From: a virus | DNA length: 64,000 nt | IMG/VR virus record: IMGVR_UViG_3300028844_005363 | Location: 1 to 64,000 of that record | Direction: 5' to 3' (one strand) | Notes under the pieces: model-generated | The model's database searches: none | What the model saw: only the letters and a program-made list of their open reading frames with translations | Told to the model about the DNA's origin: nothing | Shown: positions 1-64,000 of the stretch, in pieces | Layout of the letters: the number at the start of each line of letters is the position of its first letter | How positions within the stretch are numbered: position 1 is the first letter of the stretch | Translations under genes and position numbers: made by a program

Positions 1-2
1 TG

Positions 3-476
3 CAAACTTACAATGATTTGCAAAAAGAATACTTTAAATTAGTTGGTGACATAAACACCGCTAATCTCCAAAACACTATCACTTTAAATGGTGAGAAAGT
101 TAGTTTGGTTGTTGCAATTGAAATGCGTAACAATCTCGAATGGCAGAAAGATTTTGTACGAACCATCCATACTCAGGCTGTGAACATGGAGCGCCGTATC
201 TTAGAATCTAACACTGCTTTAGAAGAAGAGATTCAGCACGTTACTTTACGTAACAAAACAGATTCTATGGCTACAGCTGATGTACTAGAATTAGAAGAGC
301 AAACTCGTAACCGTCTGGAAAAAGCTAATAAAGCTATTATCCATGACCCGTTAAGTATTCGTCTAATGCATGAACGTGAAGCTGCGAAGTATACTGAGTT
401 ATGCGATGAATTGGATACTAAACTTAATATTGCTAATGCTACTATCACTATAGGTGTTGCAGCAGAAGCGAGTTAA
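3..476 (+). CDS. 5'-truncated alpha-helical protein, DIP1984/DUF6847-like
   Basis: Frame is open from the window start (QTYNDLQKEYF...). The pattern I-x-x-A-N...SLxxAIxxR...DP...ELDxxLNIANATITI resembles the DIP1984-like family as I remember it. Confidence 0.6.
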   Translation, partial: QTYNDLQKEYFKLVGDINTANLQNTITLNGEKVSLVVAIEMRNNLEWQKDFVRTIHTQAVNMERRILESNTALEEEIQHVTLRNKTDSMATADVLELEEQTRNRLEKANKAIIHDPLSIRLMHEREAAKYTELCDELDTKLNIANATITIGVAAEAS

Positions 477-603
477 TTTTAGTTGGTTTAATGTTGTGAC
501 GAACATTAAGAAAAGCAGTACCACACTTTACTACCTCAAACCATGTGGCTAAATAAAGGTTAGGAGTACTAATCATTCATTCTGATAAATGAAATGCTAG
601 GGA

Positions 604-672
604 ACTTTCGGTTACATGTTCGATTCATGTATGGGGTGCATACCCCATTAGCTCAATTGGTAGAGCAAAAGT
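604..672 (+). ncRNA. Circularly permuted tRNA-like module (T arm, closed acceptor stem, D arm; YrlA-like topology)
   Basis: ACTTT, CGGTT, T arm ACATG-TTCGATT-CATGT, acceptor ATGGGGT-GCAT-ACCCCAT, TA, D arm GCTC-AATTGGTA-GAGC, A, AAAGT. No anticodon loop and no free CCA end. Confidence 0.88.
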
Positions 673-703
673 CACGCATCGCTTTGAGGGAAGCTTAAAT
701 TCC

Positions 704-788
704 TCGTTAGCTGTCAGCATTTAGATTTGAGATGTTAGATTTGAAATATTAGATATTTTTTCTTCAGATATTTTTGAATAGATATGAG
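704..788 (+). repeat. 7-nt periodic NNNNNAG array inside the ncRNA
   Basis: TCGTTAG CTGTCAG CATTTAG ATTTGAG ATGTTAG ATTTGAA ATATTAG ... TGAATAG ATATGAG. Confidence 0.75.
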
Positions 789-930
789 TTGTCACTAAAT
801 CCTAGACTCAAGTTTACAATGGTTTACTACTTACCAGTTAATGTACTCTAGGCTGTCACACCATTAAACAGGTCTAAGCAATAGACTAAAAACAACCGGC
901 TGGTTCACGATACGAACCACTCAAATTTTG

Positions 931-967
931 TAAGCCATTAGATGTAATTATCTAATGGCTTTTTTTA
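931..967 (+). terminator. Rho-independent terminator
   Basis: AAGCCATTAGAT-gtaatt-ATCTAATGGCTT followed by a T run. Confidence 0.85.
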
Positions 968-991
968 TTTAGAACTAAGAGGTAATCACCT

Positions 992-1822
992 ATGTTAAAA
1001 GTAACTACCCAAGAGCATTTAGAAGATTCTCTTGCTAATATCTTCCGTATTTTTAGTGGAAGCCACGGCACTATTCGTCCTCATTTTATTCTTACTGGTG
1101 CTAGTGGCACAGGCAAGACTTACACAGTGCAAACATTCTGTGACAACATGAGCATCCCATTTGTAGAAATCAATGCAGCTACTCTTACTAAAGAAGGTAC
1201 TAGTGGTAACAGCCTGTCTAAATCTATGGCTAAGTTAGCTCAGTACCAGGGTATGCCTGTTGTATGTTTCGTAGATGAGTTCGATAAATTATTCTTAGCC
1301 GCTAACACATTAGCCGGTGGTGCTGCTGAAACTACATTAGGCGTTCAGAATGAGTTTCTAAAGGTTATTGAATCAGGCACGGCAGAAGTTATGGGTGAAT
1401 ATGGTAAATACCCTGAGATCAACGTAGAGAACGTTTTGTTCGTATTCGCAGGTGCATTTAATGGTGAAGCTAATATCACTACTAATCGTTTACATGAGCT
1501 AGGTGTTAAAACCGAGTTCCTTGGTCGTGTTGGTTTACTGTATGAAACTAATCCAGTCACATTAGATATGCTTTTCGAGATCCTTGAAAACTCTGAATTG
1601 CTTGATCAATACATGGAAATGTATGGTGACACAGAAAATCGTGATGATGTTATTAATGCCATTAAACCAGTCATTGCACAGCAGCATGAAAAGAGCACTA
1701 TCGGTGCACGTATGATTGCTACCCTTATTCATAAATACTTTATCCAAAGCGGTGTGGTTGAAGTAGATGTAATTACCACGCCTAAAACCAAAAGTAAGCT
1801 TACATTTAGTAAGCGAAAGTAA
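992..1822 (+). CDS. ClpX/HslU-clade AAA+ ATPase (minimal, no Zn domain)
   Basis: Walker A GASGTGKT, Walker B FVDEFDK, VQNEFLKVIE, FVFAGAF and EFLGRV match ClpX/HslU signatures; SD GAGG. Confidence 0.8.
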   Translation: MLKVTTQEHLEDSLANIFRIFSGSHGTIRPHFILTGASGTGKTYTVQTFCDNMSIPFVEINAATLTKEGTSGNSLSKSMAKLAQYQGMPVVCFVDEFDKLFLAANTLAGGAAETTLGVQNEFLKVIESGTAEVMGEYGKYPEINVENVLFVFAGAFNGEANITTNRLHELGVKTEFLGRVGLLYETNPVTLDMLFEILENSELLDQYMEMYGDTENRDDVINAIKPVIAQQHEKSTIGARMIATLIHKYFIQSGVVEVDVITTPKTKSKLTFSKRK

Positions 1823-1832
1823 AGGGGCGTAA

Positions 1833-2804
1833 ATGCTATACAACGAGAAGGAAGTAGACCTATCTGTTGCATTATGGTTAGCAACAGACACGTACGATCA
1901 TGACGATACTGTCATTAGTGCTACAGGGCTTATCAAACCATTAAAGAAAATCATCCTAGCTGGTCGTGTACCTGACGCTGAACGTATGGGAGATGTAATC
2001 AACAATGTTGCATCATCTATAGGCACAGCGGTTCACGACTCGATAGAGAGTGCTTGGGTTAACAACTACAAAGAATCATTAGCTAACATGGGTTATTCCA
2101 AGGCAGTTATTGATAGTGTATTGGTTAATCCAACTGTTGAAGAACGCAAAGCCAACCCTGATAAAGCGTATGTATTTACAGAGCGTCGTACCAAAAAAGT
2201 AATTGATGGTGTGACTATATCAGGTGAGTATGATTTCTGTGCTGAAGGTCGAGTGGAAGATTTCAAAACCACTGGTACTTACACGTACGAGAAAAATACT
2301 AAGGAAAACGAGTACCGCTTACAAGGTAGTATCTATCGTTGGCTTGACCCAGAAATAATCACTCAGGACGTTATGACTATTCAGTATATCTTTACTGACT
2401 GGAAACGTAACCCGATTATGGCTGGTCCTAACTACCCTAAAGCTGCTGTGGAATCTCAGACAATAGAACTACTGTCTTATGAAGAAACAGAAGCTTGGAT
2501 TAAAAATAAATTAGCTGATATTGAGAAGTATAAAGATTTACCTGAATCTGAAATACCTCGATGCACTCAGGAAGATTTATGGCAGGATGACGCTAAGTAT
2601 AAATACTATGCTGACCCTCTTAAGGTAGGTGGGCGTTCAACTAAAAACTTTAATTCTGGTGTAGAAGCCGAACAATGGAAGAACGATAAAGGCAAAGGTA
2701 TCGTCGTAGAAGAGTTAGGTAAAGTGAGAGCTTGCGCCTATTGTGATGGTTTCTCTGCTTGTAAACAAAAAGATGAATACATGACCTTAGGTATTCTAGT
2801 TTAA
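1833..2804 (+). CDS. PD-(D/E)xK-type nuclease, N4 gp42-like
   Basis: GTAVHDSIE, ISGEYDF, EDFKTT, YRLQGSIY and a C-terminal CxxC...C cluster; syntenic before the primase. Confidence 0.75.
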   Translation: MLYNEKEVDLSVALWLATDTYDHDDTVISATGLIKPLKKIILAGRVPDAERMGDVINNVASSIGTAVHDSIESAWVNNYKESLANMGYSKAVIDSVLVNPTVEERKANPDKAYVFTERRTKKVIDGVTISGEYDFCAEGRVEDFKTTGTYTYEKNTKENEYRLQGSIYRWLDPEIITQDVMTIQYIFTDWKRNPIMAGPNYPKAAVESQTIELLSYEETEAWIKNKLADIEKYKDLPESEIPRCTQEDLWQDDAKYKYYADPLKVGGRSTKNFNSGVEAEQWKNDKGKGIVVEELGKVRACAYCDGFSACKQKDEYMTLGILV

Positions 2805-2811
2805 TTTAATT

Positions 2812-2843
2812 AAAGACCAGCAGTTTTGTTGGTCTTTTTATTT
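2812..2843 (+). terminator. Rho-independent terminator
   Basis: AAAGACCAGCA/TGTTGGTCTTT stem followed by T-rich tail. Confidence 0.6.
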
Positions 2844-2852
2844 GGAAAAATT

Positions 2853-3185
2853 ATGAACATTTTAAATATTATTTTATTCGTATGCAGTGTTGCACTGGTT
2901 TACGTTCTGTTCTTTTTTAAAAGAAAAAAGCATCCTGTTACCGAAGTACTGGTTACACGATCAGTAAAACCAAGCAAAAGAAAAGTGTATGATACGACTC
3001 CTTTTACAGATTCCCAAGTAGAGTACATAAAAAGAAGATTTGCTTTAAACAAAGTTTGTCTCCCAAAGCATAGAGTTACGCAGCTAGAATTAACAATCTA
3101 CTTAAATGCCACGTTTGGTTTAAATAAATCTGTAACTGCGTACCGCCGTGTTTGGAAAAATGAAACTAATAAACAGGAGAACTAA
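2853..3185 (+). CDS. Membrane-anchored hypothetical protein with HTH-like C-terminus
   Basis: N-terminal hydrophobic helix, basic linker, TQLELTIYLNATFGLNKSVTAYRRVW. Confidence 0.55.
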   Translation: MNILNIILFVCSVALVYVLFFFKRKKHPVTEVLVTRSVKPSKRKVYDTTPFTDSQVEYIKRRFALNKVCLPKHRVTQLELTIYLNATFGLNKSVTAYRRVWKNETNKQEN

Positions 3186-5335
3186 TGTTAGATTTAGAAA
3201 CGGTTGAGCATAATTCCATATCAGAGGGATTAGTAGACATCATGTGTGAAAAGACACAAAGTGAATGTCCGCAATTCTTCCGTGTTTTGGTAGCTTATTA
3301 CTTTGGTAAGGTGGCTTCTTCAATGCGAGCCACGGTTAAAACTATTGATAGAGGTGTACTACCTATTAATATTTATGCCATTAACCTAGCACCGTCAGGT
3401 ACAGGTAAAGGCTTATCTACAAATATTATGGAAGAGTCAGTTCTAAAAGGTTTCCGTGATAAATTCATGGAAGAAACCTTTCCTGTATTAGCTGAGAAAA
3501 ATCTAATCCATTTAGCTAACAAGCGTGCCTTGAAAGATGACTTGGATACTGATACGGCTCTTGCGCGTGTTCAGGAAGAGTTTTACACAGCAGGTGAACT
3601 CGCATTCTCATTTGATAGTGCAACGACCGCAGCAGTTAAACAGATGCGCCACAAACTACTAATGGCTAATGCTGGTTCTGTGAACATGGAGATTGATGAA
3701 ATTGGTTCAAATCTTCTAGGTAACGTAGATGTACTTACCGCATTCCTTGAATTATACGATGTAGGTAAAATCAAACAGAAGCTAACCAAGAATACTAAAG
3801 AAAATATTCGTGGTGCTGAAATTGATGGTCGTACACCTACTAACATGATGTTGTTTGGTACTGCATCTAAGTTGCTTAATGGTGGTAAGACAGAAGAAGA
3901 ATTTTATTCTATGTTAGACACCGGGTACGCTAGACGTTGTATTTTTGGTTATGTTAAAGATAATCCAAAGAACCTAGAATTAACGCCTATGCAGTTATTG
4001 AAGCAGATGCGTAACAACACCAGTACAGCATTCTTAGAAGAGCTTAACGAACAGTTCACTAACCTAGCTGACATCATAAACTTTAATCGTGAGATAGAAG
4101 TAAGTGAAGCTGTAACACTAATCTACTTAGAATATAAAATAGATTGTGAGCGCCGTGCACATGAGCTGTTAGAGCATGATGAAATTCGTAAGGCTGAGTT
4201 ATCTCACCGTTACTTTAAAGCCATAAAAGTAGCAGCTACTTATGCTTTCATTGAAGATACTTATGAGATTACCGAAGCTCAAATGTACAGTGCAATTAAG
4301 TTGGTTGAAGAAGCTGGTGAGTCTTTCAAAGGGTTATTAACCCGTGATAGAAACTATGTGAAATTAGCTAAGTATGTTGCTGCTGTTCGTGGCGAAGTAT
4401 CACATGTTGACCTAGTGGAAGATTTACCATTCTACAAAGGCAGCGAGTCAGCTAAACGTGAATTACTAAACCTAGCTATAGCTTATGGTTACAAGAATAA
4501 TATTATCATCAAGAAAATGTTCAATGATGGTATTGAGTTCTTGCGTGGTGAAACACTTCAAGAAGCTGATAATGAAAATCTATGGTTATCACATAGTGAT
4601 GATCAAGCCTATCGTTATGAGTTTGACGATGAAGTGCCTTTTAGTAGTATATCAGAGTTGACCCAATTGGATGATCACCATTGGATTACTCACAAAGTAC
4701 TCGAAGGTCATCGTTGTGAAGAAAAGTGTGTTCCTGGTTTCAATATGATTGTTATTGATATAGATGATGGTTTCCCTATCGAAGCGGCAGTTAAACTAAT
4801 GGAAAATTATACCTTCCATTTATATACCACTAAACGCCACACCGCTAAAGTAAACCGTTATCGTATGGTATTCCCACTTAACTACATATTGAAGTTAGAT
4901 GCAGCAGACTTCAAAGAGTTCATGAATAATTTTTATGAGTGGCTACCATTTGATGTAGATACTGAGACAAACCAACGTTCTCGTAAGTGGTTAACTCATA
5001 ATGGTTCATTCATTGATAACGAAGGTGAGTCAATAGACGCGCTACCATTCATACCTAAAACCAGTAAGAATGAGGAACGTAAGAAGCAGTTACTCGATAC
5101 CGGTTCATTAACTAACTTGGAACGTTGGTTTGTGGATAATACTGGTAATGGTAATCGCAGCAATCAAATGATCAAGTACGCATTGATGCTGGTCGAGAAT
5201 GGTCTTGATTTAGTTGATGTACGACAGTACGTATTAGACTTTAACGAGAAGCTACCTGATAAGATGACCGAGAAGGAAATCAGTAGAACTATTTTGGTTA
5301 GCGCAGCAAAAGCTATTGCCGCTAGAGATGCTTAA
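3185..5335 (+). CDS. DNA primase, N4 gp43-like
   Basis: APSGTGKG P-loop, DEIGSNLL, C-terminal AEP-like DIDDG and YTTKRH, PriCT-like GNRSNQMIKYALML; N4 synteny. Confidence 0.85.
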   Translation: MLDLETVEHNSISEGLVDIMCEKTQSECPQFFRVLVAYYFGKVASSMRATVKTIDRGVLPINIYAINLAPSGTGKGLSTNIMEESVLKGFRDKFMEETFPVLAEKNLIHLANKRALKDDLDTDTALARVQEEFYTAGELAFSFDSATTAAVKQMRHKLLMANAGSVNMEIDEIGSNLLGNVDVLTAFLELYDVGKIKQKLTKNTKENIRGAEIDGRTPTNMMLFGTASKLLNGGKTEEEFYSMLDTGYARRCIFGYVKDNPKNLELTPMQLLKQMRNNTSTAFLEELNEQFTNLADIINFNREIEVSEAVTLIYLEYKIDCERRAHELLEHDEIRKAELSHRYFKAIKVAATYAFIEDTYEITEAQMYSAIKLVEEAGESFKGLLTRDRNYVKLAKYVAAVRGEVSHVDLVEDLPFYKGSESAKRELLNLAIAYGYKNNIIIKKMFNDGIEFLRGETLQEADNENLWLSHSDDQAYRYEFDDEVPFSSISELTQLDDHHWITHKVLEGHRCEEKCVPGFNMIVIDIDDGFPIEAAVKLMENYTFHLYTTKRHTAKVNRYRMVFPLNYILKLDAADFKEFMNNFYEWLPFDVDTETNQRSRKWLTHNGSFIDNEGESIDALPFIPKTSKNEERKKQLLDTGSLTNLERWFVDNTGNGNRSNQMIKYALMLVENGLDLVDVRQYVLDFNEKLPDKMTEKEISRTILVSAAKAIAARDA

Positions 5336-5340
5336 TTTAT

Positions 5341-5361
5341 GGGGCATACGCCCCTTTATTT
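5341..5361 (+). terminator. Short terminator
   Basis: GGGGC-atac-GCCCC followed by TTTATTT. Confidence 0.55.
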
Positions 5362-5382
5362 GATAATCCAATAGGAGCATTT

Positions 5383-6150
5383 ATGCTAGATAAATCACAA
5401 CCTGACGAGGTTGAAGAAGAAGAGTACGAGAATGACAACTTAGTACTTATTTGTGGTAAAGCATCTACAGGTAAATCGCGAAGCTTGAAACACCTTAAGA
5501 ACCCAGAAGGTGTTATTTATTTAAACTGTGAACATAAGAAATTACCTTATCGTTCAGATTTTTTACAAGCCAAAATTACCGACCCATACCAAGTGTATGA
5601 TGCGTTTGAAGAAGCTGAAAATGACCCAGAAATTCATACAATAGTTATTGATACTCTTACATTCCTTATGGATATGTTCGAGACAAAGCATATTGTTGGT
5701 TCTGCTAATACTCAGCAAGGTTGGGGCGATTACTTCCAATTTGCTAAGAAATTATTTTCACACTACATTGCTACGTCTAGTAAGAATGTTATTATTCTTG
5801 CTCATACTTCTGATACTGAAGTGACTGAAGGTAATGCTGTTAGTTTTGAAACTTTAGTGAAAGTTAAAGGTTCATTGATGAACGTAGGTATTGAATCATT
5901 TTTCAGTACTATTGTTCTTACTAAGCGTATGCCTGTTAAGAAACTTAAGAAGTACGAAAATTCTTTACTTTCTTACAGTGAGAAAGAAGAACGTCTTGGC
6001 TTCAAGTACGTGTTCCAAACCATGCAGACTAAAGAAACTGTCAATGAGCGTATGCGCGCATCAGATGATATGTGGGATGATTCTGAAACCTTTATTGATA
6101 ACGATGCTCAATTAGTAATGAGTCGTCTTCATGAATACTACGCCGATTAA
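5383..6150 (+). CDS. Sak4-like AAA_24 ssDNA-annealing ATPase, N4 gp44-like
   Basis: GKASTGKS, IVIDTLTFLMD, ILAH, VKGSLM..GIES. Confidence 0.85.
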   Translation: MLDKSQPDEVEEEEYENDNLVLICGKASTGKSRSLKHLKNPEGVIYLNCEHKKLPYRSDFLQAKITDPYQVYDAFEEAENDPEIHTIVIDTLTFLMDMFETKHIVGSANTQQGWGDYFQFAKKLFSHYIATSSKNVIILAHTSDTEVTEGNAVSFETLVKVKGSLMNVGIESFFSTIVLTKRMPVKKLKKYENSLLSYSEKEERLGFKYVFQTMQTKETVNERMRASDDMWDDSETFIDNDAQLVMSRLHEYYAD

Positions 6151-6163
6151 TTAGAGAGATATT

Positions 6164-6913
6164 ATGTCATTTTTAAAAGCACTAAAAACGAAAGAAAAAG
6201 TAGAAGCACCGATTGACCGTCTTGGTGGATCAACAGTTCGCCCATCAGGTGTTGAACTTTTCAAAATTAAAAACATTTACTTCTTAGCTGCAGATTCTGG
6301 CGCAATGATGTGTTACTTAACTGCTACCGATTCTAAAGGTTTAGATTACCGTGAATCGTTATGTGTTGCTTCAGGTGATGCTAAAGGTAATTCACCTACT
6401 TACAAAGATAAAAACACTGGCGCATTAAACTTCCTGCCTGGTTATAACATCGTTAATGCTCTTGCGATGCTTACTATCGAAACTGATATTACTGACCTTG
6501 AAACTGAAACCATCACAGTTAAGCATTACTCTAAAGCTGCAAGTAAAGAAATTCCTACAGAAGTAGAAGTTGTGACTGACATGATCGGTCAAGAAGTTCA
6601 GCTAGCTATCAAGCATGTTATCAAGAACAAGCAAGAACTTGTTTCTGGTAAGTACGTTGACGTTAATGAAGAGCGCGCATTCAACGAAATTGGTTCAGTA
6701 TTTGAAGCTGATTCAGGTCATACACTACAAGAAGCTTTAGAAGGCGTTGAGCCTGAATTTAAAGACAAGTGGTTAGAAAAGTATGAAGGTAAGCCATTCA
6801 ATACTTACAAAGAAGTAAAAGGCGGTGGTGGTGGTAACTCTGTAACTAGCGGCGGTAACAAAGGTGATGCTGATGCAGGCAAACCTAAAAAATCAATGTT
6901 CAATAAAAAGTAA
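6164..6913 (+). CDS. Single-stranded DNA-binding protein / late transcription activator, N4SSB (gp45)-like
   Basis: DRLGG, SGA, FLPGYN, Gly-rich tail ending SMFNKK; synteny. Confidence 0.8.
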   Translation: MSFLKALKTKEKVEAPIDRLGGSTVRPSGVELFKIKNIYFLAADSGAMMCYLTATDSKGLDYRESLCVASGDAKGNSPTYKDKNTGALNFLPGYNIVNALAMLTIETDITDLETETITVKHYSKAASKEIPTEVEVVTDMIGQEVQLAIKHVIKNKQELVSGKYVDVNEERAFNEIGSVFEADSGHTLQEALEGVEPEFKDKWLEKYEGKPFNTYKEVKGGGGGNSVTSGGNKGDADAGKPKKSMFNKK

Positions 6914-6932
6914 TAATTAAATCTTCTAACAT

Positions 6933-6960
6933 AAGGCTACTTAGGTAGCCTTTTTTATTT
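6933..6960 (+). terminator. Rho-independent terminator
   Basis: AAGGCTAC-ttag-GTAGCCTT followed by TTTTATTT. Confidence 0.85.
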
Positions 6961-6969
6961 GAGGAAATT

Positions 6970-7539
6970 ATGGCTATTTTGAATATTGGGGGTTTCGACC
7001 CTTCCATGAAAAACTTTGGTTTAGTTAAAGCCAAGTTGGATATGGACGAAGGTTATTTGTCTGACCTTGAATTATCATTGGTACAAACCAGTGTTGATAC
7101 TAAAAACAAAAAAGTATTGCGTAAAAATGTGCAAGACTTTGAACGCGCCCAGAAGCTCTTTAAGGAGACATCGGCATTCTTTGAGGGATTGGACGTTATA
7201 TGTGTTGAACTGCCTGTAGGTAGTCAATCAGCAGCAGCCATGAAGAGCTACGGTGTTTGTATTGCACTGACAGCAGCATTGAATATACCGATTATCTATG
7301 TAACAGCTACTGAGGTAAAACTAGCTGGTCACGGAACCAAAAACGCGACTAAGCAACAAATGATTGATTGGGTCGTAAACGAGTACCCAGAGCTTCCATG
7401 GCTCCGTTACAAGAAACATGGGGTAATGGTCTTGAATAGTGCAAATGAACACTTAGCTGACGCTATTGCAGCCCTTCACGCTGGCGTTCAAACCGATCAA
7501 TTTGAAATTTATAAACGTTTATATACAGGAACAAAGTAA
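6970..7539 (+). CDS. RuvC-like Holliday junction resolvase, gp46-like
   Basis: GFDPSMKNFG, VELPVGSQS, ATKQQMI, EHLADAIAA. Confidence 0.85.
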   Translation: MAILNIGGFDPSMKNFGLVKAKLDMDEGYLSDLELSLVQTSVDTKNKKVLRKNVQDFERAQKLFKETSAFFEGLDVICVELPVGSQSAAAMKSYGVCIALTAALNIPIIYVTATEVKLAGHGTKNATKQQMIDWVVNEYPELPWLRYKKHGVMVLNSANEHLADAIAALHAGVQTDQFEIYKRLYTGTK

Positions 7540-7973
7540 TGGCTATTAAAATCCAGTTCGATGAAGCAGAATTAAAAGCAGCAGTTAAAGCACATTTAAA
7601 AGCTAAAATCCCTACAGCAGATGCAAGCACAGTGCAGTTAAACATTGTTGCGGGTCGTCAACCTACGGGTCCATATGCTGAAGTTGATTTTGAGTTTGAA
7701 TGTTTTACTCCTCAGACTGTATCGGATGAAGAAATTAAAGTTGAAGCTCCGGCGAAAACTACTCCATCTAAAAAAACTTTTTCTAAAAAAGTAGTTAAAG
7801 AAGTTGTTGTGACTGACCCAGAAGACACAGTAATTACTGAAGATGATACACCTCCTTTTGATCCAGCAGATGAAATCGAAACCAGCGAAGAAGAAGATGC
7901 TGCGGACGATGCGGAAGAAGAAGATACTCCAACTGAAACAAAACCGCGTAAAAAGTTATTCGGTAAAGCGTAA
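7539..7973 (+). CDS. Hypothetical protein, acidic tail with basic end
   Basis: Overlaps upstream stop (TAATG); ends KPRKKLFGKA. Confidence 0.7.
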   Translation: MAIKIQFDEAELKAAVKAHLKAKIPTADASTVQLNIVAGRQPTGPYAEVDFEFECFTPQTVSDEEIKVEAPAKTTPSKKTFSKKVVKEVVVTDPEDTVITEDDTPPFDPADEIETSEEEDAADDAEEEDTPTETKPRKKLFGKA

Positions 7974-8189
7974 TTGAAAAAAGGTTTCCGCAAAACATTT
8001 TCGGACTTCCGTGAAATTGTAGCAGGGCTAGCTTGTCTAGCTTTGTTACTTGGTTTCATAGCTTCTATTTCTTATATAGCAGTAGCACTAGTAGTATTAT
8101 TCTGCGTATTTGGTGTTATCTATGTAATTAAAGAGGCGGGGAAAGACCCATCCGAAGATGAGTCTACTGAGGATAAAGCTGAAAGGTAG
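7974..8189 (+). CDS. Small membrane protein
   Basis: Long hydrophobic stretch; last + gene before convergence with vRNAP. Confidence 0.55.
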   Translation: MKKGFRKTFSDFREIVAGLACLALLLGFIASISYIAVALVVLFCVFGVIYVIKEAGKDPSEDESTEDKAER

Positions 8190-8193
8190 CTAC

Positions 8194-11100
8194 TTATTCA
8201 GTAGCTGCTATCAACGGTAGGGCGGTTAGACCATCTATTGCTTCACCTACTGGATTCAAATTAATCTTACCTATTACATCAGTGAATGGTATGAATGAAT
8301 CCAGTACATCAGGCATATCGACTAACGCAGCTTGGAGGGTAGCTATCTGTAATACTTTGCCTGGATGGTTCAGTATTAAATCAGCTATTACACGTTGTAT
8401 TCTTAGGAAAAACTTAGTAAACATAACCATACCCATATCATTGGCATACTGTAAAGCTACGTGAGTAGGATTATCGTAATCAATGAATGTCTGTACTATA
8501 TCTTGTATAGACTCTTTAGGGTCCATTCCTTTCTTTAGGTTATGCTCATGTAAACTATAACGTGCTACGAAGTCACTCATTTGAGTGGTGTCTCGTAGGA
8601 ATTTATACACACTAGTATCTTGCGCTATAGTGGCAACTTTTAAACCAGTCTTCAAAGAATTAGGTAGTTTATCAGTAACAGGACTTGCCCACTTTTGTAA
8701 CTGATTTTTATATGTGTACGTATCATCCACAGAAGCTAAATCTTCTACGATACTTTGGTACACACCTGCATTAATTAAGTCATTAACTGGATTTACAGCA
8801 ATGCTGTTTTTCAGTCGTGCAATCCTCAATTTAGTCTCCGCAGTACCCTGACCAATCCGAGTTAATCGGTTTAATCGGTCTAACTCTTTAGTATCTCTTT
8901 GATGTTTGTTAGCAGCTCGAACCGCGACAGTATGTGCGTTTACAGCGTCTTTAGGATTAACACCCTTAGCCATAAGCAACAATACATTACTCGCAATATT
9001 ACCCGCTAGTACAACACCACTCCTTACAACAATTACATCTTTAACCAGTTTCATTATTTCTTGCCATACATTTTCAGTCTTTTTAACCCATGGCTTATTG
9101 AGTACACCACCGGCACTGATTAACATATTTCTTAACGCATCGTTAGATACACCTTCAAGAGTTAAGTCTTTACCAATATTCGACACACTCCATTTTCGTT
9201 GACCAAAAATTAGTGGCACTAACGTAGCTGGTACATACATGTTATCGCTTCGCCATACTCTTTTAATTTCCATACGCATCTCTTTAGGAAGCATTTGGTA
9301 TATCTCTTTATAAGCTGGGTCGTGCGAATCAATACCTATTTTAACAAAGTCACTTGGGTCTTTTTGGTATTCAGTTCTGAACTGTTTATAAGCCAGTGAA
9401 ACCACTTCTTTATTAATTTCAGCAGAGTTTTTCTTATCAACAATACTCGCATCCATTACACCCATGTTAGTAACAAAGTCATTGTTCTTATCTAATAGCT
9501 GTTCCTTGGTTTGTTCGTTCATCAAGTAACGGTAAGCGCGCGTTTTACCAGTCTTACCAAGTATAGGAACCAATGGGCTACTACCTGCTTCAACATATGA
9601 AGGAGCATCACTGAATAAAGCTTCAATCATTGCACCTTGTTGGTTTTGGTATCCATCAAAATCTTCACCAGCAATTGCGGCTGCATCATCAATATCTTCA
9701 TACTCAGCAGCACGTATTTGAAACTGCGTTTTACCTTTAGCTTTTTTACTAGTTAATGATGTTGCGCCAGCTTGCCATGTAGTAACCAAACCATCTCTAT
9801 TAACAAACAAGTATCTATCTTCTTGGTTCGGGTCAAGAGGGTCTTTAGGTAATGGATTGTTACCTACACGGAAAAAGTTAGCGTTCTGCATTTCAATAAC
9901 ATCTTCTAAGCTACCAACCTCATAAGTTACATTAGGGTCATAAATTTCTTTAGTGTAGCCCTTTTGCACATTGATAGGATCACCATCAAATAACTCGTTA
10001 AATGCACGTTCGCGGAAATCTTTATTAACAGCAATGGTGAATGTAATACCATTGTTGATTGGATCTCTTGCAAACTCACTAGCTACCAAACTTCTAAGCT
10101 CTTTTATCTGAGTAGGATTGGTTTTCTGTAAAGCAATCAATGATGCTAAGTAATCTATCGTTGTTTCTGCAGCTTCAACATTACCTTCAATAGTTACTTC
10201 GGCGTTATCTAAACCATATAGATTAGCTATTACGTGAGCATTCATTTTACCTAAGTTTTCTGTATGCACACCGGTAGCCATATAACTTCCTAAACTAGTA
10301 GCCATTTTACGGTAGTAGTTTTTATTGCCTGGATAATCATTTTCAAGCTTTCTGGTTAAACGACCTATCTCTTTACTTAACTTTTCAGATGACTCTATGA
10401 AACCACGTATTTGATTCATTGAATAATCACCATCATCAAGTAAAGATGAAATTTCTGTTTTCAATAAACCCTTTAGTACAGCCGTTCGTTTTTCAGCAGT
10501 AAGAACACCTTCCTCAAAGTTATCTACTAGATGCCCCTCAACAGCCTTTGCAGCAGCCAAACGTGTTTGGTCTACCATTTTATTAGCTATTCGATTCATC
10601 ACTTCCCAAGGACGTGACAGCTTATCAGAACCAGCAATCTCCCTAGCAATACTACCTAATAGATTTTTTTCAGTCATACCCATACGCTTACTCATATCAC
10701 GTAATGCAACTGCGTAGGCAGGAGCTTTAGTATGTAAGGCACTCTTAGCGGCATTCGCTAAATTAGCTACCGGTTTTATAGCCTGAGCTGGTTTGCTCTT
10801 TAGAATGGCTGTCAGTGGCGCTACTGCCCATAATGCAGTTGCTTTAACCTTTGCATCCAATGCTGTGGTAGCTCTATCGTAAGTAGCTGCAATAGTACCT
10901 TTCTTGGTATTATCCACACTTGCTAACGCATGAGCCATCTGCATCATAGCTTCACTGCCATTCAGATTTTTAGTACCAGTAATGCGTTGCCCTAGTTGAT
11001 CAGCTAGTCTTTCCACAATTTTCAAGAATGTAGAAGTAATGTCACCTGCCCAGATATTTTTCCATAAGCTATTTGCAGGTGCTACGGTCATATCCACTTT

Positions 11101-14100
11101 ATCTAAGGCATTCATGAATGCACGGTTAGTTGTACCAAATACCAAAAATTCATGTAGGTATGAGTTTCTACCAACACTGTCATTATTAGTATTGTTATAA
11201 ATATAATCATAACGTAACTGTGCCGCTGCTAATTCAGTAGGGTAACTTAATGACTGTTCGGTAATTACCACACCATCTCTGTCAACCATTTGGTTAGCAG
11301 AATTAATGTTTATGAAGTCTTTAGCTGTAATCTCCTTACGACTAATTTCCCACATCTTTTCTAACTGACGCGAAACCAAACTATTAGCATTAATACCTAT
11401 CTGTGTAACGTGATGCAGTAATTCATGTAAGTAAGTTTCTTGTGCACTCATTTGAGTACCGTTGGCTAACATACCACGTCCAATGTTTAAGAATACTTTA
11501 TCGTTTTGGATAGCACCTACAGTAGTGTTACCACCTGAACGAACATGCAGCTTAATCGGGTCCATTACTTTATTAACTAACGTACCAAGTAATTTCTCTA
11601 AATGCTTAGTGTGAGTAATAGGGTCACTTACATTACCTACTTTACCTAGCACATTGAATATCTGTTCAGAGTTCATGGCATCTACTTCGCGAGTACTTGA
11701 AGCCACAAAGTTCTCTATATCAATACTAGATACACCGTCAGAAAATAATGTACCTTGGTTTTCATCTACAGGTCGTCTTAAAACAACAGTTGTTACATCC
11801 GTGTCTGTAGAGAACAAATCAACTACCGTATACTCACTAGTCGCATTAACAGCATCGGTGATGTACTCGTAGTTAACTTCTTTTAGAAAGTTTTCCCCAA
11901 TCGTTACATTAGTGTCGTTGGCTATAGCACCATCAGGCATAGATATTTGCACATCAACTGGTACTACTTGCAAGTCATCCAATACTAAAGCTAACTGGTT
12001 CGCTCGCTCTGCTTCATACACTTCTAAGTTATTAAAGTTAATCTCAAACTCATTGCGTAATGTCCCAAGAAGTCTACGCCCTTTTCTAGTGTCCAAAGAC
12101 TCAACAGCCTTATCTACTTCGTCCAAAAACTCTTTAGCAGTTTCTTTAGAGTAAATACTTTTAGCAGTACGTTTAGGTGCGCGCTCTCCCGGTTTAGGTA
12201 TGTTGAACGTTTCAAGAAATTCAGCTTCCACTTCTTGAAAACCTAATTCAGTTAACGAAGGTAAGTTAGTTTTATATGCACCACCTTCCCCTTTATTGTA
12301 CTGCTGTACTACTGCAATTTTGTTTTTAATAACTGCGCGGTACTGCTGCGTTTCTTGCTGCATTACTTTAAGAGCAACTGACATATTAGGCAGTTCTTCA
12401 AAATCTGCAGGGAACATAGAAGCATACGCGTCAAGTACTCTTGAATGCATCTCTGCTATGTTGTCTACGATACTAAAATCACTCATGGCAACATCAGTCA
12501 TAGCCTTATTAAAAGTCTCAGTGCCTTTTTCTACATCATTAAGTGAGAATATTAAGGCATCATGTACGTTAACCGCAGCGTACTCAGCCATGGTTAAATA
12601 CATAGTAGCAGCATCCATACCATGTACTTGACCAACTACAGCATTAGGACCAGCATCTTCAAATGTTTGGTTATAAGACATAGAGTTTAATGAACCAACT
12701 GGCTTAGTAGGTTTATTTGTTTGGTGCGTACCTGTGTGACCACGTTCATTGTATGAATGAGGTTTGCTGTACTTATACTCGATACGAGATGTAGCATCCT
12801 TGGTTACAATGTTTTCTTTGCCTACAGGCATGAAACCATCTTCAACACTTTCAGAAAAATAGTTAGCCATTATAGGCATTACATTTTTAAGGTCGCGCTC
12901 TATTTCTAAATAATCTTCTTGGCTCAAGTCTACAAAGTTAGGGTCTAGTGCTTTACGTTCAGCCTTCTCTGACTCTATGCGCGCATGGTACATTTTCTTA
13001 AACATAGTGGTTGCTTCGCTAACGGCATTCACCAACAATTTACGCGACTCTACGAATGTACCAAACTTCTCATCCATTGCTGTTTCTAGCGGTGCGCCAA
13101 AGTAGTCGCTTACCGTATCTACAAAATTAGCAACGTCTACTTCATCAGTTAAGCCAACTTTCTTATCTAATTTAACTCGTTTACCTACAACGGTGTTTAC
13201 TGCATTACGAAGTTCTTCAACACGTGCACGTGCCTTTGCACCTTCTGCTTTGGCTTCTGCTCGTTTGTCGAAGTTTTTAAGTGCTAGTACGCCTTTGTTA
13301 GAAGCTATGAACTTATCAGTTACTTCTATAGTAGCTAGGTTCTTAGCAATCTCTTCATGCAGCTTATCCAGTACAGTCATAGAGAAGTTGGCTATAATTT
13401 TCTTAATAGCAGCACCGTAGTTAGAAGTCATTAGTGGGTCTTTAGCCAATTGACGACCTAACTTAGTTACTACATCTAAAGCAGAAGAAGACTCTTTATC
13501 TTCTATAAACGAACCTACTATAGTTTCTAAAGCATTAAGCTTGTTAAGATTTACCTTGTTCTTTTTAAGGCGTTGCACAGCGCGCTGCTCACCTTTTGTA
13601 AGGTTATCGTAACCAACACCTGTAGTGATCACCTTTTTTAATTCTTTAAACGCATTAGTCCAGCCTAGTGAAATATCTTCATAGCTATCATAGTTGCCTG
13701 GTTGTTCACGCCATTTAGCATATGTCATATCTGGATCAGTAAACATACCAGTACGTGCAAGCATGGTTTCAAGTTGTGACCATGTAGATGCACCTACTAT
13801 TTGAAGTAAGCTCAGTGCTACACCATTCGTTAAACCATCAACCTCACGACCGATGTCAGTAACAAACGATGTCTCGCCATTAGCATAGGCACGTTTCTGT
13901 GAAGCCAATGCAGATATACCATCTAGGCTAAACATGTTGTTACCACCTGCTTGGATACCAGCAAGTAAGGCTGCTTGGTTCTCAGGAGTATGCCCCCAAT
14001 CTTCAATAGCGATATATGCATCAACAGCTTCTTGTATTACTGGCTTATCAATAGTGCTTCTCGCAGATGCAACACCAGCAGCAATTGATTCTTTATCTGG

Positions 14101-17100
14101 TGATGTGCCTAATGCTTCACCTACGGCGATATAGAAGTTATCCATCAGTTGTAGGTCTGACTTACCAATCTTCACTGTGAATGACTCAGGCGCTATTACA
14201 TGCCTATGGTTCTTATCTGTTTGAATATTGATAGTGTTTGATGCAATACCCATTCGGAAGTTTTTCCATACCACATGCATGAAGTAGAACGGTGATGTTT
14301 TATCCGCACTACCATCCCAGAAATCACGCATATGCTGTAAGCCACGAATCTTAGCTTCGTTGTTACGTAGTATAGAATTATGGTTTAGTGCATGCTCACC
14401 TGATAGGTCATGTTGTACCCCGCCGATCACTTCTTGAGCTTCTTCATCAAGTGACAGCAATACACCCATTAAACCAGTCTTCCAAGTATGCTTAGTGTGT
14501 GACGATTTCTCAGCAATCTTTTTAATTTTGCTTGGGATATTCTGATCACTAGCTAAAAGCTTCTCCTGCACAAACTCAGGAGGAGTATCATGTGGTGCTG
14601 TTACAGTTGACTCAACATCAAATAGTTTCTCCATTAGCTTACGTCCTGATGTCATATCAGTAGTAAAGCGAGTTAGTGAAGCTGCCGGTGTAAATTTATT
14701 TACACTAGACTCAGCAACGTTAATAAACTTAGTGTTTTCAACTGAACCAGTTACAGTAGGTAAGCCTTGCACAAAGTTTAGTGTGTTGTTATTTACCTGA
14801 GTAATTTTTACTAAGCCTTGAGCTTCAAGCACATCAATAATTTGGAAACCAATTGATATTTCCATTTTACCTTTTAGAATAGCTTCGGTAGTTTTAGGTG
14901 CATTGATACCTAACGAGCGTAAATAAGTTTTACCTAGTTGTTCAGCTACAGTACGTAAGTTGTTACCTACATCAGCAAGCAAGTCTTCTTCTAAACGACT
15001 TACTATGTCATCTTGTTTCTTGTCTTTAAGTAGCGCATTAATAGCTGCATCATCATTAACGAAACCATCAAACGCTTTATCACCTAAGTAGTTGTAGGCA
15101 ACGATAGCCATACCAGCAACAATATTACCGTCAGTATTATGACCAGTAATTGTATTAAACAATTCCTGTGATGGATTTCTGCCTGTGTATCGTGGGTCTG
15201 CTTTATTGAATGTAGCTTCAAAGTTCTCACGGAAGTCTTGTGTAAATTCCTGAATATCAAGCAGCTTAGTACGCTCTTCTTCATTAAGGTCTTTAGCTAC
15301 AGCCATATCGCTAATATCTAAATCAAAGAAGTTCTTTTCATTGGCTAAAACACTTTCAGTTTTACGTACTTTAAACTTACTCTTTAGGAATGCATTCTCT
15401 TCCAAAGCACGTTTAATTGTATAAGTAGGGCGCTCCAAAAAGTTCTTAGCTACGCGTAAACCAAAACGCTTAAACGGTGTATTGGCTCGCGCTTCGCTTT
15501 GCCCATTAGCGTAAACTTTAAGACCTGCTGTTACATCACGTAATGCTTGCTCACGGTTCTCAAAAGGTACTTTCTCAACAAACTTTTTAATAGAGTCTAA
15601 AATCTTATCTACTCGTTGTTTGCCGTCAGCTTTTTTAACCTTATTCAATCCAGTAGACAGTGTTTTACGTAGGTTAGCTGTGTTCACATACTGACCAACA
15701 TACTCACGAACAGTATCCAAGGCATCACGTTTGCCTATAGTTTCGTTCTGAATAGCATCTACTTTTGCGTAAAGCTCTTTAGATAATTCTGTATCACCTA
15801 TTTTTTCAGCGAATGCAGCTTGTTCAATAAGAGTAAATAATTCAGGGTTAGCTGATTTAGATGCACGGTTCTTAAGGTCTATGCTAGCAACGCGTCTAAG
15901 CGATTTTAAGGCACGTAATTGTTGTGCTGCCGTAAGTGCTTCACCACTATCTAATATGCCTTGTACAGTCTTAGCTGCTTTGCTCTTAGGGAACTGTGAA
16001 ACCAACTCATTAGTCTCAGTAGTCTGTATTGCTTGAGTTGCTTCATAAGCATCTTTTGCTTTTGTTGAGCCAGATTCTAAATCAGTCAATACATTAAGTG
16101 CTGTAGCTAATGAACCATAACGCTTAACTAACTCACGGTTAGCTAATTCAGTTTGTTTAAATGCATTCTTACTTTCAGATGCAAAGCGTACTGATGTATC
16201 AAAAGCTTCCTTTAATTCAAGGTCAGGCATTACAGCGAAGTCAGTAGCAATATTACTTGGTACGTCAGCGGCAGTAATCTCAGGTGTTGAGTCATTGTTG
16301 ATAGTGATACCAGCTTCGGCTACAGCAGCTTCCCATTCAGCAGTAACCGCAGCATCACTTTCTGATATTGGCGTACTATCAATCGCAGCTTCTACAGATT
16401 TAGTTGTAGCTTCTGATGTTGTAACCACCGGCACTACTTCACCATTAGGTGTGATAGGTGCAGCTTCTGTTACTTTTGGTTTATTACCAAATTTTTTCTG
16501 CATCATTAATGACGCTTCTGATAGTGCATGTTTAAGTGCAAAAGCTTCTGCTTTCGTAGCAGCTACTAATTTACCAGTAGTATTATCAATAGTGATACCG
16601 GTCTTCTCAGCTATACGTGCAACTTCTGGGTCATTAGGATTTTTCTTATAAGCAGCAAAACCTTGTTTAAGTGCCAGGTACTTTGCCATGTGACCTTTAG
16701 CAAATGATGCAAAATTATTTATGGCAGATGTTGCACCGGCAGTGTCATTATTATCAGTGGCTAATTGGATCACGTTCATGTGATCAACTAAACCCATATT
16801 AGTCTCACTACCCTCAAACACTTCACGATTTACTTCTTCAAGTGTTTTGGCTTGCTCTACTGCTTGTTGAGTAGATACATATGATTTAATACGCGAGGTA
16901 GTTTCAGCAGTTAAACCATCTGCTTTAAGTAAGTCACTTGCTTGCTCTGATGAAGGAGCTGAGTTTAATACTTGGTTCGCAGTACTGTTAGCATCCGTTG
17001 GGTTACTAATTTCAGCAATAGAAGTAATTGCAGCAGCCAAGTCTTCTGAGCTTAATTCATCAAAGCGTTTCATCTGACCAACAGCTTTAATGTACTGAAC

Positions 17101-19263
17101 CATCTTGGCTTGCTTTGCGGCTACAGCTTGTTGGTCTTCAGGGGTTGCTATTGCATCTGTCTCAGCAGTAACTTCTTTATACAAGTTAGTTATGTGAGTA
17201 CCTACTTCCTGAATTTTTTCAGCAAGTGGTTTGTCTGGATTACTTTCCAATACTTTACGTGACAACAATACAGCCAATGCATCTTCTGCTTTGTACGTAT
17301 CTTTAGTGCTATCTAAAATAGCCGCCGTGTTACCTGATGCAATTGCTGATTCAACGCGCGCAGTACGTTTGATTGATTCAGGAACCAAAGTAGATGCATT
17401 AGGTACGTCTATTTTATCTAGCACCTTTTTAACCGCAGTGCCTACTTTAACTAGGTCTTGTGTACCACCAGATACTACGCCCGCACCAGCACCAGTAAGT
17501 CCACCAGCTAAGCTACCCGCAGCAATACCAGCACCAGTACCTTTAGTAATACCAACATCTTTATCAGCAAATACTTTTACAGCAGTGTTAGCTGTAGTTT
17601 GACCTAGACCAGACTGACCAGCTTCCTCAAGCGTTTCGCGTATAGCACCTGCCGCAGGTTGGGTTAGTATTTTAGGTATCGCTTTATCTAAACCACCAAG
17701 TCCTGTAAGTAAATTACCTTCAAATTTTGAAGCACCTGTTGCCTTAGAAATTAAACCAGCACCTAAACCTACCATTACTAATGTAGTGTCAAAGGTTCTT
17801 TTTGATAGTTCCATACGAGCATCTTCAAAGCTCATACCTTCTTTACGTAAATCTTGGTACTGAATATTAGATGATAGTGTTTCTTCTGATTTACCAAGTA
17901 CTCTCGCCTTAGCATCTACCGCATTAGACAAACCTTCTGATGCACTTACATAAGCCAAGTTGGCTCTTGATGCAGCTTTACTTAACGCAGCCTTACCCAC
18001 ATCACTAGCTTTATAAGCAGTAATTTCAGCAGCAGATAAACCACTAAGTTTAGATGCTTGAGCAGCTTTACCTACAGCACCACCAGCAAATAGTTGAAGT
18101 GAGCTTTCTAAAGCCACATCGTATAAAGCTAGCTTATTGGTTTTGTAGCTCTCGAGTGCCGCCCCAATATCACCACCAAGGTCAACAACACTAGCGCCAA
18201 GTTCTGAGTAACCTTGATTAAGCATTTTCTCAATACGAACTTCGCGACCTTCGTCACGTATTTGACCAGAGCGAGCCACTTCTTCTAATTCAGATTTAAC
18301 CTGATCACTATTAAAGTTATCGGTAATAAATTCACGCGCTTGGTTAAAATTTTGTGATAGCGCTTGGTCATTACCAGTAAGCTTTTTATTAATACGACTA
18401 GATATAGCATCTAAACTATCTGGTTTTAAATCAGTACCGGCTAATTGGTCTACAGCACCTAATGCTTCGCTTACTGGATTCTTTCTTGATAACAGATCAA
18501 GTGCACCGTAAGCCATCTGTCCTAAACCTAAAGCACCTTTAGCACCTACAGCAGTAGCAATATCCTGATTTACTTCTAAGTCTGTTCTAGGCTCGCGTAG
18601 GTCTTTACCTTTGATAACAGCATCACGATGTTTAGAAACAGCGGCATCTAGTTCACGGATACGCTTTTCACTAGGTGTTAAGCCACGTGTCTCATCATAG
18701 TCAGGTGACACTTCTTGAGTAGGTTTGTACTTACTAATATTTTCAGGCGTAGCTGGGGCTACTCTTGTTAGTGTAGTTGGTGTACCTTCATGCGTATTCT
18801 GCTGATAAATATCAAGACCTTTAGTTACATACTGAGGTGTTTTCTCAAAAGGTGCCGTGACAGTATCAAATGCTGCTTTAGCATAAGCAAAACCATTATT
18901 GGTAGTTGGTTCATTTGTTGGTTCAGGTGCTTGTGCAACTACAGGGCGCTCAATATTTGGAGGTGTGAATGTAGGTATGCGTTGCACGTTCGGTGCAATA
19001 TCAGTTTGTGCAAACAATTGTTGCTCACCTTCTGCATAAGGTCTTGATTCAGGCACTACGTCTACAGGACGTTCAATAGCAGGTGCATTAGCTTCAGGGT
19101 TCATGTGATTTACAATGTCAGCAAGCATATCTGCATTTACATTTAGTGTACCGCGCTCGCCAGCACCCTGAATATTACTTGCAGTTTTTATTACATCTTC
19201 GGGTGACATACCACGGGCAATTAGTGTTTGTGCAATATCTCTGGTGCTTGGGGTGTTCGCCAT
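8194..19263 (-). CDS. Virion-encapsidated RNA polymerase (N4 gp50-like vRNAP)
   Basis: 3689 aa, no Cys seen. Motif A EVDGLTNG, motif B RQLAKDPLMTSNYG, motif C NVHDA; C-terminal HELLH; ending QMSDFVARY...FIDYD; SD AGGAG. Confidence 0.97.
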   Translation of the reverse strand: MANTPSTRDIAQTLIARGMSPEDVIKTASNIQGAGERGTLNVNADMLADIVNHMNPEANAPAIERPVDVVPESRPYAEGEQQLFAQTDIAPNVQRIPTFTPPNIERPVVAQAPEPTNEPTTNNGFAYAKAAFDTVTAPFEKTPQYVTKGLDIYQQNTHEGTPTTLTRVAPATPENISKYKPTQEVSPDYDETRGLTPSEKRIRELDAAVSKHRDAVIKGKDLREPRTDLEVNQDIATAVGAKGALGLGQMAYGALDLLSRKNPVSEALGAVDQLAGTDLKPDSLDAISSRINKKLTGNDQALSQNFNQAREFITDNFNSDQVKSELEEVARSGQIRDEGREVRIEKMLNQGYSELGASVVDLGGDIGAALESYKTNKLALYDVALESSLQLFAGGAVGKAAQASKLSGLSAAEITAYKASDVGKAALSKAASRANLAYVSASEGLSNAVDAKARVLGKSEETLSSNIQYQDLRKEGMSFEDARMELSKRTFDTTLVMVGLGAGLISKATGASKFEGNLLTGLGGLDKAIPKILTQPAAGAIRETLEEAGQSGLGQTTANTAVKVFADKDVGITKGTGAGIAAGSLAGGLTGAGAGVVSGGTQDLVKVGTAVKKVLDKIDVPNASTLVPESIKRTARVESAIASGNTAAILDSTKDTYKAEDALAVLLSRKVLESNPDKPLAEKIQEVGTHITNLYKEVTAETDAIATPEDQQAVAAKQAKMVQYIKAVGQMKRFDELSSEDLAAAITSIAEISNPTDANSTANQVLNSAPSSEQASDLLKADGLTAETTSRIKSYVSTQQAVEQAKTLEEVNREVFEGSETNMGLVDHMNVIQLATDNNDTAGATSAINNFASFAKGHMAKYLALKQGFAAYKKNPNDPEVARIAEKTGITIDNTTGKLVAATKAEAFALKHALSEASLMMQKKFGNKPKVTEAAPITPNGEVVPVVTTSEATTKSVEAAIDSTPISESDAAVTAEWEAAVAEAGITINNDSTPEITAADVPSNIATDFAVMPDLELKEAFDTSVRFASESKNAFKQTELANRELVKRYGSLATALNVLTDLESGSTKAKDAYEATQAIQTTETNELVSQFPKSKAAKTVQGILDSGEALTAAQQLRALKSLRRVASIDLKNRASKSANPELFTLIEQAAFAEKIGDTELSKELYAKVDAIQNETIGKRDALDTVREYVGQYVNTANLRKTLSTGLNKVKKADGKQRVDKILDSIKKFVEKVPFENREQALRDVTAGLKVYANGQSEARANTPFKRFGLRVAKNFLERPTYTIKRALEENAFLKSKFKVRKTESVLANEKNFFDLDISDMAVAKDLNEEERTKLLDIQEFTQDFRENFEATFNKADPRYTGRNPSQELFNTITGHNTDGNIVAGMAIVAYNYLGDKAFDGFVNDDAAINALLKDKKQDDIVSRLEEDLLADVGNNLRTVAEQLGKTYLRSLGINAPKTTEAILKGKMEISIGFQIIDVLEAQGLVKITQVNNNTLNFVQGLPTVTGSVENTKFINVAESSVNKFTPAASLTRFTTDMTSGRKLMEKLFDVESTVTAPHDTPPEFVQEKLLASDQNIPSKIKKIAEKSSHTKHTWKTGLMGVLLSLDEEAQEVIGGVQHDLSGEHALNHNSILRNNEAKIRGLQHMRDFWDGSADKTSPFYFMHVVWKNFRMGIASNTINIQTDKNHRHVIAPESFTVKIGKSDLQLMDNFYIAVGEALGTSPDKESIAAGVASARSTIDKPVIQEAVDAYIAIEDWGHTPENQAALLAGIQAGGNNMFSLDGISALASQKRAYANGETSFVTDIGREVDGLTNGVALSLLQIVGASTWSQLETMLARTGMFTDPDMTYAKWREQPGNYDSYEDISLGWTNAFKELKKVITTGVGYDNLTKGEQRAVQRLKKNKVNLNKLNALETIVGSFIEDKESSSALDVVTKLGRQLAKDPLMTSNYGAAIKKIIANFSMTVLDKLHEEIAKNLATIEVTDKFIASNKGVLALKNFDKRAEAKAEGAKARARVEELRNAVNTVVGKRVKLDKKVGLTDEVDVANFVDTVSDYFGAPLETAMDEKFGTFVESRKLLVNAVSEATTMFKKMYHARIESEKAERKALDPNFVDLSQEDYLEIERDLKNVMPIMANYFSESVEDGFMPVGKENIVTKDATSRIEYKYSKPHSYNERGHTGTHQTNKPTKPVGSLNSMSYNQTFEDAGPNAVVGQVHGMDAATMYLTMAEYAAVNVHDALIFSLNDVEKGTETFNKAMTDVAMSDFSIVDNIAEMHSRVLDAYASMFPADFEELPNMSVALKVMQQETQQYRAVIKNKIAVVQQYNKGEGGAYKTNLPSLTELGFQEVEAEFLETFNIPKPGERAPKRTAKSIYSKETAKEFLDEVDKAVESLDTRKGRRLLGTLRNEFEINFNNLEVYEAERANQLALVLDDLQVVPVDVQISMPDGAIANDTNVTIGENFLKEVNYEYITDAVNATSEYTVVDLFSTDTDVTTVVLRRPVDENQGTLFSDGVSSIDIENFVASSTREVDAMNSEQIFNVLGKVGNVSDPITHTKHLEKLLGTLVNKVMDPIKLHVRSGGNTTVGAIQNDKVFLNIGRGMLANGTQMSAQETYLHELLHHVTQIGINANSLVSRQLEKMWEISRKEITAKDFININSANQMVDRDGVVITEQSLSYPTELAAAQLRYDYIYNNTNNDSVGRNSYLHEFLVFGTTNRAFMNALDKVDMTVAPANSLWKNIWAGDITSTFLKIVERLADQLGQRITGTKNLNGSEAMMQMAHALASVDNTKKGTIAATYDRATTALDAKVKATALWAVAPLTAILKSKPAQAIKPVANLANAAKSALHTKAPAYAVALRDMSKRMGMTEKNLLGSIAREIAGSDKLSRPWEVMNRIANKMVDQTRLAAAKAVEGHLVDNFEEGVLTAEKRTAVLKGLLKTEISSLLDDGDYSMNQIRGFIESSEKLSKEIGRLTRKLENDYPGNKNYYRKMATSLGSYMATGVHTENLGKMNAHVIANLYGLDNAEVTIEGNVEAAETTIDYLASLIALQKTNPTQIKELRSLVASEFARDPINNGITFTIAVNKDFRERAFNELFDGDPINVQKGYTKEIYDPNVTYEVGSLEDVIEMQNANFFRVGNNPLPKDPLDPNQEDRYLFVNRDGLVTTWQAGATSLTSKKAKGKTQFQIRAAEYEDIDDAAAIAGEDFDGYQNQQGAMIEALFSDAPSYVEAGSSPLVPILGKTGKTRAYRYLMNEQTKEQLLDKNNDFVTNMGVMDASIVDKKNSAEINKEVVSLAYKQFRTEYQKDPSDFVKIGIDSHDPAYKEIYQMLPKEMRMEIKRVWRSDNMYVPATLVPLIFGQRKWSVSNIGKDLTLEGVSNDALRNMLISAGGVLNKPWVKKTENVWQEIMKLVKDVIVVRSGVVLAGNIASNVLLLMAKGVNPKDAVNAHTVAVRAANKHQRDTKELDRLNRLTRIGQGTAETKLRIARLKNSIAVNPVNDLINAGVYQSIVEDLASVDDTYTYKNQLQKWASPVTDKLPNSLKTGLKVATIAQDTSVYKFLRDTTQMSDFVARYSLHEHNLKKGMDPKESIQDIVQTFIDYDNPTHVALQYANDMGMVMFTKFFLRIQRVIADLILNHPGKVLQIATLQAALVDMPDVLDSFIPFTDVIGKINLNPVGEAIDGLTALPLIAATE

Positions 19264-19324
19264 AACCGCTCCTAAATAGAGTAGTTAAGCTAACTACCCT
19301 GAAAATAAAATATAGATTCGGGGT

Positions 19325-19330
19325 AGTGTA
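19325..19330 (-). promoter_or_regulatory. Putative late -10 box (TACACT) upstream of vRNAP
   Basis: Resembles the TATACT boxes upstream of other late units. Confidence 0.35.
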
Positions 19331-19356
19331 TTACTATTAACTAAATTTTGTTAGTC

Positions 19357-20790
19357 CTAGCGACTCTGTTGTTGAAATCTATCTGAAATACGTTTGATTG
19401 CATCAGTGTCCTCAGCTTTCAATGCAACACGTAATTGTCCTCGTAACTCATTCAACACTTTCTGGCTCAGTACATCACGCTCACCGTTGGCTTGTGTGCT
19501 TGTATTGATAAGAGCATTGTATAATGTGTCACGGTCTGTTTTACCAGTCTCAGGGTCTTTAGCACCCGTTGCTGCACGCTGTAATTGAGCTGCTGTAAGT
19601 TTAACAATATTGGCTGGGTCATCAGTATTAGGATCATAATCTTTAATACCGATAATCTTGTCACCGCTAGGGTTATACTCATATGCTTTATTGCCCTGGC
19701 TAATACCTTCAAATAAATCTTTAGTAGCACTTTTTGTAAGGTCAGGTGAACCAAAAGCACCAGAGTCATACAGGTTAGTTACACCCGAACCAATTAAACC
19801 TAATGGACTAAAGCCTGTAGCTGCTCTACGTAGAAAACTTTCTTCAGGAGCAGCAGTGACAATTTCATCAATTGCAGCGCTATCTTCAGTTAGTTTCTGT
19901 TCAGCAGACTTCGGAGCATTAAGCTTAGTACGACTTTCTTCAAAAGCAATCTGCTCATTAGCGTTATCATACAAAGCTTGGATACCCGCTTTACGTCTAT
20001 CCTCTGCTTTCGTTTCTTTTTCGGTTTTCTTATTACCTGCATCAACGCCAGTAATAAAATCACTATTAGCTTTATTGACTAAAGATACTGGTAAATTCAG
20101 TTGACCCAAAGCATCTGCTAAAACACTACGTCCTGTAGCAGTATCACTAGAATTTGCAGCTTGTACTGCACTACCTACTAAGTTATCAACAAGGCGTGAT
20201 TGTTCCTCTTCTCCTCTTTTAATATCACGTTGACCTATATTGTACTCATTAGTCGCATCACCACGTTGTTGCTCAATTATACTGTTACGTAGTTGACCTG
20301 AATTAGATAGCGTAGGGTTATCCTCTAATAGCTTTTCTAAACCAGTATAGTCACGACCAGCAAGCAATGACTGAGCAGCTATATTAATTGGCTTCTCTGC
20401 TTGAGTTGCTACTTGATCATTAAAGGCATTCTCTGATGTTTGGTCGGTACGTAATACATTATCACGACCTTGAAACTGAGTGAGTGCCTTACCAATATTT
20501 TGTTGGTTCAAACCAGCAGCGGCTAATTGCTCTGCTGAGAAATTACCTCCGGCATTAAGTTTGTTGTATTGCTCAAGTGACCCGATACCTTGAATCTGGT
20601 TCAACACTCCTTGCGTTAAGTTATCTTGTTCTGTCGCTGCCGCAGCTTCACGACCACGTACGGTATTAGCAGCTAGTGCTTGTAATCCGTTGATGCTGTT
20701 TTGTACCCCAGCTATCGAAGCTGCGCGTAGGTTGTTAGAGTCGCTGAAATTAGGTCCACCTACTGAGCGCCATGTAATAGGCTGCGCCAT
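19357..20790 (-). CDS. Internal virion/ejection protein, N4 gp51-like
   Basis: Likely start MAQPITWRSV; Ala/Gln-rich, Cys-free; synteny. Confidence 0.75.
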   Translation of the reverse strand: MAQPITWRSVGGPNFSDSNNLRAASIAGVQNSINGLQALAANTVRGREAAAATEQDNLTQGVLNQIQGIGSLEQYNKLNAGGNFSAEQLAAAGLNQQNIGKALTQFQGRDNVLRTDQTSENAFNDQVATQAEKPINIAAQSLLAGRDYTGLEKLLEDNPTLSNSGQLRNSIIEQQRGDATNEYNIGQRDIKRGEEEQSRLVDNLVGSAVQAANSSDTATGRSVLADALGQLNLPVSLVNKANSDFITGVDAGNKKTEKETKAEDRRKAGIQALYDNANEQIAFEESRTKLNAPKSAEQKLTEDSAAIDEIVTAAPEESFLRRAATGFSPLGLIGSGVTNLYDSGAFGSPDLTKSATKDLFEGISQGNKAYEYNPSGDKIIGIKDYDPNTDDPANIVKLTAAQLQRAATGAKDPETGKTDRDTLYNALINTSTQANGERDVLSQKVLNELRGQLRVALKAEDTDAIKRISDRFQQQSR

Positions 20791-20791
20791 A

Positions 20792-21355
20792 TTAACCCCC
20801 TGCCTTAGTATTAGCGCCATACTTCTGTATGTAATCACTAACAGCACTATCAATAACTGATTGGTCTGTCTCACCAGCACTACGCAAACGTGTTGCTTGT
20901 CGAGTAGCTAAACGCTCATTCGTTAAGTTAGCACTATTTTCCAAATTAGTATTGGATAAGTCTTTCTGGTAATTGAACTGATCCTTTGCTAACCCCAAAC
21001 CTTTAATACCAGTGTAAGCACTTAGAAGACCATTAAGTGCACTTAAGCCAGTAGCCGCAGTGTTGAGGTTTCCATTACTAAAGAATGAACTATCCGCACC
21101 TTGTGTTAGACCACCAGTAGAAATTTGCCCACCTAAACCATTTTGTAACTGACCAGCTTGGTTTATACCTGTCTGGTCTGCTAGTAAGTTTGAAAAATCC
21201 ATCTCACCTAAAGAAGTAAAATTACCAAAACCACTAGTATCTGTAGGTACACCTGTACCTCCAAAAACAGTAGTAGCATTCCCTAATGGGCTTGTTGACT
21301 GTTTTTTTAGTAAGTCACTGAACCCATCGATATTGCCTGTGTAGCCGTTAGCCAT
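20792..21355 (-). CDS. Internal virion protein, N4 gp52-like
   Basis: Gly-rich; hydrophobic helix then GLAKDQFNYQK; synteny. Confidence 0.7.
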   Translation of the reverse strand: MANGYTGNIDGFSDLLKKQSTSPLGNATTVFGGTGVPTDTSGFGNFTSLGEMDFSNLLADQTGINQAGQLQNGLGGQISTGGLTQGADSSFFSNGNLNTAATGLSALNGLLSAYTGIKGLGLAKDQFNYQKDLSNTNLENSANLTNERLATRQATRLRSAGETDQSVIDSAVSDYIQKYGANTKAGG

Positions 21356-21391
21356 CGTATTAACCCTTAAAATTAATTGAACCACCTCACT

Positions 21392-21397
21392 AGTATA
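21392..21397 (-). promoter_or_regulatory. Putative late -10 box (TATACT) inside an inverted repeat
   Basis: AACCACCT...TAGTATACTA...AGGTGGTT upstream of the gp52-like gene. Confidence 0.4.
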
Positions 21398-21426
21398 CTA
21401 AGGTGGTTGTGTTCTGCACAGAAGCT

Positions 21427-23622
21427 TTATAAACTTAAACCAGAAGTATTAACACTAGGTAATTCTAATTGCCCTTCGTAAAAATTCGTTAGTGCATCTA
21501 AAGCGTACACACCGGGATTAGGTGAACCTACTGTTCTACCGAAAAAATTATCAGGTGTTTCATTTGCTAAGAAACCAGTGTTACGTACTATCCAAGCTGG
21601 GTCTACCCCGACATCTAATAAGCCGTCACTCGCTTCTTCTAAAGCATCCATTGCTTCATTGTATTCTGTTAAAAACTCTGCGTATTCTTCTTCGAGGTCT
21701 TTAAACTCTTCCTCTGTAAACTCATTAATATTTTGAGCCACTAAGGTTACGATTTTAAGCATATCCTCTGCATTAGGTAAGTAAGCAAAAGTCTCACCAG
21801 TAAATCCGTAATAAGCTGAAACTGCTGCTGCTATTATAGCTAGTACAAGTGCTACTTCCCCACCAAATTGGTTAGCTAGGAATGTAGTTACTACACCCAC
21901 TGCTTCAGAAACAGCAGCACCTATAATAATGGCTTCAAGAATATAGGCAACTACTTCACTAATACCTTGTTGAACAGCAACACCTATTTGAGGTGACATA
22001 TATATAACAGACACAACAAAAACAATAACTTTAACTGCTGCCCAAAAGTCTTCTCGCTCATACCATTTAAGTTTTATCTGCTTAGATGATTGAGTAACTA
22101 GAACCATACTTGATAGCATTGCTGCTGTAGCTTTAGATTTTGACATACTACTAACTACTGTATGGTTCATAGGTATAACAATGCCTGATAAAACATCTTC
22201 ACTATCTAAAGGGAAAGCATTTCTAAGTGTATATATCGGTGTCTGAGTACTATCCAGATAATTAGTAACCAGCTTATTAGCTAAGTTACCTACTCGCATT
22301 CTTCTGCCTGTTCGTGCTACAGCATCATAGTAATCAACATAGATATAACTAACTTCCCCTGTTTGTTCTTCTATCTCCCAAGTATCGTTGTAGCCTTGGT
22401 CATAGTTAATATACTTACCGAACTTATAACCAGACTCGCCATTAATATAAGGTATTGTTTGGCTATCCATGTAGCCCCATGAAAGCTGTACTTTGAAACT
22501 AGAAGGTATCTGCTCATAGAACCATAAGTAAGAGGTGTCACCTCTGTATATGTTTCCAGACTCTTCCCATTCAAGTTTGGTTTTAGGACCATAGTTTTCA
22601 ATTATGTATTCCATAAACTTATACAAGTATTCTAAGAGTATTTCATCTAGCTCAAGTATATCGGAAATAACTAAAGCAGGTGCGATATACGCTCTGTTTA
22701 CTTCAGCAATATCAGGGTTAGACTCAAGATTTTCTTTTATAGTATCTAAGTCCATACCGTAATATTCTAGTAAACGTTCTGTCTGTTTAAGACGTTCAGC
22801 GTTTTCCTCAGCATCTTCAGTAGACTCTTCACCTATCCATTCTGGACTTGATTCAAGAGAACCTAATCTTATTAAAGCCAGTGGGTAGTACTGGCTTTGG
22901 ATACCACCTAATATAATTTCTGTTAGGTCAGGGTAAGTCCATTTCTGTGGGTCATAAGTAAAATAGAAATCTGAGGTAGCACCATAACTAAAACGTATAC
23001 GCACCACTTTATTTAGTGTGCTACCTGGGTCTCTGAAGTCACTCCAAGTCTTATAAATTTTGCCTGTTTCTAAAGTAGCTGCTTTATTATCTGGGTCAAA
23101 CATATCGTAAGTAACAACCAAATCATATTCAGGTGGTGCTTGTGGGTCATCATCTGGGTTACTTCTTTCGTACTCAACATCTGTTACTTCTGCCGCATAA
23201 CCAGTAGGCATATTAAACATGTTAATATAATAGCCACTACGTTTATCTACTTTACCGTTAAAAACATTAGCTATATTAGCCAGTTCATATATTGCCGTAA
23301 TAACTTTATCATACTCATTAGTTACGTAAGTAATATCAGAAGACGAAGTACTTAGTTCACCAGCTAGCCAAGATTTTACTGCATCCCAATCTATAAGCTC
23401 ATCTTCATTATTTGCTTGCCATATGCCACGGTAGTAGTCATTCAATCCATAGCTATATGCTTTACGGAAATCTACGTTGTAACCACTGACAAGCCCGTCA
23501 AGAATAGTAGGTACTTTTTCCCAATCATTTATGACAGCACGCAAAATAGATGACCTAATTATATTAGGACGTTCTGTGAATATTGGTGTAGCTGATGCAC
23601 CTACTACCGTATAAGTTGCCAT
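21427..23622 (-). CDS. Structural protein, N4 gp53-like
   Basis: KLKWYE followed by several TM-like helices; ETPDNFFGRT near C-terminus; synteny. Confidence 0.75.
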   Translation of the reverse strand: MATYTVVGASATPIFTERPNIIRSSILRAVINDWEKVPTILDGLVSGYNVDFRKAYSYGLNDYYRGIWQANNEDELIDWDAVKSWLAGELSTSSSDITYVTNEYDKVITAIYELANIANVFNGKVDKRSGYYINMFNMPTGYAAEVTDVEYERSNPDDDPQAPPEYDLVVTYDMFDPDNKAATLETGKIYKTWSDFRDPGSTLNKVVRIRFSYGATSDFYFTYDPQKWTYPDLTEIILGGIQSQYYPLALIRLGSLESSPEWIGEESTEDAEENAERLKQTERLLEYYGMDLDTIKENLESNPDIAEVNRAYIAPALVISDILELDEILLEYLYKFMEYIIENYGPKTKLEWEESGNIYRGDTSYLWFYEQIPSSFKVQLSWGYMDSQTIPYINGESGYKFGKYINYDQGYNDTWEIEEQTGEVSYIYVDYYDAVARTGRRMRVGNLANKLVTNYLDSTQTPIYTLRNAFPLDSEDVLSGIVIPMNHTVVSSMSKSKATAAMLSSMVLVTQSSKQIKLKWYEREDFWAAVKVIVFVVSVIYMSPQIGVAVQQGISEVVAYILEAIIIGAAVSEAVGVVTTFLANQFGGEVALVLAIIAAAVSAYYGFTGETFAYLPNAEDMLKIVTLVAQNINEFTEEEFKDLEEEYAEFLTEYNEAMDALEEASDGLLDVGVDPAWIVRNTGFLANETPDNFFGRTVGSPNPGVYALDALTNFYEGQLELPSVNTSGLSL

Positions 23623-23644
23623 ATTTAAAAACCTTAATTAAAAG

Positions 23645-23668
23645 AAAAGGACTCAAATGAGTCCTTTA
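23645..23668 (-). terminator. Terminator
   Basis: AAAGGACTCA-aa-TGAGTCCTTT inverted repeat with a T tail on the - strand. Confidence 0.7.
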
Positions 23669-23695
23669 TAATTTACACCAAAATGCTTCTGAATG

Positions 23696-24916
23696 TTACC
23701 TGCCTAAATCACTTAGCATTGTTTGTAACACTGAAATCATATTGTTAGGGTCAGACACTGCATCAGGGTCATTTGACTTAGCTATAGCGTACACATCGTT
23801 AGCTGCTTTAACTCGCTTAACTTGTGCATCCCATTCAAAGCCTTCTGTCTGACGAGCATACAGAGCTTTCTGTTTACCGATAACACCAGCAACAGTTACA
23901 CCGCTTGCTGTATCTTTGATTTGTGCTTCTTCGGTTGCTTTCTTCTGGTCGAGTAATGATTTCTCAGAATCGATTTTACTCTTCTGTGAAGTAAGCACAG
24001 TGTTCTGTGTAACTGCGTTGGTTTTGTTCTGACCTATTAATGCTGTTTCCGCATCTATTTTAAGTTCTTCTGAAACCAAGTTTGTTTTCTGTTGTGTTGA
24101 TAAAGTAGTGTCAGCAACAATCTTAGCAGCTTGGTTTGTAAGTACAGTACCTTGTTTTGGTATGTTCAAAGCTTCTGCTTGTAGATTGGTTCTTTGTTGC
24201 GTAAACATAGCCTTTTGTTCAGTAATGAGTGTTTGGTTTATTTCTTCACTCGTTACTTTCTCATCAGTCAAGTTACGTTCAGAAGCCAAGTTAAGTACTT
24301 GCTGTCCTTTAAGCTCTATACCTGCCGATACATCAAGCACCTGCTTATCAAGTAATAAACCTTGTTTAGGAATATTCAAACCATCAGCAATTAAGTTAGA
24401 TTTCTGTGCTACAGATACTGCAATATCAGCAGTAAGTTTTTCTGCTTGCTTATCTAACAACAAACCTTGTTTAGGTATGTTAAGTGTATCTGCTAATACT
24501 TGAGTATTTTGGCTTTCTTTAAGAACTGTACCAGCTTCAATATCTAATTGCTGTACGCCCTGTGTAACGACCTGTGCGTCAACTAATTTCTTATTACTAC
24601 CTTCGGTAGCTGTCTTCGCTACAACAAGCTTAGTGCTCTCTACAGTGCCTAAACCTTCTAGTACTGCATTAGCTTCTTGTTGCTTAATTAGGTTAGCTTG
24701 TGCGCTTTGTAATTCACGCTGCAGCTCAAACTGAATAGATTGAGCCATGGCAGATTGCACAATACCTAAATAGACAGTGGAATAATCTTCACCATCTATA
24801 CGACCGCTAGTGTACTCATTCTTTAAATGAGCAGCAGCTACACGCATCAACTTATCAAAACTACCGTTACCTGTTAAGGAACCTTCGGTGACTGTATCTA
24901 TTGTTATATCTACCAT
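23696..24916 (-). CDS. Coiled-coil structural protein, N4 gp54-like
   Basis: GNGSFDKLM..HLKNEY..GRI at N-terminus; GVIGKQKALY..Q..GF at C-terminus; heptad repeats. Confidence 0.8.
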   Translation of the reverse strand: MVDITIDTVTEGSLTGNGSFDKLMRVAAAHLKNEYTSGRIDGEDYSTVYLGIVQSAMAQSIQFELQRELQSAQANLIKQQEANAVLEGLGTVESTKLVVAKTATEGSNKKLVDAQVVTQGVQQLDIEAGTVLKESQNTQVLADTLNIPKQGLLLDKQAEKLTADIAVSVAQKSNLIADGLNIPKQGLLLDKQVLDVSAGIELKGQQVLNLASERNLTDEKVTSEEINQTLITEQKAMFTQQRTNLQAEALNIPKQGTVLTNQAAKIVADTTLSTQQKTNLVSEELKIDAETALIGQNKTNAVTQNTVLTSQKSKIDSEKSLLDQKKATEEAQIKDTASGVTVAGVIGKQKALYARQTEGFEWDAQVKRVKAANDVYAIAKSNDPDAVSDPNNMISVLQTMLSDLGR

Positions 24917-24929
24917 GACTATTTACCTA

Positions 24930-25511
24930 TTAATCGTTTGATGCGCCATCACGTAAAGCTTGTGCTTTAGCTAATTTTTCAAGTTCTTTAGGTGTAAGAG
25001 CTGGTAAGTAATCAATACCAAATTCTTGAACCAACTTAGCTTTACGCACTTTTTTACCATTAACAGTAGTTGTATAAAATTGCTGGTATTTACGCTCTTC
25101 AATCATGTTAAGTAGAATTTTTTCTACATGCCATGGTTCATTAAATTGGATGAAACGTGAGTGTGTACCTACCACTGAATTAGACGCTTTAAAGAACTCA
25201 CCTTCATGTTCATTCTTTTTAGGGTTAAGACACGTAATACGTACGCGATATAGTTTAGAAGCTGCTTTACGTAAGCGAGCATTGCGCTGGTGCTTAGTTT
25301 CAACAACATGCACATTTTTATCTGTACTAGTAACTTCGCTGTCTTCATCATCAGCAACAGGATTCATGGCTTTACTTACGCGGTCACGTAAAGTAGTAAG
25401 ACCAATGTTAGGACTGAATGGTAAACCTAGTGACGTAGCACGTCGCTTTAGTAGTACCATTTCTTCTTGTTCTAATTCTTCAGGTGTTTTCTCTTTTTCA
25501 AGTAATGTCAT
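24930..25511 (-). CDS. N4 gp55-like protein
   Basis: LKRRATSLG..FSPNIG, RVRITCLNPKK, LPALTPKELEKLA. Confidence 0.8.
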   Translation of the reverse strand: MTLLEKEKTPEELEQEEMVLLKRRATSLGLPFSPNIGLTTLRDRVSKAMNPVADDEDSEVTSTDKNVHVVETKHQRNARLRKAASKLYRVRITCLNPKKNEHEGEFFKASNSVVGTHSRFIQFNEPWHVEKILLNMIEERKYQQFYTTTVNGKKVRKAKLVQEFGIDYLPALTPKELEKLAKAQALRDGASND

Positions 25512-25560
25512 TGCCTAGCTCTCTTTTTTGGATTGGGGTGATACCCAGAAGTTTACACCT

Positions 25561-25583
25561 AAAAAGCCCCAATTAAGGGGCTT
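25561..25583 (-). terminator. Terminator after major capsid gene
   Basis: AAGCCCC-ttaatt-GGGGCTT followed by TTT on the - strand. Confidence 0.8.
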
Positions 25584-25604
25584 AGTAGAGGTTACGTTAC
25601 TGGA

Positions 25605-27035
25605 TTACCAGCTAGCAACACATTTCAGTAATGCGATACGTTCAGGACGTAAAATCATCATACCGTAGTACCACTTGATTGACATAAAGCCAAGCTCGCC
25701 GTACGGGTCATGTGCACCGTAAGATGCTTCTGATTCAGGAGCAACATGCTTGATTTTAAACTTAACTGTTTTACCAGCAGTTTGGAAACCAATAGTTACG
25801 AAAGATTCAGAACCTACAACAAGTGCAGGGAATACATCGTAGTTACCACCAGTTTCACGGAAACCAGCATTATCAGTAACAGGTGCACCTTCGCCAGCCC
25901 AATGAGCCATCTCAGGAACAACGATGATACGGAACTCATCAACAGAACCGATTTCACCTTCTGCAATTGAACCAGCACCAGCAGCATATTTTTCTACTGA
26001 GATGAAAGCTTGGTTGCCGAATGTATCAGCCATACGCTTAAACATTGGTTTAAGTTCTGAACCGATGTATAGGTAACGAGCGCCATTAATAACGCGAGTA
26101 TCAACCATACGAGTACCAGTAATAAGCTTAGTATTCTTAGGACAACGGTTGTTGTCTAAGTCGATACCAAGACGCATAAGGTCTTCATAAGTGATCTCAG
26201 AAGCTAAACCACCAACTTCACCAGTTACTTCGTTAGTTGCCATTGCTTCACCACCGAAACGCACAACGCCAGCACCATTGATCAAATCAATTTGGATAGC
26301 ATCTTCGGTAATTTCTAAAGCACCGTTAAGCATTTCACGGTTAATGTGCATTTGCTTTTCAGAATCAGAATCGAAATCCATAGACTCTTTAGTGTATTCG
26401 TCAAAGAAACCCATTTTTTCAATAGAGCCTTTGATTTGCACACGCTTGAAGCCAACGCGGTTAACACGACCACCGTTTTCAGATAACAATGGCATCTTAG
26501 AAACCATCTTACCCATATCTTTACTTGAACCATAAAGATTACCAGATGCAGCAACTGCGCCTAGTGTATCAACAATAGTCCAACCAGCAGTTACAGCAGC
26601 AGCTTTAGACGTATTGTAGTCGGTGTCAAAAATACCGTACTCTTTGAAGTAATCAAGCGCACGTGTTTTAGCAGCAGCCAATGCATTAGCAGCAGAGCTA
26701 CCTTCACCTACAGCATACAAAGTAACGTAACCATTACCAGTAGAAGTATTTTCAGGTGGTAGTAATTCAATAGTAACTTCTTGAGTTACTGTCGCGCCAT
26801 TTGCATCAATACCCTGGTCATTGATATTCGCGTCATCAAGTAAAGGTAAGTAAACGTAACGCTTAATTTCTTTACCCATGTGCTTAGGCATACCAAAAGT
26901 ATCTGATAGCTGTGTGAACACTTGCTTTTTACGAGTTTCTGTTAACGCTTTACGTTGGTACAGAAACGTATTCATTTGTTCGCCGCCGATCGTAGAGTCT
27001 ACGCCACCCGCCGGATTATTATATTGCATAGTCAT
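25605..27035 (-). CDS. Major capsid protein, N4 gp56-like
   Basis: YLPLLDDANINDQGIDA, GNLYGSSKD, ENGGRVNRVGF, DPYGELGFMSIKWYYG. Confidence 0.95.
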   Translation of the reverse strand: MTMQYNNPAGGVDSTIGGEQMNTFLYQRKALTETRKKQVFTQLSDTFGMPKHMGKEIKRYVYLPLLDDANINDQGIDANGATVTQEVTIELLPPENTSTGNGYVTLYAVGEGSSAANALAAAKTRALDYFKEYGIFDTDYNTSKAAAVTAGWTIVDTLGAVAASGNLYGSSKDMGKMVSKMPLLSENGGRVNRVGFKRVQIKGSIEKMGFFDEYTKESMDFDSDSEKQMHINREMLNGALEITEDAIQIDLINGAGVVRFGGEAMATNEVTGEVGGLASEITYEDLMRLGIDLDNNRCPKNTKLITGTRMVDTRVINGARYLYIGSELKPMFKRMADTFGNQAFISVEKYAAGAGSIAEGEIGSVDEFRIIVVPEMAHWAGEGAPVTDNAGFRETGGNYDVFPALVVGSESFVTIGFQTAGKTVKFKIKHVAPESEASYGAHDPYGELGFMSIKWYYGMMILRPERIALLKCVASW

Positions 27036-27055
27036 AAGAGTACTTCCTAATTAAG

Positions 27056-28126
27056 TTATCTAAACTTTTTATCAAATTGTTTATCAAATTCTTCATCAGA
27101 CAAGTTGCTTAAAGCATCTAGTTCTAAGAGGTCATTTGATGTGTGTGTAGTGGTTCTCTTTTTAGGGATAGCTACACGTTTTTTATTTACAGGCTTAGAC
27201 TTAGATTGAGTACTCTCAGATTTAGGAGCGGCTTGCTGTTGACCAGCATTGGCACGTTCTAATAATTCTGCACCGACTTTCTTGTATGCCTCAAAATCAC
27301 TTAAACCAACTAAACCATTAAAGGTACGTTGGCGGTCTACTTCACCAGAGATTAAATCAAATACGCCGTTACCCATTTGCTCATTCAAGTGAATGAGTTC
27401 TTGTGGGGCAGCTACAATTGATGCACTTGATGCTTTGTCCCATGATTTAGTTACTGTATCAATAGTTTTGGTGAATGAGTCAGTGCCTTCAATTTCACGG
27501 ATGACATCATCTAAAACCATCTCACTATCACTAGGTGCATAAGACTTTGGTTTGTATTCTGCGCTATCTTCAGTGTTTACGTCAAGTGGGTCTATACCAC
27601 TATCTGCAATCATTTTATTAATAGCTTGTGGATTTTTGTTGTGTAAGTCGATTAAGTAACTAAGCTTCTCTTCATCCATTAAGCCATGCTTCTCAAGCAT
27701 ATGACCTACACGGGTAAGAGGTTTAATAGCAGCCATCTTCTTACTGTAGTTAGCACCCATCTTCATTAGGGTACGAGCTTCTTCAATAGAAGTAACTGCC
27801 ATTTCACGCTTGTTAGCTTTGAATGGTTTATATAGCTCTGCTAGTGGATCTTCGGCTTCCGATTCTTCCGCAGGATTTTCTGCAGTTTCTTCTTCTTCTT
27901 CCGTAGCATCATCTTCTTCCGCATCATCAGTTTCATCGGTTTCTTCTTGTTCATCAAGTTCATCCGTTTCGACTTCATCCGATTCAGGTGCTAAAGCACC
28001 TTCCTCGTCTTCGTCTTCAACTGATTCCGCAGCTTCGCTTGAAACATCATAGTCTGGTAGTTCCATATTCATGAAATCTTCATCAGACATATTTTCAATA
28101 TCATCGAAACTTGGATCACTCATCAC
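27056..28126 (-). CDS. N4 gp57-like protein (often annotated tape measure; may be scaffold-like)
   Basis: MSDEDFMNM, acidic linker, PFKANK, LMKMGANYSKKM. Confidence 0.8.
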   Translation of the reverse strand: MMSDPSFDDIENMSDEDFMNMELPDYDVSSEAAESVEDEDEEGALAPESDEVETDELDEQEETDETDDAEEDDATEEEEETAENPAEESEAEDPLAELYKPFKANKREMAVTSIEEARTLMKMGANYSKKMAAIKPLTRVGHMLEKHGLMDEEKLSYLIDLHNKNPQAINKMIADSGIDPLDVNTEDSAEYKPKSYAPSDSEMVLDDVIREIEGTDSFTKTIDTVTKSWDKASSASIVAAPQELIHLNEQMGNGVFDLISGEVDRQRTFNGLVGLSDFEAYKKVGAELLERANAGQQQAAPKSESTQSKSKPVNKKRVAIPKKRTTTHTSNDLLELDALSNLSDEEFDKQFDKKFR

Positions 28127-28139
28127 ATAGCTCCTTTAA

Positions 28140-28469
28140 TTATTCTTCGTCTGAGTCAGCAGGACCATCAGAAACATCTTCATTGTGGTCTTCAATAGCT
28201 TTTTCAGCTAGGTTTGCTTCGTGTTCGATTACTTGTAAGTAACCTTTGAATGAGCTAATAGAATCAATGTCACGGATTACAGCAGCTTGAGCTTCAGGTG
28301 AATCCATAGAAGGAGTGCCTTTAGCCATAACAAGACGAACACATTCATCTTTAAAATAACCATCAAGAACCACTGCTTTGAAATCTGGGTTTTGTAGTAA
28401 GCGACCTAGTGCTTGTTTTTTGCTGATCAGTTTATTCGCGGCTTCTAACGTAAGATGTGCATTTGACAT
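28140..28469 (-). CDS. N4 gp58-like protein
   Basis: ALGRLLQNPDFKAVVLDGYFKDECVRLV. Confidence 0.75.
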   Translation of the reverse strand: MSNAHLTLEAANKLISKKQALGRLLQNPDFKAVVLDGYFKDECVRLVMAKGTPSMDSPEAQAAVIRDIDSISSFKGYLQVIEHEANLAEKAIEDHNEDVSDGPADSDEE

Positions 28470-28529
28470 TTGTATTACCTTTTTTTGTGTCCTCACCTCA
28501 TTGGCGAGATTGCTTATTAAACATGAAAG

Positions 28530-28555
28530 TAAGCCATAGATGTACTATGGCTTTA
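28530..28555 (-). terminator. Hairpin, probable terminator after portal
   Basis: AAGCCATAG-atgta-CTATGGCTT. Confidence 0.55.
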
Positions 28556-28574
28556 GGGTTTTCATATCAGGAAC

Positions 28575-30725
28575 TTAGTTATTCTGGGACTTATCTCCCG
28601 AATTTTCAAGTTGTTTCTTTATAATCTCAAGTTCCATGTTTCCTTGGGCTTGGGCTTTTTGTTTCTGCAAGTCACGCTCTTGAGTTGTACCAGACTCTTT
28701 CTCTACGAAATCCAGAGAGTTTATATCAGCTTCCGAATCCAACTTACGAGCCTTACTAGCTTCGGTTACTGCTTTAGCTCTATCCAGTACAGCCTTAGCT
28801 TGTTCTGACATAGGTTCGATAGTTTTCTTCTGTAACTCAGCTTCAAGAACAGCAATACGTAATTCTTGTTCACGTTGTGCTAATGGGTCAGGAGTCGGTT
28901 TGAACTCTTCTAACTCTTTAGCCAATGCAGGCATTTTACGTAGACGAGCAATGTTAGCTAAAATCTTCTGCGACAGTTCAGGCATCATATTGTTACCCAT
29001 AGTCTGTAGCATGAAAGCCAACTCTTGCGCTTTAGCGTTATCAACTTCAGCAGAACTAATATCAACTACTAGGTCAAAATTACCTGCTAAGTCATCTCGT
29101 CTAATGTCAGCAAATACATCGTCAGTAACACGCACGTATTCTTGCTCAGAAAGATAAACACCATTCATTGCAATTATTCTACGAGCCACACGTTTAAGAC
29201 CGTCTGACATTCTTCGTAGGATACCAAGCTCACGTTTACTTGCAGCATCTAAAGCGCCACGGATACCAGTAGCTACATCACCTAAACCATCACCACTAAT
29301 GCCACCGGCAAATGCACGAACACCTGTTAGTGATTCAGCTTCTTGGTTTTGCATCTGTAACATCAAGGGTGCTGATTGTGGAATTTCTTCCATCTTATTC
29401 ATGTAGAATAATTTGCTAGGATCAGTTTGCCCTTGGAACTCAAAATCATCACCGTCTTTAAACTTACGGCGGTTAGTAATATTAAGAGCATCGTTACGTA
29501 CGCCACGTTGACCATTTGCAGAACGAGCCACAATATCAATCATAGCGCGAGTTAGTGCACCTGCAATTTTTTGGTTGTCTTCTAAAAGTACACCATCTGG
29601 CTCACCATAAATTGCTTTACGTACTGGCAAATATTGAACTATTTCAAAAGGTGGTTTTCTATCAGGGAATGGATTTTCTTCCATACGTATAAGTATATTA
29701 CCAACCCATGCAGCAACAATTGGTACAGTAGTACCATCATCGTGAATATCCCAATCACCCCAATATTCTGTAACTACTAATTCTTTACGTGCTTTGTCGC
29801 TAAATTCAAAACTCTTTTCATCAGCATCTTCGTAATCAGGGTGAGCCAAAGCTTCATTGCTGCCTGGTCTAATTTTATCTAAATCAAAGTAAATACCTTG
29901 TGCTTTTAAACCAGATAAAGAACTTGTGAAGTTATACCCAACAAATCTAGCATCTTCTATTTTACCTTCACAAGATGGATCAACTACCACATTTTTATAG
30001 TGACAAATTTCTAAAGTAGGTTGGTTTTTAACAGTACGTTCTTCGCTAACTTCTTCCTCATCTTCTAGTATAGCAACGTGAGGAATACCAGTAGCTTGCG
30101 TGTATTGTAGTGCTATTTTGTTATGCTCAGGCACCGAGTCAAAGTCATACTCTTCTGACTGAGAAAGCTCTATAAGCTTCTGTAAGCGCTTCGCTACTGT
30201 AGGGTCATTAGTTGGTGCATAAGAATAGTTTTGTACTGTACGAGTAACTACAGCAATCTCTTCTTCCCAACCAATACGTACAATAATAGTACCTTCATCT
30301 ACAGCAGTACGTACATACTCATCAATGAAAGCCACCTTCTCAATTTGTGTATTAAACTGATTGTTTATAATAAGGTTATTTTGGCGTGCTGCTAGCTTAT
30401 CTGCATGCGTTGTAGGACGTATACTGAACATATTCTCAGTACTTAGAAAAGCTTCTGACAATGCGGCGTACCGCCATTCTGCCTGTTTACGTATAAGCTT
30501 AGTCTGCACAGATGAACGATTAGGACGTTTTTTAACTGCCGCTGAACCACGTACATGCAAGTTATCTAGGTATCGGTCTATCTTCGCTACTTGAGTACTA
30601 TGATCTGATTTGGCACTTGTTAAGTCTTTTTCCAAATCAGATATTGAAGGTACACTAGTCCATTCAGGTAAATTACTAGGTGCACTAGTATCTTCCTCGT
30701 TGTAGTCATCTTCTGCTTCTAACAT
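28575..30725 (-). CDS. Portal protein, N4 gp59-like
   Basis: KLIRKQAEWRYAALSE, FIDEYVRTAVDEGT, EENPFPD, GALDAASKRELGILRR. Confidence 0.93.
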   Translation of the reverse strand: MLEAEDDYNEEDTSAPSNLPEWTSVPSISDLEKDLTSAKSDHSTQVAKIDRYLDNLHVRGSAAVKKRPNRSSVQTKLIRKQAEWRYAALSEAFLSTENMFSIRPTTHADKLAARQNNLIINNQFNTQIEKVAFIDEYVRTAVDEGTIIVRIGWEEEIAVVTRTVQNYSYAPTNDPTVAKRLQKLIELSQSEEYDFDSVPEHNKIALQYTQATGIPHVAILEDEEEVSEERTVKNQPTLEICHYKNVVVDPSCEGKIEDARFVGYNFTSSLSGLKAQGIYFDLDKIRPGSNEALAHPDYEDADEKSFEFSDKARKELVVTEYWGDWDIHDDGTTVPIVAAWVGNILIRMEENPFPDRKPPFEIVQYLPVRKAIYGEPDGVLLEDNQKIAGALTRAMIDIVARSANGQRGVRNDALNITNRRKFKDGDDFEFQGQTDPSKLFYMNKMEEIPQSAPLMLQMQNQEAESLTGVRAFAGGISGDGLGDVATGIRGALDAASKRELGILRRMSDGLKRVARRIIAMNGVYLSEQEYVRVTDDVFADIRRDDLAGNFDLVVDISSAEVDNAKAQELAFMLQTMGNNMMPELSQKILANIARLRKMPALAKELEEFKPTPDPLAQREQELRIAVLEAELQKKTIEPMSEQAKAVLDRAKAVTEASKARKLDSEADINSLDFVEKESGTTQERDLQKQKAQAQGNMELEIIKKQLENSGDKSQNN

Positions 30726-30814
30726 TTATATGCCTTAAAAGTGTTTATATTTGTTTGTATAGTAGCTGCGCTACTGCTCCCGAATCAATCAATAAATCCG
30801 TAGAGAAATATATA

Positions 30815-31399
30815 ATGAATAATGAACCGGTAGATTATAACAAAGGTTGTGACAATACACAGTCTCCTTATTATGTAGGTGAACCAGAACAATGTGATTT
30901 ATGTTCTAGTATGGTTCCAGAAGGTTGTACTACGCAAGTATCAACTACTCAGCATGCTTGTGTAAGTTGCCTTAATGTCATTAACCAGTTTAAACCAGAT
31001 TACCCAACAGTGTTTTCCGACCAGGCAGAGTTTCTTACTGCCGGGGATGTACCATTCCCTCTTACTGACCAAGATGAAATGACTCCAATGCAGTCGGCTG
31101 AACTTCTTGTAGATGAGTATGAAGAGTGGGGTGAGGAATCACACTACTTAAGAACTGGTAACTTGAATGACTTAAAGGAGTGTATTGATATTATTTACAC
31201 TGCTGCTCAATACTTGAATCAGTCCGTTGGTGTTACTGCTGCGGGTAAACTGTGGGATATTGTACACAAGCATAATATGAGTAAGTGTATTGACGGTAAA
31301 CTACGTAAGTTACCTAACGGTAAAATTGATAAACCAGAAGGCTTTGATAAGATGTCATTCATTCCAAAATTTGAAGAGGTTCTTTCAGATGAGTTCTAG
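30815..31399 (+). CDS. MazG/PRA-PH-like all-alpha NTP pyrophosphatase with N-terminal Zn ribbon
   Basis: ELLVDEYEEW, KECIDIIY, VHKHNMSK..DGK..NGKIDKPEGF; CDLC...CVSC. Confidence 0.75.
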   Translation: MNNEPVDYNKGCDNTQSPYYVGEPEQCDLCSSMVPEGCTTQVSTTQHACVSCLNVINQFKPDYPTVFSDQAEFLTAGDVPFPLTDQDEMTPMQSAELLVDEYEEWGEESHYLRTGNLNDLKECIDIIYTAAQYLNQSVGVTAAGKLWDIVHKHNMSKCIDGKLRKLPNGKIDKPEGFDKMSFIPKFEEVLSDEF

Positions 31400-31967
31400 T
31401 AGCGTCTTGGATATAATTTCAAATATCACTGACCCTAAGCAATGCACTGCTGAAAAAATTAGTGGTATGTGCGATATGTCCGTACATCAACTCAGACGCA
31501 AGTACGCTACCGATATTAAGTTACATAAACAATCGCTTAACAATAAACCGCCTACTGTGGCAGTTACCCCTACCGCACCTAATGAATCTAACCAAGAGCT
31601 GTTAAAAATTTTAGTTACCTTGTCGGCAAAAGTAGACAAACTTACTAAAGAAGTAATTAAGCTGCGAGATAAGCGCAGTAAAGACGAGACTAGTGAAGGT
31701 TGGTACTCTACTGGCTATGATATGAATGGTACGATGGCTGGTGATAGAGAAGCCTACGTTGAACTACTTTTTGCTAGTGGCGCTAAGCGCAAAATGACAT
31801 GGGGTGATTACATAGATTCAGGTAGAAGGTTTATAGCTTTTGTTAATACCAATTACGAAGATGCAGGTGATTGCTCAAGTGATGTTTATATGTCTATACG
31901 TCCTTGTGAGACACCTCCGCATACCGCAAGTATCCGTAAAATAATGAAACATTTAGGAATTAAGTAA
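31389..31967 (+). CDS. Hypothetical protein (possible HTH plus coiled coil)
   Basis: TAEKISGMCDMSVHQLRRKY; heptad segment. Confidence 0.6.
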   Translation: MSSSSVLDIISNITDPKQCTAEKISGMCDMSVHQLRRKYATDIKLHKQSLNNKPPTVAVTPTAPNESNQELLKILVTLSAKVDKLTKEVIKLRDKRSKDETSEGWYSTGYDMNGTMAGDREAYVELLFASGAKRKMTWGDYIDSGRRFIAFVNTNYEDAGDCSSDVYMSIRPCETPPHTASIRKIMKHLGIK

Positions 31968-32674
31968 TGAGCTTTAATGTATACAAACAAGGTACCAATG
32001 GTTACGCACTTTACTTCGCTAAAGGCGATTGGCGTGAGTCGGCAAGTGTTCGTAATGATCAACTTAAACCAGTAGCTGAAGCTATGATTGGTATTACAGG
32101 TACTTTGAACCATGGCAAGAATACTTTAGCTGGTCTAATCCAGAGTCATTTAGTAACTACCAAACGTAAAGAGATGGCTTTTGGGGATGCACCTAAAGTA
32201 ATACTACAAAAAGTATTTCCTAAGTGGACTTCAGCACACTTTTATACGCGCGAACTTAAAGAAGCTGTTTGCCCTATATATGGTATTAGTCCTCGTACAG
32301 CTATGACTAAGTTCGGTACTGACTTTATGCGTAACTCACTTGGTTTACCACGTTACTGGATTAACTTATTAGAGGAGGATATGGAAACTCTTGGCCGTAA
32401 ACCAGAAGACGTAATCATTACTGATATACGTTTTAATAATGAAGCTGCTTGGGCTAAGTCTAATGATGGTTTCATTATCCGTATACGTGACCCTCGTAAA
32501 CCTGTACCTACTGAAGAAGAAAGTGAGCAAGGTATCTCTACCATGTTCATTGATTTCGATATAGAAAATGATGGCTCTATTGATGACATCGTAGATAAAC
32601 TCCTTATACTGAAACCTCTTTATTACTTACCAAAGAGTTTTCCAGAAGATGAATCGCGAATATTCCCTCAGTAA
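31967..32674 (+). CDS. Deoxynucleoside monophosphate kinase
   Basis: IGITGTLNHGKNT, AFGDAPK, SPRTAMTKFGTD, ITDIRFNNEA, ESEQG, IENDGS. Confidence 0.85.
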   Translation: MSFNVYKQGTNGYALYFAKGDWRESASVRNDQLKPVAEAMIGITGTLNHGKNTLAGLIQSHLVTTKRKEMAFGDAPKVILQKVFPKWTSAHFYTRELKEAVCPIYGISPRTAMTKFGTDFMRNSLGLPRYWINLLEEDMETLGRKPEDVIITDIRFNNEAAWAKSNDGFIIRIRDPRKPVPTEEESEQGISTMFIDFDIENDGSIDDIVDKLLILKPLYYLPKSFPEDESRIFPQ

Positions 32675-33119
32675 AAACAGTCAAGCAAAGGTAGATACGT
32701 GCGCTCCTATTATTAAATCAGTAGTAGCGCGCGCTATGGAAATTGCTAATACTCGTAAATTACACTGCCCTGATTGGGGTGTTAGTTCAGGTAAACGAAC
32801 CACTGATGAACAATTCAATATGTACCGTAAAGGTCGTTCAATGGTTATCAAAGATAAAGGTTCAAGTGAGTACGCTGTAGTTGACCCATTTAAAGTTATT
32901 ACTAATGCGGATGGTTACGCTAAGAAGTCAGCTCATCAAACTGGTTTAGCTATTGATATTTATTGCTATGTTGATGGTCAAACTAATTACGACTTTGATA
33001 ATTTAGCTGCTGTTGCTACATGCTTATTTGCTGCTGCTTGTGAACTAGGTGTGCATCTAGTTTGGGGTGGTAACTGGAATAGCCTAACGGATGCACCTCA
33101 TTTCGAGGTGAAGCTATGA
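32649..33119 (+). CDS. Endolysin, peptidase M15 (L-Ala-D-Glu type)
   Basis: GKRTTDEQ..MYRKGR, SAHQTGLAID, WGGNW..DAPHFE. Confidence 0.88.
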   Translation: MNREYSLSKNSQAKVDTCAPIIKSVVARAMEIANTRKLHCPDWGVSSGKRTTDEQFNMYRKGRSMVIKDKGSSEYAVVDPFKVITNADGYAKKSAHQTGLAIDIYCYVDGQTNYDFDNLAAVATCLFAAACELGVHLVWGGNWNSLTDAPHFEVKL

Positions 33120-33673
33120 ATATATTAATCCATGGTTACAATGTACGTGACCCAATGACTACTGTAGGGCGTTTACAGAAGCGTTTATCTAATACCTATC
33201 TATTTGTATATGGTTGGTTTGGTTTGACCTCTGTACTGCTATACAACAAACGTGAAGCCATAAAACTTAAAGAGCTTTTAGACCAGCATCCTGAAAGTAC
33301 TGTTTATGCACATTCGAATGGTTGTGCTATTGCTGTATTAGCTGCTGAGTTGGGAGCCAAGATTAAAACATTGGTTTGTATTAACCCTGCGCTGAAGACT
33401 GATTATGTATTCCCAGATACGATTACTAATGTAGGTGTGGTTCATACTAAACATGACGTACCAACTAAGGTAGCTCGTTTCTTGGATTACGTACCGTTTA
33501 TTCAGTTGATTGTACCTAACGCATGGGGAGCCATGGGAAACTATGGTGCAGAAGATAAGCGAGTTAAAAACTTTGATTTCAGTGATTACTTAGATGGGCA
33601 TAGTGCTTTTTTTGAGTATAGAAATATGGATATATGTTTGCCTGTTGTTCGTTCGTGGGTAAAACAATTGTAA
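33116..33673 (+). CDS. Alpha/beta hydrolase (lipase/esterase-like)
   Basis: LIHGY oxyanion motif, AHSNG nucleophile elbow, INPAL, D, GHS. Confidence 0.8.
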   Translation: MNILIHGYNVRDPMTTVGRLQKRLSNTYLFVYGWFGLTSVLLYNKREAIKLKELLDQHPESTVYAHSNGCAIAVLAAELGAKIKTLVCINPALKTDYVFPDTITNVGVVHTKHDVPTKVARFLDYVPFIQLIVPNAWGAMGNYGAEDKRVKNFDFSDYLDGHSAFFEYRNMDICLPVVRSWVKQL

Positions 33674-33677
33674 AATT

Positions 33678-33706
33678 AGCCATCCTTCGGGATGGCTTTT
33701 TTATTT
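33678..33706 (+). terminator. Terminator at convergence point
   Basis: AGCCATCC-TTCG-GGATGGCT followed by TTTTT. Confidence 0.9.
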
Positions 33707-33710
33707 GGAA

Positions 33711-34157
33711 TTAAATGCCGTCCTTATATTTTTCAGTGAATGATCGCATTTCATCTTTCATAGGTTGCATCAACTGTGTAATGCCACTAACTATGTCATG
33801 TTTAATTACCTGAGAAACCAAATAATCTAAAGATACTGGTTTAGGCATATAGTCTACAACACCTAAATGTATCGATTGGCTTAGATTATCAGGGTCATCA
33901 CTACCAGAAACGAATATAACAGGAATGTCCTTAGTTACTTCATTAGACTTCAAGGCTGTGCAAACCTGAAAGCCATCCATGCCTGGCATAACTAAATCCA
34001 ATACTACAAATGAAGGTTTATGTTCTAGGGCATATTCCACTGCTTTTGTGGGATCAGCCAAAGCAATTGCTTTAACTCCCGCACGCTCAAAAGCTTCTAG
34101 GAATACACGCCTATCTAAAGGACTATCATCAATAATAAGTACAGTCGCATTACACAT
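33711..34157 (-). CDS. Stand-alone CheY-like response-regulator receiver protein
   Basis: VLIIDDS, VVLDLVMPGMDGFQVC, IPVIFVSG, GVVDYMPKP. Confidence 0.92.
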   Translation of the reverse strand: MCNATVLIIDDSPLDRRVFLEAFERAGVKAIALADPTKAVEYALEHKPSFVVLDLVMPGMDGFQVCTALKSNEVTKDIPVIFVSGSDDPDNLSQSIHLGVVDYMPKPVSLDYLVSQVIKHDIVSGITQLMQPMKDEMRSFTEKYKDGI

Positions 34158-34160
34158 ATT

Positions 34161-34463
34161 TTATTCCTTGTTGTGATTATGCTGCTGAAGATTAGTTAAA
34201 GTCATGCTGTGCAATCTTTTTTCTAAATCCAGTTCAGCCCGCAAAATCGTGTCGTTAAGTTTTCGAAGGTCAACCCCAAGCGGAACCAGTTTACCATCTA
34301 TGTCGGTTAACTTTGCCTGAATGATTTCAACATCTTTTTTTAAGTTGGCATTATCCAATGCAAGAGCTTCAATCTTTTCTTTCTGCTTACTCCAAGCATT
34401 AGCTAATGCACCAATAGGTACTATTAAAATTGCCCAAATGAAAGACATTAAATTCAAATCCAT
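34161..34463 (-). CDS. Single-TM coiled-coil protein, holin-like
   Basis: N-terminal TM then leucine heptads; sits where N4-like holins lie, after the tail genes. Confidence 0.5.
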   Translation of the reverse strand: MDLNLMSFIWAILIVPIGALANAWSKQKEKIEALALDNANLKKDVEIIQAKLTDIDGKLVPLGVDLRKLNDTILRAELDLEKRLHSMTLTNLQQHNHNKE

Positions 34464-34604
34464 ACTTACCTCTATTTTGATTACCTGCCTCTATCAGATC
34501 AGAGAAATACACCTCTGAGGTGCTATGTTACGCAAGTATTAGATATAAATATAGGAATACCCGACTGTACTTAATCATACAGTCAGGGTGATTACAGAAG
34601 CTTT

Positions 34605-35903
34605 CTACATAGCATCCAATTCTTCTAAGTAAATACGATCAGACATAACAGCTCTATCAAATACTATTTCCTTATTATATAGCTTGTTGTTTATCATAAC
34701 GTTCTTCAAAGTGATAATGTCGCCTGTAGCATAAAAACGCATAATAGGCGTAATACTAGCATCATCCAGCAAAATCTTACCGCCGATAACATCAATACGT
34801 GAATTATCAGAAGAGTAAGCTATGTTGGTTCGTAGCACTGAACCTCTATCCAAGCTAAGCTCATCAAACGATTGCGCGTCACCATATATGTTACAACCAA
34901 TTACTTTTACATAGCCCTGTGATTGCACACAAGCACCTTCATCACGAAAAGCTCTTGTATTTTTAATAGTACAACCAATCAGCTTATTGGTTAACGAGTA
35001 TGACCATACACCAACACCGTATTTACAGGTGTTCATTGTAGAGTCTACTACGCGCATATCCCCACCTTTACAATCAATACCTCGGTCGCCACAATTTAGA
35101 AAGTGACTATCATAGATACGCTGCTTAGTACCCGCATTAATAGTAATACCATCACCTTGAATATAACTGTCGATAATCTCCCCTGTATTATTTTGAGTGA
35201 AACCACAGTTTTTAACATACAGACTTCTTATGTATAAGTTATCTGCAATGTTACAAGTGATTGCATTAGGGTACGCCGCGCCTTGCACCGAAGCCATATC
35301 AATCTTAGCATCAGTAATTGTAACGTCCTTAACATTGTCGTATAGACGAATACCAGCTTTCTTCAAGTACTTCGCTCTAAAATTATCCACAACTACAGGA
35401 CCATTAGTAGAAGCTATATATATACCGGTAGATGCGTTAAACACTTTAATATCAGAAAGTCTATTACTGCCTGAATTAGAGTGCATATACAGTGCGCTGT
35501 TAAAGTGAAAGAAAGTCATGCACGTTATATCGGTATGCTTAGATTCAACAAAAAAAGCCAAAGCACCATCACTATCTGTATTTTCCCAAGGATACTGTGT
35601 AACCCCTAAAAAGTAAGGAGCCGTATCTCTCGTAGGTAGTACCGCATTACGTGAAGGGGCGCTACCACCTATAATACGTAACTTACCTTCGCTGCTTCCG
35701 CTATTGGCTTGATATGTATGAATACTGTCATCTATATCTATGTTACTTTTTTCGCCTTTTATTTTACTTATAAGCAAAACATCATCTTTACCTAACTTGT
35801 CGGTGCTGTCTAAAATTTTAGATTTAATTTCAGCCAATCCCATTGAGTTAGCCCAAGAACCACCAGTGTTTGAACCACTAGGACTTGCTCTGTATATACC
35901 CAT
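34605..35903 (-). CDS. Parallel beta-helix tail spike / polysaccharide depolymerase
   Basis: Repeating beta-helix rungs (GDGITIN, CGDRGIDCKG, GVGVW). Confidence 0.7.
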   Translation of the reverse strand: MGIYRASPSGSNTGGSWANSMGLAEIKSKILDSTDKLGKDDVLLISKIKGEKSNIDIDDSIHTYQANSGSSEGKLRIIGGSAPSRNAVLPTRDTAPYFLGVTQYPWENTDSDGALAFFVESKHTDITCMTFFHFNSALYMHSNSGSNRLSDIKVFNASTGIYIASTNGPVVVDNFRAKYLKKAGIRLYDNVKDVTITDAKIDMASVQGAAYPNAITCNIADNLYIRSLYVKNCGFTQNNTGEIIDSYIQGDGITINAGTKQRIYDSHFLNCGDRGIDCKGGDMRVVDSTMNTCKYGVGVWSYSLTNKLIGCTIKNTRAFRDEGACVQSQGYVKVIGCNIYGDAQSFDELSLDRGSVLRTNIAYSSDNSRIDVIGGKILLDDASITPIMRFYATGDIITLKNVMINNKLYNKEIVFDRAVMSDRIYLEELDAM

Positions 35904-35967
35904 TTTATTACCTCAATTACAGCCAGTAATACTACTCACTGGCTGGTTTATTTATTTTAATAACTAC

Positions 35968-37995
35968 TTAAGCCCATAACCAAGTACCGTCGCCTTGACC
36001 TACAGGTGACTCACCAACTTTTGGTAATGAACCATTAGCATCAATAACTGTACTTACTTCATAAGGGAGCGCAATGAAGTTACCTTTATTAATGTCTTTC
36101 TGGTTTAAATAATCAGTGTCTACAATCAAGTAATCTATAATTGGTAGTTTACCTGATGCATCCCAAGCAACACCATCTACGGCAAAATCAAATGCAAATT
36201 TAGTCGCACCTTCAGGCACTACTACAGAACGGTATGCACCATTAACGCCATCGTGATAGCTAGCGCTACCCTTAGCTACAATGATGTCATTGTCGTCAGC
36301 AAACCAATAACTGCTATTATCACCACCGGTGTCTAGCTTAATAGTATAACCAGCTTCTAGCCCTGTGATAATAGTAGTGGTTCTACGTTCTGGTGTCGTA
36401 GTACTCAGGCGCAATATATTACTAGCTGCACCTCCGTTATACCAAGAACCTGCTTGCACACTAAAAGTTAAAGGTGATGGCGCATAAAGCTTAGCTTCGT
36501 CTTCCATAGTCATAAGCATACGAGATTCTTCAGGTAACACATTACTAAAAATATAATTAACTAATCTTCGTAAACCATTATAATTTGGATGCGTGAAATC
36601 CAAGTAATACTCGTCCATTAAATGTACGGCTTTGGTTGCTGCCTTGCCACTAACATAAACACTATCTTCAAATTCTAAAGGTAATGTTTTGTACATAGCA
36701 TCAAGCTCATCATTGTCCGATGCACCTGTTTCGTTAGGTGATACAAATACAATTAAAGTATTAGGTCTTGAAGCTAGATAGGTATTGAGTCCATTTACAA
36801 TATCCTGTTTCACTTCATCTACCGTCTGTCCGCTGTGGTTAATACCTAACGACATTTCTAATATCGTTGTACTGCCTGTTCCGGGGGTACGTGTTATTGC
36901 TTCAGTCAGGGTAGAGTTACCGGTATTACTTCTCCAATTACCTGCTGTTTGACCACCACTAGAATTTTCTAAAGCTTGAAAGTTTATCTTAGCTAACTGT
37001 GGTTCATAGTAATCTAAGGAATCAACCTCACCACTTAATCGTGTACTGTCACCAGTAACTACATAGGTGTAAGGTGTCTCAGACTTTAAGGCATCAAGGA
37101 AACGTTGTTTGATAGCAGTGGTTACTATTTCTGTACCGCCACCAACATCACCGTCATCTACAGCACCGCTTATTACTTTCCAGTCTTTTGCTGTAGAAGT
37201 ACCCAGGGCAACAAAGTACTCACCAGTGTTAGGGTTAATTAGTCGCTCACCTTCGTACAATGGTGCATGAATAGGTGTGCTTCTAACTGGTATAACTTCA
37301 TTTTCTAAACCAGTGTAAAAATCAGCTTCTGTTGGTTCTGGGTAGTCAGAGTAAGTAAGGTACTTATCTTTAACATACTCATCACCATTTTTGTTGTAAC
37401 GAACATCGAGGTCATACTCACCTTCAGCATCAAAAGCACCTAAACCCTCCTGACCTTCCATGTTCTCTGAAATCATAGTCCAACGTTCTTTACTATTATT
37501 TATTGTATAAATAATATAAGAAGGTACTTTTAATACACACTCGCCTACGTCTTCTTCCCTGATATGCAATTCACCAGCAGCAAACAACCACTCTGAACCA
37601 TACTTTATAAGCACATTAGCAAGACCATCATCGTCTTTAAAATTACCTAGCGTAACCACACTAATATCTTTTAAAGCTTCTTCGTCCATAAGTAAGAAGT
37701 CCGCATAAGTAGGCACTAAAACACTACCACCCGAACCACCAATAACAACACCTCCGGGTGTCACTCCATCATGTAAGTGGATCTCCCACTTTTCAACATC
37801 AAGAGTAAGTTCCCCTTCCATACCTATAAAATTTTTATTTTCTTCTGTAGTTCCCTTTTTTGGTCGCAGTACTCGGCTGCCTTCTGTTTCTGTAACGAAA
37901 CCGCCAATGAAATCACTATTCATTCTTTCAAGTGATTCCGCTATCTTACTACCACACTCTTTGTCGTCATCACAACTAATTGCAATAATACCCAT
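35968..37995 (-). CDS. Tail fibre / receptor-binding protein: Mtd_N-like region plus SGNH esterase
   Basis: GTTEENKNFIGMEGELTLDVEKWEIHLHDGVTPGG; SGNH blocks GDST, GG, LGIN, DFTHPN; TAATG coupling to the upstream gene. Confidence 0.75.
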   Translation of the reverse strand: MGIIAISCDDDKECGSKIAESLERMNSDFIGGFVTETEGSRVLRPKKGTTEENKNFIGMEGELTLDVEKWEIHLHDGVTPGGVVIGGSGGSVLVPTYADFLLMDEEALKDISVVTLGNFKDDDGLANVLIKYGSEWLFAAGELHIREEDVGECVLKVPSYIIYTINNSKERWTMISENMEGQEGLGAFDAEGEYDLDVRYNKNGDEYVKDKYLTYSDYPEPTEADFYTGLENEVIPVRSTPIHAPLYEGERLINPNTGEYFVALGTSTAKDWKVISGAVDDGDVGGGTEIVTTAIKQRFLDALKSETPYTYVVTGDSTRLSGEVDSLDYYEPQLAKINFQALENSSGGQTAGNWRSNTGNSTLTEAITRTPGTGSTTILEMSLGINHSGQTVDEVKQDIVNGLNTYLASRPNTLIVFVSPNETGASDNDELDAMYKTLPLEFEDSVYVSGKAATKAVHLMDEYYLDFTHPNYNGLRRLVNYIFSNVLPEESRMLMTMEDEAKLYAPSPLTFSVQAGSWYNGGAASNILRLSTTTPERRTTTIITGLEAGYTIKLDTGGDNSSYWFADDNDIIVAKGSASYHDGVNGAYRSVVVPEGATKFAFDFAVDGVAWDASGKLPIIDYLIVDTDYLNQKDINKGNFIALPYEVSTVIDANGSLPKVGESPVGQGDGTWLWA

Positions 37996-38699
37996 TAGCA
38001 CCAACCCTCATCAGTATTTTTCATTTCTTTAGATATTAGATTAATAGTATCTTTACTTTCTAATCTAGCGCATTCATTTTGGTATATAGAGTAGTAATTA
38101 TTACTCTGGGATTCCCCAGCCAATGATTTACGATTCTTGTAAATACGATGACCTATGTAAGCCAATAAAGCTTCCGTGAATTGTATAGGTAAATTTATTT
38201 CTTGCCCTTCAATGTCATCACCTTCAAGTCTAATTTTCGGGTGTTTAGCCTGATAAATTACATTGTACATTGTGTCCTGAATAGTCTCAGGAAACTCAAT
38301 AGTATTGAAGCTTGGTAACATTACTGACGAACAAAATGATTCGTTATTAATGAATACTGGTTTATTACACGCGTCCACCACTCTATCTATACGAATAATG
38401 TCATCGGTAAAAGGTGCGCTTGAAGAATCTATAATGTACTTATTTGGTTTAGTACTTATAGTACTTAAAGCATAATCACTTTTTAAGTGGTAAGTGGTAA
38501 CACCTGATACCTGCTTTAATAGCACATTACTAAATCGCAATTCAAAGCGTGCATGCAAAGCATCTAAGGCTGCATTAATAGCAGGTATAACTTGTACGTA
38601 CTGGTCTGGCTGAGTAACTGTTTGGGTGTCATCACCACCTATAGATAAGTGCGCTAACTCCCCATAAGCCAAGTGTTCTAATATGTCACTAACTAACAT
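37995..38699 (-). CDS. Head-tail adaptor/tail protein, N4 gp67-like
   Basis: LAYGELAHL, INAALDALHARF, FTDDIIRI, YQAKHP, EALLAYIG. Confidence 0.8.
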   Translation of the reverse strand: MLVSDILEHLAYGELAHLSIGGDDTQTVTQPDQYVQVIPAINAALDALHARFELRFSNVLLKQVSGVTTYHLKSDYALSTISTKPNKYIIDSSSAPFTDDIIRIDRVVDACNKPVFINNESFCSSVMLPSFNTIEFPETIQDTMYNVIYQAKHPKIRLEGDDIEGQEINLPIQFTEALLAYIGHRIYKNRKSLAGESQSNNYYSIYQNECARLESKDTINLISKEMKNTDEGWC

Positions 38700-38729
38700 T
38701 TTAATTACCTTGTTTTATTAATAATCTTT

Positions 38730-38735
38730 AGTATA
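38730..38735 (-). promoter_or_regulatory. Putative late -10 box TATACT
   Basis: Upstream of the gp67-like gene. Confidence 0.4.
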
Positions 38736-38748
38736 ACTTAATGGCTTG

Positions 38749-40365
38749 TTACACAGCATAACTATCGTAAGCACCAACCTCTGGTTCTTCCTCTTCTTCC
38801 CAAATTTGTGAATCTTCATTAAAAGAAAGAGGGGTTTCTTCACTAGGCATAAATGAGTTGATCAGCGGCAACATTGATATTGTATCCGCAAAGTCATCAT
38901 GCTTAGATTTAAAGCCTTTACGTGATACTAGTTGCATTTCTTCCTGCATTTCTAGCATCTCTGGTGACTTATTAAGTTCCTCAGGAAACAATATTTTATG
39001 GTTCTTGAATAACGGAACCACTACATTAAATCGCGTAATTTTATCAGTGCTAGGTCTAATGCCTGGATTACCTTCATTGTTCTCAGAAGTTAGATTAAAG
39101 TAACAACGCTTAGTACCCATCTCTCTTCTAACCCAAGAAACAAAACCTTTCTGTTGTCCGCTTATTTCAATACCTACTTCTAGTGGTTTATAAATTTGAA
39201 CCAGTCTAAATAAGTCATCGACAGTCACAGCCATATCTTGCTGCTTACAAACACCGTCTACCCAAAACCAAGTACCATCAGAACTTAATGCCCACACAGA
39301 AATAACACTGAAATCACTAGCTTCCTTTTCAGAAGTTGCAAAATCCGTAGTGATATAAAAGTTATAACCATCTTTATGTTTAAGTAATGTGTTTCGTGAA
39401 TACCAGTTAATTTCGCTGTCTTTAATTAATCTATCTTCTTCTGACATAATTCGTAGCATTAGCTCCTGATTGAATGAATCCACCTTACCCGCTTTGAAAG
39501 CTTTGGTGTACTGTTTAAGTACATAATCATAAGTAAATCTATCAGGCCATGAGCCTTTAAACTCACTACGCTTGCATGGAAATTTTTCACATACAGGGTA
39601 AACGTTTACGTACCATGCACCAGACTCAACCGCTTTGTACAATGGGTCACGGGCGTTAAAGGGTGTACCTGACCATATGATTTTAGACTTAGTAGGATGC
39701 AGAGCGTAATCCACAGCTTTATACACTGTGTCATCTACGCTCGCTATAACCGTTTCTGAGCGTGCATCTTCATCAGATATTAAATCGTCCAGCACAGCAA
39801 GCACAGGACGCTTACCCATCTCCTTGGCTCCACGTACGCCGGTCTTAGCACCATAACCTTTTATAATAAAACGATTGCCGTCAGTGTTTCTAAATTCCCA
39901 ACGTATATCAGTAAACTTAGCCACAGGCACATATTCTTGTAAAAATTCAGAGTTCTCCCAACGGAACTCCAAGTTTTTACGCATATTTTTTACACCATTC
40001 TCTATACTATCAGAAACATAGATAGCCAAAGGCACTCTACCAAAGCCAGGAATTGAACCATAAACAGCAATGTATAAAAATAAGTACTCACCTAACAATG
40101 TTGTTTTCGCTATGCCACGGTGACATAGGTTGATTGTGTTTTGGCGCTTACCACTTATTTGATCAAGCATACGTAAATGAACTACAGGTGTTTTATTCTC
40201 CTCACCCTCATGACCATTAACCATCTTAATGAATGTCACAAATTCAACGGCAAAAGTACTTGGTACATAGCAATCATCTATTGAATAATTTACTTCATTA
40301 ATCCAAGCTTCTACTGTCTTTTCTGTTGGTTCCTCTAAAGGCACTTCCTCATCAAAATCATACAT
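38749..40365 (-). CDS. terL: Terminase large subunit, N4 gp68-like
   Basis: CHRGIAKTT, VLDDL, WSGTPF, TTDFATS, KHDDFADTISML. Confidence 0.95.
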   Translation of the reverse strand: MYDFDEEVPLEEPTEKTVEAWINEVNYSIDDCYVPSTFAVEFVTFIKMVNGHEGEENKTPVVHLRMLDQISGKRQNTINLCHRGIAKTTLLGEYLFLYIAVYGSIPGFGRVPLAIYVSDSIENGVKNMRKNLEFRWENSEFLQEYVPVAKFTDIRWEFRNTDGNRFIIKGYGAKTGVRGAKEMGKRPVLAVLDDLISDEDARSETVIASVDDTVYKAVDYALHPTKSKIIWSGTPFNARDPLYKAVESGAWYVNVYPVCEKFPCKRSEFKGSWPDRFTYDYVLKQYTKAFKAGKVDSFNQELMLRIMSEEDRLIKDSEINWYSRNTLLKHKDGYNFYITTDFATSEKEASDFSVISVWALSSDGTWFWVDGVCKQQDMAVTVDDLFRLVQIYKPLEVGIEISGQQKGFVSWVRREMGTKRCYFNLTSENNEGNPGIRPSTDKITRFNVVVPLFKNHKILFPEELNKSPEMLEMQEEMQLVSRKGFKSKHDDFADTISMLPLINSFMPSEETPLSFNEDSQIWEEEEEPEVGAYDSYAV

Positions 40366-41059
40366 CTTCTATGTCCTGTATTGGTTTATGGAATAGAGAA
40401 GACTGAGCCACCTCATGAGCGTTGTTGTTACCTTGCTTGATACTATTCACCTGTTTCTCAGCAAACTCGTTCATAGCTGTGCGTAGAGCGTCTATTGCAC
40501 TATCTTCTTTGTGCGTTATTTCTAATTCCATTTTAGACACTTCAGGCTGTTTAAGATGGGTCATAAGACTGTTTGCAGCATCCGATCGGACTTTAGGACT
40601 TACATCAAGATTGGTAGCTATACTGTGCTGTACGTTAATAGCATCCTGAAATTTATCCGAGTTAAGTATGTACGATGGAATTAGAGTTTGTTCTCTAATT
40701 TTATTAACCAAAATACTTTTGTTATATGCAGCTACATGGCTACTAATATCTTTATCAGTTACGCCATTATCTAAATGTGTTTGGTAGCGATCAGGAAAAG
40801 TTTTTATGTAAGCAGATTTATTAGTATCACCGCGCACCTTGAAACCCATGTAACGAACAGCATCAATATAGCTATCCATTTTAAAGCGACCATCGTTAAG
40901 TACACTAGTAAAACCCAATAAATTATCGCGATAAACTTCGCGCTCATAAGGGTCATCAAATAGTGAATTAACGGTATCAACTAAACTTTGTGTTGCTCGT
41001 TCTTTTATATGTTTAGGCAGGACAGCCTTGAATGTATCTAGTGTTAAACCATTACTCAT
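40358..41059 (-). CDS. N4 gp69-like protein (probable terminase small subunit)
   Basis: YIDAVRY, AYIKTFPDRY, VSPKVRSDAANSLMTHLK. Confidence 0.8.
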   Translation of the reverse strand: MSNGLTLDTFKAVLPKHIKERATQSLVDTVNSLFDDPYEREVYRDNLLGFTSVLNDGRFKMDSYIDAVRYMGFKVRGDTNKSAYIKTFPDRYQTHLDNGVTDKDISSHVAAYNKSILVNKIREQTLIPSYILNSDKFQDAINVQHSIATNLDVSPKVRSDAANSLMTHLKQPEVSKMELEITHKEDSAIDALRTAMNEFAEKQVNSIKQGNNNAHEVAQSSLFHKPIQDIEDV

Positions 41060-41088
41060 TGTGAATGCTCGAAGTTAAATAATGATTT

Positions 41089-41118
41089 AGTATATAGGTG
41101 CTTGGTAGGTATAAGCAA
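41089..41118 (-). promoter_or_regulatory. Putative sigma70-like late promoter
   Basis: TTGCTT-18 nt-TATACT on the - strand. Confidence 0.45.
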
Positions 41119-41185
41119 ACAATGTTACAAACCTCTCGTCTGCGACTTCGGTTTGTAGCATTGTTTGTTTGAGGGTTTTTCTATT

Positions 41186-42433
41186 TTACAAAGTACCCCA
41201 CAACCAAGTGCCGTCACTTTGCCCTATTTGTATCTCACCTTCTTTTGGTACGTTTCCTTGTGCATCAATAGATAAAGGTGTCATTGCATAAGGTAAAGAT
41301 ACAGGTAAACCTTCATTTACTTGTACTTGTGTTTTGTAAACCAAAGGCGTTACTAAGTACTCTATAACAGGTACTTTGCCACTAGCGTCCCAATCATCAC
41401 CAGTATTTGAAAATGAGTAACCCATCTTAGTTGCACCTAATGGAACGGTTACAGATCTAAAAGCCCCATCAGCGCCGTCATGATACGAAGCAAAACCAGA
41501 AGAGATAAAATTGTTATCGTCATCAGCAAAGTAATAACTTGAGTTATCCCCGCCAGTATCTAACTTGATCACAAAATTTGGCTCAACATCAATTAGCGTT
41601 GTGGCTCGTCTATCAGCCTTGCTTGAGTCAAAGCGCAGTATAGGAGTTTCTGTAGTACCGCCCTTATACCAGTTACCATTTTGTACTGTAAAAGGTAAAG
41701 AACCCGTAGGTAACAAAATAGGTTGATCTTCCATAGTCATAGTCATGGCTGCTTTTAAAGGCAACACTTGACTAAAAATGTAATTAACTAAACGACGCAA
41801 ACCATTAAAATTTGGGTGCGTAAAGTCAAGGTAGAAGTCATCATTAAGGTGCACATCTGTAGTAGCATACTTACCACTGACGTATACAGAATCAGCAAAC
41901 TCAGCAGGAAGCGTTTTATACATAGCATCCATTTCATCATTAATATCTGTACCAGTCTCATTAGGTGATACAAAGATTATTAGTGTGTCTGGCTTTGCTG
42001 TTAAGTATGTCGTAAGTCCTGCAATAATATCAGCCTTAACTTCTGCAACTGTTCTACTAGATTTATTAATACCTAAAGACATTTCAAGAATAGTTGTACT
42101 TCCTGTGCCTGGGGTATTATCTATAGCTTCTTGTACTGTAGAGTTACCAGTATTACTTGCCCACCATAAAGCTGTTTGTCCGCCGCTAGCATTGTTATAT
42201 GGTTCAAAGTTTATCTTCGCTAATTGTGGTTCGTAGTAGATAGTTGAATCTAGCTCACCACTACTACGAGTACTATCTCCTGTAACGATGTAAGTGTACT
42301 TTTCATCGGCAGCTAAAGCTTCAGTAAAGCGTTGTTTGATTGGCGTGTTATCTTGCGCAATAAGCGCATTGATATTCTCTTTAATAAGTTCGGTAGTGTA
42401 GTTCACACCACAAACCATATTTACTAGATACAT
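41186..42433 (-). CDS. Second SGNH esterase tail-associated protein (paralogue of 35968-37995 C-terminus)
   Basis: GDSTRSSGE, LGINK, DFTHPN; extensive identity to the tail fibre; SD GAGGA. Confidence 0.8.
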   Translation of the reverse strand: MYLVNMVCGVNYTTELIKENINALIAQDNTPIKQRFTEALAADEKYTYIVTGDSTRSSGELDSTIYYEPQLAKINFEPYNNASGGQTALWWASNTGNSTVQEAIDNTPGTGSTTILEMSLGINKSSRTVAEVKADIIAGLTTYLTAKPDTLIIFVSPNETGTDINDEMDAMYKTLPAEFADSVYVSGKYATTDVHLNDDFYLDFTHPNFNGLRRLVNYIFSQVLPLKAAMTMTMEDQPILLPTGSLPFTVQNGNWYKGGTTETPILRFDSSKADRRATTLIDVEPNFVIKLDTGGDNSSYYFADDDNNFISSGFASYHDGADGAFRSVTVPLGATKMGYSFSNTGDDWDASGKVPVIEYLVTPLVYKTQVQVNEGLPVSLPYAMTPLSIDAQGNVPKEGEIQIGQSDGTWLWGTL

Positions 42434-42589
42434 AGTATTAAGTCCTCGTTGCACTGTATTAATTTATCACTACAGCTAACTAGTTTTGTGACAGAATCGT
42501 ACCACTTAAATTCTGTAGTTTTATTTACAATTAGTGATGCCAGTAAGTTTACCTTAATGGGTTTACTAATTAAATTACGAGAAATCATA

Positions 42590-42850
42590 TTAACCGCCGT
42601 AGCTTTGCACTATTAGATTGGTAACATTAGTAGCAACTAACACAGGGAAGTTGCCTTGCCCATGCACTAAAGATAACGTACTAGGTACTGTTATAGCACC
42701 TTCGGGAATATCAACATATTGACCGTTAGAGTCTGAGAAAGCTAACTTTGCAGAACCCGCACCCAAGTCGCCAGAGAATACGAATACTGTAGTGGTTTGA
42801 TTGTGGTTCGCTACTACAGTGTTAGTAGTACCGGTGATTACTTTTTTCAT
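42590..42850 (-). CDS. Small beta-rich hypothetical protein (possible virion accessory)
   Basis: ORF with SD AGGA. Confidence 0.6.
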   Translation of the reverse strand: MKKVITGTTNTVVANHNQTTTVFVFSGDLGAGSAKLAFSDSNGQYVDIPEGAITVPSTLSLVHGQGNFPVLVATNVTNLIVQSYGG

Positions 42851-42912
42851 TGTCTATCCTAATGGTTAAAAACAGGACTGATATTAACAGACCTGTTTTT
42901 AACAAGGTAGAA

Positions 42913-43401
42913 CTACTTAACCAGTACCCAATCCTCTGCTAGTAAATCTGACTGTGACGCGACCCAAGGTACAACATCACCATCCACAGATTTTATTGCT
43001 ATGTAGGCACGATAAGAAACATATGGTCCAAACGCAGCTTTAGCCACTTCTGTTTGTGCAGGGTAAATATTTTCAGGTACGTAGTACAGAAACATACCTT
43101 TACCATTCCAGCCCTTACGAGCAACCTTGTGACCTTCTTTAAGCAACACAATAGCATCACCCATAGAAACGCCATACTCAACACCACGATACGCATTATG
43201 GAACACTTCACTAGGCGACCATGAGATATAACCTTTATGGTTTGGGTGATTACTTTCACCGCCATCAACATACTCAACTAAGTAACCTGCATCATCAGTC
43301 TCATCTTCTGGCATAACCCAACCACGATAATCATTATATTGTTGGCGAGTCATTGCAGTACATAGTACTTGTTTGGTTCCAATACACAGCTCATTATTCA
43401 T
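42913..43401 (-). CDS. DUF2829 (Tad2-like) domain fused to GTK..SWSP domain; candidate anti-defence sponge
   Basis: GHKVARKGWNGKGMF, VPWVASQSDLLAEDW; N-terminal IGTK..GYLVEY..YISWSP..F..AY. Confidence 0.75.
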   Translation of the reverse strand: MNNELCIGTKQVLCTAMTRQQYNDYRGWVMPEDETDDAGYLVEYVDGGESNHPNHKGYISWSPSEVFHNAYRGVEYGVSMGDAIVLLKEGHKVARKGWNGKGMFLYYVPENIYPAQTEVAKAAFGPYVSYRAYIAIKSVDGDVVPWVASQSDLLAEDWVLVK

Positions 43402-43405
43402 GTGA

Positions 43406-43945
43406 CTATTCCCCTTCTTCTATTTTTTTAATGCGAGTAGTTAGAATACTTTCGTAGTCTTTCATTATGTCAAACTGGTTACTTAAATCATTTTGTGATT
43501 CTAAAGTTAAACCCTTGAACATAGGTGTATAAAAGAAATCACCTAATGCTTTAACTTTCACAGACAACTCAGCTAGTTCAATACGCATGCGCTCAATAAA
43601 AGTAGTCTCAACTTTTGGGGCTGCTAAAGTCTTAGCTAGGTGGTAGCCTTCAAGCTCCCATAACTTTTCGCGTGATTCTTTTACGCACTTTTCAGTACAG
43701 TATTTAACACCAAGCTCAGCATTGAAATTACGTTTATCTACACAAGCCATCTCAGAAACAGCTAATGTGAAGTCAACAGCTCCCATTGGTAACACGCCCA
43801 CAACAAGAGTAGTAGTCGTACCTTCTACAAGTGATGGTTTATAAATCACTTGCTCCATCAGCTCAGCTATATATTCAGGCAATACTTTAGGAAATATTGC
43901 ACCATTGTCTTCAAAGTCTTTACACATATCTTTATCGTCAGTCAT
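43406..43945 (-). CDS. Phage gp49/66-family domain fused to crAss001_48-like helical domain
   Basis: ACVDKRNFNAELG...KLWELEGY; C-terminal ERMRIELAEL..K..AL..F...Q...M..Y..IL..RI. Confidence 0.7.
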   Translation of the reverse strand: MTDDKDMCKDFEDNGAIFPKVLPEYIAELMEQVIYKPSLVEGTTTTLVVGVLPMGAVDFTLAVSEMACVDKRNFNAELGVKYCTEKCVKESREKLWELEGYHLAKTLAAPKVETTFIERMRIELAELSVKVKALGDFFYTPMFKGLTLESQNDLSNQFDIMKDYESILTTRIKKIEEGE

Positions 43946-44310
43946 TACTTTCCCTCAACATTAAAAATTCTACCATCTATAAATCTATGGGTTGATTCTG
44001 CTTCCCACATCTCTTTAACTTTATCAGCCTTACAACTACTATGACCGATATAAATTACATACTGTCTAGGTCTTAATTGATCAACTAATATCAAACCTAA
44101 CTTAGTAAGTTCACGCTTACGTTTAGCTAAAGTATTTTTGGTAATACCTAAACCAAGCATAATATAACTATCATTAAAGTCAGCACCATTACGTAGCCCC
44201 GACAAGTAACCATAAAGCCTATAAGCGCCATCACTTAAAGAACTATCAATAGCTAAAGACTTGTCCATCTTTACCCAATTCTCTTTAGGGAATATATGCC
44301 TAACTATCAC
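43945..44310 (-). CDS. Helix-turn-helix DNA-binding protein
   Basis: LSDGAYRLYGYL, LGITKNTLAKRKRELTKLGLI. Confidence 0.7.
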   Translation of the reverse strand: MIVRHIFPKENWVKMDKSLAIDSSLSDGAYRLYGYLSGLRNGADFNDSYIMLGLGITKNTLAKRKRELTKLGLILVDQLRPRQYVIYIGHSSCKADKVKEMWEAESTHRFIDGRIFNVEGK

Positions 44311-44537
44311 AAAGTAACTCCTGCCTTGATAGCATGATGCCCAACCATGTAAACCAATTCTACATAAGCTTCAACAAACGTAGTTTCTTCCTCACCATAA
44401 GGGTCTTCTCTACGAGGATAAGCAACACCAGTATCTGAAACTACATGCCCTACCTTTTCATAAACTTCTTTAGCGGGTGATTTAGATATGGCTGACAAGT
44501 AAGCTTCTTTAGCCTTAGCTTCTCTAGTTAAACACAT
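44307..44537 (-). CDS. Hypothetical protein
   Basis: ORF track; first gene of the - strand block. Confidence 0.55.
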   Translation of the reverse strand: MCLTREAKAKEAYLSAISKSPAKEVYEKVGHVVSDTGVAYPRREDPYGEEETTFVEAYVELVYMVGHHAIKAGVTL

Positions 44538-45007
44538 AACAATCTCTTCTGACTTAATTGGTTCTACACACTAGCAGTATTGACATAATCAATCAATATA
44601 ACCAACTACTGTTAATTTATACAGTGGGTATCTTTTATTGGGTAGCGTACAAGGTATCTTTATTTGGGGGTACTATACAAGAATACGTTCGTTCGCTTCG
44701 CTCTCTCTCTGAATGGCTCCGCAAACTTTAAAGATAGTAGCGGGATTTTTCAAAAATTTTTTGTGAGAAAAGTTGGGGGGAATTTTCTAATCTGGGTATC
44801 AAGGTAGTACTGTGTGTATTTACTCCAAAAGCTGAGACTACCCCCCCTACCTAATTACTTCTGTGGTTCGCAGACTACCTACCCACCTTCTTGCTTCTAC
44901 TATCACCACGCTCATACTCTCAACTCCTCAGGCATGTTGACCTCATACATATTCTCAGCAGTGCTACGCACCAGTGATGAACAATACCGTTCAATCAATC
45001 ATAGGAT
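44538..45007. other. Probable genome end / terminal-repeat junction
   Basis: Divergence point between the late block and the early block; short repeats and a G-to-C skew flip; N4-like genomes start just before the first vRNAP promoter. Confidence 0.6.
44961..44971 (+). promoter_or_regulatory. vRNAP hairpin promoter 1
   Basis: GTGC-TAC-GCAC; template strand GTGC-GTA-GCAC (GNA triloop). Confidence 0.8.
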
Positions 45008-45295
45008 ATGACAATGAAAATCTTTAAAGCTATCGGTACAGTAGTAGACGCAATGACATCAGCAGCAGTAAAAGGCTGTAAAACTGTAGAGAATGTATTT
45101 AGTTATACTGAATCAGTAAGTGGTTCTATGCTACTAGAACAACAGTTAGATGCTCATAAAGCTAACCAACTAATCATGCAGGATATGGCAGACCAAGGCA
45201 TAGATATTAGTGAGTTCAGCACTACTATCAAACCTAAGGCAAAGGCTCAAACCAAAGAGCCTAAACCTAAAGCCAAGTCTAAAGGTAAGGCATAA
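45008..45295 (+). CDS. Early protein (gp1 position)
   Basis: First ORF after promoter 1; SD AGGA; Lys-rich tail. Confidence 0.75.
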   Translation: MTMKIFKAIGTVVDAMTSAAVKGCKTVENVFSYTESVSGSMLLEQQLDAHKANQLIMQDMADQGIDISEFSTTIKPKAKAQTKEPKPKAKSKGKA

Positions 45296-45302
45296 CATCA
45301 AC

Positions 45303-45320
45303 GCTAGTCTTCGGACTAGC
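45303..45320 (+). terminator. UUCG hairpin
   Basis: GCTAGTC-TTCG-GACTAGC; no T run. Confidence 0.5.
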
Positions 45321-45348
45321 AACCCTCATTATCAATAAGGACATAACC

Positions 45349-45600
45349 ATGTTTACTCTAATCAAACTAACATTCAAACTACTCTTTATCTCTTTAACCA
45401 AACAGAATAAAGAAGCCATCACAGCAATCCAAACAGAGGTAGCCATAGCTTACCTCAAGCGTGAAACTAGACCACTAGACCAGTTAGGTGTAGAAGAGCT
45501 ACGTTACCTACGTACTCAAGTACAACGTGGTGCACCAGCATCAAGCAACAAGACAAACCAACTTCATCGTATAGATTATCGTATAGCTAATCTGTCGTAA
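45349..45600 (+). CDS. Early hypothetical protein
   Basis: SD AAGGA. Confidence 0.7.
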   Translation: MFTLIKLTFKLLFISLTKQNKEAITAIQTEVAIAYLKRETRPLDQLGVEELRYLRTQVQRGAPASSNKTNQLHRIDYRIANLS

Positions 45601-45942
45601 CAAATTCCCTAGTCACTAGTAATAGTGATTAGGGATTAAAACCTAAGCCACTTAGCCCACACAACACAACACCATTAGAGATAGGGAGATAGGGAAATTC
45701 CTCCTAATATTAATATCTAAATAGTTCCATCACAAGCTCCTCTAAGCCATCCTAAGCACACATAGAATTAAGCCATGCCATTGTATTCCTATAGGGGAGA
45801 AATGCTCTGAGGATTGACTAGGGTAGTAATAATAGTCTCCACTCCATCCCAATATCTACTCACTCCATTAAACTATATCTACCCTATAAACCAACAAATA
45901 AATACAGGGATTTTAATTGGTAAGAAATAGTTAACTTTAAGA

Positions 45943-45953
45943 GTGCTTCGCAC
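45943..45953 (+). promoter_or_regulatory. vRNAP hairpin promoter 2
   Basis: GTGC-TTC-GCAC. Confidence 0.85.
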
Positions 45954-45990
45954 AAGAGGTGAAATTCATTTAATTAAAAGGAATACAAAT

Positions 45991-46332
45991 ATGACAGTTG
46001 TACCAGAGACTTTAGTTATCGCCTTTACTCATAAAAGTGTGTGTTTAGGTATATGTGCTGTGTTACAGGATGCATATCTTAAAGGTGACATATCATCAAA
46101 TACTGAGTCTTTATTAAAAGCCAGAATGTATAGCTTCTTAATAGATAAAGGTTGGTACTCAGGACTACCTTTGTATCCTATATCTGATGTGCCTAGTAGC
46201 GGTTTAAGTGCCTTACATGCATTCCATAGCAACGATAACTTATGGAATATAAACACTCCATATGGTCGTAGAAGAATTCTTGTTTATAAAGAACTTTGTG
46301 AATACCTTGAACAACTAAATGCAGGTATCTAA
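45991..46332 (+). CDS. Early protein, paralogue family A
   Basis: GIC...YPI...NLWN..TPYGRRR. Confidence 0.75.
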   Translation: MTVVPETLVIAFTHKSVCLGICAVLQDAYLKGDISSNTESLLKARMYSFLIDKGWYSGLPLYPISDVPSSGLSALHAFHSNDNLWNINTPYGRRRILVYKELCEYLEQLNAGI

Positions 46333-46356
46333 TCCAACCCTTTGTGTAATCAAACA

Positions 46357-46367
46357 GTGCTGCGCAC
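46357..46367 (+). promoter_or_regulatory. vRNAP hairpin promoter 3
   Basis: (A)GTGC-TGC-GCAC(T). Confidence 0.8.
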
Positions 46368-46412
46368 TTAGCGTGGTATTTGTTTGACACTATTTTTATT
46401 AAGGAATAAACC

Positions 46413-46667
46413 ATGAATATAAATTCACTTAATCAGATGATTAAAGTTATTACTAACAGACCTGTAATTATAGAAGTTAGTGATGCTAATGGAACTGTGT
46501 ATCGTCTAGTAAGTAAAGTTACTAATTATGACCCAATTACTAAAGAGAGTGTGCCTTGTATTCTTTTACAAGAAGGTACAAATGGTAAGTATTTAGAGGG
46601 TGAAGGGTACATAGCTGTTAGCTATGAATACTTGTTTTTATACAGTGAAGTTGATGCATTAGCTTAA
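46413..46667 (+). CDS. Early hypothetical protein
   Basis: SD AAGGA. Confidence 0.7.
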   Translation: MNINSLNQMIKVITNRPVIIEVSDANGTVYRLVSKVTNYDPITKESVPCILLQEGTNGKYLEGEGYIAVSYEYLFLYSEVDALA

Positions 46668-46770
46668 AGGGAAAGTTATGGAATTTAATAGTGATTTATA
46701 TAAGCAAGCAATGGCAACTTACGTTGTGAAGTCTATGAGCATCTTAATGATTATTTAATGGAGTTACGTA

Positions 46771-47133
46771 ATGCTGAGTAAAGAAATAAAAGCAGATATA
46801 GCCGAACGGTTTGTAGATGTACCTTTAAATAAAGATTGTGGTATTTGTCACCATATAGGTGAAGTACATCAGGACGATGATGAGTACGTGTATTTGCATA
46901 CTCATTTACGCAATGCCATTAAGCAATCAGGTTACGGATACGATGAACCATCATGCGATACATTCCCCATTAAACCTTGGGATGGTGCTGGTGGTGATGA
47001 TGGGCATACAGCCTATATCACCGCTGTTAATAGTAACAATTTATGGAACCGTACTACTGAATATGGGCGTAGAAGACATGCCGTGTATAACATTATGTTA
47101 GATAACTTACGTGAAGACGTGAGCCAGTCTTAG
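46771..47133 (+). CDS. Early protein, paralogue family A
   Basis: GIC...FPI...NLWN..TEYGRRR; SD GGAG. Confidence 0.75.
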   Translation: MLSKEIKADIAERFVDVPLNKDCGICHHIGEVHQDDDEYVYLHTHLRNAIKQSGYGYDEPSCDTFPIKPWDGAGGDDGHTAYITAVNSNNLWNRTTEYGRRRHAVYNIMLDNLREDVSQS

Positions 47134-47135
47134 CA

Positions 47136-47146
47136 GTGCTTCGCAC
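47136..47146 (+). promoter_or_regulatory. vRNAP hairpin promoter 4
   Basis: GTGC-TTC-GCAC. Confidence 0.85.
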
Positions 47147-47178
47147 GGGTTATAGTATTTAACTTTAAGGAAATATTT

Positions 47179-47541
47179 ATGAAGATTCAAGAATTGTTAA
47201 ACCTGTATAAATCTAACTGTAACACTATCGAAAATGGTGTTGCTGCTTTAGGCAATGCACAGGTAGCAATAGTCAGTAAGATTTATGACTTGACTGAACA
47301 AACCAAAGCATCGGTTTTACTCACTCTTGAGCAAACCAATCTGCTTACTGAGGTTGATGCTATTCGTGACCTTAGTGATGATGATTTCTTATTACTACAG
47401 GATTTAGTAATGGAAAGTGATGAAGCATCTCGTTGGCATAACAGCAATGTAGATGTCATCGTAGATGTGTATTCCACTTGGCATCCTTGTGATGTATGTA
47501 GTGGTGCTTACACATTCGATGAACCTTGTGTGTTTCATTAA
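47179..47541 (+). CDS. Early hypothetical protein with C-terminal CxxC
   Basis: SD AAGGA; HPCDVC. Confidence 0.7.
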   Translation: MKIQELLNLYKSNCNTIENGVAALGNAQVAIVSKIYDLTEQTKASVLLTLEQTNLLTEVDAIRDLSDDDFLLLQDLVMESDEASRWHNSNVDVIVDVYSTWHPCDVCSGAYTFDEPCVFH

Positions 47542-47738
47542 TGAGTAAGGTAAGTTCATTAATTACGGCACTATCTACAACGATAGTGCTGCTCCTCATT
47601 CTTAGTGTTACACCACTAGAATTATATAGTAGTCAGCCAATCAAGTTAGCTAAATACTTCTTGGTTGCTTACTCAATTACAACAGTCTATTACATGATAG
47701 CTGTGTTCATTGAAAAGGTTACACCTCATGAAAAATAA
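47541..47738 (+). CDS. Small two-TM membrane protein
   Basis: TAATG coupling; two hydrophobic helices. Confidence 0.6.
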   Translation: MSKVSSLITALSTTIVLLLILSVTPLELYSSQPIKLAKYFLVAYSITTVYYMIAVFIEKVTPHEK

Positions 47739-48138
47739 ATATGAGCGCATGGCGTATGAATTAGAACACAACTTAGATACTCGTAATTCGTTGTGTTCTA
47801 ACATGTCTAAGATTTGCAACCAGTATAACTTAGGTGATAAAGCAGTGTTTACAGACTTAGCAAAAGAGGAAGCAGGTAAGTTATTACTGCTCTCACTTGA
47901 TTCATTATTCTTTATCAAGTCACCCGGTGAGCATCCTGCAGATGCATTTATGAAGTCGTATAAGGCACGTGATTTCTATGACTTGTCTTTAGAGTCATGC
48001 AGGAATAGACATAAGGTTACGCAGTCTTTAATACTTACTTTGTATAAGAAGTCAGATGAGTATGTGCGTACTATCTCAACCATCAAAACAGTCGGTTTAG
48101 TTGGTCTGTTAATGATAACAGCAATATTTGTAATTTAA
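47728..48138 (+). CDS. Family A paralogue with C-terminal TM
   Basis: Starts MKNKYE; similar to 48148-48555. Confidence 0.7.
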   Translation: MKNKYERMAYELEHNLDTRNSLCSNMSKICNQYNLGDKAVFTDLAKEEAGKLLLLSLDSLFFIKSPGEHPADAFMKSYKARDFYDLSLESCRNRHKVTQSLILTLYKKSDEYVRTISTIKTVGLVGLLMITAIFVI

Positions 48139-48147
48139 GGAACACCA

Positions 48148-48555
48148 ATGAAAAATAAATACGAAGCACTAGCAAACCATCTAGCAAATAACTTAGATAA
48201 TAAAGTAGGTATTTGTCAAAATATCCATAAACATACTAGTGATGTTGAGTTACACAATAGATTTAAACTTTCAGCTCAGCTTGTAGGTAAACCACACTTC
48301 TCAGGTGATTATGCATATCCAGTTGCTTCACCTGATGGTGAACACAGGGTAGCGTTTTATACAACACTATGTAAGGAAGAAGGTATGTATAGTAATGAAG
48401 ATAGCTATGGTATTAGTCGTAATATTATACTTAATAAATTCATTACAGATTTACTTGTTACCTCTGTTGATTATGAAGCAAGAAAATTCAGAAAACGTAT
48501 TGTATTAGGACTAACCGCAATTGTGGTAGCCACAGTAATCTCATATTTAATTTAG
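48148..48555 (+). CDS. Family A paralogue with C-terminal TM
   Basis: MKNKYE, GICQ, YPV, YGISR. Confidence 0.75.
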   Translation: MKNKYEALANHLANNLDNKVGICQNIHKHTSDVELHNRFKLSAQLVGKPHFSGDYAYPVASPDGEHRVAFYTTLCKEEGMYSNEDSYGISRNIILNKFITDLLVTSVDYEARKFRKRIVLGLTAIVVATVISYLI

Positions 48556-48563
48556 GGATATTT

Positions 48564-48827
48564 ATGGAACAGTTTATAGCACTATTGGTTAGCCTACATA
48601 ACCAAGCAAAGAAGCAAGATTTACCGGTATATGCACAGAATCGTAATATTAAGAATCTTGTTCATTACATGTATATTCAGGGTGTTATCCCTATGGCTGT
48701 GCACAAGAAATGTATTGCTTACCTTAAACCATTTGATGAAGTCATTGAAGTTAATGACCCTTGGGCATACCGTGAGTATGAAGCTAACCGTAAGCTTGCT
48801 TATGAACTACTAATCGTGGTGCATTGA
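48564..48827 (+). CDS. Hypothetical protein
   Basis: ORF track, operon spacing. Confidence 0.65.
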   Translation: MEQFIALLVSLHNQAKKQDLPVYAQNRNIKNLVHYMYIQGVIPMAVHKKCIAYLKPFDEVIEVNDPWAYREYEANRKLAYELLIVVH

Positions 48828-48828
48828 T

Positions 48829-49035
48829 ATGAGATATTCGTTACTACTATCAGCATTATCATTAAGCCTGCGCTCAGTAAGCTCACCACCTACATTTGTA
48901 GAACCCTATGCTGCGATAAACGTTAAAGCTGCTCGTAATCATAGTGATGCACTAAAACCTACTAAAGCAGGTACTTCTGCGGCTACACAAAAGCGTGCTA
49001 AAAAGAAGCGTAAGAACAAACGTAAGCGACGCTAA
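48829..49035 (+). CDS. Small protein with highly basic tail
   Basis: AATQKRAKKKRKNKRKRR. Confidence 0.6.
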   Translation: MRYSLLLSALSLSLRSVSSPPTFVEPYAAINVKAARNHSDALKPTKAGTSAATQKRAKKKRKNKRKRR

Positions 49036-49117
49036 TCCTTTAATGCTGTAATGCCATGACTTTACATAGTTATGCTTACAGCATCCCTTACACAAGCAAT
49101 TTGAGGTGACTAAGTAA

Positions 49118-49402
49118 ATGACCCAAGCAATAAAGAATATTCTGCGCAGCAGAACAGTTGGTGAGTATGGCACTAATAAATTAGGTGACCTGATGAGAAC
49201 TTTAGATACTCATTTTAAAGAACATATATTTATAGATATTGAGCATGATGAGTTTGTTAAAGATAACCCAGATGTGACTATTAAAGACTTATTAGTAGCA
49301 GCTACTTTACGTGGGCATCACGTAGTTCACTACGCTACCAAGTCTCGTATTTGGTTAACTAAAGCCGTGTCTGAACTAGTCATGGATATGACAAGCATCT
49401 AA
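49118..49402 (+). CDS. Hypothetical protein
   Basis: SD GAGG. Confidence 0.65.
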   Translation: MTQAIKNILRSRTVGEYGTNKLGDLMRTLDTHFKEHIFIDIEHDEFVKDNPDVTIKDLLVAATLRGHHVVHYATKSRIWLTKAVSELVMDMTSI

Positions 49403-49466
49403 TCATCATGAGGTGACTGCATTGCAAGCAAACGCAGTGCAGCGCCAGCAATAAGCAGGAACCGAA

Positions 49467-49676
49467 ATGAATAAACTCAAAACAGTATGTGGCTTACTAG
49501 TACCAGTGCTAATAACCCTAGTTTTAGGGTTCTTCGCGCTAGGCAGTACAGTAGCAATGATTTATACAGGTGAAATTATACCTGTGTATATTCCATTAAA
49601 TATATTGATGGCAATCGTCATATGGATGATTTGGCACTCATATATTCAACTTAAAAAATCAACAGGAAGTAAGTAA
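49467..49676 (+). CDS. Two-TM membrane protein
   Basis: Hydrophobic helices; SD AGGA. Confidence 0.65.
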   Translation: MNKLKTVCGLLVPVLITLVLGFFALGSTVAMIYTGEIIPVYIPLNILMAIVIWMIWHSYIQLKKSTGSK

Positions 49677-49879
49677 TGAGAATAAAATCAGATATATGTC
49701 TAGGCATGATTGTAGGTGCACTAATGGTTATATTGTTAGGTGCTGTTGTGCAGACAGTTCAGCAACAAAATGAGTATGCTGAAGCAGCGGATGAGTGCGT
49801 ACAAAAGTTAATTAGTGATGGTGTTCCTCGTAATAACATCATGACATTGAAAGGCAAATGCTACTTGGGAGCAGAGTAA
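49676..49879 (+). CDS. Membrane-anchored small protein
   Basis: N-terminal TM; CVQKLISDGVPRNNI...GKC. Confidence 0.65.
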   Translation: MRIKSDICLGMIVGALMVILLGAVVQTVQQQNEYAEAADECVQKLISDGVPRNNIMTLKGKCYLGAE

Positions 49880-49880
49880 T

Positions 49881-50051
49881 ATGTATACGATAGCAATTAA
49901 AAAACATAGTGATGGTTCAGTACTTAAAACAATCGGTAGTTCAGCAACACAACGTGGTCTTCAACGTACCGAGAATGGTGTGAACATTAATTTAAACCAT
50001 GAGGAATACTACACTGAGATTGTAGATAAGGATGATATTGAAAGTGAATAA
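49881..50051 (+). CDS. 56-aa hypothetical protein (not in ORF track)
   Basis: Translated by hand: MYTIAIKKHSDGSVLKTIG...RTENGVNINLNHEEYYTEIVDKDDIESE*; fills the operon gap. Confidence 0.6.
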   Translation: MYTIAIKKHSDGSVLKTIGSSATQRGLQRTENGVNINLNHEEYYTEIVDKDDIESE

Positions 50052-50388
50052 TTGGAACCAACGTATTCTGATAGGTAAAGTCGGTAAAGAACTTACTGGC
50101 TTTAAGAATATCAGAATTGATAGAGCTACAGCATTGGGTAATCCTTATGTGCTGTACCGTCCAGAGGACAGAGAGGGTGTATGTGAATCTTACAAACACT
50201 TCTTAGACCATGAGCTTGATAAGCAAGAGAATCAGCCTCTATTGGAACTGTTCGAGCATATCTTTGATTTGGTATGTGATGGTCACGTAGTTAACCTACA
50301 GTGCCATTGTACGCCGTTACAGTGCCACGGTGAGGTTATAAGAGATAAGTTAATTCATTATCTTGAGCTTCATGAAGTAGAATTTTAA
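50032..50388 (+). CDS. DUF4326-like protein
   Basis: IDRATALGNPY, REGVCESY, LQCHCTPLQCHGEVI. Confidence 0.8.
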   Translation: MILKVNNWNQRILIGKVGKELTGFKNIRIDRATALGNPYVLYRPEDREGVCESYKHFLDHELDKQENQPLLELFEHIFDLVCDGHVVNLQCHCTPLQCHGEVIRDKLIHYLELHEVEF

Positions 50389-50389
50389 G

Positions 50390-50415
50390 CACCCTTCGGG
50401 GTGTTTTATTTTTTT
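50390..50415 (+). terminator. Terminator
   Basis: CACCC-TTCG-GGGTG followed by T run. Confidence 0.85.
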
Positions 50416-50480
50416 AAGCCAAATAAAACACACGAGAACTGTATCACCTCCGCTAATCATCTTCTGCGCGCGCTGATTAA

Positions 50481-50491
50481 GTGCTTCGCAC
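50481..50491 (+). promoter_or_regulatory. vRNAP hairpin promoter 5 (gp2 / RNAP II operon)
   Basis: GTGC-TTC-GCAC. Confidence 0.85.
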
Positions 50492-50545
50492 ATGTGGTGG
50501 GAATAATCCCTTTATTTAAAAACCAACCACCATTGGAGATATATC

Positions 50546-50806
50546 ATGGCTTTAACAAAGACTAAGAAAACTGCTGCTAAAAACGATAACTTTGAACAGG
50601 CTGATGCGTTCATGAATTTAGAGTTAGTCGATAAGCACAACAAACGTCACAGCATTTCTAAAGGCTTACCACTTCATATTAAGAATTGGTTAATGGCTCA
50701 AATGATTACTGCTGCTGGCGAAGACCCAGATTTAGAGTTCAACCTTGTAGGTAAAATTACAATTGTTGTTCCTGATGCTGAGCGTGAGCAAATTGCTTTC
50801 ACGTAA
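50546..50806 (+). CDS. N4 gp2-like ssDNA-binding activator of RNAP II
   Basis: QADAFMNL...ISKGLPL; directly before the RNAP II genes. Confidence 0.65.
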   Translation: MALTKTKKTAAKNDNFEQADAFMNLELVDKHNKRHSISKGLPLHIKNWLMAQMITAAGEDPDLEFNLVGKITIVVPDAEREQIAFT

Positions 50807-50826
50807 TTTGTTAGATTGTTAAATTT

Positions 50827-50859
50827 GGGTAAGCATTCGTGCTTACCCTTAATTTTTTT
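50827..50859 (+). terminator. Terminator
   Basis: GGGTAAGCA-TTCG-TGCTTACCC followed by a T-rich tail. Confidence 0.75.
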
Positions 50860-50879
50860 GGTACATAGAGGATACCCGA

Positions 50880-51806
50880 ATGTCAGATGAATTAATGTTA
50901 CAACAGGTGATGATAGAGCGTACTCACAACCGCCGTGAGATAGGTAATATCATTCGTAATGAGATTATTGGCTCATACAATGAAGGTGACTTCACACCAC
51001 TGGATACAGCCATAGAATTGTTAGAGGAATGGTTGTGGTTAGATGACCATGGTTACAAATCTAAGAATGATAGAGTTAGGGCTTTAAGAGCTGATCCAGA
51101 TTTCAGTGCTGAAGAAGTAATACTTAATATTCTTACATGTTTATTGAGTTCACCAACAGCATCTACCATTCAAAATGTAGCTGCTTATGCTGCGTCAACA
51201 TTCGACCTTGGTGATATTTATAATAACATTAAGACTGCTTCAGAAATGATAGCTGTGATGGTTGATGCAGACCTGTATGACATTATTCTACCTAAGAATA
51301 GTGAGACTGGTTCATTGATGGTAGAAGCTAACTTTCAGCTAACTGAAGATGTCATTAGTGATATTGCTATGCGTCATTATTTACCACCAATGTTAGTTAA
51401 ACCAAACAGAGTAACTAACAATTTTGATTGTGGTTACATGACTGTTCGAGAGCATTTAGTTCTTAAAGCGCATAACTCAGATAACGTAGCACCGTTAAAT
51501 TATGAAGCCATAAACATTACTAATGCTATCCCTTTAAGCCTTGATACTCATATGCTTCAGTGGAAAGAAGAGATTACCGAGAAGCACGATACGATGGCTA
51601 AGATACTTAACTTCGAGCGTATGGCTAAAGCTTCAAGAAGAGTATATGACCTGATGCTTCGTAACGGTAATAAGTTCTACGCGCCTAATAGATATTGCGC
51701 TCGCGGACGTATGCACATGCAGGGATACCACATCAATCTGCAGAGTAATAAATACAAGCGCTCGTTAATTAATCTTAATAAAAAAGTCTTAATTGGAGGT
51801 ATCTAG
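50880..51806 (+). CDS. RNA polymerase II subunit 1, N4 gp15-like
   Basis: YLPPMLVKP, GYMT, RGRMHMQGYHINLQSNKYKRS. Confidence 0.88.
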   Translation: MSDELMLQQVMIERTHNRREIGNIIRNEIIGSYNEGDFTPLDTAIELLEEWLWLDDHGYKSKNDRVRALRADPDFSAEEVILNILTCLLSSPTASTIQNVAAYAASTFDLGDIYNNIKTASEMIAVMVDADLYDIILPKNSETGSLMVEANFQLTEDVISDIAMRHYLPPMLVKPNRVTNNFDCGYMTVREHLVLKAHNSDNVAPLNYEAINITNAIPLSLDTHMLQWKEEITEKHDTMAKILNFERMAKASRRVYDLMLRNGNKFYAPNRYCARGRMHMQGYHINLQSNKYKRSLINLNKKVLIGGI

Positions 51807-52267
51807 TGCAAAGTCGTATGCATACTAAGAATCACCCGCATCCTACAGTGTTAGAGGTGATCCGTATTCGTAAGAATAAGCAAGCTATTTGGGATAGCTT
51901 GTTAGGTGATAAGTCTCCCACCACCTTTGGTGACTTGGTTGAGAGAAATGGTTGGAACCAACTAACGGCTATGAGAGGTGGTGGTAAGTCAGTATTTGCT
52001 GGTTTGTATGGTAAAGCCTTAAACAATGACTTCTCTCCGGACTTCGCAAAATTAGAAGCTATGGCAGCAGCCCATCAAGTCAAAATGCTTGATACATTTG
52101 GTTTGCTTAGTGATAACCATATTTATAATCCTAGTGAAGATTATAAAAATCCAGCACATCAATGGGGTATCCATGATGAGTACCATCCAAAGAAGATTAG
52201 AACCCTTGGGCATCAAGGGATACTACATAACTATGACTTCCCCGTAATTACAGTGAGAAACCCATGA
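51806..52267 (+). CDS. Hypothetical protein between RNAP II subunits
   Basis: GTG start with SD GGAGG; contains RGGGKS. Confidence 0.6.
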   Translation: MQSRMHTKNHPHPTVLEVIRIRKNKQAIWDSLLGDKSPTTFGDLVERNGWNQLTAMRGGGKSVFAGLYGKALNNDFSPDFAKLEAMAAAHQVKMLDTFGLLSDNHIYNPSEDYKNPAHQWGIHDEYHPKKIRTLGHQGILHNYDFPVITVRNP

Positions 52268-52494
52268 GCAGAGCAGAAAAGCGTAGATACGAGCGTCAAC
52301 GTAAACTTGAAGTAGCTAGGAACGAAAAGCTTATTATGGAAAGTTTAACGGGTGAAGATTCGGATGATCATAGAAATATTGGTTGGGATATGCCATTCAC
52401 ATTCGATGAAACTCCGCGACGTAACATTACTAAAGCCAGAGGTGGTATTACCAAACAAGGTAAAACTAAATACCCAATTCGTAAGAAACTTTAA
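52264..52494 (+). CDS. Basic hypothetical protein
   Basis: ATGA overlap; MSRAEKRR. Confidence 0.6.
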   Translation: MSRAEKRRYERQRKLEVARNEKLIMESLTGEDSDDHRNIGWDMPFTFDETPRRNITKARGGITKQGKTKYPIRKKL

Positions 52495-52521
52495 TTAACT
52501 TCAATGTAGAGGATTGAACTA

Positions 52522-53508
52522 ATGGAACAATACACGCCGTACGAGTACCTGAAAATAGATGTTTGTAACAACTTCGGCTTGGATAAATTGTTATGGAGCC
52601 AGCGCATACAATGGTTCAATGATAATGAAGCCAACTTATATGACTTGGTAGAACAGTCTGATAATAGTTGGGGTTTCATCAAAGCATTGAACGCGGTTGA
52701 AGATGCTAAAGCACATAAACCTACCGGTCATATTATGGGGCTAGATGCCACAGCGTCAGGACCACAAATCATAGCGTGTCTTACTGGCTGCATAACATCA
52801 GCTAGACAGGTGAACTTAGTCAATACAGGTAAGCGTGAAGATGCATACCTAAACATGACTACTCACATGGATGATAAGTTTGGTTTGCAAATAGAACGGG
52901 ATGATATTAAGCCAGCACTAATGACTACATTCTACGCGTCTACAGCTAAGCCAAAGGAAATATTCGGTAAAGATACACCTGAGCTAGCAGCATTCTATGA
53001 TGCATTAGAAGCTAAGTTTCCGGGCTGTGTAGAGTACCTGAGTGACGTTCAAAGCTTATGGAACCCAGAAGCCTTAGAATACAGTTTCACGTTACCTGAT
53101 GGTCATGTGGCGCGCTTCAAGGTCATGGAAACCATGGAAGCTAGAATTGAAGTAGGTGAGATTAAATCATCATTTACGTACCAAACCAAAGTTAATGCAG
53201 CTATGGATTTTGGCTTATCGTTACAAGCTAATATCGTACAAGCTATTGATGGTTGGATTGACCGTGAAATGAAGATACGTGCATACAAGCAAGGTTGGGA
53301 AGTCATATCAATATTTGATGATTGGCGAGCCAGTCCTAATAATATGCAACAGCTTCGTCAGAACTATGTAGACATACTTTGTGAGCTTGCTGATATGGAT
53401 ATACTTTCAAGTATATTAAGTGAGATTGCAGGTGAAGATATAGTGTTCGAAAAGCTAAGTGATAATCTATCAGATTACATTAAAGATGCTGAATATCCAT
53501 TGAGTTAA
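52522..53508 (+). CDS. RNA polymerase II subunit 2, N4 gp16-like
   Basis: YLKIDVCNNFGLDK, motif A GLDATASG, motif B RDDIKPALMTTFY, ANIVQAIDG, motif C SIFDD. Confidence 0.92.
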   Translation: MEQYTPYEYLKIDVCNNFGLDKLLWSQRIQWFNDNEANLYDLVEQSDNSWGFIKALNAVEDAKAHKPTGHIMGLDATASGPQIIACLTGCITSARQVNLVNTGKREDAYLNMTTHMDDKFGLQIERDDIKPALMTTFYASTAKPKEIFGKDTPELAAFYDALEAKFPGCVEYLSDVQSLWNPEALEYSFTLPDGHVARFKVMETMEARIEVGEIKSSFTYQTKVNAAMDFGLSLQANIVQAIDGWIDREMKIRAYKQGWEVISIFDDWRASPNNMQQLRQNYVDILCELADMDILSSILSEIAGEDIVFEKLSDNLSDYIKDAEYPLS

Positions 53509-53680
53509 AAGATACTAACCTAGGGGAGGTGCACTACGTGCACTTTGCTTGGGTTAGTTAACTTTTTTTCTACTAGAACTCACCGATTAAATTGGTAAGA
53601 ATTTTAGGGAAAAAGATAGTAAATTGAAAATCTAACTATCTATAAACTAACTTTTAAAATCATACCCTTTTTGACTGTTC

Positions 53681-53723
53681 ATACCCTATAAGATGCCTCT
53701 ATCATTTTATAGGGTATTTTTTT
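53681..53723 (+). terminator. Terminator-like hairpin
   Basis: ATACCCTATAAGATG/CATTTTATAGGGTAT followed by T run. Confidence 0.65.
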
Positions 53724-53736
53724 ATTAGGAATACAA

Positions 53737-54555
53737 ATGAAATCAGTATTAGATACACAATTTAAGATAGTACCGGAAGCAGGCGAACCAACTAAGTTAA
53801 AGTTTGACCCAATTCAGTTATATCATATGTGTGAATTACAGGATGAAGCTAATACAGCTATGTCATCTTCAGCGTGGCGTGATAGTACAGATGATTCTTT
53901 ATGGTATTACCGTGCGATCAACAATGAGCTAGCAGAGCTTGCTACTCACATTGGTATCAAATGGTGGAAGAACGAGCATCCTACAGATGAAATCGAAAAA
54001 GCAGCTTTTGCCCAGGCACGTATGGAAGTAGTAGATATTCTGCACTTTGCTTTGTCTTACGTAATTCGTGATATTCATAAGAAAGTACAAGAACCATTGT
54101 ACGACACGATTGTACAAATGCCAGCATTACAGTACCCAGTCCTCATTCCATTAGGTCGCTTTGCAGGTAACGATGCAGCAATGCTAAATACTACTTATGA
54201 CACGGTTACTATCAACGATTTTGTTGAACAGTGCCAATTCGTAACGCTAGCGAATGCAGGCTTACCACTAAACTACCTGCTTGTATTGGCTGAGATGCTT
54301 GGTTTCACAGCACAAGAACTCTACGTGACTTATATAGGTAAGAATATACTTAACAAGTTCCGTACTGCTAACGGTCAGCGTGATGGTTCATACTTGAAAA
54401 TTTGGAACGGTATTGAAGATAACGAATACTTATCATCATTCCTGAATAACCATTTTGAAACTAATGATCAACCAACAGGTATTGATGATGTTATGGATTA
54501 CCTAACAGGTGTTTATGCAAACCATGTAGACCAAGGTACCGCTACTCGCGGTTAA
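53737..54555 (+). CDS. Dimeric (all-alpha) dUTPase
   Basis: ELAE..KWWK, EVVDILHFALS, YIGKNILNKFR..GSYLKIWNGIEDNE. Confidence 0.85.
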   Translation: MKSVLDTQFKIVPEAGEPTKLKFDPIQLYHMCELQDEANTAMSSSAWRDSTDDSLWYYRAINNELAELATHIGIKWWKNEHPTDEIEKAAFAQARMEVVDILHFALSYVIRDIHKKVQEPLYDTIVQMPALQYPVLIPLGRFAGNDAAMLNTTYDTVTINDFVEQCQFVTLANAGLPLNYLLVLAEMLGFTAQELYVTYIGKNILNKFRTANGQRDGSYLKIWNGIEDNEYLSSFLNNHFETNDQPTGIDDVMDYLTGVYANHVDQGTATRG

Positions 54556-54563
54556 GGAAGTAT

Positions 54564-55034
54564 ATGTTTAAGTTTATTAGAAAGCTGTTCAGAAAGAAGC
54601 ATAAATTTACAGGTACTCGTTTTACAAAGCGCCGTGTTGTATGCCCTTCAAAAGGTGATGCGTATTTGTTGTACTACAACAGAAATCTGGATTTATGGTT
54701 CACTTACGCAGAACTTTCAGATTACTACACCGCAGCGCAGTTGACTAAGTACACGGTACTTTCCCCTAGTGAAGATACAGAAACATCAGATGATGCTGCA
54801 TGGTTTAAGCATGGTTGGCAAGATAACCACGAAGTGACTGACCCTGCTCTTAGATCTGAAGGATACACTCACGATGTAAGTCCTACTAGAAGGTTCAATA
54901 GAGATCAGTACCACAGCAGCCATGATAATAGCAGTAATGTTGGTATCTCTGATAGCGGTAGTTACAGTTCGTCTAGTGACAGCAGTAGTAGTAGTTGTTC
55001 TGGTGGTGGATTTTCAGGAGGTGGTTGCGATTAA
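54564..55034 (+). CDS. Hypothetical protein with Ser/Gly-rich tail
   Basis: Ends SDSSSSSCSGGGFSGGGCD. Confidence 0.7.
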   Translation: MFKFIRKLFRKKHKFTGTRFTKRRVVCPSKGDAYLLYYNRNLDLWFTYAELSDYYTAAQLTKYTVLSPSEDTETSDDAAWFKHGWQDNHEVTDPALRSEGYTHDVSPTRRFNRDQYHSSHDNSSNVGISDSGSYSSSSDSSSSSCSGGGFSGGGCD

Positions 55035-55098
55035 GTAATAATAGTAGGGCGCGGTTCCGCGCTCTATTCCCAATTTTTTATTCACCATAGGAATAAAT

Positions 55099-55341
55099 AT
55101 GAGCCAAATTTCATATACTCAATGGCTTGCAGAGAACTCTTATCGTGCAGACGAGATGGTCTCTGAAGCTCAAGTTATTTCAACAGGCACAGTTAAAGAA
55201 AAAATCGAAGAAATTATCAGCTATGAAGAAAAATCTGAAATTCTCTTTGAGATAGTAAAACCTCAAACTAGTAAAACGTTGCGTGAAATCACAGCTGCTG
55301 AATTACGTGAACTTGCCCTTAATTTTAAGGATGGTTTGTAA
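55099..55341 (+). CDS. Hypothetical protein
   Basis: SD AGGA. Confidence 0.7.
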   Translation: MSQISYTQWLAENSYRADEMVSEAQVISTGTVKEKIEEIISYEEKSEILFEIVKPQTSKTLREITAAELRELALNFKDGL

Positions 55342-55688
55342 TGATAGCGGTACACAGGCAAAAATTAATTCCTGGGCTTGCAATACCTTTAACTGGTGCT
55401 TTAGTTGCAGCTAGTGTTGCTTTTCGTACTCGCGACCCAATCAAGTTTGTCCTCCCAATTTTTGGTAACACAGTAGAAAAAGCAAACCAAAAGCGTATCG
55501 CTGAGAGTAATGAAGCTTGGACTGAAATATTCAAGTTCATTAATGAAAATTACTATCACGATAAGGAACATACTTACGTGATGCTGACAACCAAAATTTA
55601 TGGTAATCGTTCTGTAATTTTCGTAGAAATAGAAGACCCTCAAGAGGTGAGTAAAGATGAAAAGCTTAGAATACAAACAAAAGTATAA
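55341..55688 (+). CDS. Hypothetical protein
   Basis: TAATG coupling. Confidence 0.6.
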   Translation: MIAVHRQKLIPGLAIPLTGALVAASVAFRTRDPIKFVLPIFGNTVEKANQKRIAESNEAWTEIFKFINENYYHDKEHTYVMLTTKIYGNRSVIFVEIEDPQEVSKDEKLRIQTKV

Positions 55689-55745
55689 TGCTTTGATTGA
55701 TGAATTACATGGCGCACTTGTCATTAATTCTAAGGGTGGTTTGTA

Positions 55746-56129
55746 ATGAGAGTACAAAACCACTTAGCACAGTTAGCTGGTAAGCAGATAAACCAACTGT
55801 GCAAAAACACTGATGAAGCTAAGGCACTCGCTGTTACAGTCCTTATGGATTTGATGAACCTATCAAATCAAGAAGAGCTTCATTTGTCAGTTGGTCCACT
55901 AAAATTTTCAATCATTGTTGAAGAGTCAGACGTCGGACTTGATTTAAAAGAACGTGACCTCCAAGGCGACACTACTTACGTAGATAAAGTCACTGAAGGG
56001 ATGCAAAAATTTGGCATGCCGGTAACGTTTCATGAGCCACCAGCACCTACAGTAGATTTCAAACAAAAGTACTCTGCCTTAGTTGCTGAGTTACGTGGCG
56101 CACTTGCAGAGCTTGCAGCGAAGATTTAG
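55746..56129 (+). CDS. Hypothetical protein
   Basis: ORF track. Confidence 0.65.
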   Translation: MRVQNHLAQLAGKQINQLCKNTDEAKALAVTVLMDLMNLSNQEELHLSVGPLKFSIIVEESDVGLDLKERDLQGDTTYVDKVTEGMQKFGMPVTFHEPPAPTVDFKQKYSALVAELRGALAELAAKI

Positions 56130-56162
56130 CTTTTGAAATCACGCAAATATTGGAGAACCAAA

Positions 56163-56501
56163 ATGACTAAAAAAGTGTTAGTAGAAATGCTTGCTTCAGA
56201 CCTGCATTTACTAGGCGAGCATCGTGTTGTTAGTACTGATGTATGTTTACTTGAAGTACTTAACCAAAACATAACTCACTTTGATGAGTTGTCTGATTAT
56301 GAGCAATCACAAGTAGTTGAAGATTGTGCCGAATCAATTAAAGAAGATGCTTCAGGTATTTTCACAGAAATTTACTTAGGGCGTTGTCCTCAAAAAGATA
56401 CCCGTACATACACTCTTTTAGACCATGGAGTGTACTACGAAGGTAACTACATTGAAGACGGTGATGTACTTACAATTGATGTTTATAAGGACTCCGTGTA
56501 A
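56163..56501 (+). CDS. Hypothetical protein
   Basis: SD GGAG before ATG 56163. Confidence 0.65.
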   Translation: MTKKVLVEMLASDLHLLGEHRVVSTDVCLLEVLNQNITHFDELSDYEQSQVVEDCAESIKEDASGIFTEIYLGRCPQKDTRTYTLLDHGVYYEGNYIEDGDVLTIDVYKDSV

Positions 56502-56944
56502 TGAATAATGTAAATTTTAGTGAATTGACTGATGCACAACTAGCTGTTGTGTTGGAAGCCATACGCCGCACTATAAAGCAAGGTAAACCAGCTTTCTCTA
56601 CTGTTGTAGGTGATTGTGTATACCGCACTCCTGAAGGCTTACGTTGTGCTGTAGGCTCTATTATTGAAAACAAACTCTGCACTCCTGCTATAGAGAAAAG
56701 AAGTATCAATGTAGGGGTAGTACAAAGAGCAGTATTCGCTAGCTTCCCTGGTGTTGATTTAGATAATCCAGCGTTTATTAGTATCATGGCAACTGTTCAG
56801 ACCGCGCATGATCAGGTAGCGACAGCAGATGATGATGAAACAGATTTTCGAGAAGCTTTTGTTACTCGATTGAGCGCCACATTCCCCTCAGTGGTTATGT
56901 CAATAATCCGTGGATATGTGGATTTTTATAAATCAAAAGACTAA
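56501..56944 (+). CDS. Conserved-type phage protein (CxYR...CAVG motif)
   Basis: CVYRTPEGLRCAVGSII, QTAHD. Confidence 0.7.
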   Translation: MNNVNFSELTDAQLAVVLEAIRRTIKQGKPAFSTVVGDCVYRTPEGLRCAVGSIIENKLCTPAIEKRSINVGVVQRAVFASFPGVDLDNPAFISIMATVQTAHDQVATADDDETDFREAFVTRLSATFPSVVMSIIRGYVDFYKSKD

Positions 56945-56952
56945 GGAAAATA

Positions 56953-57759
56953 ATGTCTATACATGCAGACTATTTCTTTAAAGATTCAGAGCAAATGGTA
57001 TTAGCTGTTGATGTAGTAATTCGCCGACAGAATCTCACTAGTTTTTGGTGTGATACTACCTTAAACTCTATAACAGGTTTAGAGTTTAAGATAGACGCTT
57101 CAGATGTTTACACTAAAGAGTTGCTTAAATCTACAGGCGCTTGGCTAGATGTACGTAAGAGTCCATGGGCAGTTTTAGATGGACCAATGCATTTGAAGAA
57201 TCTTGTAAGTAATGACCCAAAATCAAGTTACAAAACAATCTATTTACGTGATAGTGACCTTCACTATTTACATGCAAATGGTTTGGTAGAATCAGACACC
57301 ATAGCAGCACCTACTCTACCCCCAGAACCTTTACCGTCTACTACTACTACACCAGTAAAATTAACAGGAAATAAAATGACTACATCACTTAAGCAAACAG
57401 CAGCAGCAACACTTGAATCAAACAAAGCAGGCGGCATCCTTGCCCTTAAAGTTGCGGTAGGTAAAGCAGCAAATCGTACAGCAGTTCGTGCAATCAAAGG
57501 TAAGCTACCAATGATGGCTCGCGGTTATGCTGACACTCCATTAGGCGCACTAGTTGTAGCTAACTTGGCTCAGGTAGCAGTACACCAGTTTGCAAGTACC
57601 AATCTTAAAGCAGCTACGGTTGCTGATGCAATGGTACAGGCAGCAATGCTTGACGTAGTAAACATGATTGATATTGATACTCTTATGGATGGTATTCTCG
57701 ATAAAGTTAGCGATACTAAAATCGACGACTTAATCAAGGCTACTGAAGAGTCTAAGTAA
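56953..57759 (+). CDS. Two-domain hypothetical protein, possible internal start at 57376
   Basis: Pro/Thr linker; Ala-rich C-domain KLPMMARGYADTPLG. Confidence 0.7.
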   Translation: MSIHADYFFKDSEQMVLAVDVVIRRQNLTSFWCDTTLNSITGLEFKIDASDVYTKELLKSTGAWLDVRKSPWAVLDGPMHLKNLVSNDPKSSYKTIYLRDSDLHYLHANGLVESDTIAAPTLPPEPLPSTTTTPVKLTGNKMTTSLKQTAAATLESNKAGGILALKVAVGKAANRTAVRAIKGKLPMMARGYADTPLGALVVANLAQVAVHQFASTNLKAATVADAMVQAAMLDVVNMIDIDTLMDGILDKVSDTKIDDLIKATEESK

Positions 57760-57833
57760 TCAAAGTACTTTTACTAGGGGCGTACTCCGTACGCTCTTAT
57801 TCCCCTGTAATCTCAAATATAAGTAGATACATA

Positions 57834-58268
57834 ATGGATACATTAACTAAATTACAAGCAACCGCTAAGCGTATATTAGATTTTCCTGAAGACCTAAATT
57901 TGCACATGGCATCTTATGCATCAAAGCCTGTAAGTCAACTGGTAGATAACAAGCATGTTTGTGGTACTACATTTTGTGCTGTAGGGTTTTTAGCTCATTT
58001 AGATAGTTACCCTAAAGAGTACCGCACGGCTTGTACTGAGTTCAAATACGCTGCGTACTCTGAGGACTTAATCGGTGATCCACAAAATGCTTTTGATTTT
58101 TCAAACAACTGGCAATTTCTATTTTCTGAAAATTGGACAGACGACTTAGTTTTATTAAAGAAGCGAGCGGCATACGTACTTGAACATGATGACATACCTG
58201 ATACTGATGATTGGTATAAGTTCGATAACTTAAATGAGCAATCATTTCTTAATAAATGGAATACCTAA
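57834..58268 (+). CDS. Hypothetical protein, paralogue family B
   Basis: HVCGTTFCAVGFLA, WQFLF. Confidence 0.75.
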   Translation: MDTLTKLQATAKRILDFPEDLNLHMASYASKPVSQLVDNKHVCGTTFCAVGFLAHLDSYPKEYRTACTEFKYAAYSEDLIGDPQNAFDFSNNWQFLFSENWTDDLVLLKKRAAYVLEHDDIPDTDDWYKFDNLNEQSFLNKWNT

Positions 58269-58744
58269 CAATGGTTGCATTATCTAAATTTCAAGAAACA
58301 GCACAGCGCATACTTAATTTCCCAGAAACCTTCATACTTGATATGGGTACTTACTCATCTAGCCAAGACGATGACGTTACTAAAAGACGCGCTCATAATT
58401 GCGGTACGTCTTATTGTGCTGCCGGTTGGTTAGCTTATCAAGATGAATATCCTGAGCAATATCGTGAAGACGTTGCATGGTATCCACTAATTTTGTTTAG
58501 GCATGCTGAGTACTCTGCCGCCCTTATAGGTCATGAACAATTTGGCTTAGAGTGGACTTTCTTGTTTGGTGATTTCTGGTCAGATACATTTGAATCTCTT
58601 AAAAAGAGAGCGCATTACGTATTAAACCATAATGCTGTACCACCTAAAAACCAATGGTATCAGTACATGCGTACTCAAAATAAAGAAGTTTTTGAGTTTA
58701 ATTATATGAGTCAAATTAATCGCCTTTATTTAGGTAGTGAATAA
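58256..58744 (+). CDS. Hypothetical protein, paralogue family B
   Basis: HNCGTSYCAAGWLA, WTFLF. Confidence 0.75.
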   Translation: MEYLTMVALSKFQETAQRILNFPETFILDMGTYSSSQDDDVTKRRAHNCGTSYCAAGWLAYQDEYPEQYREDVAWYPLILFRHAEYSAALIGHEQFGLEWTFLFGDFWSDTFESLKKRAHYVLNHNAVPPKNQWYQYMRTQNKEVFEFNYMSQINRLYLGSE

Positions 58745-58757
58745 TTAAGGTAATTTT

Positions 58758-59003
58758 ATGTCAGTAACTATACAAAAAGTACCAAACAAAGTTCGTGTAG
58801 ATGCAGTAGACGCAGGTGAGGTTGTTATCTTTAACGAGCAAGCTTGGATTATTACTGAGGGTCATGGCGTAGGTCGTCACGAAGATTTAGTTTATGCAGT
58901 TAATTTGGATAACTTAAACAGCGCTTTACTTGAACCATTTGATTTAGTTCAACTAGCTTACTTTATTAAAAAAGAGTTAGTAGTAGCACCAAAAGGTATT
59001 TAA
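58758..59003 (+). CDS. Hypothetical protein
   Basis: SD AAGG. Confidence 0.65.
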   Translation: MSVTIQKVPNKVRVDAVDAGEVVIFNEQAWIITEGHGVGRHEDLVYAVNLDNLNSALLEPFDLVQLAYFIKKELVVAPKGI

Positions 59004-59164
59004 TTTGTGTTGTCCGTTGGAAATAAACCAAGCTGATAAAGACTTGGCTATTGTAAAGTATGGCTGTAACCAAGACGAGCTGTTTGAAGCTGAGAAGCTT
59101 TATTACCGCTCGTCTTATTCATGGCTTACATGCGCAAAAATTATCACTAAAAAGAGAGTACAGA

Positions 59165-59707
59165 ATGGCTAGCGCTAGTACTGAATGGCAAGTTCGTTTT
59201 GATAAGCTCACCCCTGAAAAGAAAGCCATAGTAGCTCAACAGAAGTTACGTAATATAGGCTGTCTGTATATCCATAATATTGATGATGTAATCAATAAGC
59301 AGACCTTCTTTTTTAATATCAAAACCAAGCAAAGAATAAATGGCACTCCTGAGTTAGTACACCTAGTAACTAAATACCGCTTGTTGTGGGACATTGAATT
59401 AGTTGCCGTAGGTCGTGACAACAACAAGGAGACTTACATAAAGCATACAGGGTACGCATTTAAGACCCATGTGCTTCAATCAGAAATAGCAGAAGCATTA
59501 GGCAAGATACACTACAAATATTTCTTCACGCAGATACCAGCAAACCATAGAGTTAATATGGCTTGGATTGGTGCACCTAAGAACAACGTAGCGGCTATCA
59601 ACGATGATGCGTACATACGTGACCTTTTGTATAACTTCGGAGCTTTACGCTCTACAGGGCAATTAGATGAATCAAGAGACTACAGTAACCCACCAAGTGA
59701 TATGTGA
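59165..59707 (+). CDS. Hypothetical protein (start uncertain; 59060 possible)
   Basis: ORF track. Confidence 0.6.
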   Translation: MASASTEWQVRFDKLTPEKKAIVAQQKLRNIGCLYIHNIDDVINKQTFFFNIKTKQRINGTPELVHLVTKYRLLWDIELVAVGRDNNKETYIKHTGYAFKTHVLQSEIAEALGKIHYKYFFTQIPANHRVNMAWIGAPKNNVAAINDDAYIRDLLYNFGALRSTGQLDESRDYSNPPSDM

Positions 59708-60080
59708 TTACTGTGGTGAATTAGCTGAGGTAACTTCAGGTAAAGTTATTTACCCTAAGTTACCAAAACTATCTCACTTGGTTATCTACGCCTGTTTCCC
59801 TTGTGATGCTTATGTAGGTACTCACAAAAATAGTGGTACTCCACTAGGTAGACTGGCTGATAAGAAGCTCAGAACACTTAAAATGAAAACGCATGCTGCG
59901 TTTGATCCGCTGTGGAAAAGCGGCTATATGCACCGTACAGAAGCCTACAATTGGCTTGCTAAACGGATGGGTATTAAAAAGCACTGTTGCCACATAGGTA
60001 TGTTTAATGAGAGCCAATGCACTCAAGCAATATCTATGTCTAAGGCGATGGTCAAACAAATTAATTTGGATACAAAATGA
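59667..60080 (+). CDS. DUF3268-like zinc-finger protein
   Basis: CDYCG, CFPCDAYVGTH, PLGRLAD, HAAFDPLWKSG, AYNWLA, HIGMF. Confidence 0.85.
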   Translation: MNQETTVTHQVICDYCGELAEVTSGKVIYPKLPKLSHLVIYACFPCDAYVGTHKNSGTPLGRLADKKLRTLKMKTHAAFDPLWKSGYMHRTEAYNWLAKRMGIKKHCCHIGMFNESQCTQAISMSKAMVKQINLDTK

Positions 60081-60880
60081 AAAACACTCCAATTTCTAAA
60101 GTAGAACAAAGCCAAGATTTAACCTCTAAGTCGCTTAAAATAAGCAAACAGGTAATTCTTGAGCAGTACCATAAAGACACTATGGCTACTTACACTTCTC
60201 AGAATGAGGCAATGGCAAAGCTCAGTGCTTGCTTAGAAGCTCATAACTACGAAGACTTGCAGCAATTTAGTAATACACTTGATAAGTACATTACTGACCG
60301 TGCAAAGTTACTGGTATGTGATACGTCTGAAATGACTCGTCTGCGTAATTTACTAAATAAATTACTTGATTGTTCTCTGTTAAAAAATACAGACATGTTC
60401 GAGTTTCCTACACCAAGAACAGGTTTACCAACCAACCTTGTGCGTACGATAAACGATTCTAGCTATACAAATTTGATTAAAGAGTTTGTGTTAGTGGAAG
60501 GTACGGGTGCTTGTTACGTATACACGTACACTTATGAAGAACGTATTATTGTAGCTGCTGAACTGGAAGAGCGACAACTTGGTAACGATTATGTAGAAGA
60601 TTGTTTTAGTTCTTTTGAGTTGGAAGTAGCAATCCCTTCTTCATATGGTGCGGTAATTGCTAGCATTATTGAGTACTCAAAAATCTGTAAAGAACTTATT
60701 TACAAGCGCGAAACCATCACAACTAAAGTATCTAATATTGATACTCACCTTGAGAAACTTGAAGCGCAACTACTCGTTAAAGAACTTCAAGATGCTGGTA
60801 ACACAGAAGCTCTTGACACTATTCAAAGCATCATCCAATCAGCCACTGGCAACAATGAATTACTATTAGGAACTAAGTAA
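60077..60880 (+). CDS. Hypothetical coiled-coil protein
   Basis: ATGA overlap. Confidence 0.65.
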   Translation: MKNTPISKVEQSQDLTSKSLKISKQVILEQYHKDTMATYTSQNEAMAKLSACLEAHNYEDLQQFSNTLDKYITDRAKLLVCDTSEMTRLRNLLNKLLDCSLLKNTDMFEFPTPRTGLPTNLVRTINDSSYTNLIKEFVLVEGTGACYVYTYTYEERIIVAAELEERQLGNDYVEDCFSSFELEVAIPSSYGAVIASIIEYSKICKELIYKRETITTKVSNIDTHLEKLEAQLLVKELQDAGNTEALDTIQSIIQSATGNNELLLGTK

Positions 60881-61914
60881 TGGATTTAACATTTACACAA
60901 TTAACCAAAGTAGTCGGCGCAGTTATTGAAGGTCGTCGTGTACCAATGATCACCTCTAAACCAGGTGTAGGTAAGAGCGCAGTATTTCAATATCTTGCAA
61001 AGCTTTACAATTTATTCCCTATCGACATTCGTTTAACCACTTACGACACAGTTTCGTTAAATGGTTTTCCTTCTGTTGATGAATTAGCTAATCGTTCTAC
61101 ATTCGTGCCTATGGGTATCATTCCTATTGCTGGTCGTGATGCAATCCCTAAAGGTTACGATGGTTGGTTAGTCAACTTTGATGAATTACCTGACTGTACT
61201 CCTACCATGCAATCAGCAGCGTATAAGATAATCTTAGACCGCTTTGTTGGTGATCATAAAATACATGACAATGTGTTAATGATGGCTTGTGGTAATGGCG
61301 TAAACCATGGTGGTGCAGCACATCGTGTTACTGCTCCAATGAAGTCTCGTTTAGTACATTTCGGTATGGCAAGTCATGTTGTTGGTTGGATCAATTGGGC
61401 AATCCCTGCTGGTATTGATTACCGCATAGTTTCATTCTTACGTGAGCGCCCAGAGCTATTAAATAACTTTGACCCAGCGACAGTGAGTGGTGTTATTACA
61501 TTTGCTTGTGAGCGTACATACGAAATCCTGAGTGATGTTGCTGGTCCAATTGATGTATGGGATTCAGAAGTATTCCCTATCCTTGCCGGTGCTATTGGTG
61601 ACGCTGCAGCTACAGAGCTTTACAATTATGTGAATGTCTTTGCTCATTTACCGTCTATTGATGATGTTATTAAAAGTCCAACAAGTGCTGATATACCTAA
61701 TGAACCATCATCTAAATATGCAATGGTTGGTAAGCTAGTTGGCTTCATGGATAAAAATAACTTTAGCCAGTTCATGACTTACATAAATCGTTACCCTTCA
61801 GAGTACGCAATGAACTTTGCACGTAATGCTTTGCGTAAAGACCGTACTCTTAAGAATCATCCACAAATACAAAAGCTAGTATCACAATCTGCTATTAATT
61901 TTGACGTTATCTAG
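60880..61914 (+). CDS. MoxR-like AAA ATPase, N4 gp24-like
   Basis: SKPGVGKS, IDIRL, NFDEL, QSAAYKIILDR, SRLVH. Confidence 0.88.
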   Translation: MDLTFTQLTKVVGAVIEGRRVPMITSKPGVGKSAVFQYLAKLYNLFPIDIRLTTYDTVSLNGFPSVDELANRSTFVPMGIIPIAGRDAIPKGYDGWLVNFDELPDCTPTMQSAAYKIILDRFVGDHKIHDNVLMMACGNGVNHGGAAHRVTAPMKSRLVHFGMASHVVGWINWAIPAGIDYRIVSFLRERPELLNNFDPATVSGVITFACERTYEILSDVAGPIDVWDSEVFPILAGAIGDAAATELYNYVNVFAHLPSIDDVIKSPTSADIPNEPSSKYAMVGKLVGFMDKNNFSQFMTYINRYPSEYAMNFARNALRKDRTLKNHPQIQKLVSQSAINFDVI

Positions 61915-61925
61915 GTAGGTAATAT

Positions 61926-63029
61926 ATGAGTGATTTCGATAGAATGTTTGGTTCAGCTAAGTTAAATCTTGGTATGGATAAAAGAACAATGTTTTATTCA
62001 GCACTGCTACTTGGCATGAATCATATCTTTGATGTTCCTCATGTTTCCCGTGCTGCTACAGATGGTCCTAATCTTTATTTAAACAAAGAGTGGTTCGCAG
62101 GTATAACCCTACCAGAAGCCATTGGTGTAATAGCTCATGAAGTGAACCATGTACTTCAAGAACATTGCACCCGTGGTCTTGATTTGAATGATAAAATATT
62201 CAACTATGCTTGTGATTATCTAATTAATAATGAGTTAGACGATGCAGGTATTGAATTACCTGACCCTAAACTTATGGATCATAAGTATGATGGCTGGGAG
62301 TTACTAGCTATCTATGATGATCTCTTAAAAGACGAAGCTGATTTCCCTGAGATTACTTTGGACATATTGCCACCGGCATCAGGTACAGAGACTCAGATAA
62401 AGACTCAGATAGACATGATTATCTCACAAGCAGTTACCATTACAAAAATGGGTGGCGGCACAGTACCAGCAGTTGCAGAACGTTACATCGAAGAGCTAGC
62501 ACATCCTAAGATACAATGGGATCAAGCGCTAGCTGAGTTTGCTCAAGAGCTTGCTGCTAAAGATTACACTTGGGAAAGATTTAATCGCTCTTACTTTCCT
62601 AAATTTATATTACCTGGTATGGGTGGTAATAATATGGATGAGATTGCGTTTGCTTTGGACTCTAGTGGTTCAGTAAGTAACACAGAATTTAATTCATTCA
62701 GAGCAGCCATACAAAACTGTCGTGAAATAATGGAACCAACTAAGACAACTATAGTTGATTTCACCACGCAGATTAATAATGTATACGAATTGGATCAATT
62801 CGAAGAAATGCGTGATTTAACCTTTGATGGTTGGGGTGGTACTGACTTACACCCTGTAATCGAATTTTTTAAAGATAGAAATCCCACGGTATTAGTAGTG
62901 TTTAGTGATTTAGATTGCTGCCCTATAGAAATACCACCTGATTATCCTATAGTATGGGTCTGCATCAATGCACCGTATCAAACAGTTAATTTCGGTAAAC
63001 TAATACATTACTCTACACATGATTTGTAG
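61926..63029 (+). CDS. DUF2201-like metallopeptidase-vWA protein, N4 gp25-like
   Basis: AATDG, AHEVNH, NYACDYLIN, LDSSGS MIDAS motif, GGTD. Confidence 0.88.
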   Translation: MSDFDRMFGSAKLNLGMDKRTMFYSALLLGMNHIFDVPHVSRAATDGPNLYLNKEWFAGITLPEAIGVIAHEVNHVLQEHCTRGLDLNDKIFNYACDYLINNELDDAGIELPDPKLMDHKYDGWELLAIYDDLLKDEADFPEITLDILPPASGTETQIKTQIDMIISQAVTITKMGGGTVPAVAERYIEELAHPKIQWDQALAEFAQELAAKDYTWERFNRSYFPKFILPGMGGNNMDEIAFALDSSGSVSNTEFNSFRAAIQNCREIMEPTKTTIVDFTTQINNVYELDQFEEMRDLTFDGWGGTDLHPVIEFFKDRNPTVLVVFSDLDCCPIEIPPDYPIVWVCINAPYQTVNFGKLIHYSTHDL

Positions 63030-63061
63030 GGTAATCCCCTAACAAAGTACATGAGTAGTAA

Positions 63062-63283
63062 ATGAATATTGTAGACTTTAATAAAATATATGACGCAGAG
63101 TTTCTATGTGAAGCTCTGTTTAGTAATGCTTCAGACAAAACAGTAACAGGTATTGTATTAGCCGCGCCGGTCAAAGGCGTTAATGGTCGCTATACAGTGC
63201 ACATTGATTCTGTATCTCTAAGAATACCTTTAAACCGTATTCTAAAATTAACCAAATCATCTCGTAAATGGGATGACCTTTAA
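63062..63283 (+). CDS. Hypothetical protein
   Basis: ORF track. Confidence 0.55.
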   Translation: MNIVDFNKIYDAEFLCEALFSNASDKTVTGIVLAAPVKGVNGRYTVHIDSVSLRIPLNRILKLTKSSRKWDDL

Positions 63284-63295
63284 ATAGGAATTACT

Positions 63296-63709
63296 ATGAA
63301 AATTGGTCAAAAAGTAAAATTTAAAATAAGCACTAAAGTAGTACTTACAAAAATGGGTAGTGGGCTTAGTGAAGATGTCTTAGATGCTGACTATTTTGTA
63401 GTAGCATTTACACCAAACAATTTACTTGTTCTTTCAAAAGAACCATGTGATCAAGCAATTGATGTAAACACAGTACGTCTTGTACCTGACGGAGTTGTAG
63501 TTTCAGACTGCGCTGTTGAAATTGTAGAAACCAAGCGTGAAGAGTTCTACCGCATTTTAGGTGTTCAAGTAAACGACTATGATAAGCCTACATTTCTGGC
63601 TGCTGAAAAAACCATAGAGCTAGTTAATGACGTTATGTGTCGTGACCCTGGTCTTGGTATGCGCGTACTTCAGTTAGGTCGTGAGCTTGCTGCGGAGAGT
63701 GCCGAATAA
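63296..63709 (+). CDS. Hypothetical protein
   Basis: SD AGGA. Confidence 0.65.
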   Translation: MKIGQKVKFKISTKVVLTKMGSGLSEDVLDADYFVVAFTPNNLLVLSKEPCDQAIDVNTVRLVPDGVVVSDCAVEIVETKREEFYRILGVQVNDYDKPTFLAAEKTIELVNDVMCRDPGLGMRVLQLGRELAAESAE

Positions 63710-64000
63710 TGACTATTCGTGTAGAGATGATTCAAGCTAGTAAATGTGCTGTAACTGGTAAAGAAATCTTCACTTTAGCTCTTGAGTACCCTCGTCAAAT
63801 ACATGCACAACTACTGACACATGGTGTCTTTAGTAAAAATGGTAGTAGTTCACGCGCAGTACCAATTGGTGCAGCTATTGATCAAGTTCGTGATAACCCA
63901 TCTAAAGTAATTTGGACAGGTAAGCAATCAGGTATGCAAGGTCTTGACCTTCAAGGTGATTCTAAGTTACTTGATATGGCTGACTTGGTTCATGCATTGG
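63709..64000 (+). CDS. thyX: Flavin-dependent thymidylate synthase (3'-truncated by window)
   Basis: Translated by hand: MTIRVEMIQASK...LEYPRQIHAQLLTHGVFSKNGSSSRAVP...WTGKQSGMQG. Confidence 0.8.
   Translation, partial: MTIRVEMIQASKCAVTGKEIFTLALEYPRQIHAQLLTHGVFSKNGSSSRAVPIGAAIDQVRDNPSKVIWTGKQSGMQGLDLQGDSKLLDMADLVHAL

Follow-up and report, generated by a model that had tools for sequence, protein, structure and literature searches.

Why does an N4-like phage carry a lone two-component receiver directly behind the gene of a small membrane protein and facing its endolysin? This question is raised by the minus strand of a window of 64,000 nucleotides, that is, the whole stretch analysed, which comes from a marine metagenome sample and belongs to a complete N4-like genome of 74,757 bp. 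The ORF list, Pfam, alignments and AlphaFold2 together define the gene at 33711–34157 (minus strand) as encoding a 148-aa single-domain response-regulator receiver, here called REC. Over residues 6–117, REC matches PF00072 with 81.9 bits against a cut-off of 30.2 (E 4.7e-23), covers 110 of the 111 profile positions and is the only match to this profile in the whole genome. The alignments place the acidic pocket at D10-D11, the phospho-acceptor at D54 in VVLDLVMPGMDG and the further residues of the phospho-chemistry at S84, Y103 (the aromatic switch) and K106-P107. A complete receiver with DD pocket, phospho-acceptor aspartate, serine switch and KP pair had been read here in an earlier note on this DNA, and the Pfam match and alignments confirm it. 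The same note's description of a stand-alone receiver without an output domain is also supported: the 31 residues beyond the receiver domain are modelled as a continuation of alpha5, and Pfam gives PF00072 only, with no Trans_reg_C winged-helix domain of the OmpR/PhoB type. Judged by its residues, REC is apparently phosphorylatable.

The AlphaFold2 model of REC (pLDDT 84) has the canonical (beta-alpha)5 fold, its elements running in order from beta1 to alpha5, and alpha5 extends as a single helix over residues 110–146, forming a long stalk. Foldseek returned RR468, WspR, PleD and DivK as structural relatives, with a TM-score by target of 0.91–0.92 and an rmsd of 1.4 Å for RR468, while a PDB sequence search placed the first receiver of PleD on top (E 4e-35, runner-up 1e-24). 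Within the REC family, D10, D11, D54, S84, Y103 and K106 of the active site are invariant or nearly so, and the catalytic residues are retained in nine of ten lineages. At locus L015, D54 and K106 are lost, leaving a pseudo-receiver, yet the gene pair is retained; hence, phosphorylation cannot be essential in every lineage. The C-terminal tail P132...K143-Y144 is invariant in the non-redundant subset, though it lies outside the receiver fold, and conservation is lowest in the kinase-docking helix alpha1, which varies more than any other part of the family.

Single-domain response regulators act through protein contact or as phosphate sinks. Like REC, the lone receivers CheY, DivK, CpdR, PilH and Spo0F lack an output domain but have a complete phospho-acceptor site. 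Unlike them, REC is phage-encoded, is an orphan without a kinase, and has a 35-aa alpha5 stalk with tail as well as an obligate membrane-protein neighbour. Its closest relatives by sequence and full-length fold are the REC-GGDEF regulators of the PleD/WspR type, and its alpha5 stalk resembles the stalk helix of WspR, but REC has no GGDEF domain and ends after the stalk with the family-specific P...KY tail. The complete genome gave no match at E <=0.1 to HisKA (PF00512), HATPase_c (PF02518) or Hpt (PF01627), profiles that were positive in 10 to 14 of 14 control genomes. That no histidine kinase is visible, as had been stated for the window, thus holds for all 74,757 bp, and the phosphoryl group of REC could come only from acetyl phosphate or from a histidine kinase or phosphotransferase of the host. 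We may reasonably infer that REC would read or drain a host phosphorelay.

Directly upstream of REC, at 34161–34463 on the minus strand, the ORF list, charge bias and alignments define the gene of a 100-aa bitopic membrane protein with a predicted N-out/C-in topology, here called TM-CC. Its stop codon TAA (34163–34161) and the REC start codon ATG (34157–34155) are separated by a 3-nt gap (34158–34160), and the REC Shine-Dalgarno AAGGA, read from the sequence at 34165–34169 (minus strand), lies inside the last TM-CC codons. The TM-CC Shine-Dalgarno GAGGT, read in the same way at 34468–34472 (minus strand), is found 4 nt upstream of the ATG (34463–34461). Further upstream, a beta-helix tailspike gene has its stop at 34605, and the 141-nt spacer between tailspike and TM-CC holds a weak terminator-like hairpin at 34509–34523 (minus strand), which is a consensus match only. 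On the other side of the pair, the plus strand carries an M15 peptidase endolysin (32649–33119; PF13539 E 3e-11; phrog_465 ‘endolysin’ E 1.6e-31), which is soluble, an N-terminal signal or SAR helix being absent, and, joined to it by an ATGA overlap, a 185-aa ORF (33116–33673) with an alpha/beta-hydrolase-like AHSNG motif and no family match. Between this convergent operon and the pair lies a GC-rich hairpin, AGCCATCC-TTCG-GGATGGCT (33678–33697, assigned to neither strand), which was scored as a plus-strand terminator, the minus strand having no matching T run; it probably stops both operons. The proposed arrangement, in which REC starts 3 nt after a single-TM coiled-coil gene and converges on the endolysin operon, is borne out by the sequence, and the pair forms a separate two-gene unit that ends the tail-fibre operon. 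A 151-nt contig from a metatranscriptome library is identical to 34412–34562 but cannot show transcription, and a small share of DNA sequencing runs gave coverage of 34296–34489 only.

TM-CC consists of an acidic N-terminus (MD...), one TM helix at about residues 3–23, the K-rich stretch SKQKEK and a coiled coil, to which family alignments add the conserved C-terminal motif D65 ... A76 ... R83-L84; the AlphaFold2 model is a single long helix (pLDDT 69). In all 13 TM-CC homologues the N-terminal flank of the TM helix has a net charge <=0 and the C-terminal flank one of +1 to +3 (0 in L015), a pattern that is reversed in two of three i-spanin controls from the same loci, the third being uninformative. 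These charges predict an N-out/C-in orientation with coiled coil and C-terminal motif in the cytoplasm, opposite to i-spanins; REC and the coiled coil would thus share a compartment. In the ESM Atlas, proteins resembling TM-CC were unnamed viral clusters and generic long-helix proteins and gave no functional lead.

The earlier note had also called the TM gene holin-like, which finds weak support. TM-CC is a small protein with at least one TM helix, a charged helical C-terminal part and a place near an endolysin, as is typical of holins; the distance to the M15 endolysin is ~1 kb on the convergent strand, and in homologous loci the gene lies within lysis cassettes. However, it falls outside every described holin, antiholin or spanin family in Pfam and PHROG: Pfam returned no family at all, and the strongest PHROG match, holin phrog_19508 (E 2.3e-4), is limited to the TM helix. 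A weak PHROG match to the Rz-like spanin phrog_739 (E 2.6e-3) was also obtained, and an ORF with a lipobox, as expected of an o-spanin, is absent within or beside the TM-CC gene. A dual start at M1/M6 like that of lambda S107 was considered for the window TM-CC and rejected, as it is not conserved in homologues.

That the two genes belong together is seen from their relatives. All 13 family-level REC ORFs with readable contexts (family level being at least 165 bits), from six distinct lineages, have a single-TM ORF of <=170 aa directly upstream, compared with only 1 of 40 generic short receivers in the fetched loci; the single exception is the L015 pseudo-receiver, which lies within a phage lysis cassette. 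TM-CC followed by a co-oriented REC with alpha5 stalk and P...KY tail is found in the window and in all six other family-level lineages, and the genes of homologous loci overlap or are spaced by 3–5 nt. Carriers of the pair are Alteromonas siphophages (R9Y), Foturvirus (H4/4, R8W), the myovirus V22, a Glaciecola prophage and uncultured contigs, to which A5 is added from publication alone (PMC10579305). The REC homologues measure 147–153 aa and are 41–42% (R9Y, H4/4/R8W) and 28% (V22) identical to the window REC. By hhalign, the TM-CC window group aligns with the Alteromonas group over the full length (probability 86%, E 5e-6), whereas V22 ORF29, which shares the architecture, matches the TM-CC profile with a probability of only 54% over 41 columns and is at most a putative homologue. 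REC and TM-CC co-diverge (Pearson 0.73, Mantel p ~4e-4), the contexts compared being about nine lineages, mostly of one host clade and not fully independent. Loss of the pair among relatives had been named beforehand as a result that would speak against the idea of a coupled receiver; instead, the pair is conserved and co-diverging across unrelated phages, beside lysis genes, which supports the coupling of REC to the single-TM coiled-coil gene. TM-CC and REC are a conserved, co-diverging two-gene module.

Wider searches delimit this module. No TM-CC–REC fusion occurs among 57 TM-CC representatives, the longer matches being unrelated coiled-coil proteins, and a TM-CC profile search of IMG/VR returned only loci already known. 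Scanning metagenome contigs with the REC profile yielded mostly generic receivers and no new family member with a partner. In 301 Alteromonadaceae genomes, the only real TM-CC match lies in the Glaciecola siphonariae prophage, the rest being weak coiled-coil noise. REC matches in faecal records named ‘Bacteriophage sp.’ were rejected as ordinary multi-domain bacterial regulators.

In six of nine contexts, the gene next to the pair was recognised by the tools as an endolysin, holin or spanin; in the window it is convergent, across the terminator. A GH108 endolysin follows the pair directly and overlaps it in the R9Y siphophages and L013, the holin phrog_1356 directly precedes it in H4/4 and R8W, and spanin genes lie directly downstream in L015 (Rz-like i-spanin and LysC-type o-spanin) and V22 (Rz-like spanin). 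L011 has DUF5675 and then Rz-like spanins beside the pair, and in the Glaciecola prophage DUF5675 and two small membrane proteins are found upstream. The neighbours in L005 are a 132-aa membrane protein and a 152-aa protein, neither with a recognised lysis function; a transglycosylase read there by eye was rejected, as no tool backs it. R9Y, H4/4, R8W and V22 thus share with the window the layout of a single-TM coiled-coil gene followed by a receiver with stalk and tail, with lysis genes adjacent, but they have siphovirus, T7-like and myovirus backbones and carry the pair inside a co-directional lysis cassette. The pair stands next to lysis genes in different genome backbones. It adjoins tail-fibre genes just as consistently, and since in most phages the lysis cassette comes directly after the tail-fibre genes, this adjacency could reflect an insertion hot-spot for accessory genes.

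In the N4-like phage Pylas, the genes for holin, antiholin, endolysin and spanins lie in an island on the opposite strand, flanked by the portal and tail-fibre genes. In the corresponding island of the window phage the endolysin is present but the membrane genes are absent; tblastn with N4 gp60-63 and with the Pylas holin, antiholin and spanins found no match in its genome, and no membrane protein other than TM-CC was found near the endolysin. Elsewhere TM-CC has company, a PHROG-recognised holin in H4/4/R8W and holin-like small membrane proteins in L011, L017 and V22.

With this in mind, we propose, as something close to an even call, that the pair may be a host-phosphorylation-sensing accessory of the lysis cassette. 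TM-CC and REC would be co-translated as one module, and TM-CC would reside in the inner membrane with a few N-terminal residues in the periplasm and with coiled coil and C-terminal motif in the cytoplasm. REC would be a phosphorylatable receiver of the CheY/PleD type, its alpha5 drawn out as a WspR-like stalk with a conserved tail, and could use its alpha4-beta5-alpha5 face and the tail to dock onto TM-CC in the cytoplasm. A phosphorylation signal reporting the physiological state of the host might then be passed to the membrane step of lysis, the triggering of the holin, and shift lysis timing. The topology of TM-CC, its contact with REC, the phosphorylation of REC and the effect on lysis are the parts of this scheme that we infer. 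A complex prediction for REC with TM-CC residues 24–100 returned a score of 0.01, which, obtained without controls, speaks neither for nor against binding. In phages with a separate holin (H4/4) or holin-like proteins (L011, L017, V22), we would expect the pair to regulate lysis in the manner of an antiholin or holin modulator. Since no other holin is recognisable in the N4-like phage, TM-CC could there itself be the hole-former, a version that makes up about one third of the lysis-accessory reading.

Among phage regulators of lysis timing, T4 RI/RIII with holin T, lambda S107 and N4 gp62 with pinholin gp63 are, like the pair, small accessory proteins whose genes lie in or beside the lysis cassette. 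To our knowledge, none of the known phage lysis-timing regulators uses a two-component receiver. In bacteria, the holin/antiholin-like genes cidAB and lrgAB are governed by the two-component system LytSR, which sets a precedent for a tie between such signalling and holin-like proteins; it is, however, cellular and acts on transcription through a DNA-binding regulator of the LytTR type, whereas REC is viral and has no DNA-binding domain. N4 gp63 has one TM helix and a cytoplasmic helical domain proposed to receive a cytoplasmic signal (PMC12642591), the same architecture as TM-CC. Its ‘Receiver domain’ is one in name only, unlike the true receiver REC; a relation of gp63 to TM-CC by circular permutation was rejected (hhalign probability <2%), and neither tblastn nor hhalign relates TM-CC to N4 gp62/gp63 or the Pylas holins. 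More tentatively than the accessory role as such, we envisage a phospho-gated lysis clock, in which an orphan receiver fed by host kinases or acetyl phosphate would bind its membrane partner and set holin firing, the cassette being exchanged horizontally among unrelated phages of one host clade. If this is true, phage lysis would for the first time be found under the direct, protein-level influence of two-component signalling.

Published work has read the pair as ‘AMG’ or as a ‘host recognition module’ (PMC10579305, PMC7289586), and the published annotations of its homologues draw no link to lysis. The names ‘PhoB’ (R8W g48, H4/4 gp44), ‘CheY-like AMG’ and ‘hybrid kinase’ are wrong or incomplete, as judged by Pfam for the window REC and by protein lengths for the homologues, which leave no DNA-binding or kinase domain. 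A role outside lysis nevertheless has to be weighed. The pair could be a host-signalling decoy or auxiliary gene unrelated to lysis, REC, tethered to the membrane near the sensor kinases of the host, serving as phosphate sink or pairing with a host regulator of the PleD/WspR type in a dominant-negative manner; late in infection, this would silence or redirect two-component or c-di-GMP signalling of the host, and the lysis side would be the place where accessory genes are tolerated. This is the main rival reading, though rather unlikely in our view. In its favour, the first receiver of PleD is the closest relative of REC with a solved structure, Foldseek aligns the whole of REC including the stalk to WspR, PleD and RssB, and the phage has no kinase. 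Moreover, among cellular proteins the closest relatives that match part of the stalk come from Alteromonadaceae, measure 352 aa and were read by eye as REC-GGDEF enzymes, which fits a receiver and stalk cut from a host diguanylate cyclase. Some REC homologues also carry the source name PilH, and those of V22, A5 and R8W have been termed class II AMGs or PhoB (PMC7289586, PMC10579305, PMC8228385). A decoy leaves unexplained the translational coupling or overlap of the pair with endolysin and spanin genes, seen in several unrelated backbones, and the co-divergence of a dedicated membrane partner with REC. The decoy of one host kinase should also preserve alpha1, yet this is the most variable element, and the L015 pseudo-receiver cannot serve as a phosphate sink.

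The neighbouring tail-fibre genes might also point to a module for host recognition or superinfection exclusion, which would travel with these genes and alter pili, flagella or capsule by CheY/PilH-like contact, blocking superinfection or keeping progeny from sticking to debris. Indeed, in the window, H4/4/R8W, L011, L013 and L015 a tail-fibre or tailspike gene directly precedes the pair, and in V22 one gene (ORF28) lies in between; V22 gp29-32 and A5 gp10-13 were reportedly exchanged together with tail fibre and chaperone (PMC10579305, Nat Commun 2023), and relatives named PilH exist. We nonetheless consider this improbable, because the nearest annotated tail-fibre gene of the R9Y siphophages is six genes upstream of TM-CC, and in the Glaciecola prophage candidate lysis or membrane genes stand upstream and REC is followed by no more than a minor tail protein gene. 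Besides, the tail-fibre proteins beside the pair are not mutually homologous, whereas lysis genes recur, and late expression would leave little time for surface remodelling. It is more improbable still, to the point of being hardly credible, that TM-CC is an i-spanin or another structural part of envelope disruption and REC an unrelated passenger. An N-terminal TM helix followed by a coiled coil is i-spanin architecture, the weak phrog_739 match points in this direction, and no spanin is recognisable elsewhere in the window phage genome; but the charge distribution of TM-CC is opposite to that of the informative i-spanins of the same loci, a lipoprotein o-spanin gene is neither embedded nor adjacent, and L011, L015 and V22 have separate Rz-like spanin genes alongside TM-CC. 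The strict pairing with REC and the co-divergence argue against a passenger.

In summary, what is new here is the recognition of the pair as a conserved module, recurrent beside lysis genes and with a predicted cytoplasmic coiled coil: a mobile phospho-receiver with its membrane partner inside lysis cassettes, hidden so far by the database names ‘PhoB’, ‘hybrid histidine kinase’ and ‘AMG’, which need correction. At least five cultured phage-host systems carry it (Alteromonas phages R8W, H4/4, R9Y, V22 and A5), which makes it directly testable. As far as we know, host-state input to lysis timing is almost unstudied beyond the holin's own timing and lysis inhibition of the T4 and N4 types. Taken together, the comparisons suggest that host phospho-signalling may help to determine when lysis occurs. 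Since burst size and carbon release in marine systems depend on lysis timing, such host-state input would be of ecological importance.

The IMG/VR record is a complete genome of 74,757 bp and, judged by its sequence, bears the hallmarks of an N4-like schitovirus. It encodes a virion RNA polymerase of 3,689 aa (8194–19263, minus strand), and its portal protein is 51–53% identical to those of cultured Schitoviridae. Upstream of the gene pair, likewise on the minus strand, lie a tail-fibre gene (35968–38004) and a beta-helix tailspike gene (34605–35903; PF13229), the latter separated by 141 nt, including a weak hairpin, from TM-CC, the 100-aa membrane partner (34161–34463, minus strand). As the earlier note had seen, the stand-alone receiver gene REC (148 aa; 33711–34157, minus strand) starts 3 nt after the stop codon of this single-TM coiled-coil gene and converges on the endolysin operon; its Shine-Dalgarno sequence, AAGGA, lies inside the final TM-CC codons. 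A GC-rich hairpin (33678–33697) ends both the pair and the convergent plus-strand island, which runs through a MazG-like gene and an unknown one to a dNMP kinase, a soluble M15 endolysin and a 185-aa ORF (33116–33673, plus strand). The latter has an ATGA overlap with the endolysin gene, carries an alpha/beta-hydrolase-like AHSNG motif, matches no Pfam or PHROG family and could be an envelope lipid esterase with a part in lysis. In a marine metatranscriptome library from a different study, one contig of 151 nt is identical to 34412–34562, a stretch that takes in the hairpin of the spacer and the start of TM-CC; this is too little to show transcription.

The reading of REC as a complete receiver followed only by a short C-terminal helix, with no histidine kinase visible in the window, is borne out. 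The PF00072 match is well over the cut-off (E 4.7e-23), and the active-site set is complete, with the acidic pocket D10 and D11, phosphoacceptor D54, switch S84, Y103 and K106-P107. In the AlphaFold2 model (pLDDT 84) REC adopts the standard (beta-alpha)5 receiver fold, with alpha5 unbroken up to residue 146; REC contains no output, DNA-binding or kinase domain, and HisKA, HATPase_c and Hpt are absent across the complete genome. Foldseek returned ordinary receivers as top matches, and full-length alignments including the stalk with WspR, PleD and RssB. By sequence, PleD provides the closest solved structure with its first receiver (E 4e-35), the next being ten orders of magnitude behind. The nearest cellular relatives to match part of the stalk as well come from Alteromonadaceae, have 352 aa and by eye read as REC-GGDEF proteins. 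Among full-length homologues the tail at the end of the stalk, P132...K143-Y144, is invariant; within the family, conservation is lowest in the kinase-docking helix alpha1.

Full-length homologues, with stalk and tail, occur in Alteromonas siphophages R9Y1-3, in the T7-like Foturvirus phages H4/4 and R8W, on two uncultured contigs (L005, 45 kb; L011, 84 kb) and in a Glaciecola siphonariae prophage. Directly upstream of every one lies a 1-TM coiled-coil ORF of 83–121 aa, overlapping or 3–5 nt off. More distant pairs of the same layout are V22 ORF29/ORF30 and those of loci L013 and L015 (IMGVR_UViG_3300015214_000145), and the layout is also described for schitovirus A5 gp10/gp11 (PMC10579305). 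In a control that took in all short receiver ORFs of the 190 loci, the partner was present for 13/13 REC ORFs at family level (at least 165 bits) as against 1/40 generic short receivers, so that the pair sought in other phages proved conserved. The single generic case, L015, is a pseudo-receiver (L015:3989–4444) that has lost D54 and K106, N10, A54 and A106 replacing D, D and K, and has kept its TM-CC partner directly ahead of i- and o-spanin genes; to judge from these substitutions, the module of this lineage must work without phosphorylation. Window-type and Alteromonas-type TM-CC align over their full length in profile-profile comparison (probability 86%, E 5e-6), and REC and TM-CC pairwise identities correlate over ten lineages (Pearson 0.73, Mantel p ~4e-4). 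Pairing, alignment and correlation thus argue that the two genes are inherited as a unit that moves among unrelated phage backbones. A 42,718-bp contig assigned to a 'Candidatus Neomarinimicrobiota' MAG (PBFM01000045.1) agrees in length, TM-CC and REC proteins and gene layout with the R9Y-like Alteromonas siphophage IMG/VR UViG_2785511424 and is probably mis-binned.

Relatives of REC have been described under other names. R8W g48 was named PhoB and regarded as an AMG that serves adaptation to low phosphate (PMC8228385), and V22 ORF30 and A5 gp11 were called CheY-like class II AMGs belonging to a host-recognition module that is exchanged horizontally (PMC7289586, PMC10579305); none of the three papers mentions the membrane partner's nature or a lysis context. 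GenBank lists R8W gp48, H4/4 gp44 and V22 ORF30 under the product names 'putative DNA-binding response regulator' and 'hybrid sensor histidine kinase - response regulator', neither of which suits a protein of 149–153 aa made up of a receiver and one helix. A full-text literature search returned nothing relevant on receiver domains in lysis cassettes or phosphorylation-controlled antiholins. The 'Receiver domain' of N4 pinholin gp63 (PMC12642591) labels a regulatory stretch, not a CheY-like domain, and shows no similarity to TM-CC, of which gp63 was rejected as a relative.

Lysis genes recur beside the pair. REC overlaps a GH108 endolysin gene in the R9Y phages and L013; a holin (phrog_1356) lies directly ahead of TM-CC in H4/4 and R8W; in L011, DUF5675 comes after REC, together with a small membrane protein and Rz-like i- and o-spanins; in L015 and V22 an Rz-like spanin comes directly after REC, with a LysC-type o-spanin in L015; and in the Glaciecola prophage the pair lies behind DUF5675 and two small membrane proteins. 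Since the adjoining genes differ in family from phage to phage, the association was probably put together more than once instead of descending as one block. DUF5675 (PF18925, phrog_1501; L011:4398–4787, prophage locus L017:1547–1936, V22 locus L180:5571–5978) occupies the endolysin position of L011 and is the first gene of the prophage cassette, which suggests a cell-wall hydrolase. After the endolysin-position gene of three cassettes (L006:4950–5177, L011:4804–5010, L013:3152–3346) lie 64–75-aa proteins with a common T-x-(K/N)-(K/I)-D-D-(N/K) motif, the L011 member belonging to phrog_9685, a family with no function assigned; by position and motif they appear to be a recurring unnamed lysis-cassette gene. 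L015 also carries, between its tail-fibre and TM-CC genes (3182–3667), a PagL-like lipid A 3-O-deacylase gene with a signal peptide (PF09411, E 1.2e-7).

In the window, the pair and the endolysin island are oriented towards each other. The equivalent opposite-strand island of N4-like Pylas, between portal and tail-fibre genes, holds antiholin, holin, endolysin and spanins, and in N4 it is occupied by gp60–63. The window's island contains no membrane genes, and its M15 endolysin has no signal or SAR helix. Neither N4 gp60–63 nor the Pylas holin, antiholin and spanins gave a tblastn match in the whole genome (window plus 10.7 kb beyond), in which no holin, antiholin or spanin is recognisable. 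TM-CC is the only small membrane protein of the window's late region; unassigned small 2-TM ORFs lie at 7974–8189, 47526–47738 and 49467–49676.

TM-CC belongs to no Pfam family and is modelled, at low confidence (pLDDT 69), as one long helix. A profile run against 1.84 billion representative proteins found a small family, 57 proteins at E <=1e-3 and 15 at <=1e-10, none fused to a receiver; credible members have 80–153 aa and a common C-terminal motif that follows the pattern D-x-R-x-(M/L)-A-x-S...A....E-x-R-L-D-x-L. Its weak PHROG matches are to a holin, over the TM helix (E 2.3e-4), and to an Rz-like spanin (E 2.6e-3). That TM-CC is a spanin and REC a passenger gene is nevertheless very improbable to us: in TM-CC and twelve homologues the net charge ahead of the TM helix is <=0 and that of the 15 residues behind it +1 to +3 (0 in L015), a pattern reversed in two of three i-spanins of the same loci, the third being uninformative. 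From this bias and the positive-inside rule TM-CC is predicted to be N-out/C-in, which would place its coiled coil in the cytoplasm, the compartment of REC. Together with the conserved REC tail and TM-CC motif, this predicted common compartment points to a specific protein partner.

Tail-fibre genes regularly adjoin the pair too, and both lysis cassettes and accessory genes tend to sit there, so that position by itself is not decisive for function; a tail-fibre-linked role such as superinfection exclusion seems improbable. A decoy or phosphate sink tethered to the membrane and directed at host signalling, of the PleD/WspR type or other, and unrelated to lysis, is a less likely but serious alternative. 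The most economical reading, held tentatively and at a little under even chances, is that the pair is a lysis-cassette accessory. REC and TM-CC would relay a phosphorylation signal from the cytoplasm to the membrane step of lysis, a signal that, as the phage has no kinase, would come from a host kinase or acetyl phosphate. About one third of the weight of this lysis-accessory reading falls on TM-CC itself forming the holes in the window phage, as no other holin is recognisable there. The divergence of alpha1 and the L015 pseudo-receiver call for caution with a simple model in which one host kinase is read. The earlier note's interpretation is thus supported in part, by the conserved pair and its lysis context; a holin or antiholin role is putative.

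In summary, the window copy is a new member of an already sequenced, uncharacterised family, which taken together varies the single-domain response regulator in a new way. Conserved and mobile as the module is, cultured Alteromonas phages offer a direct means of testing it.
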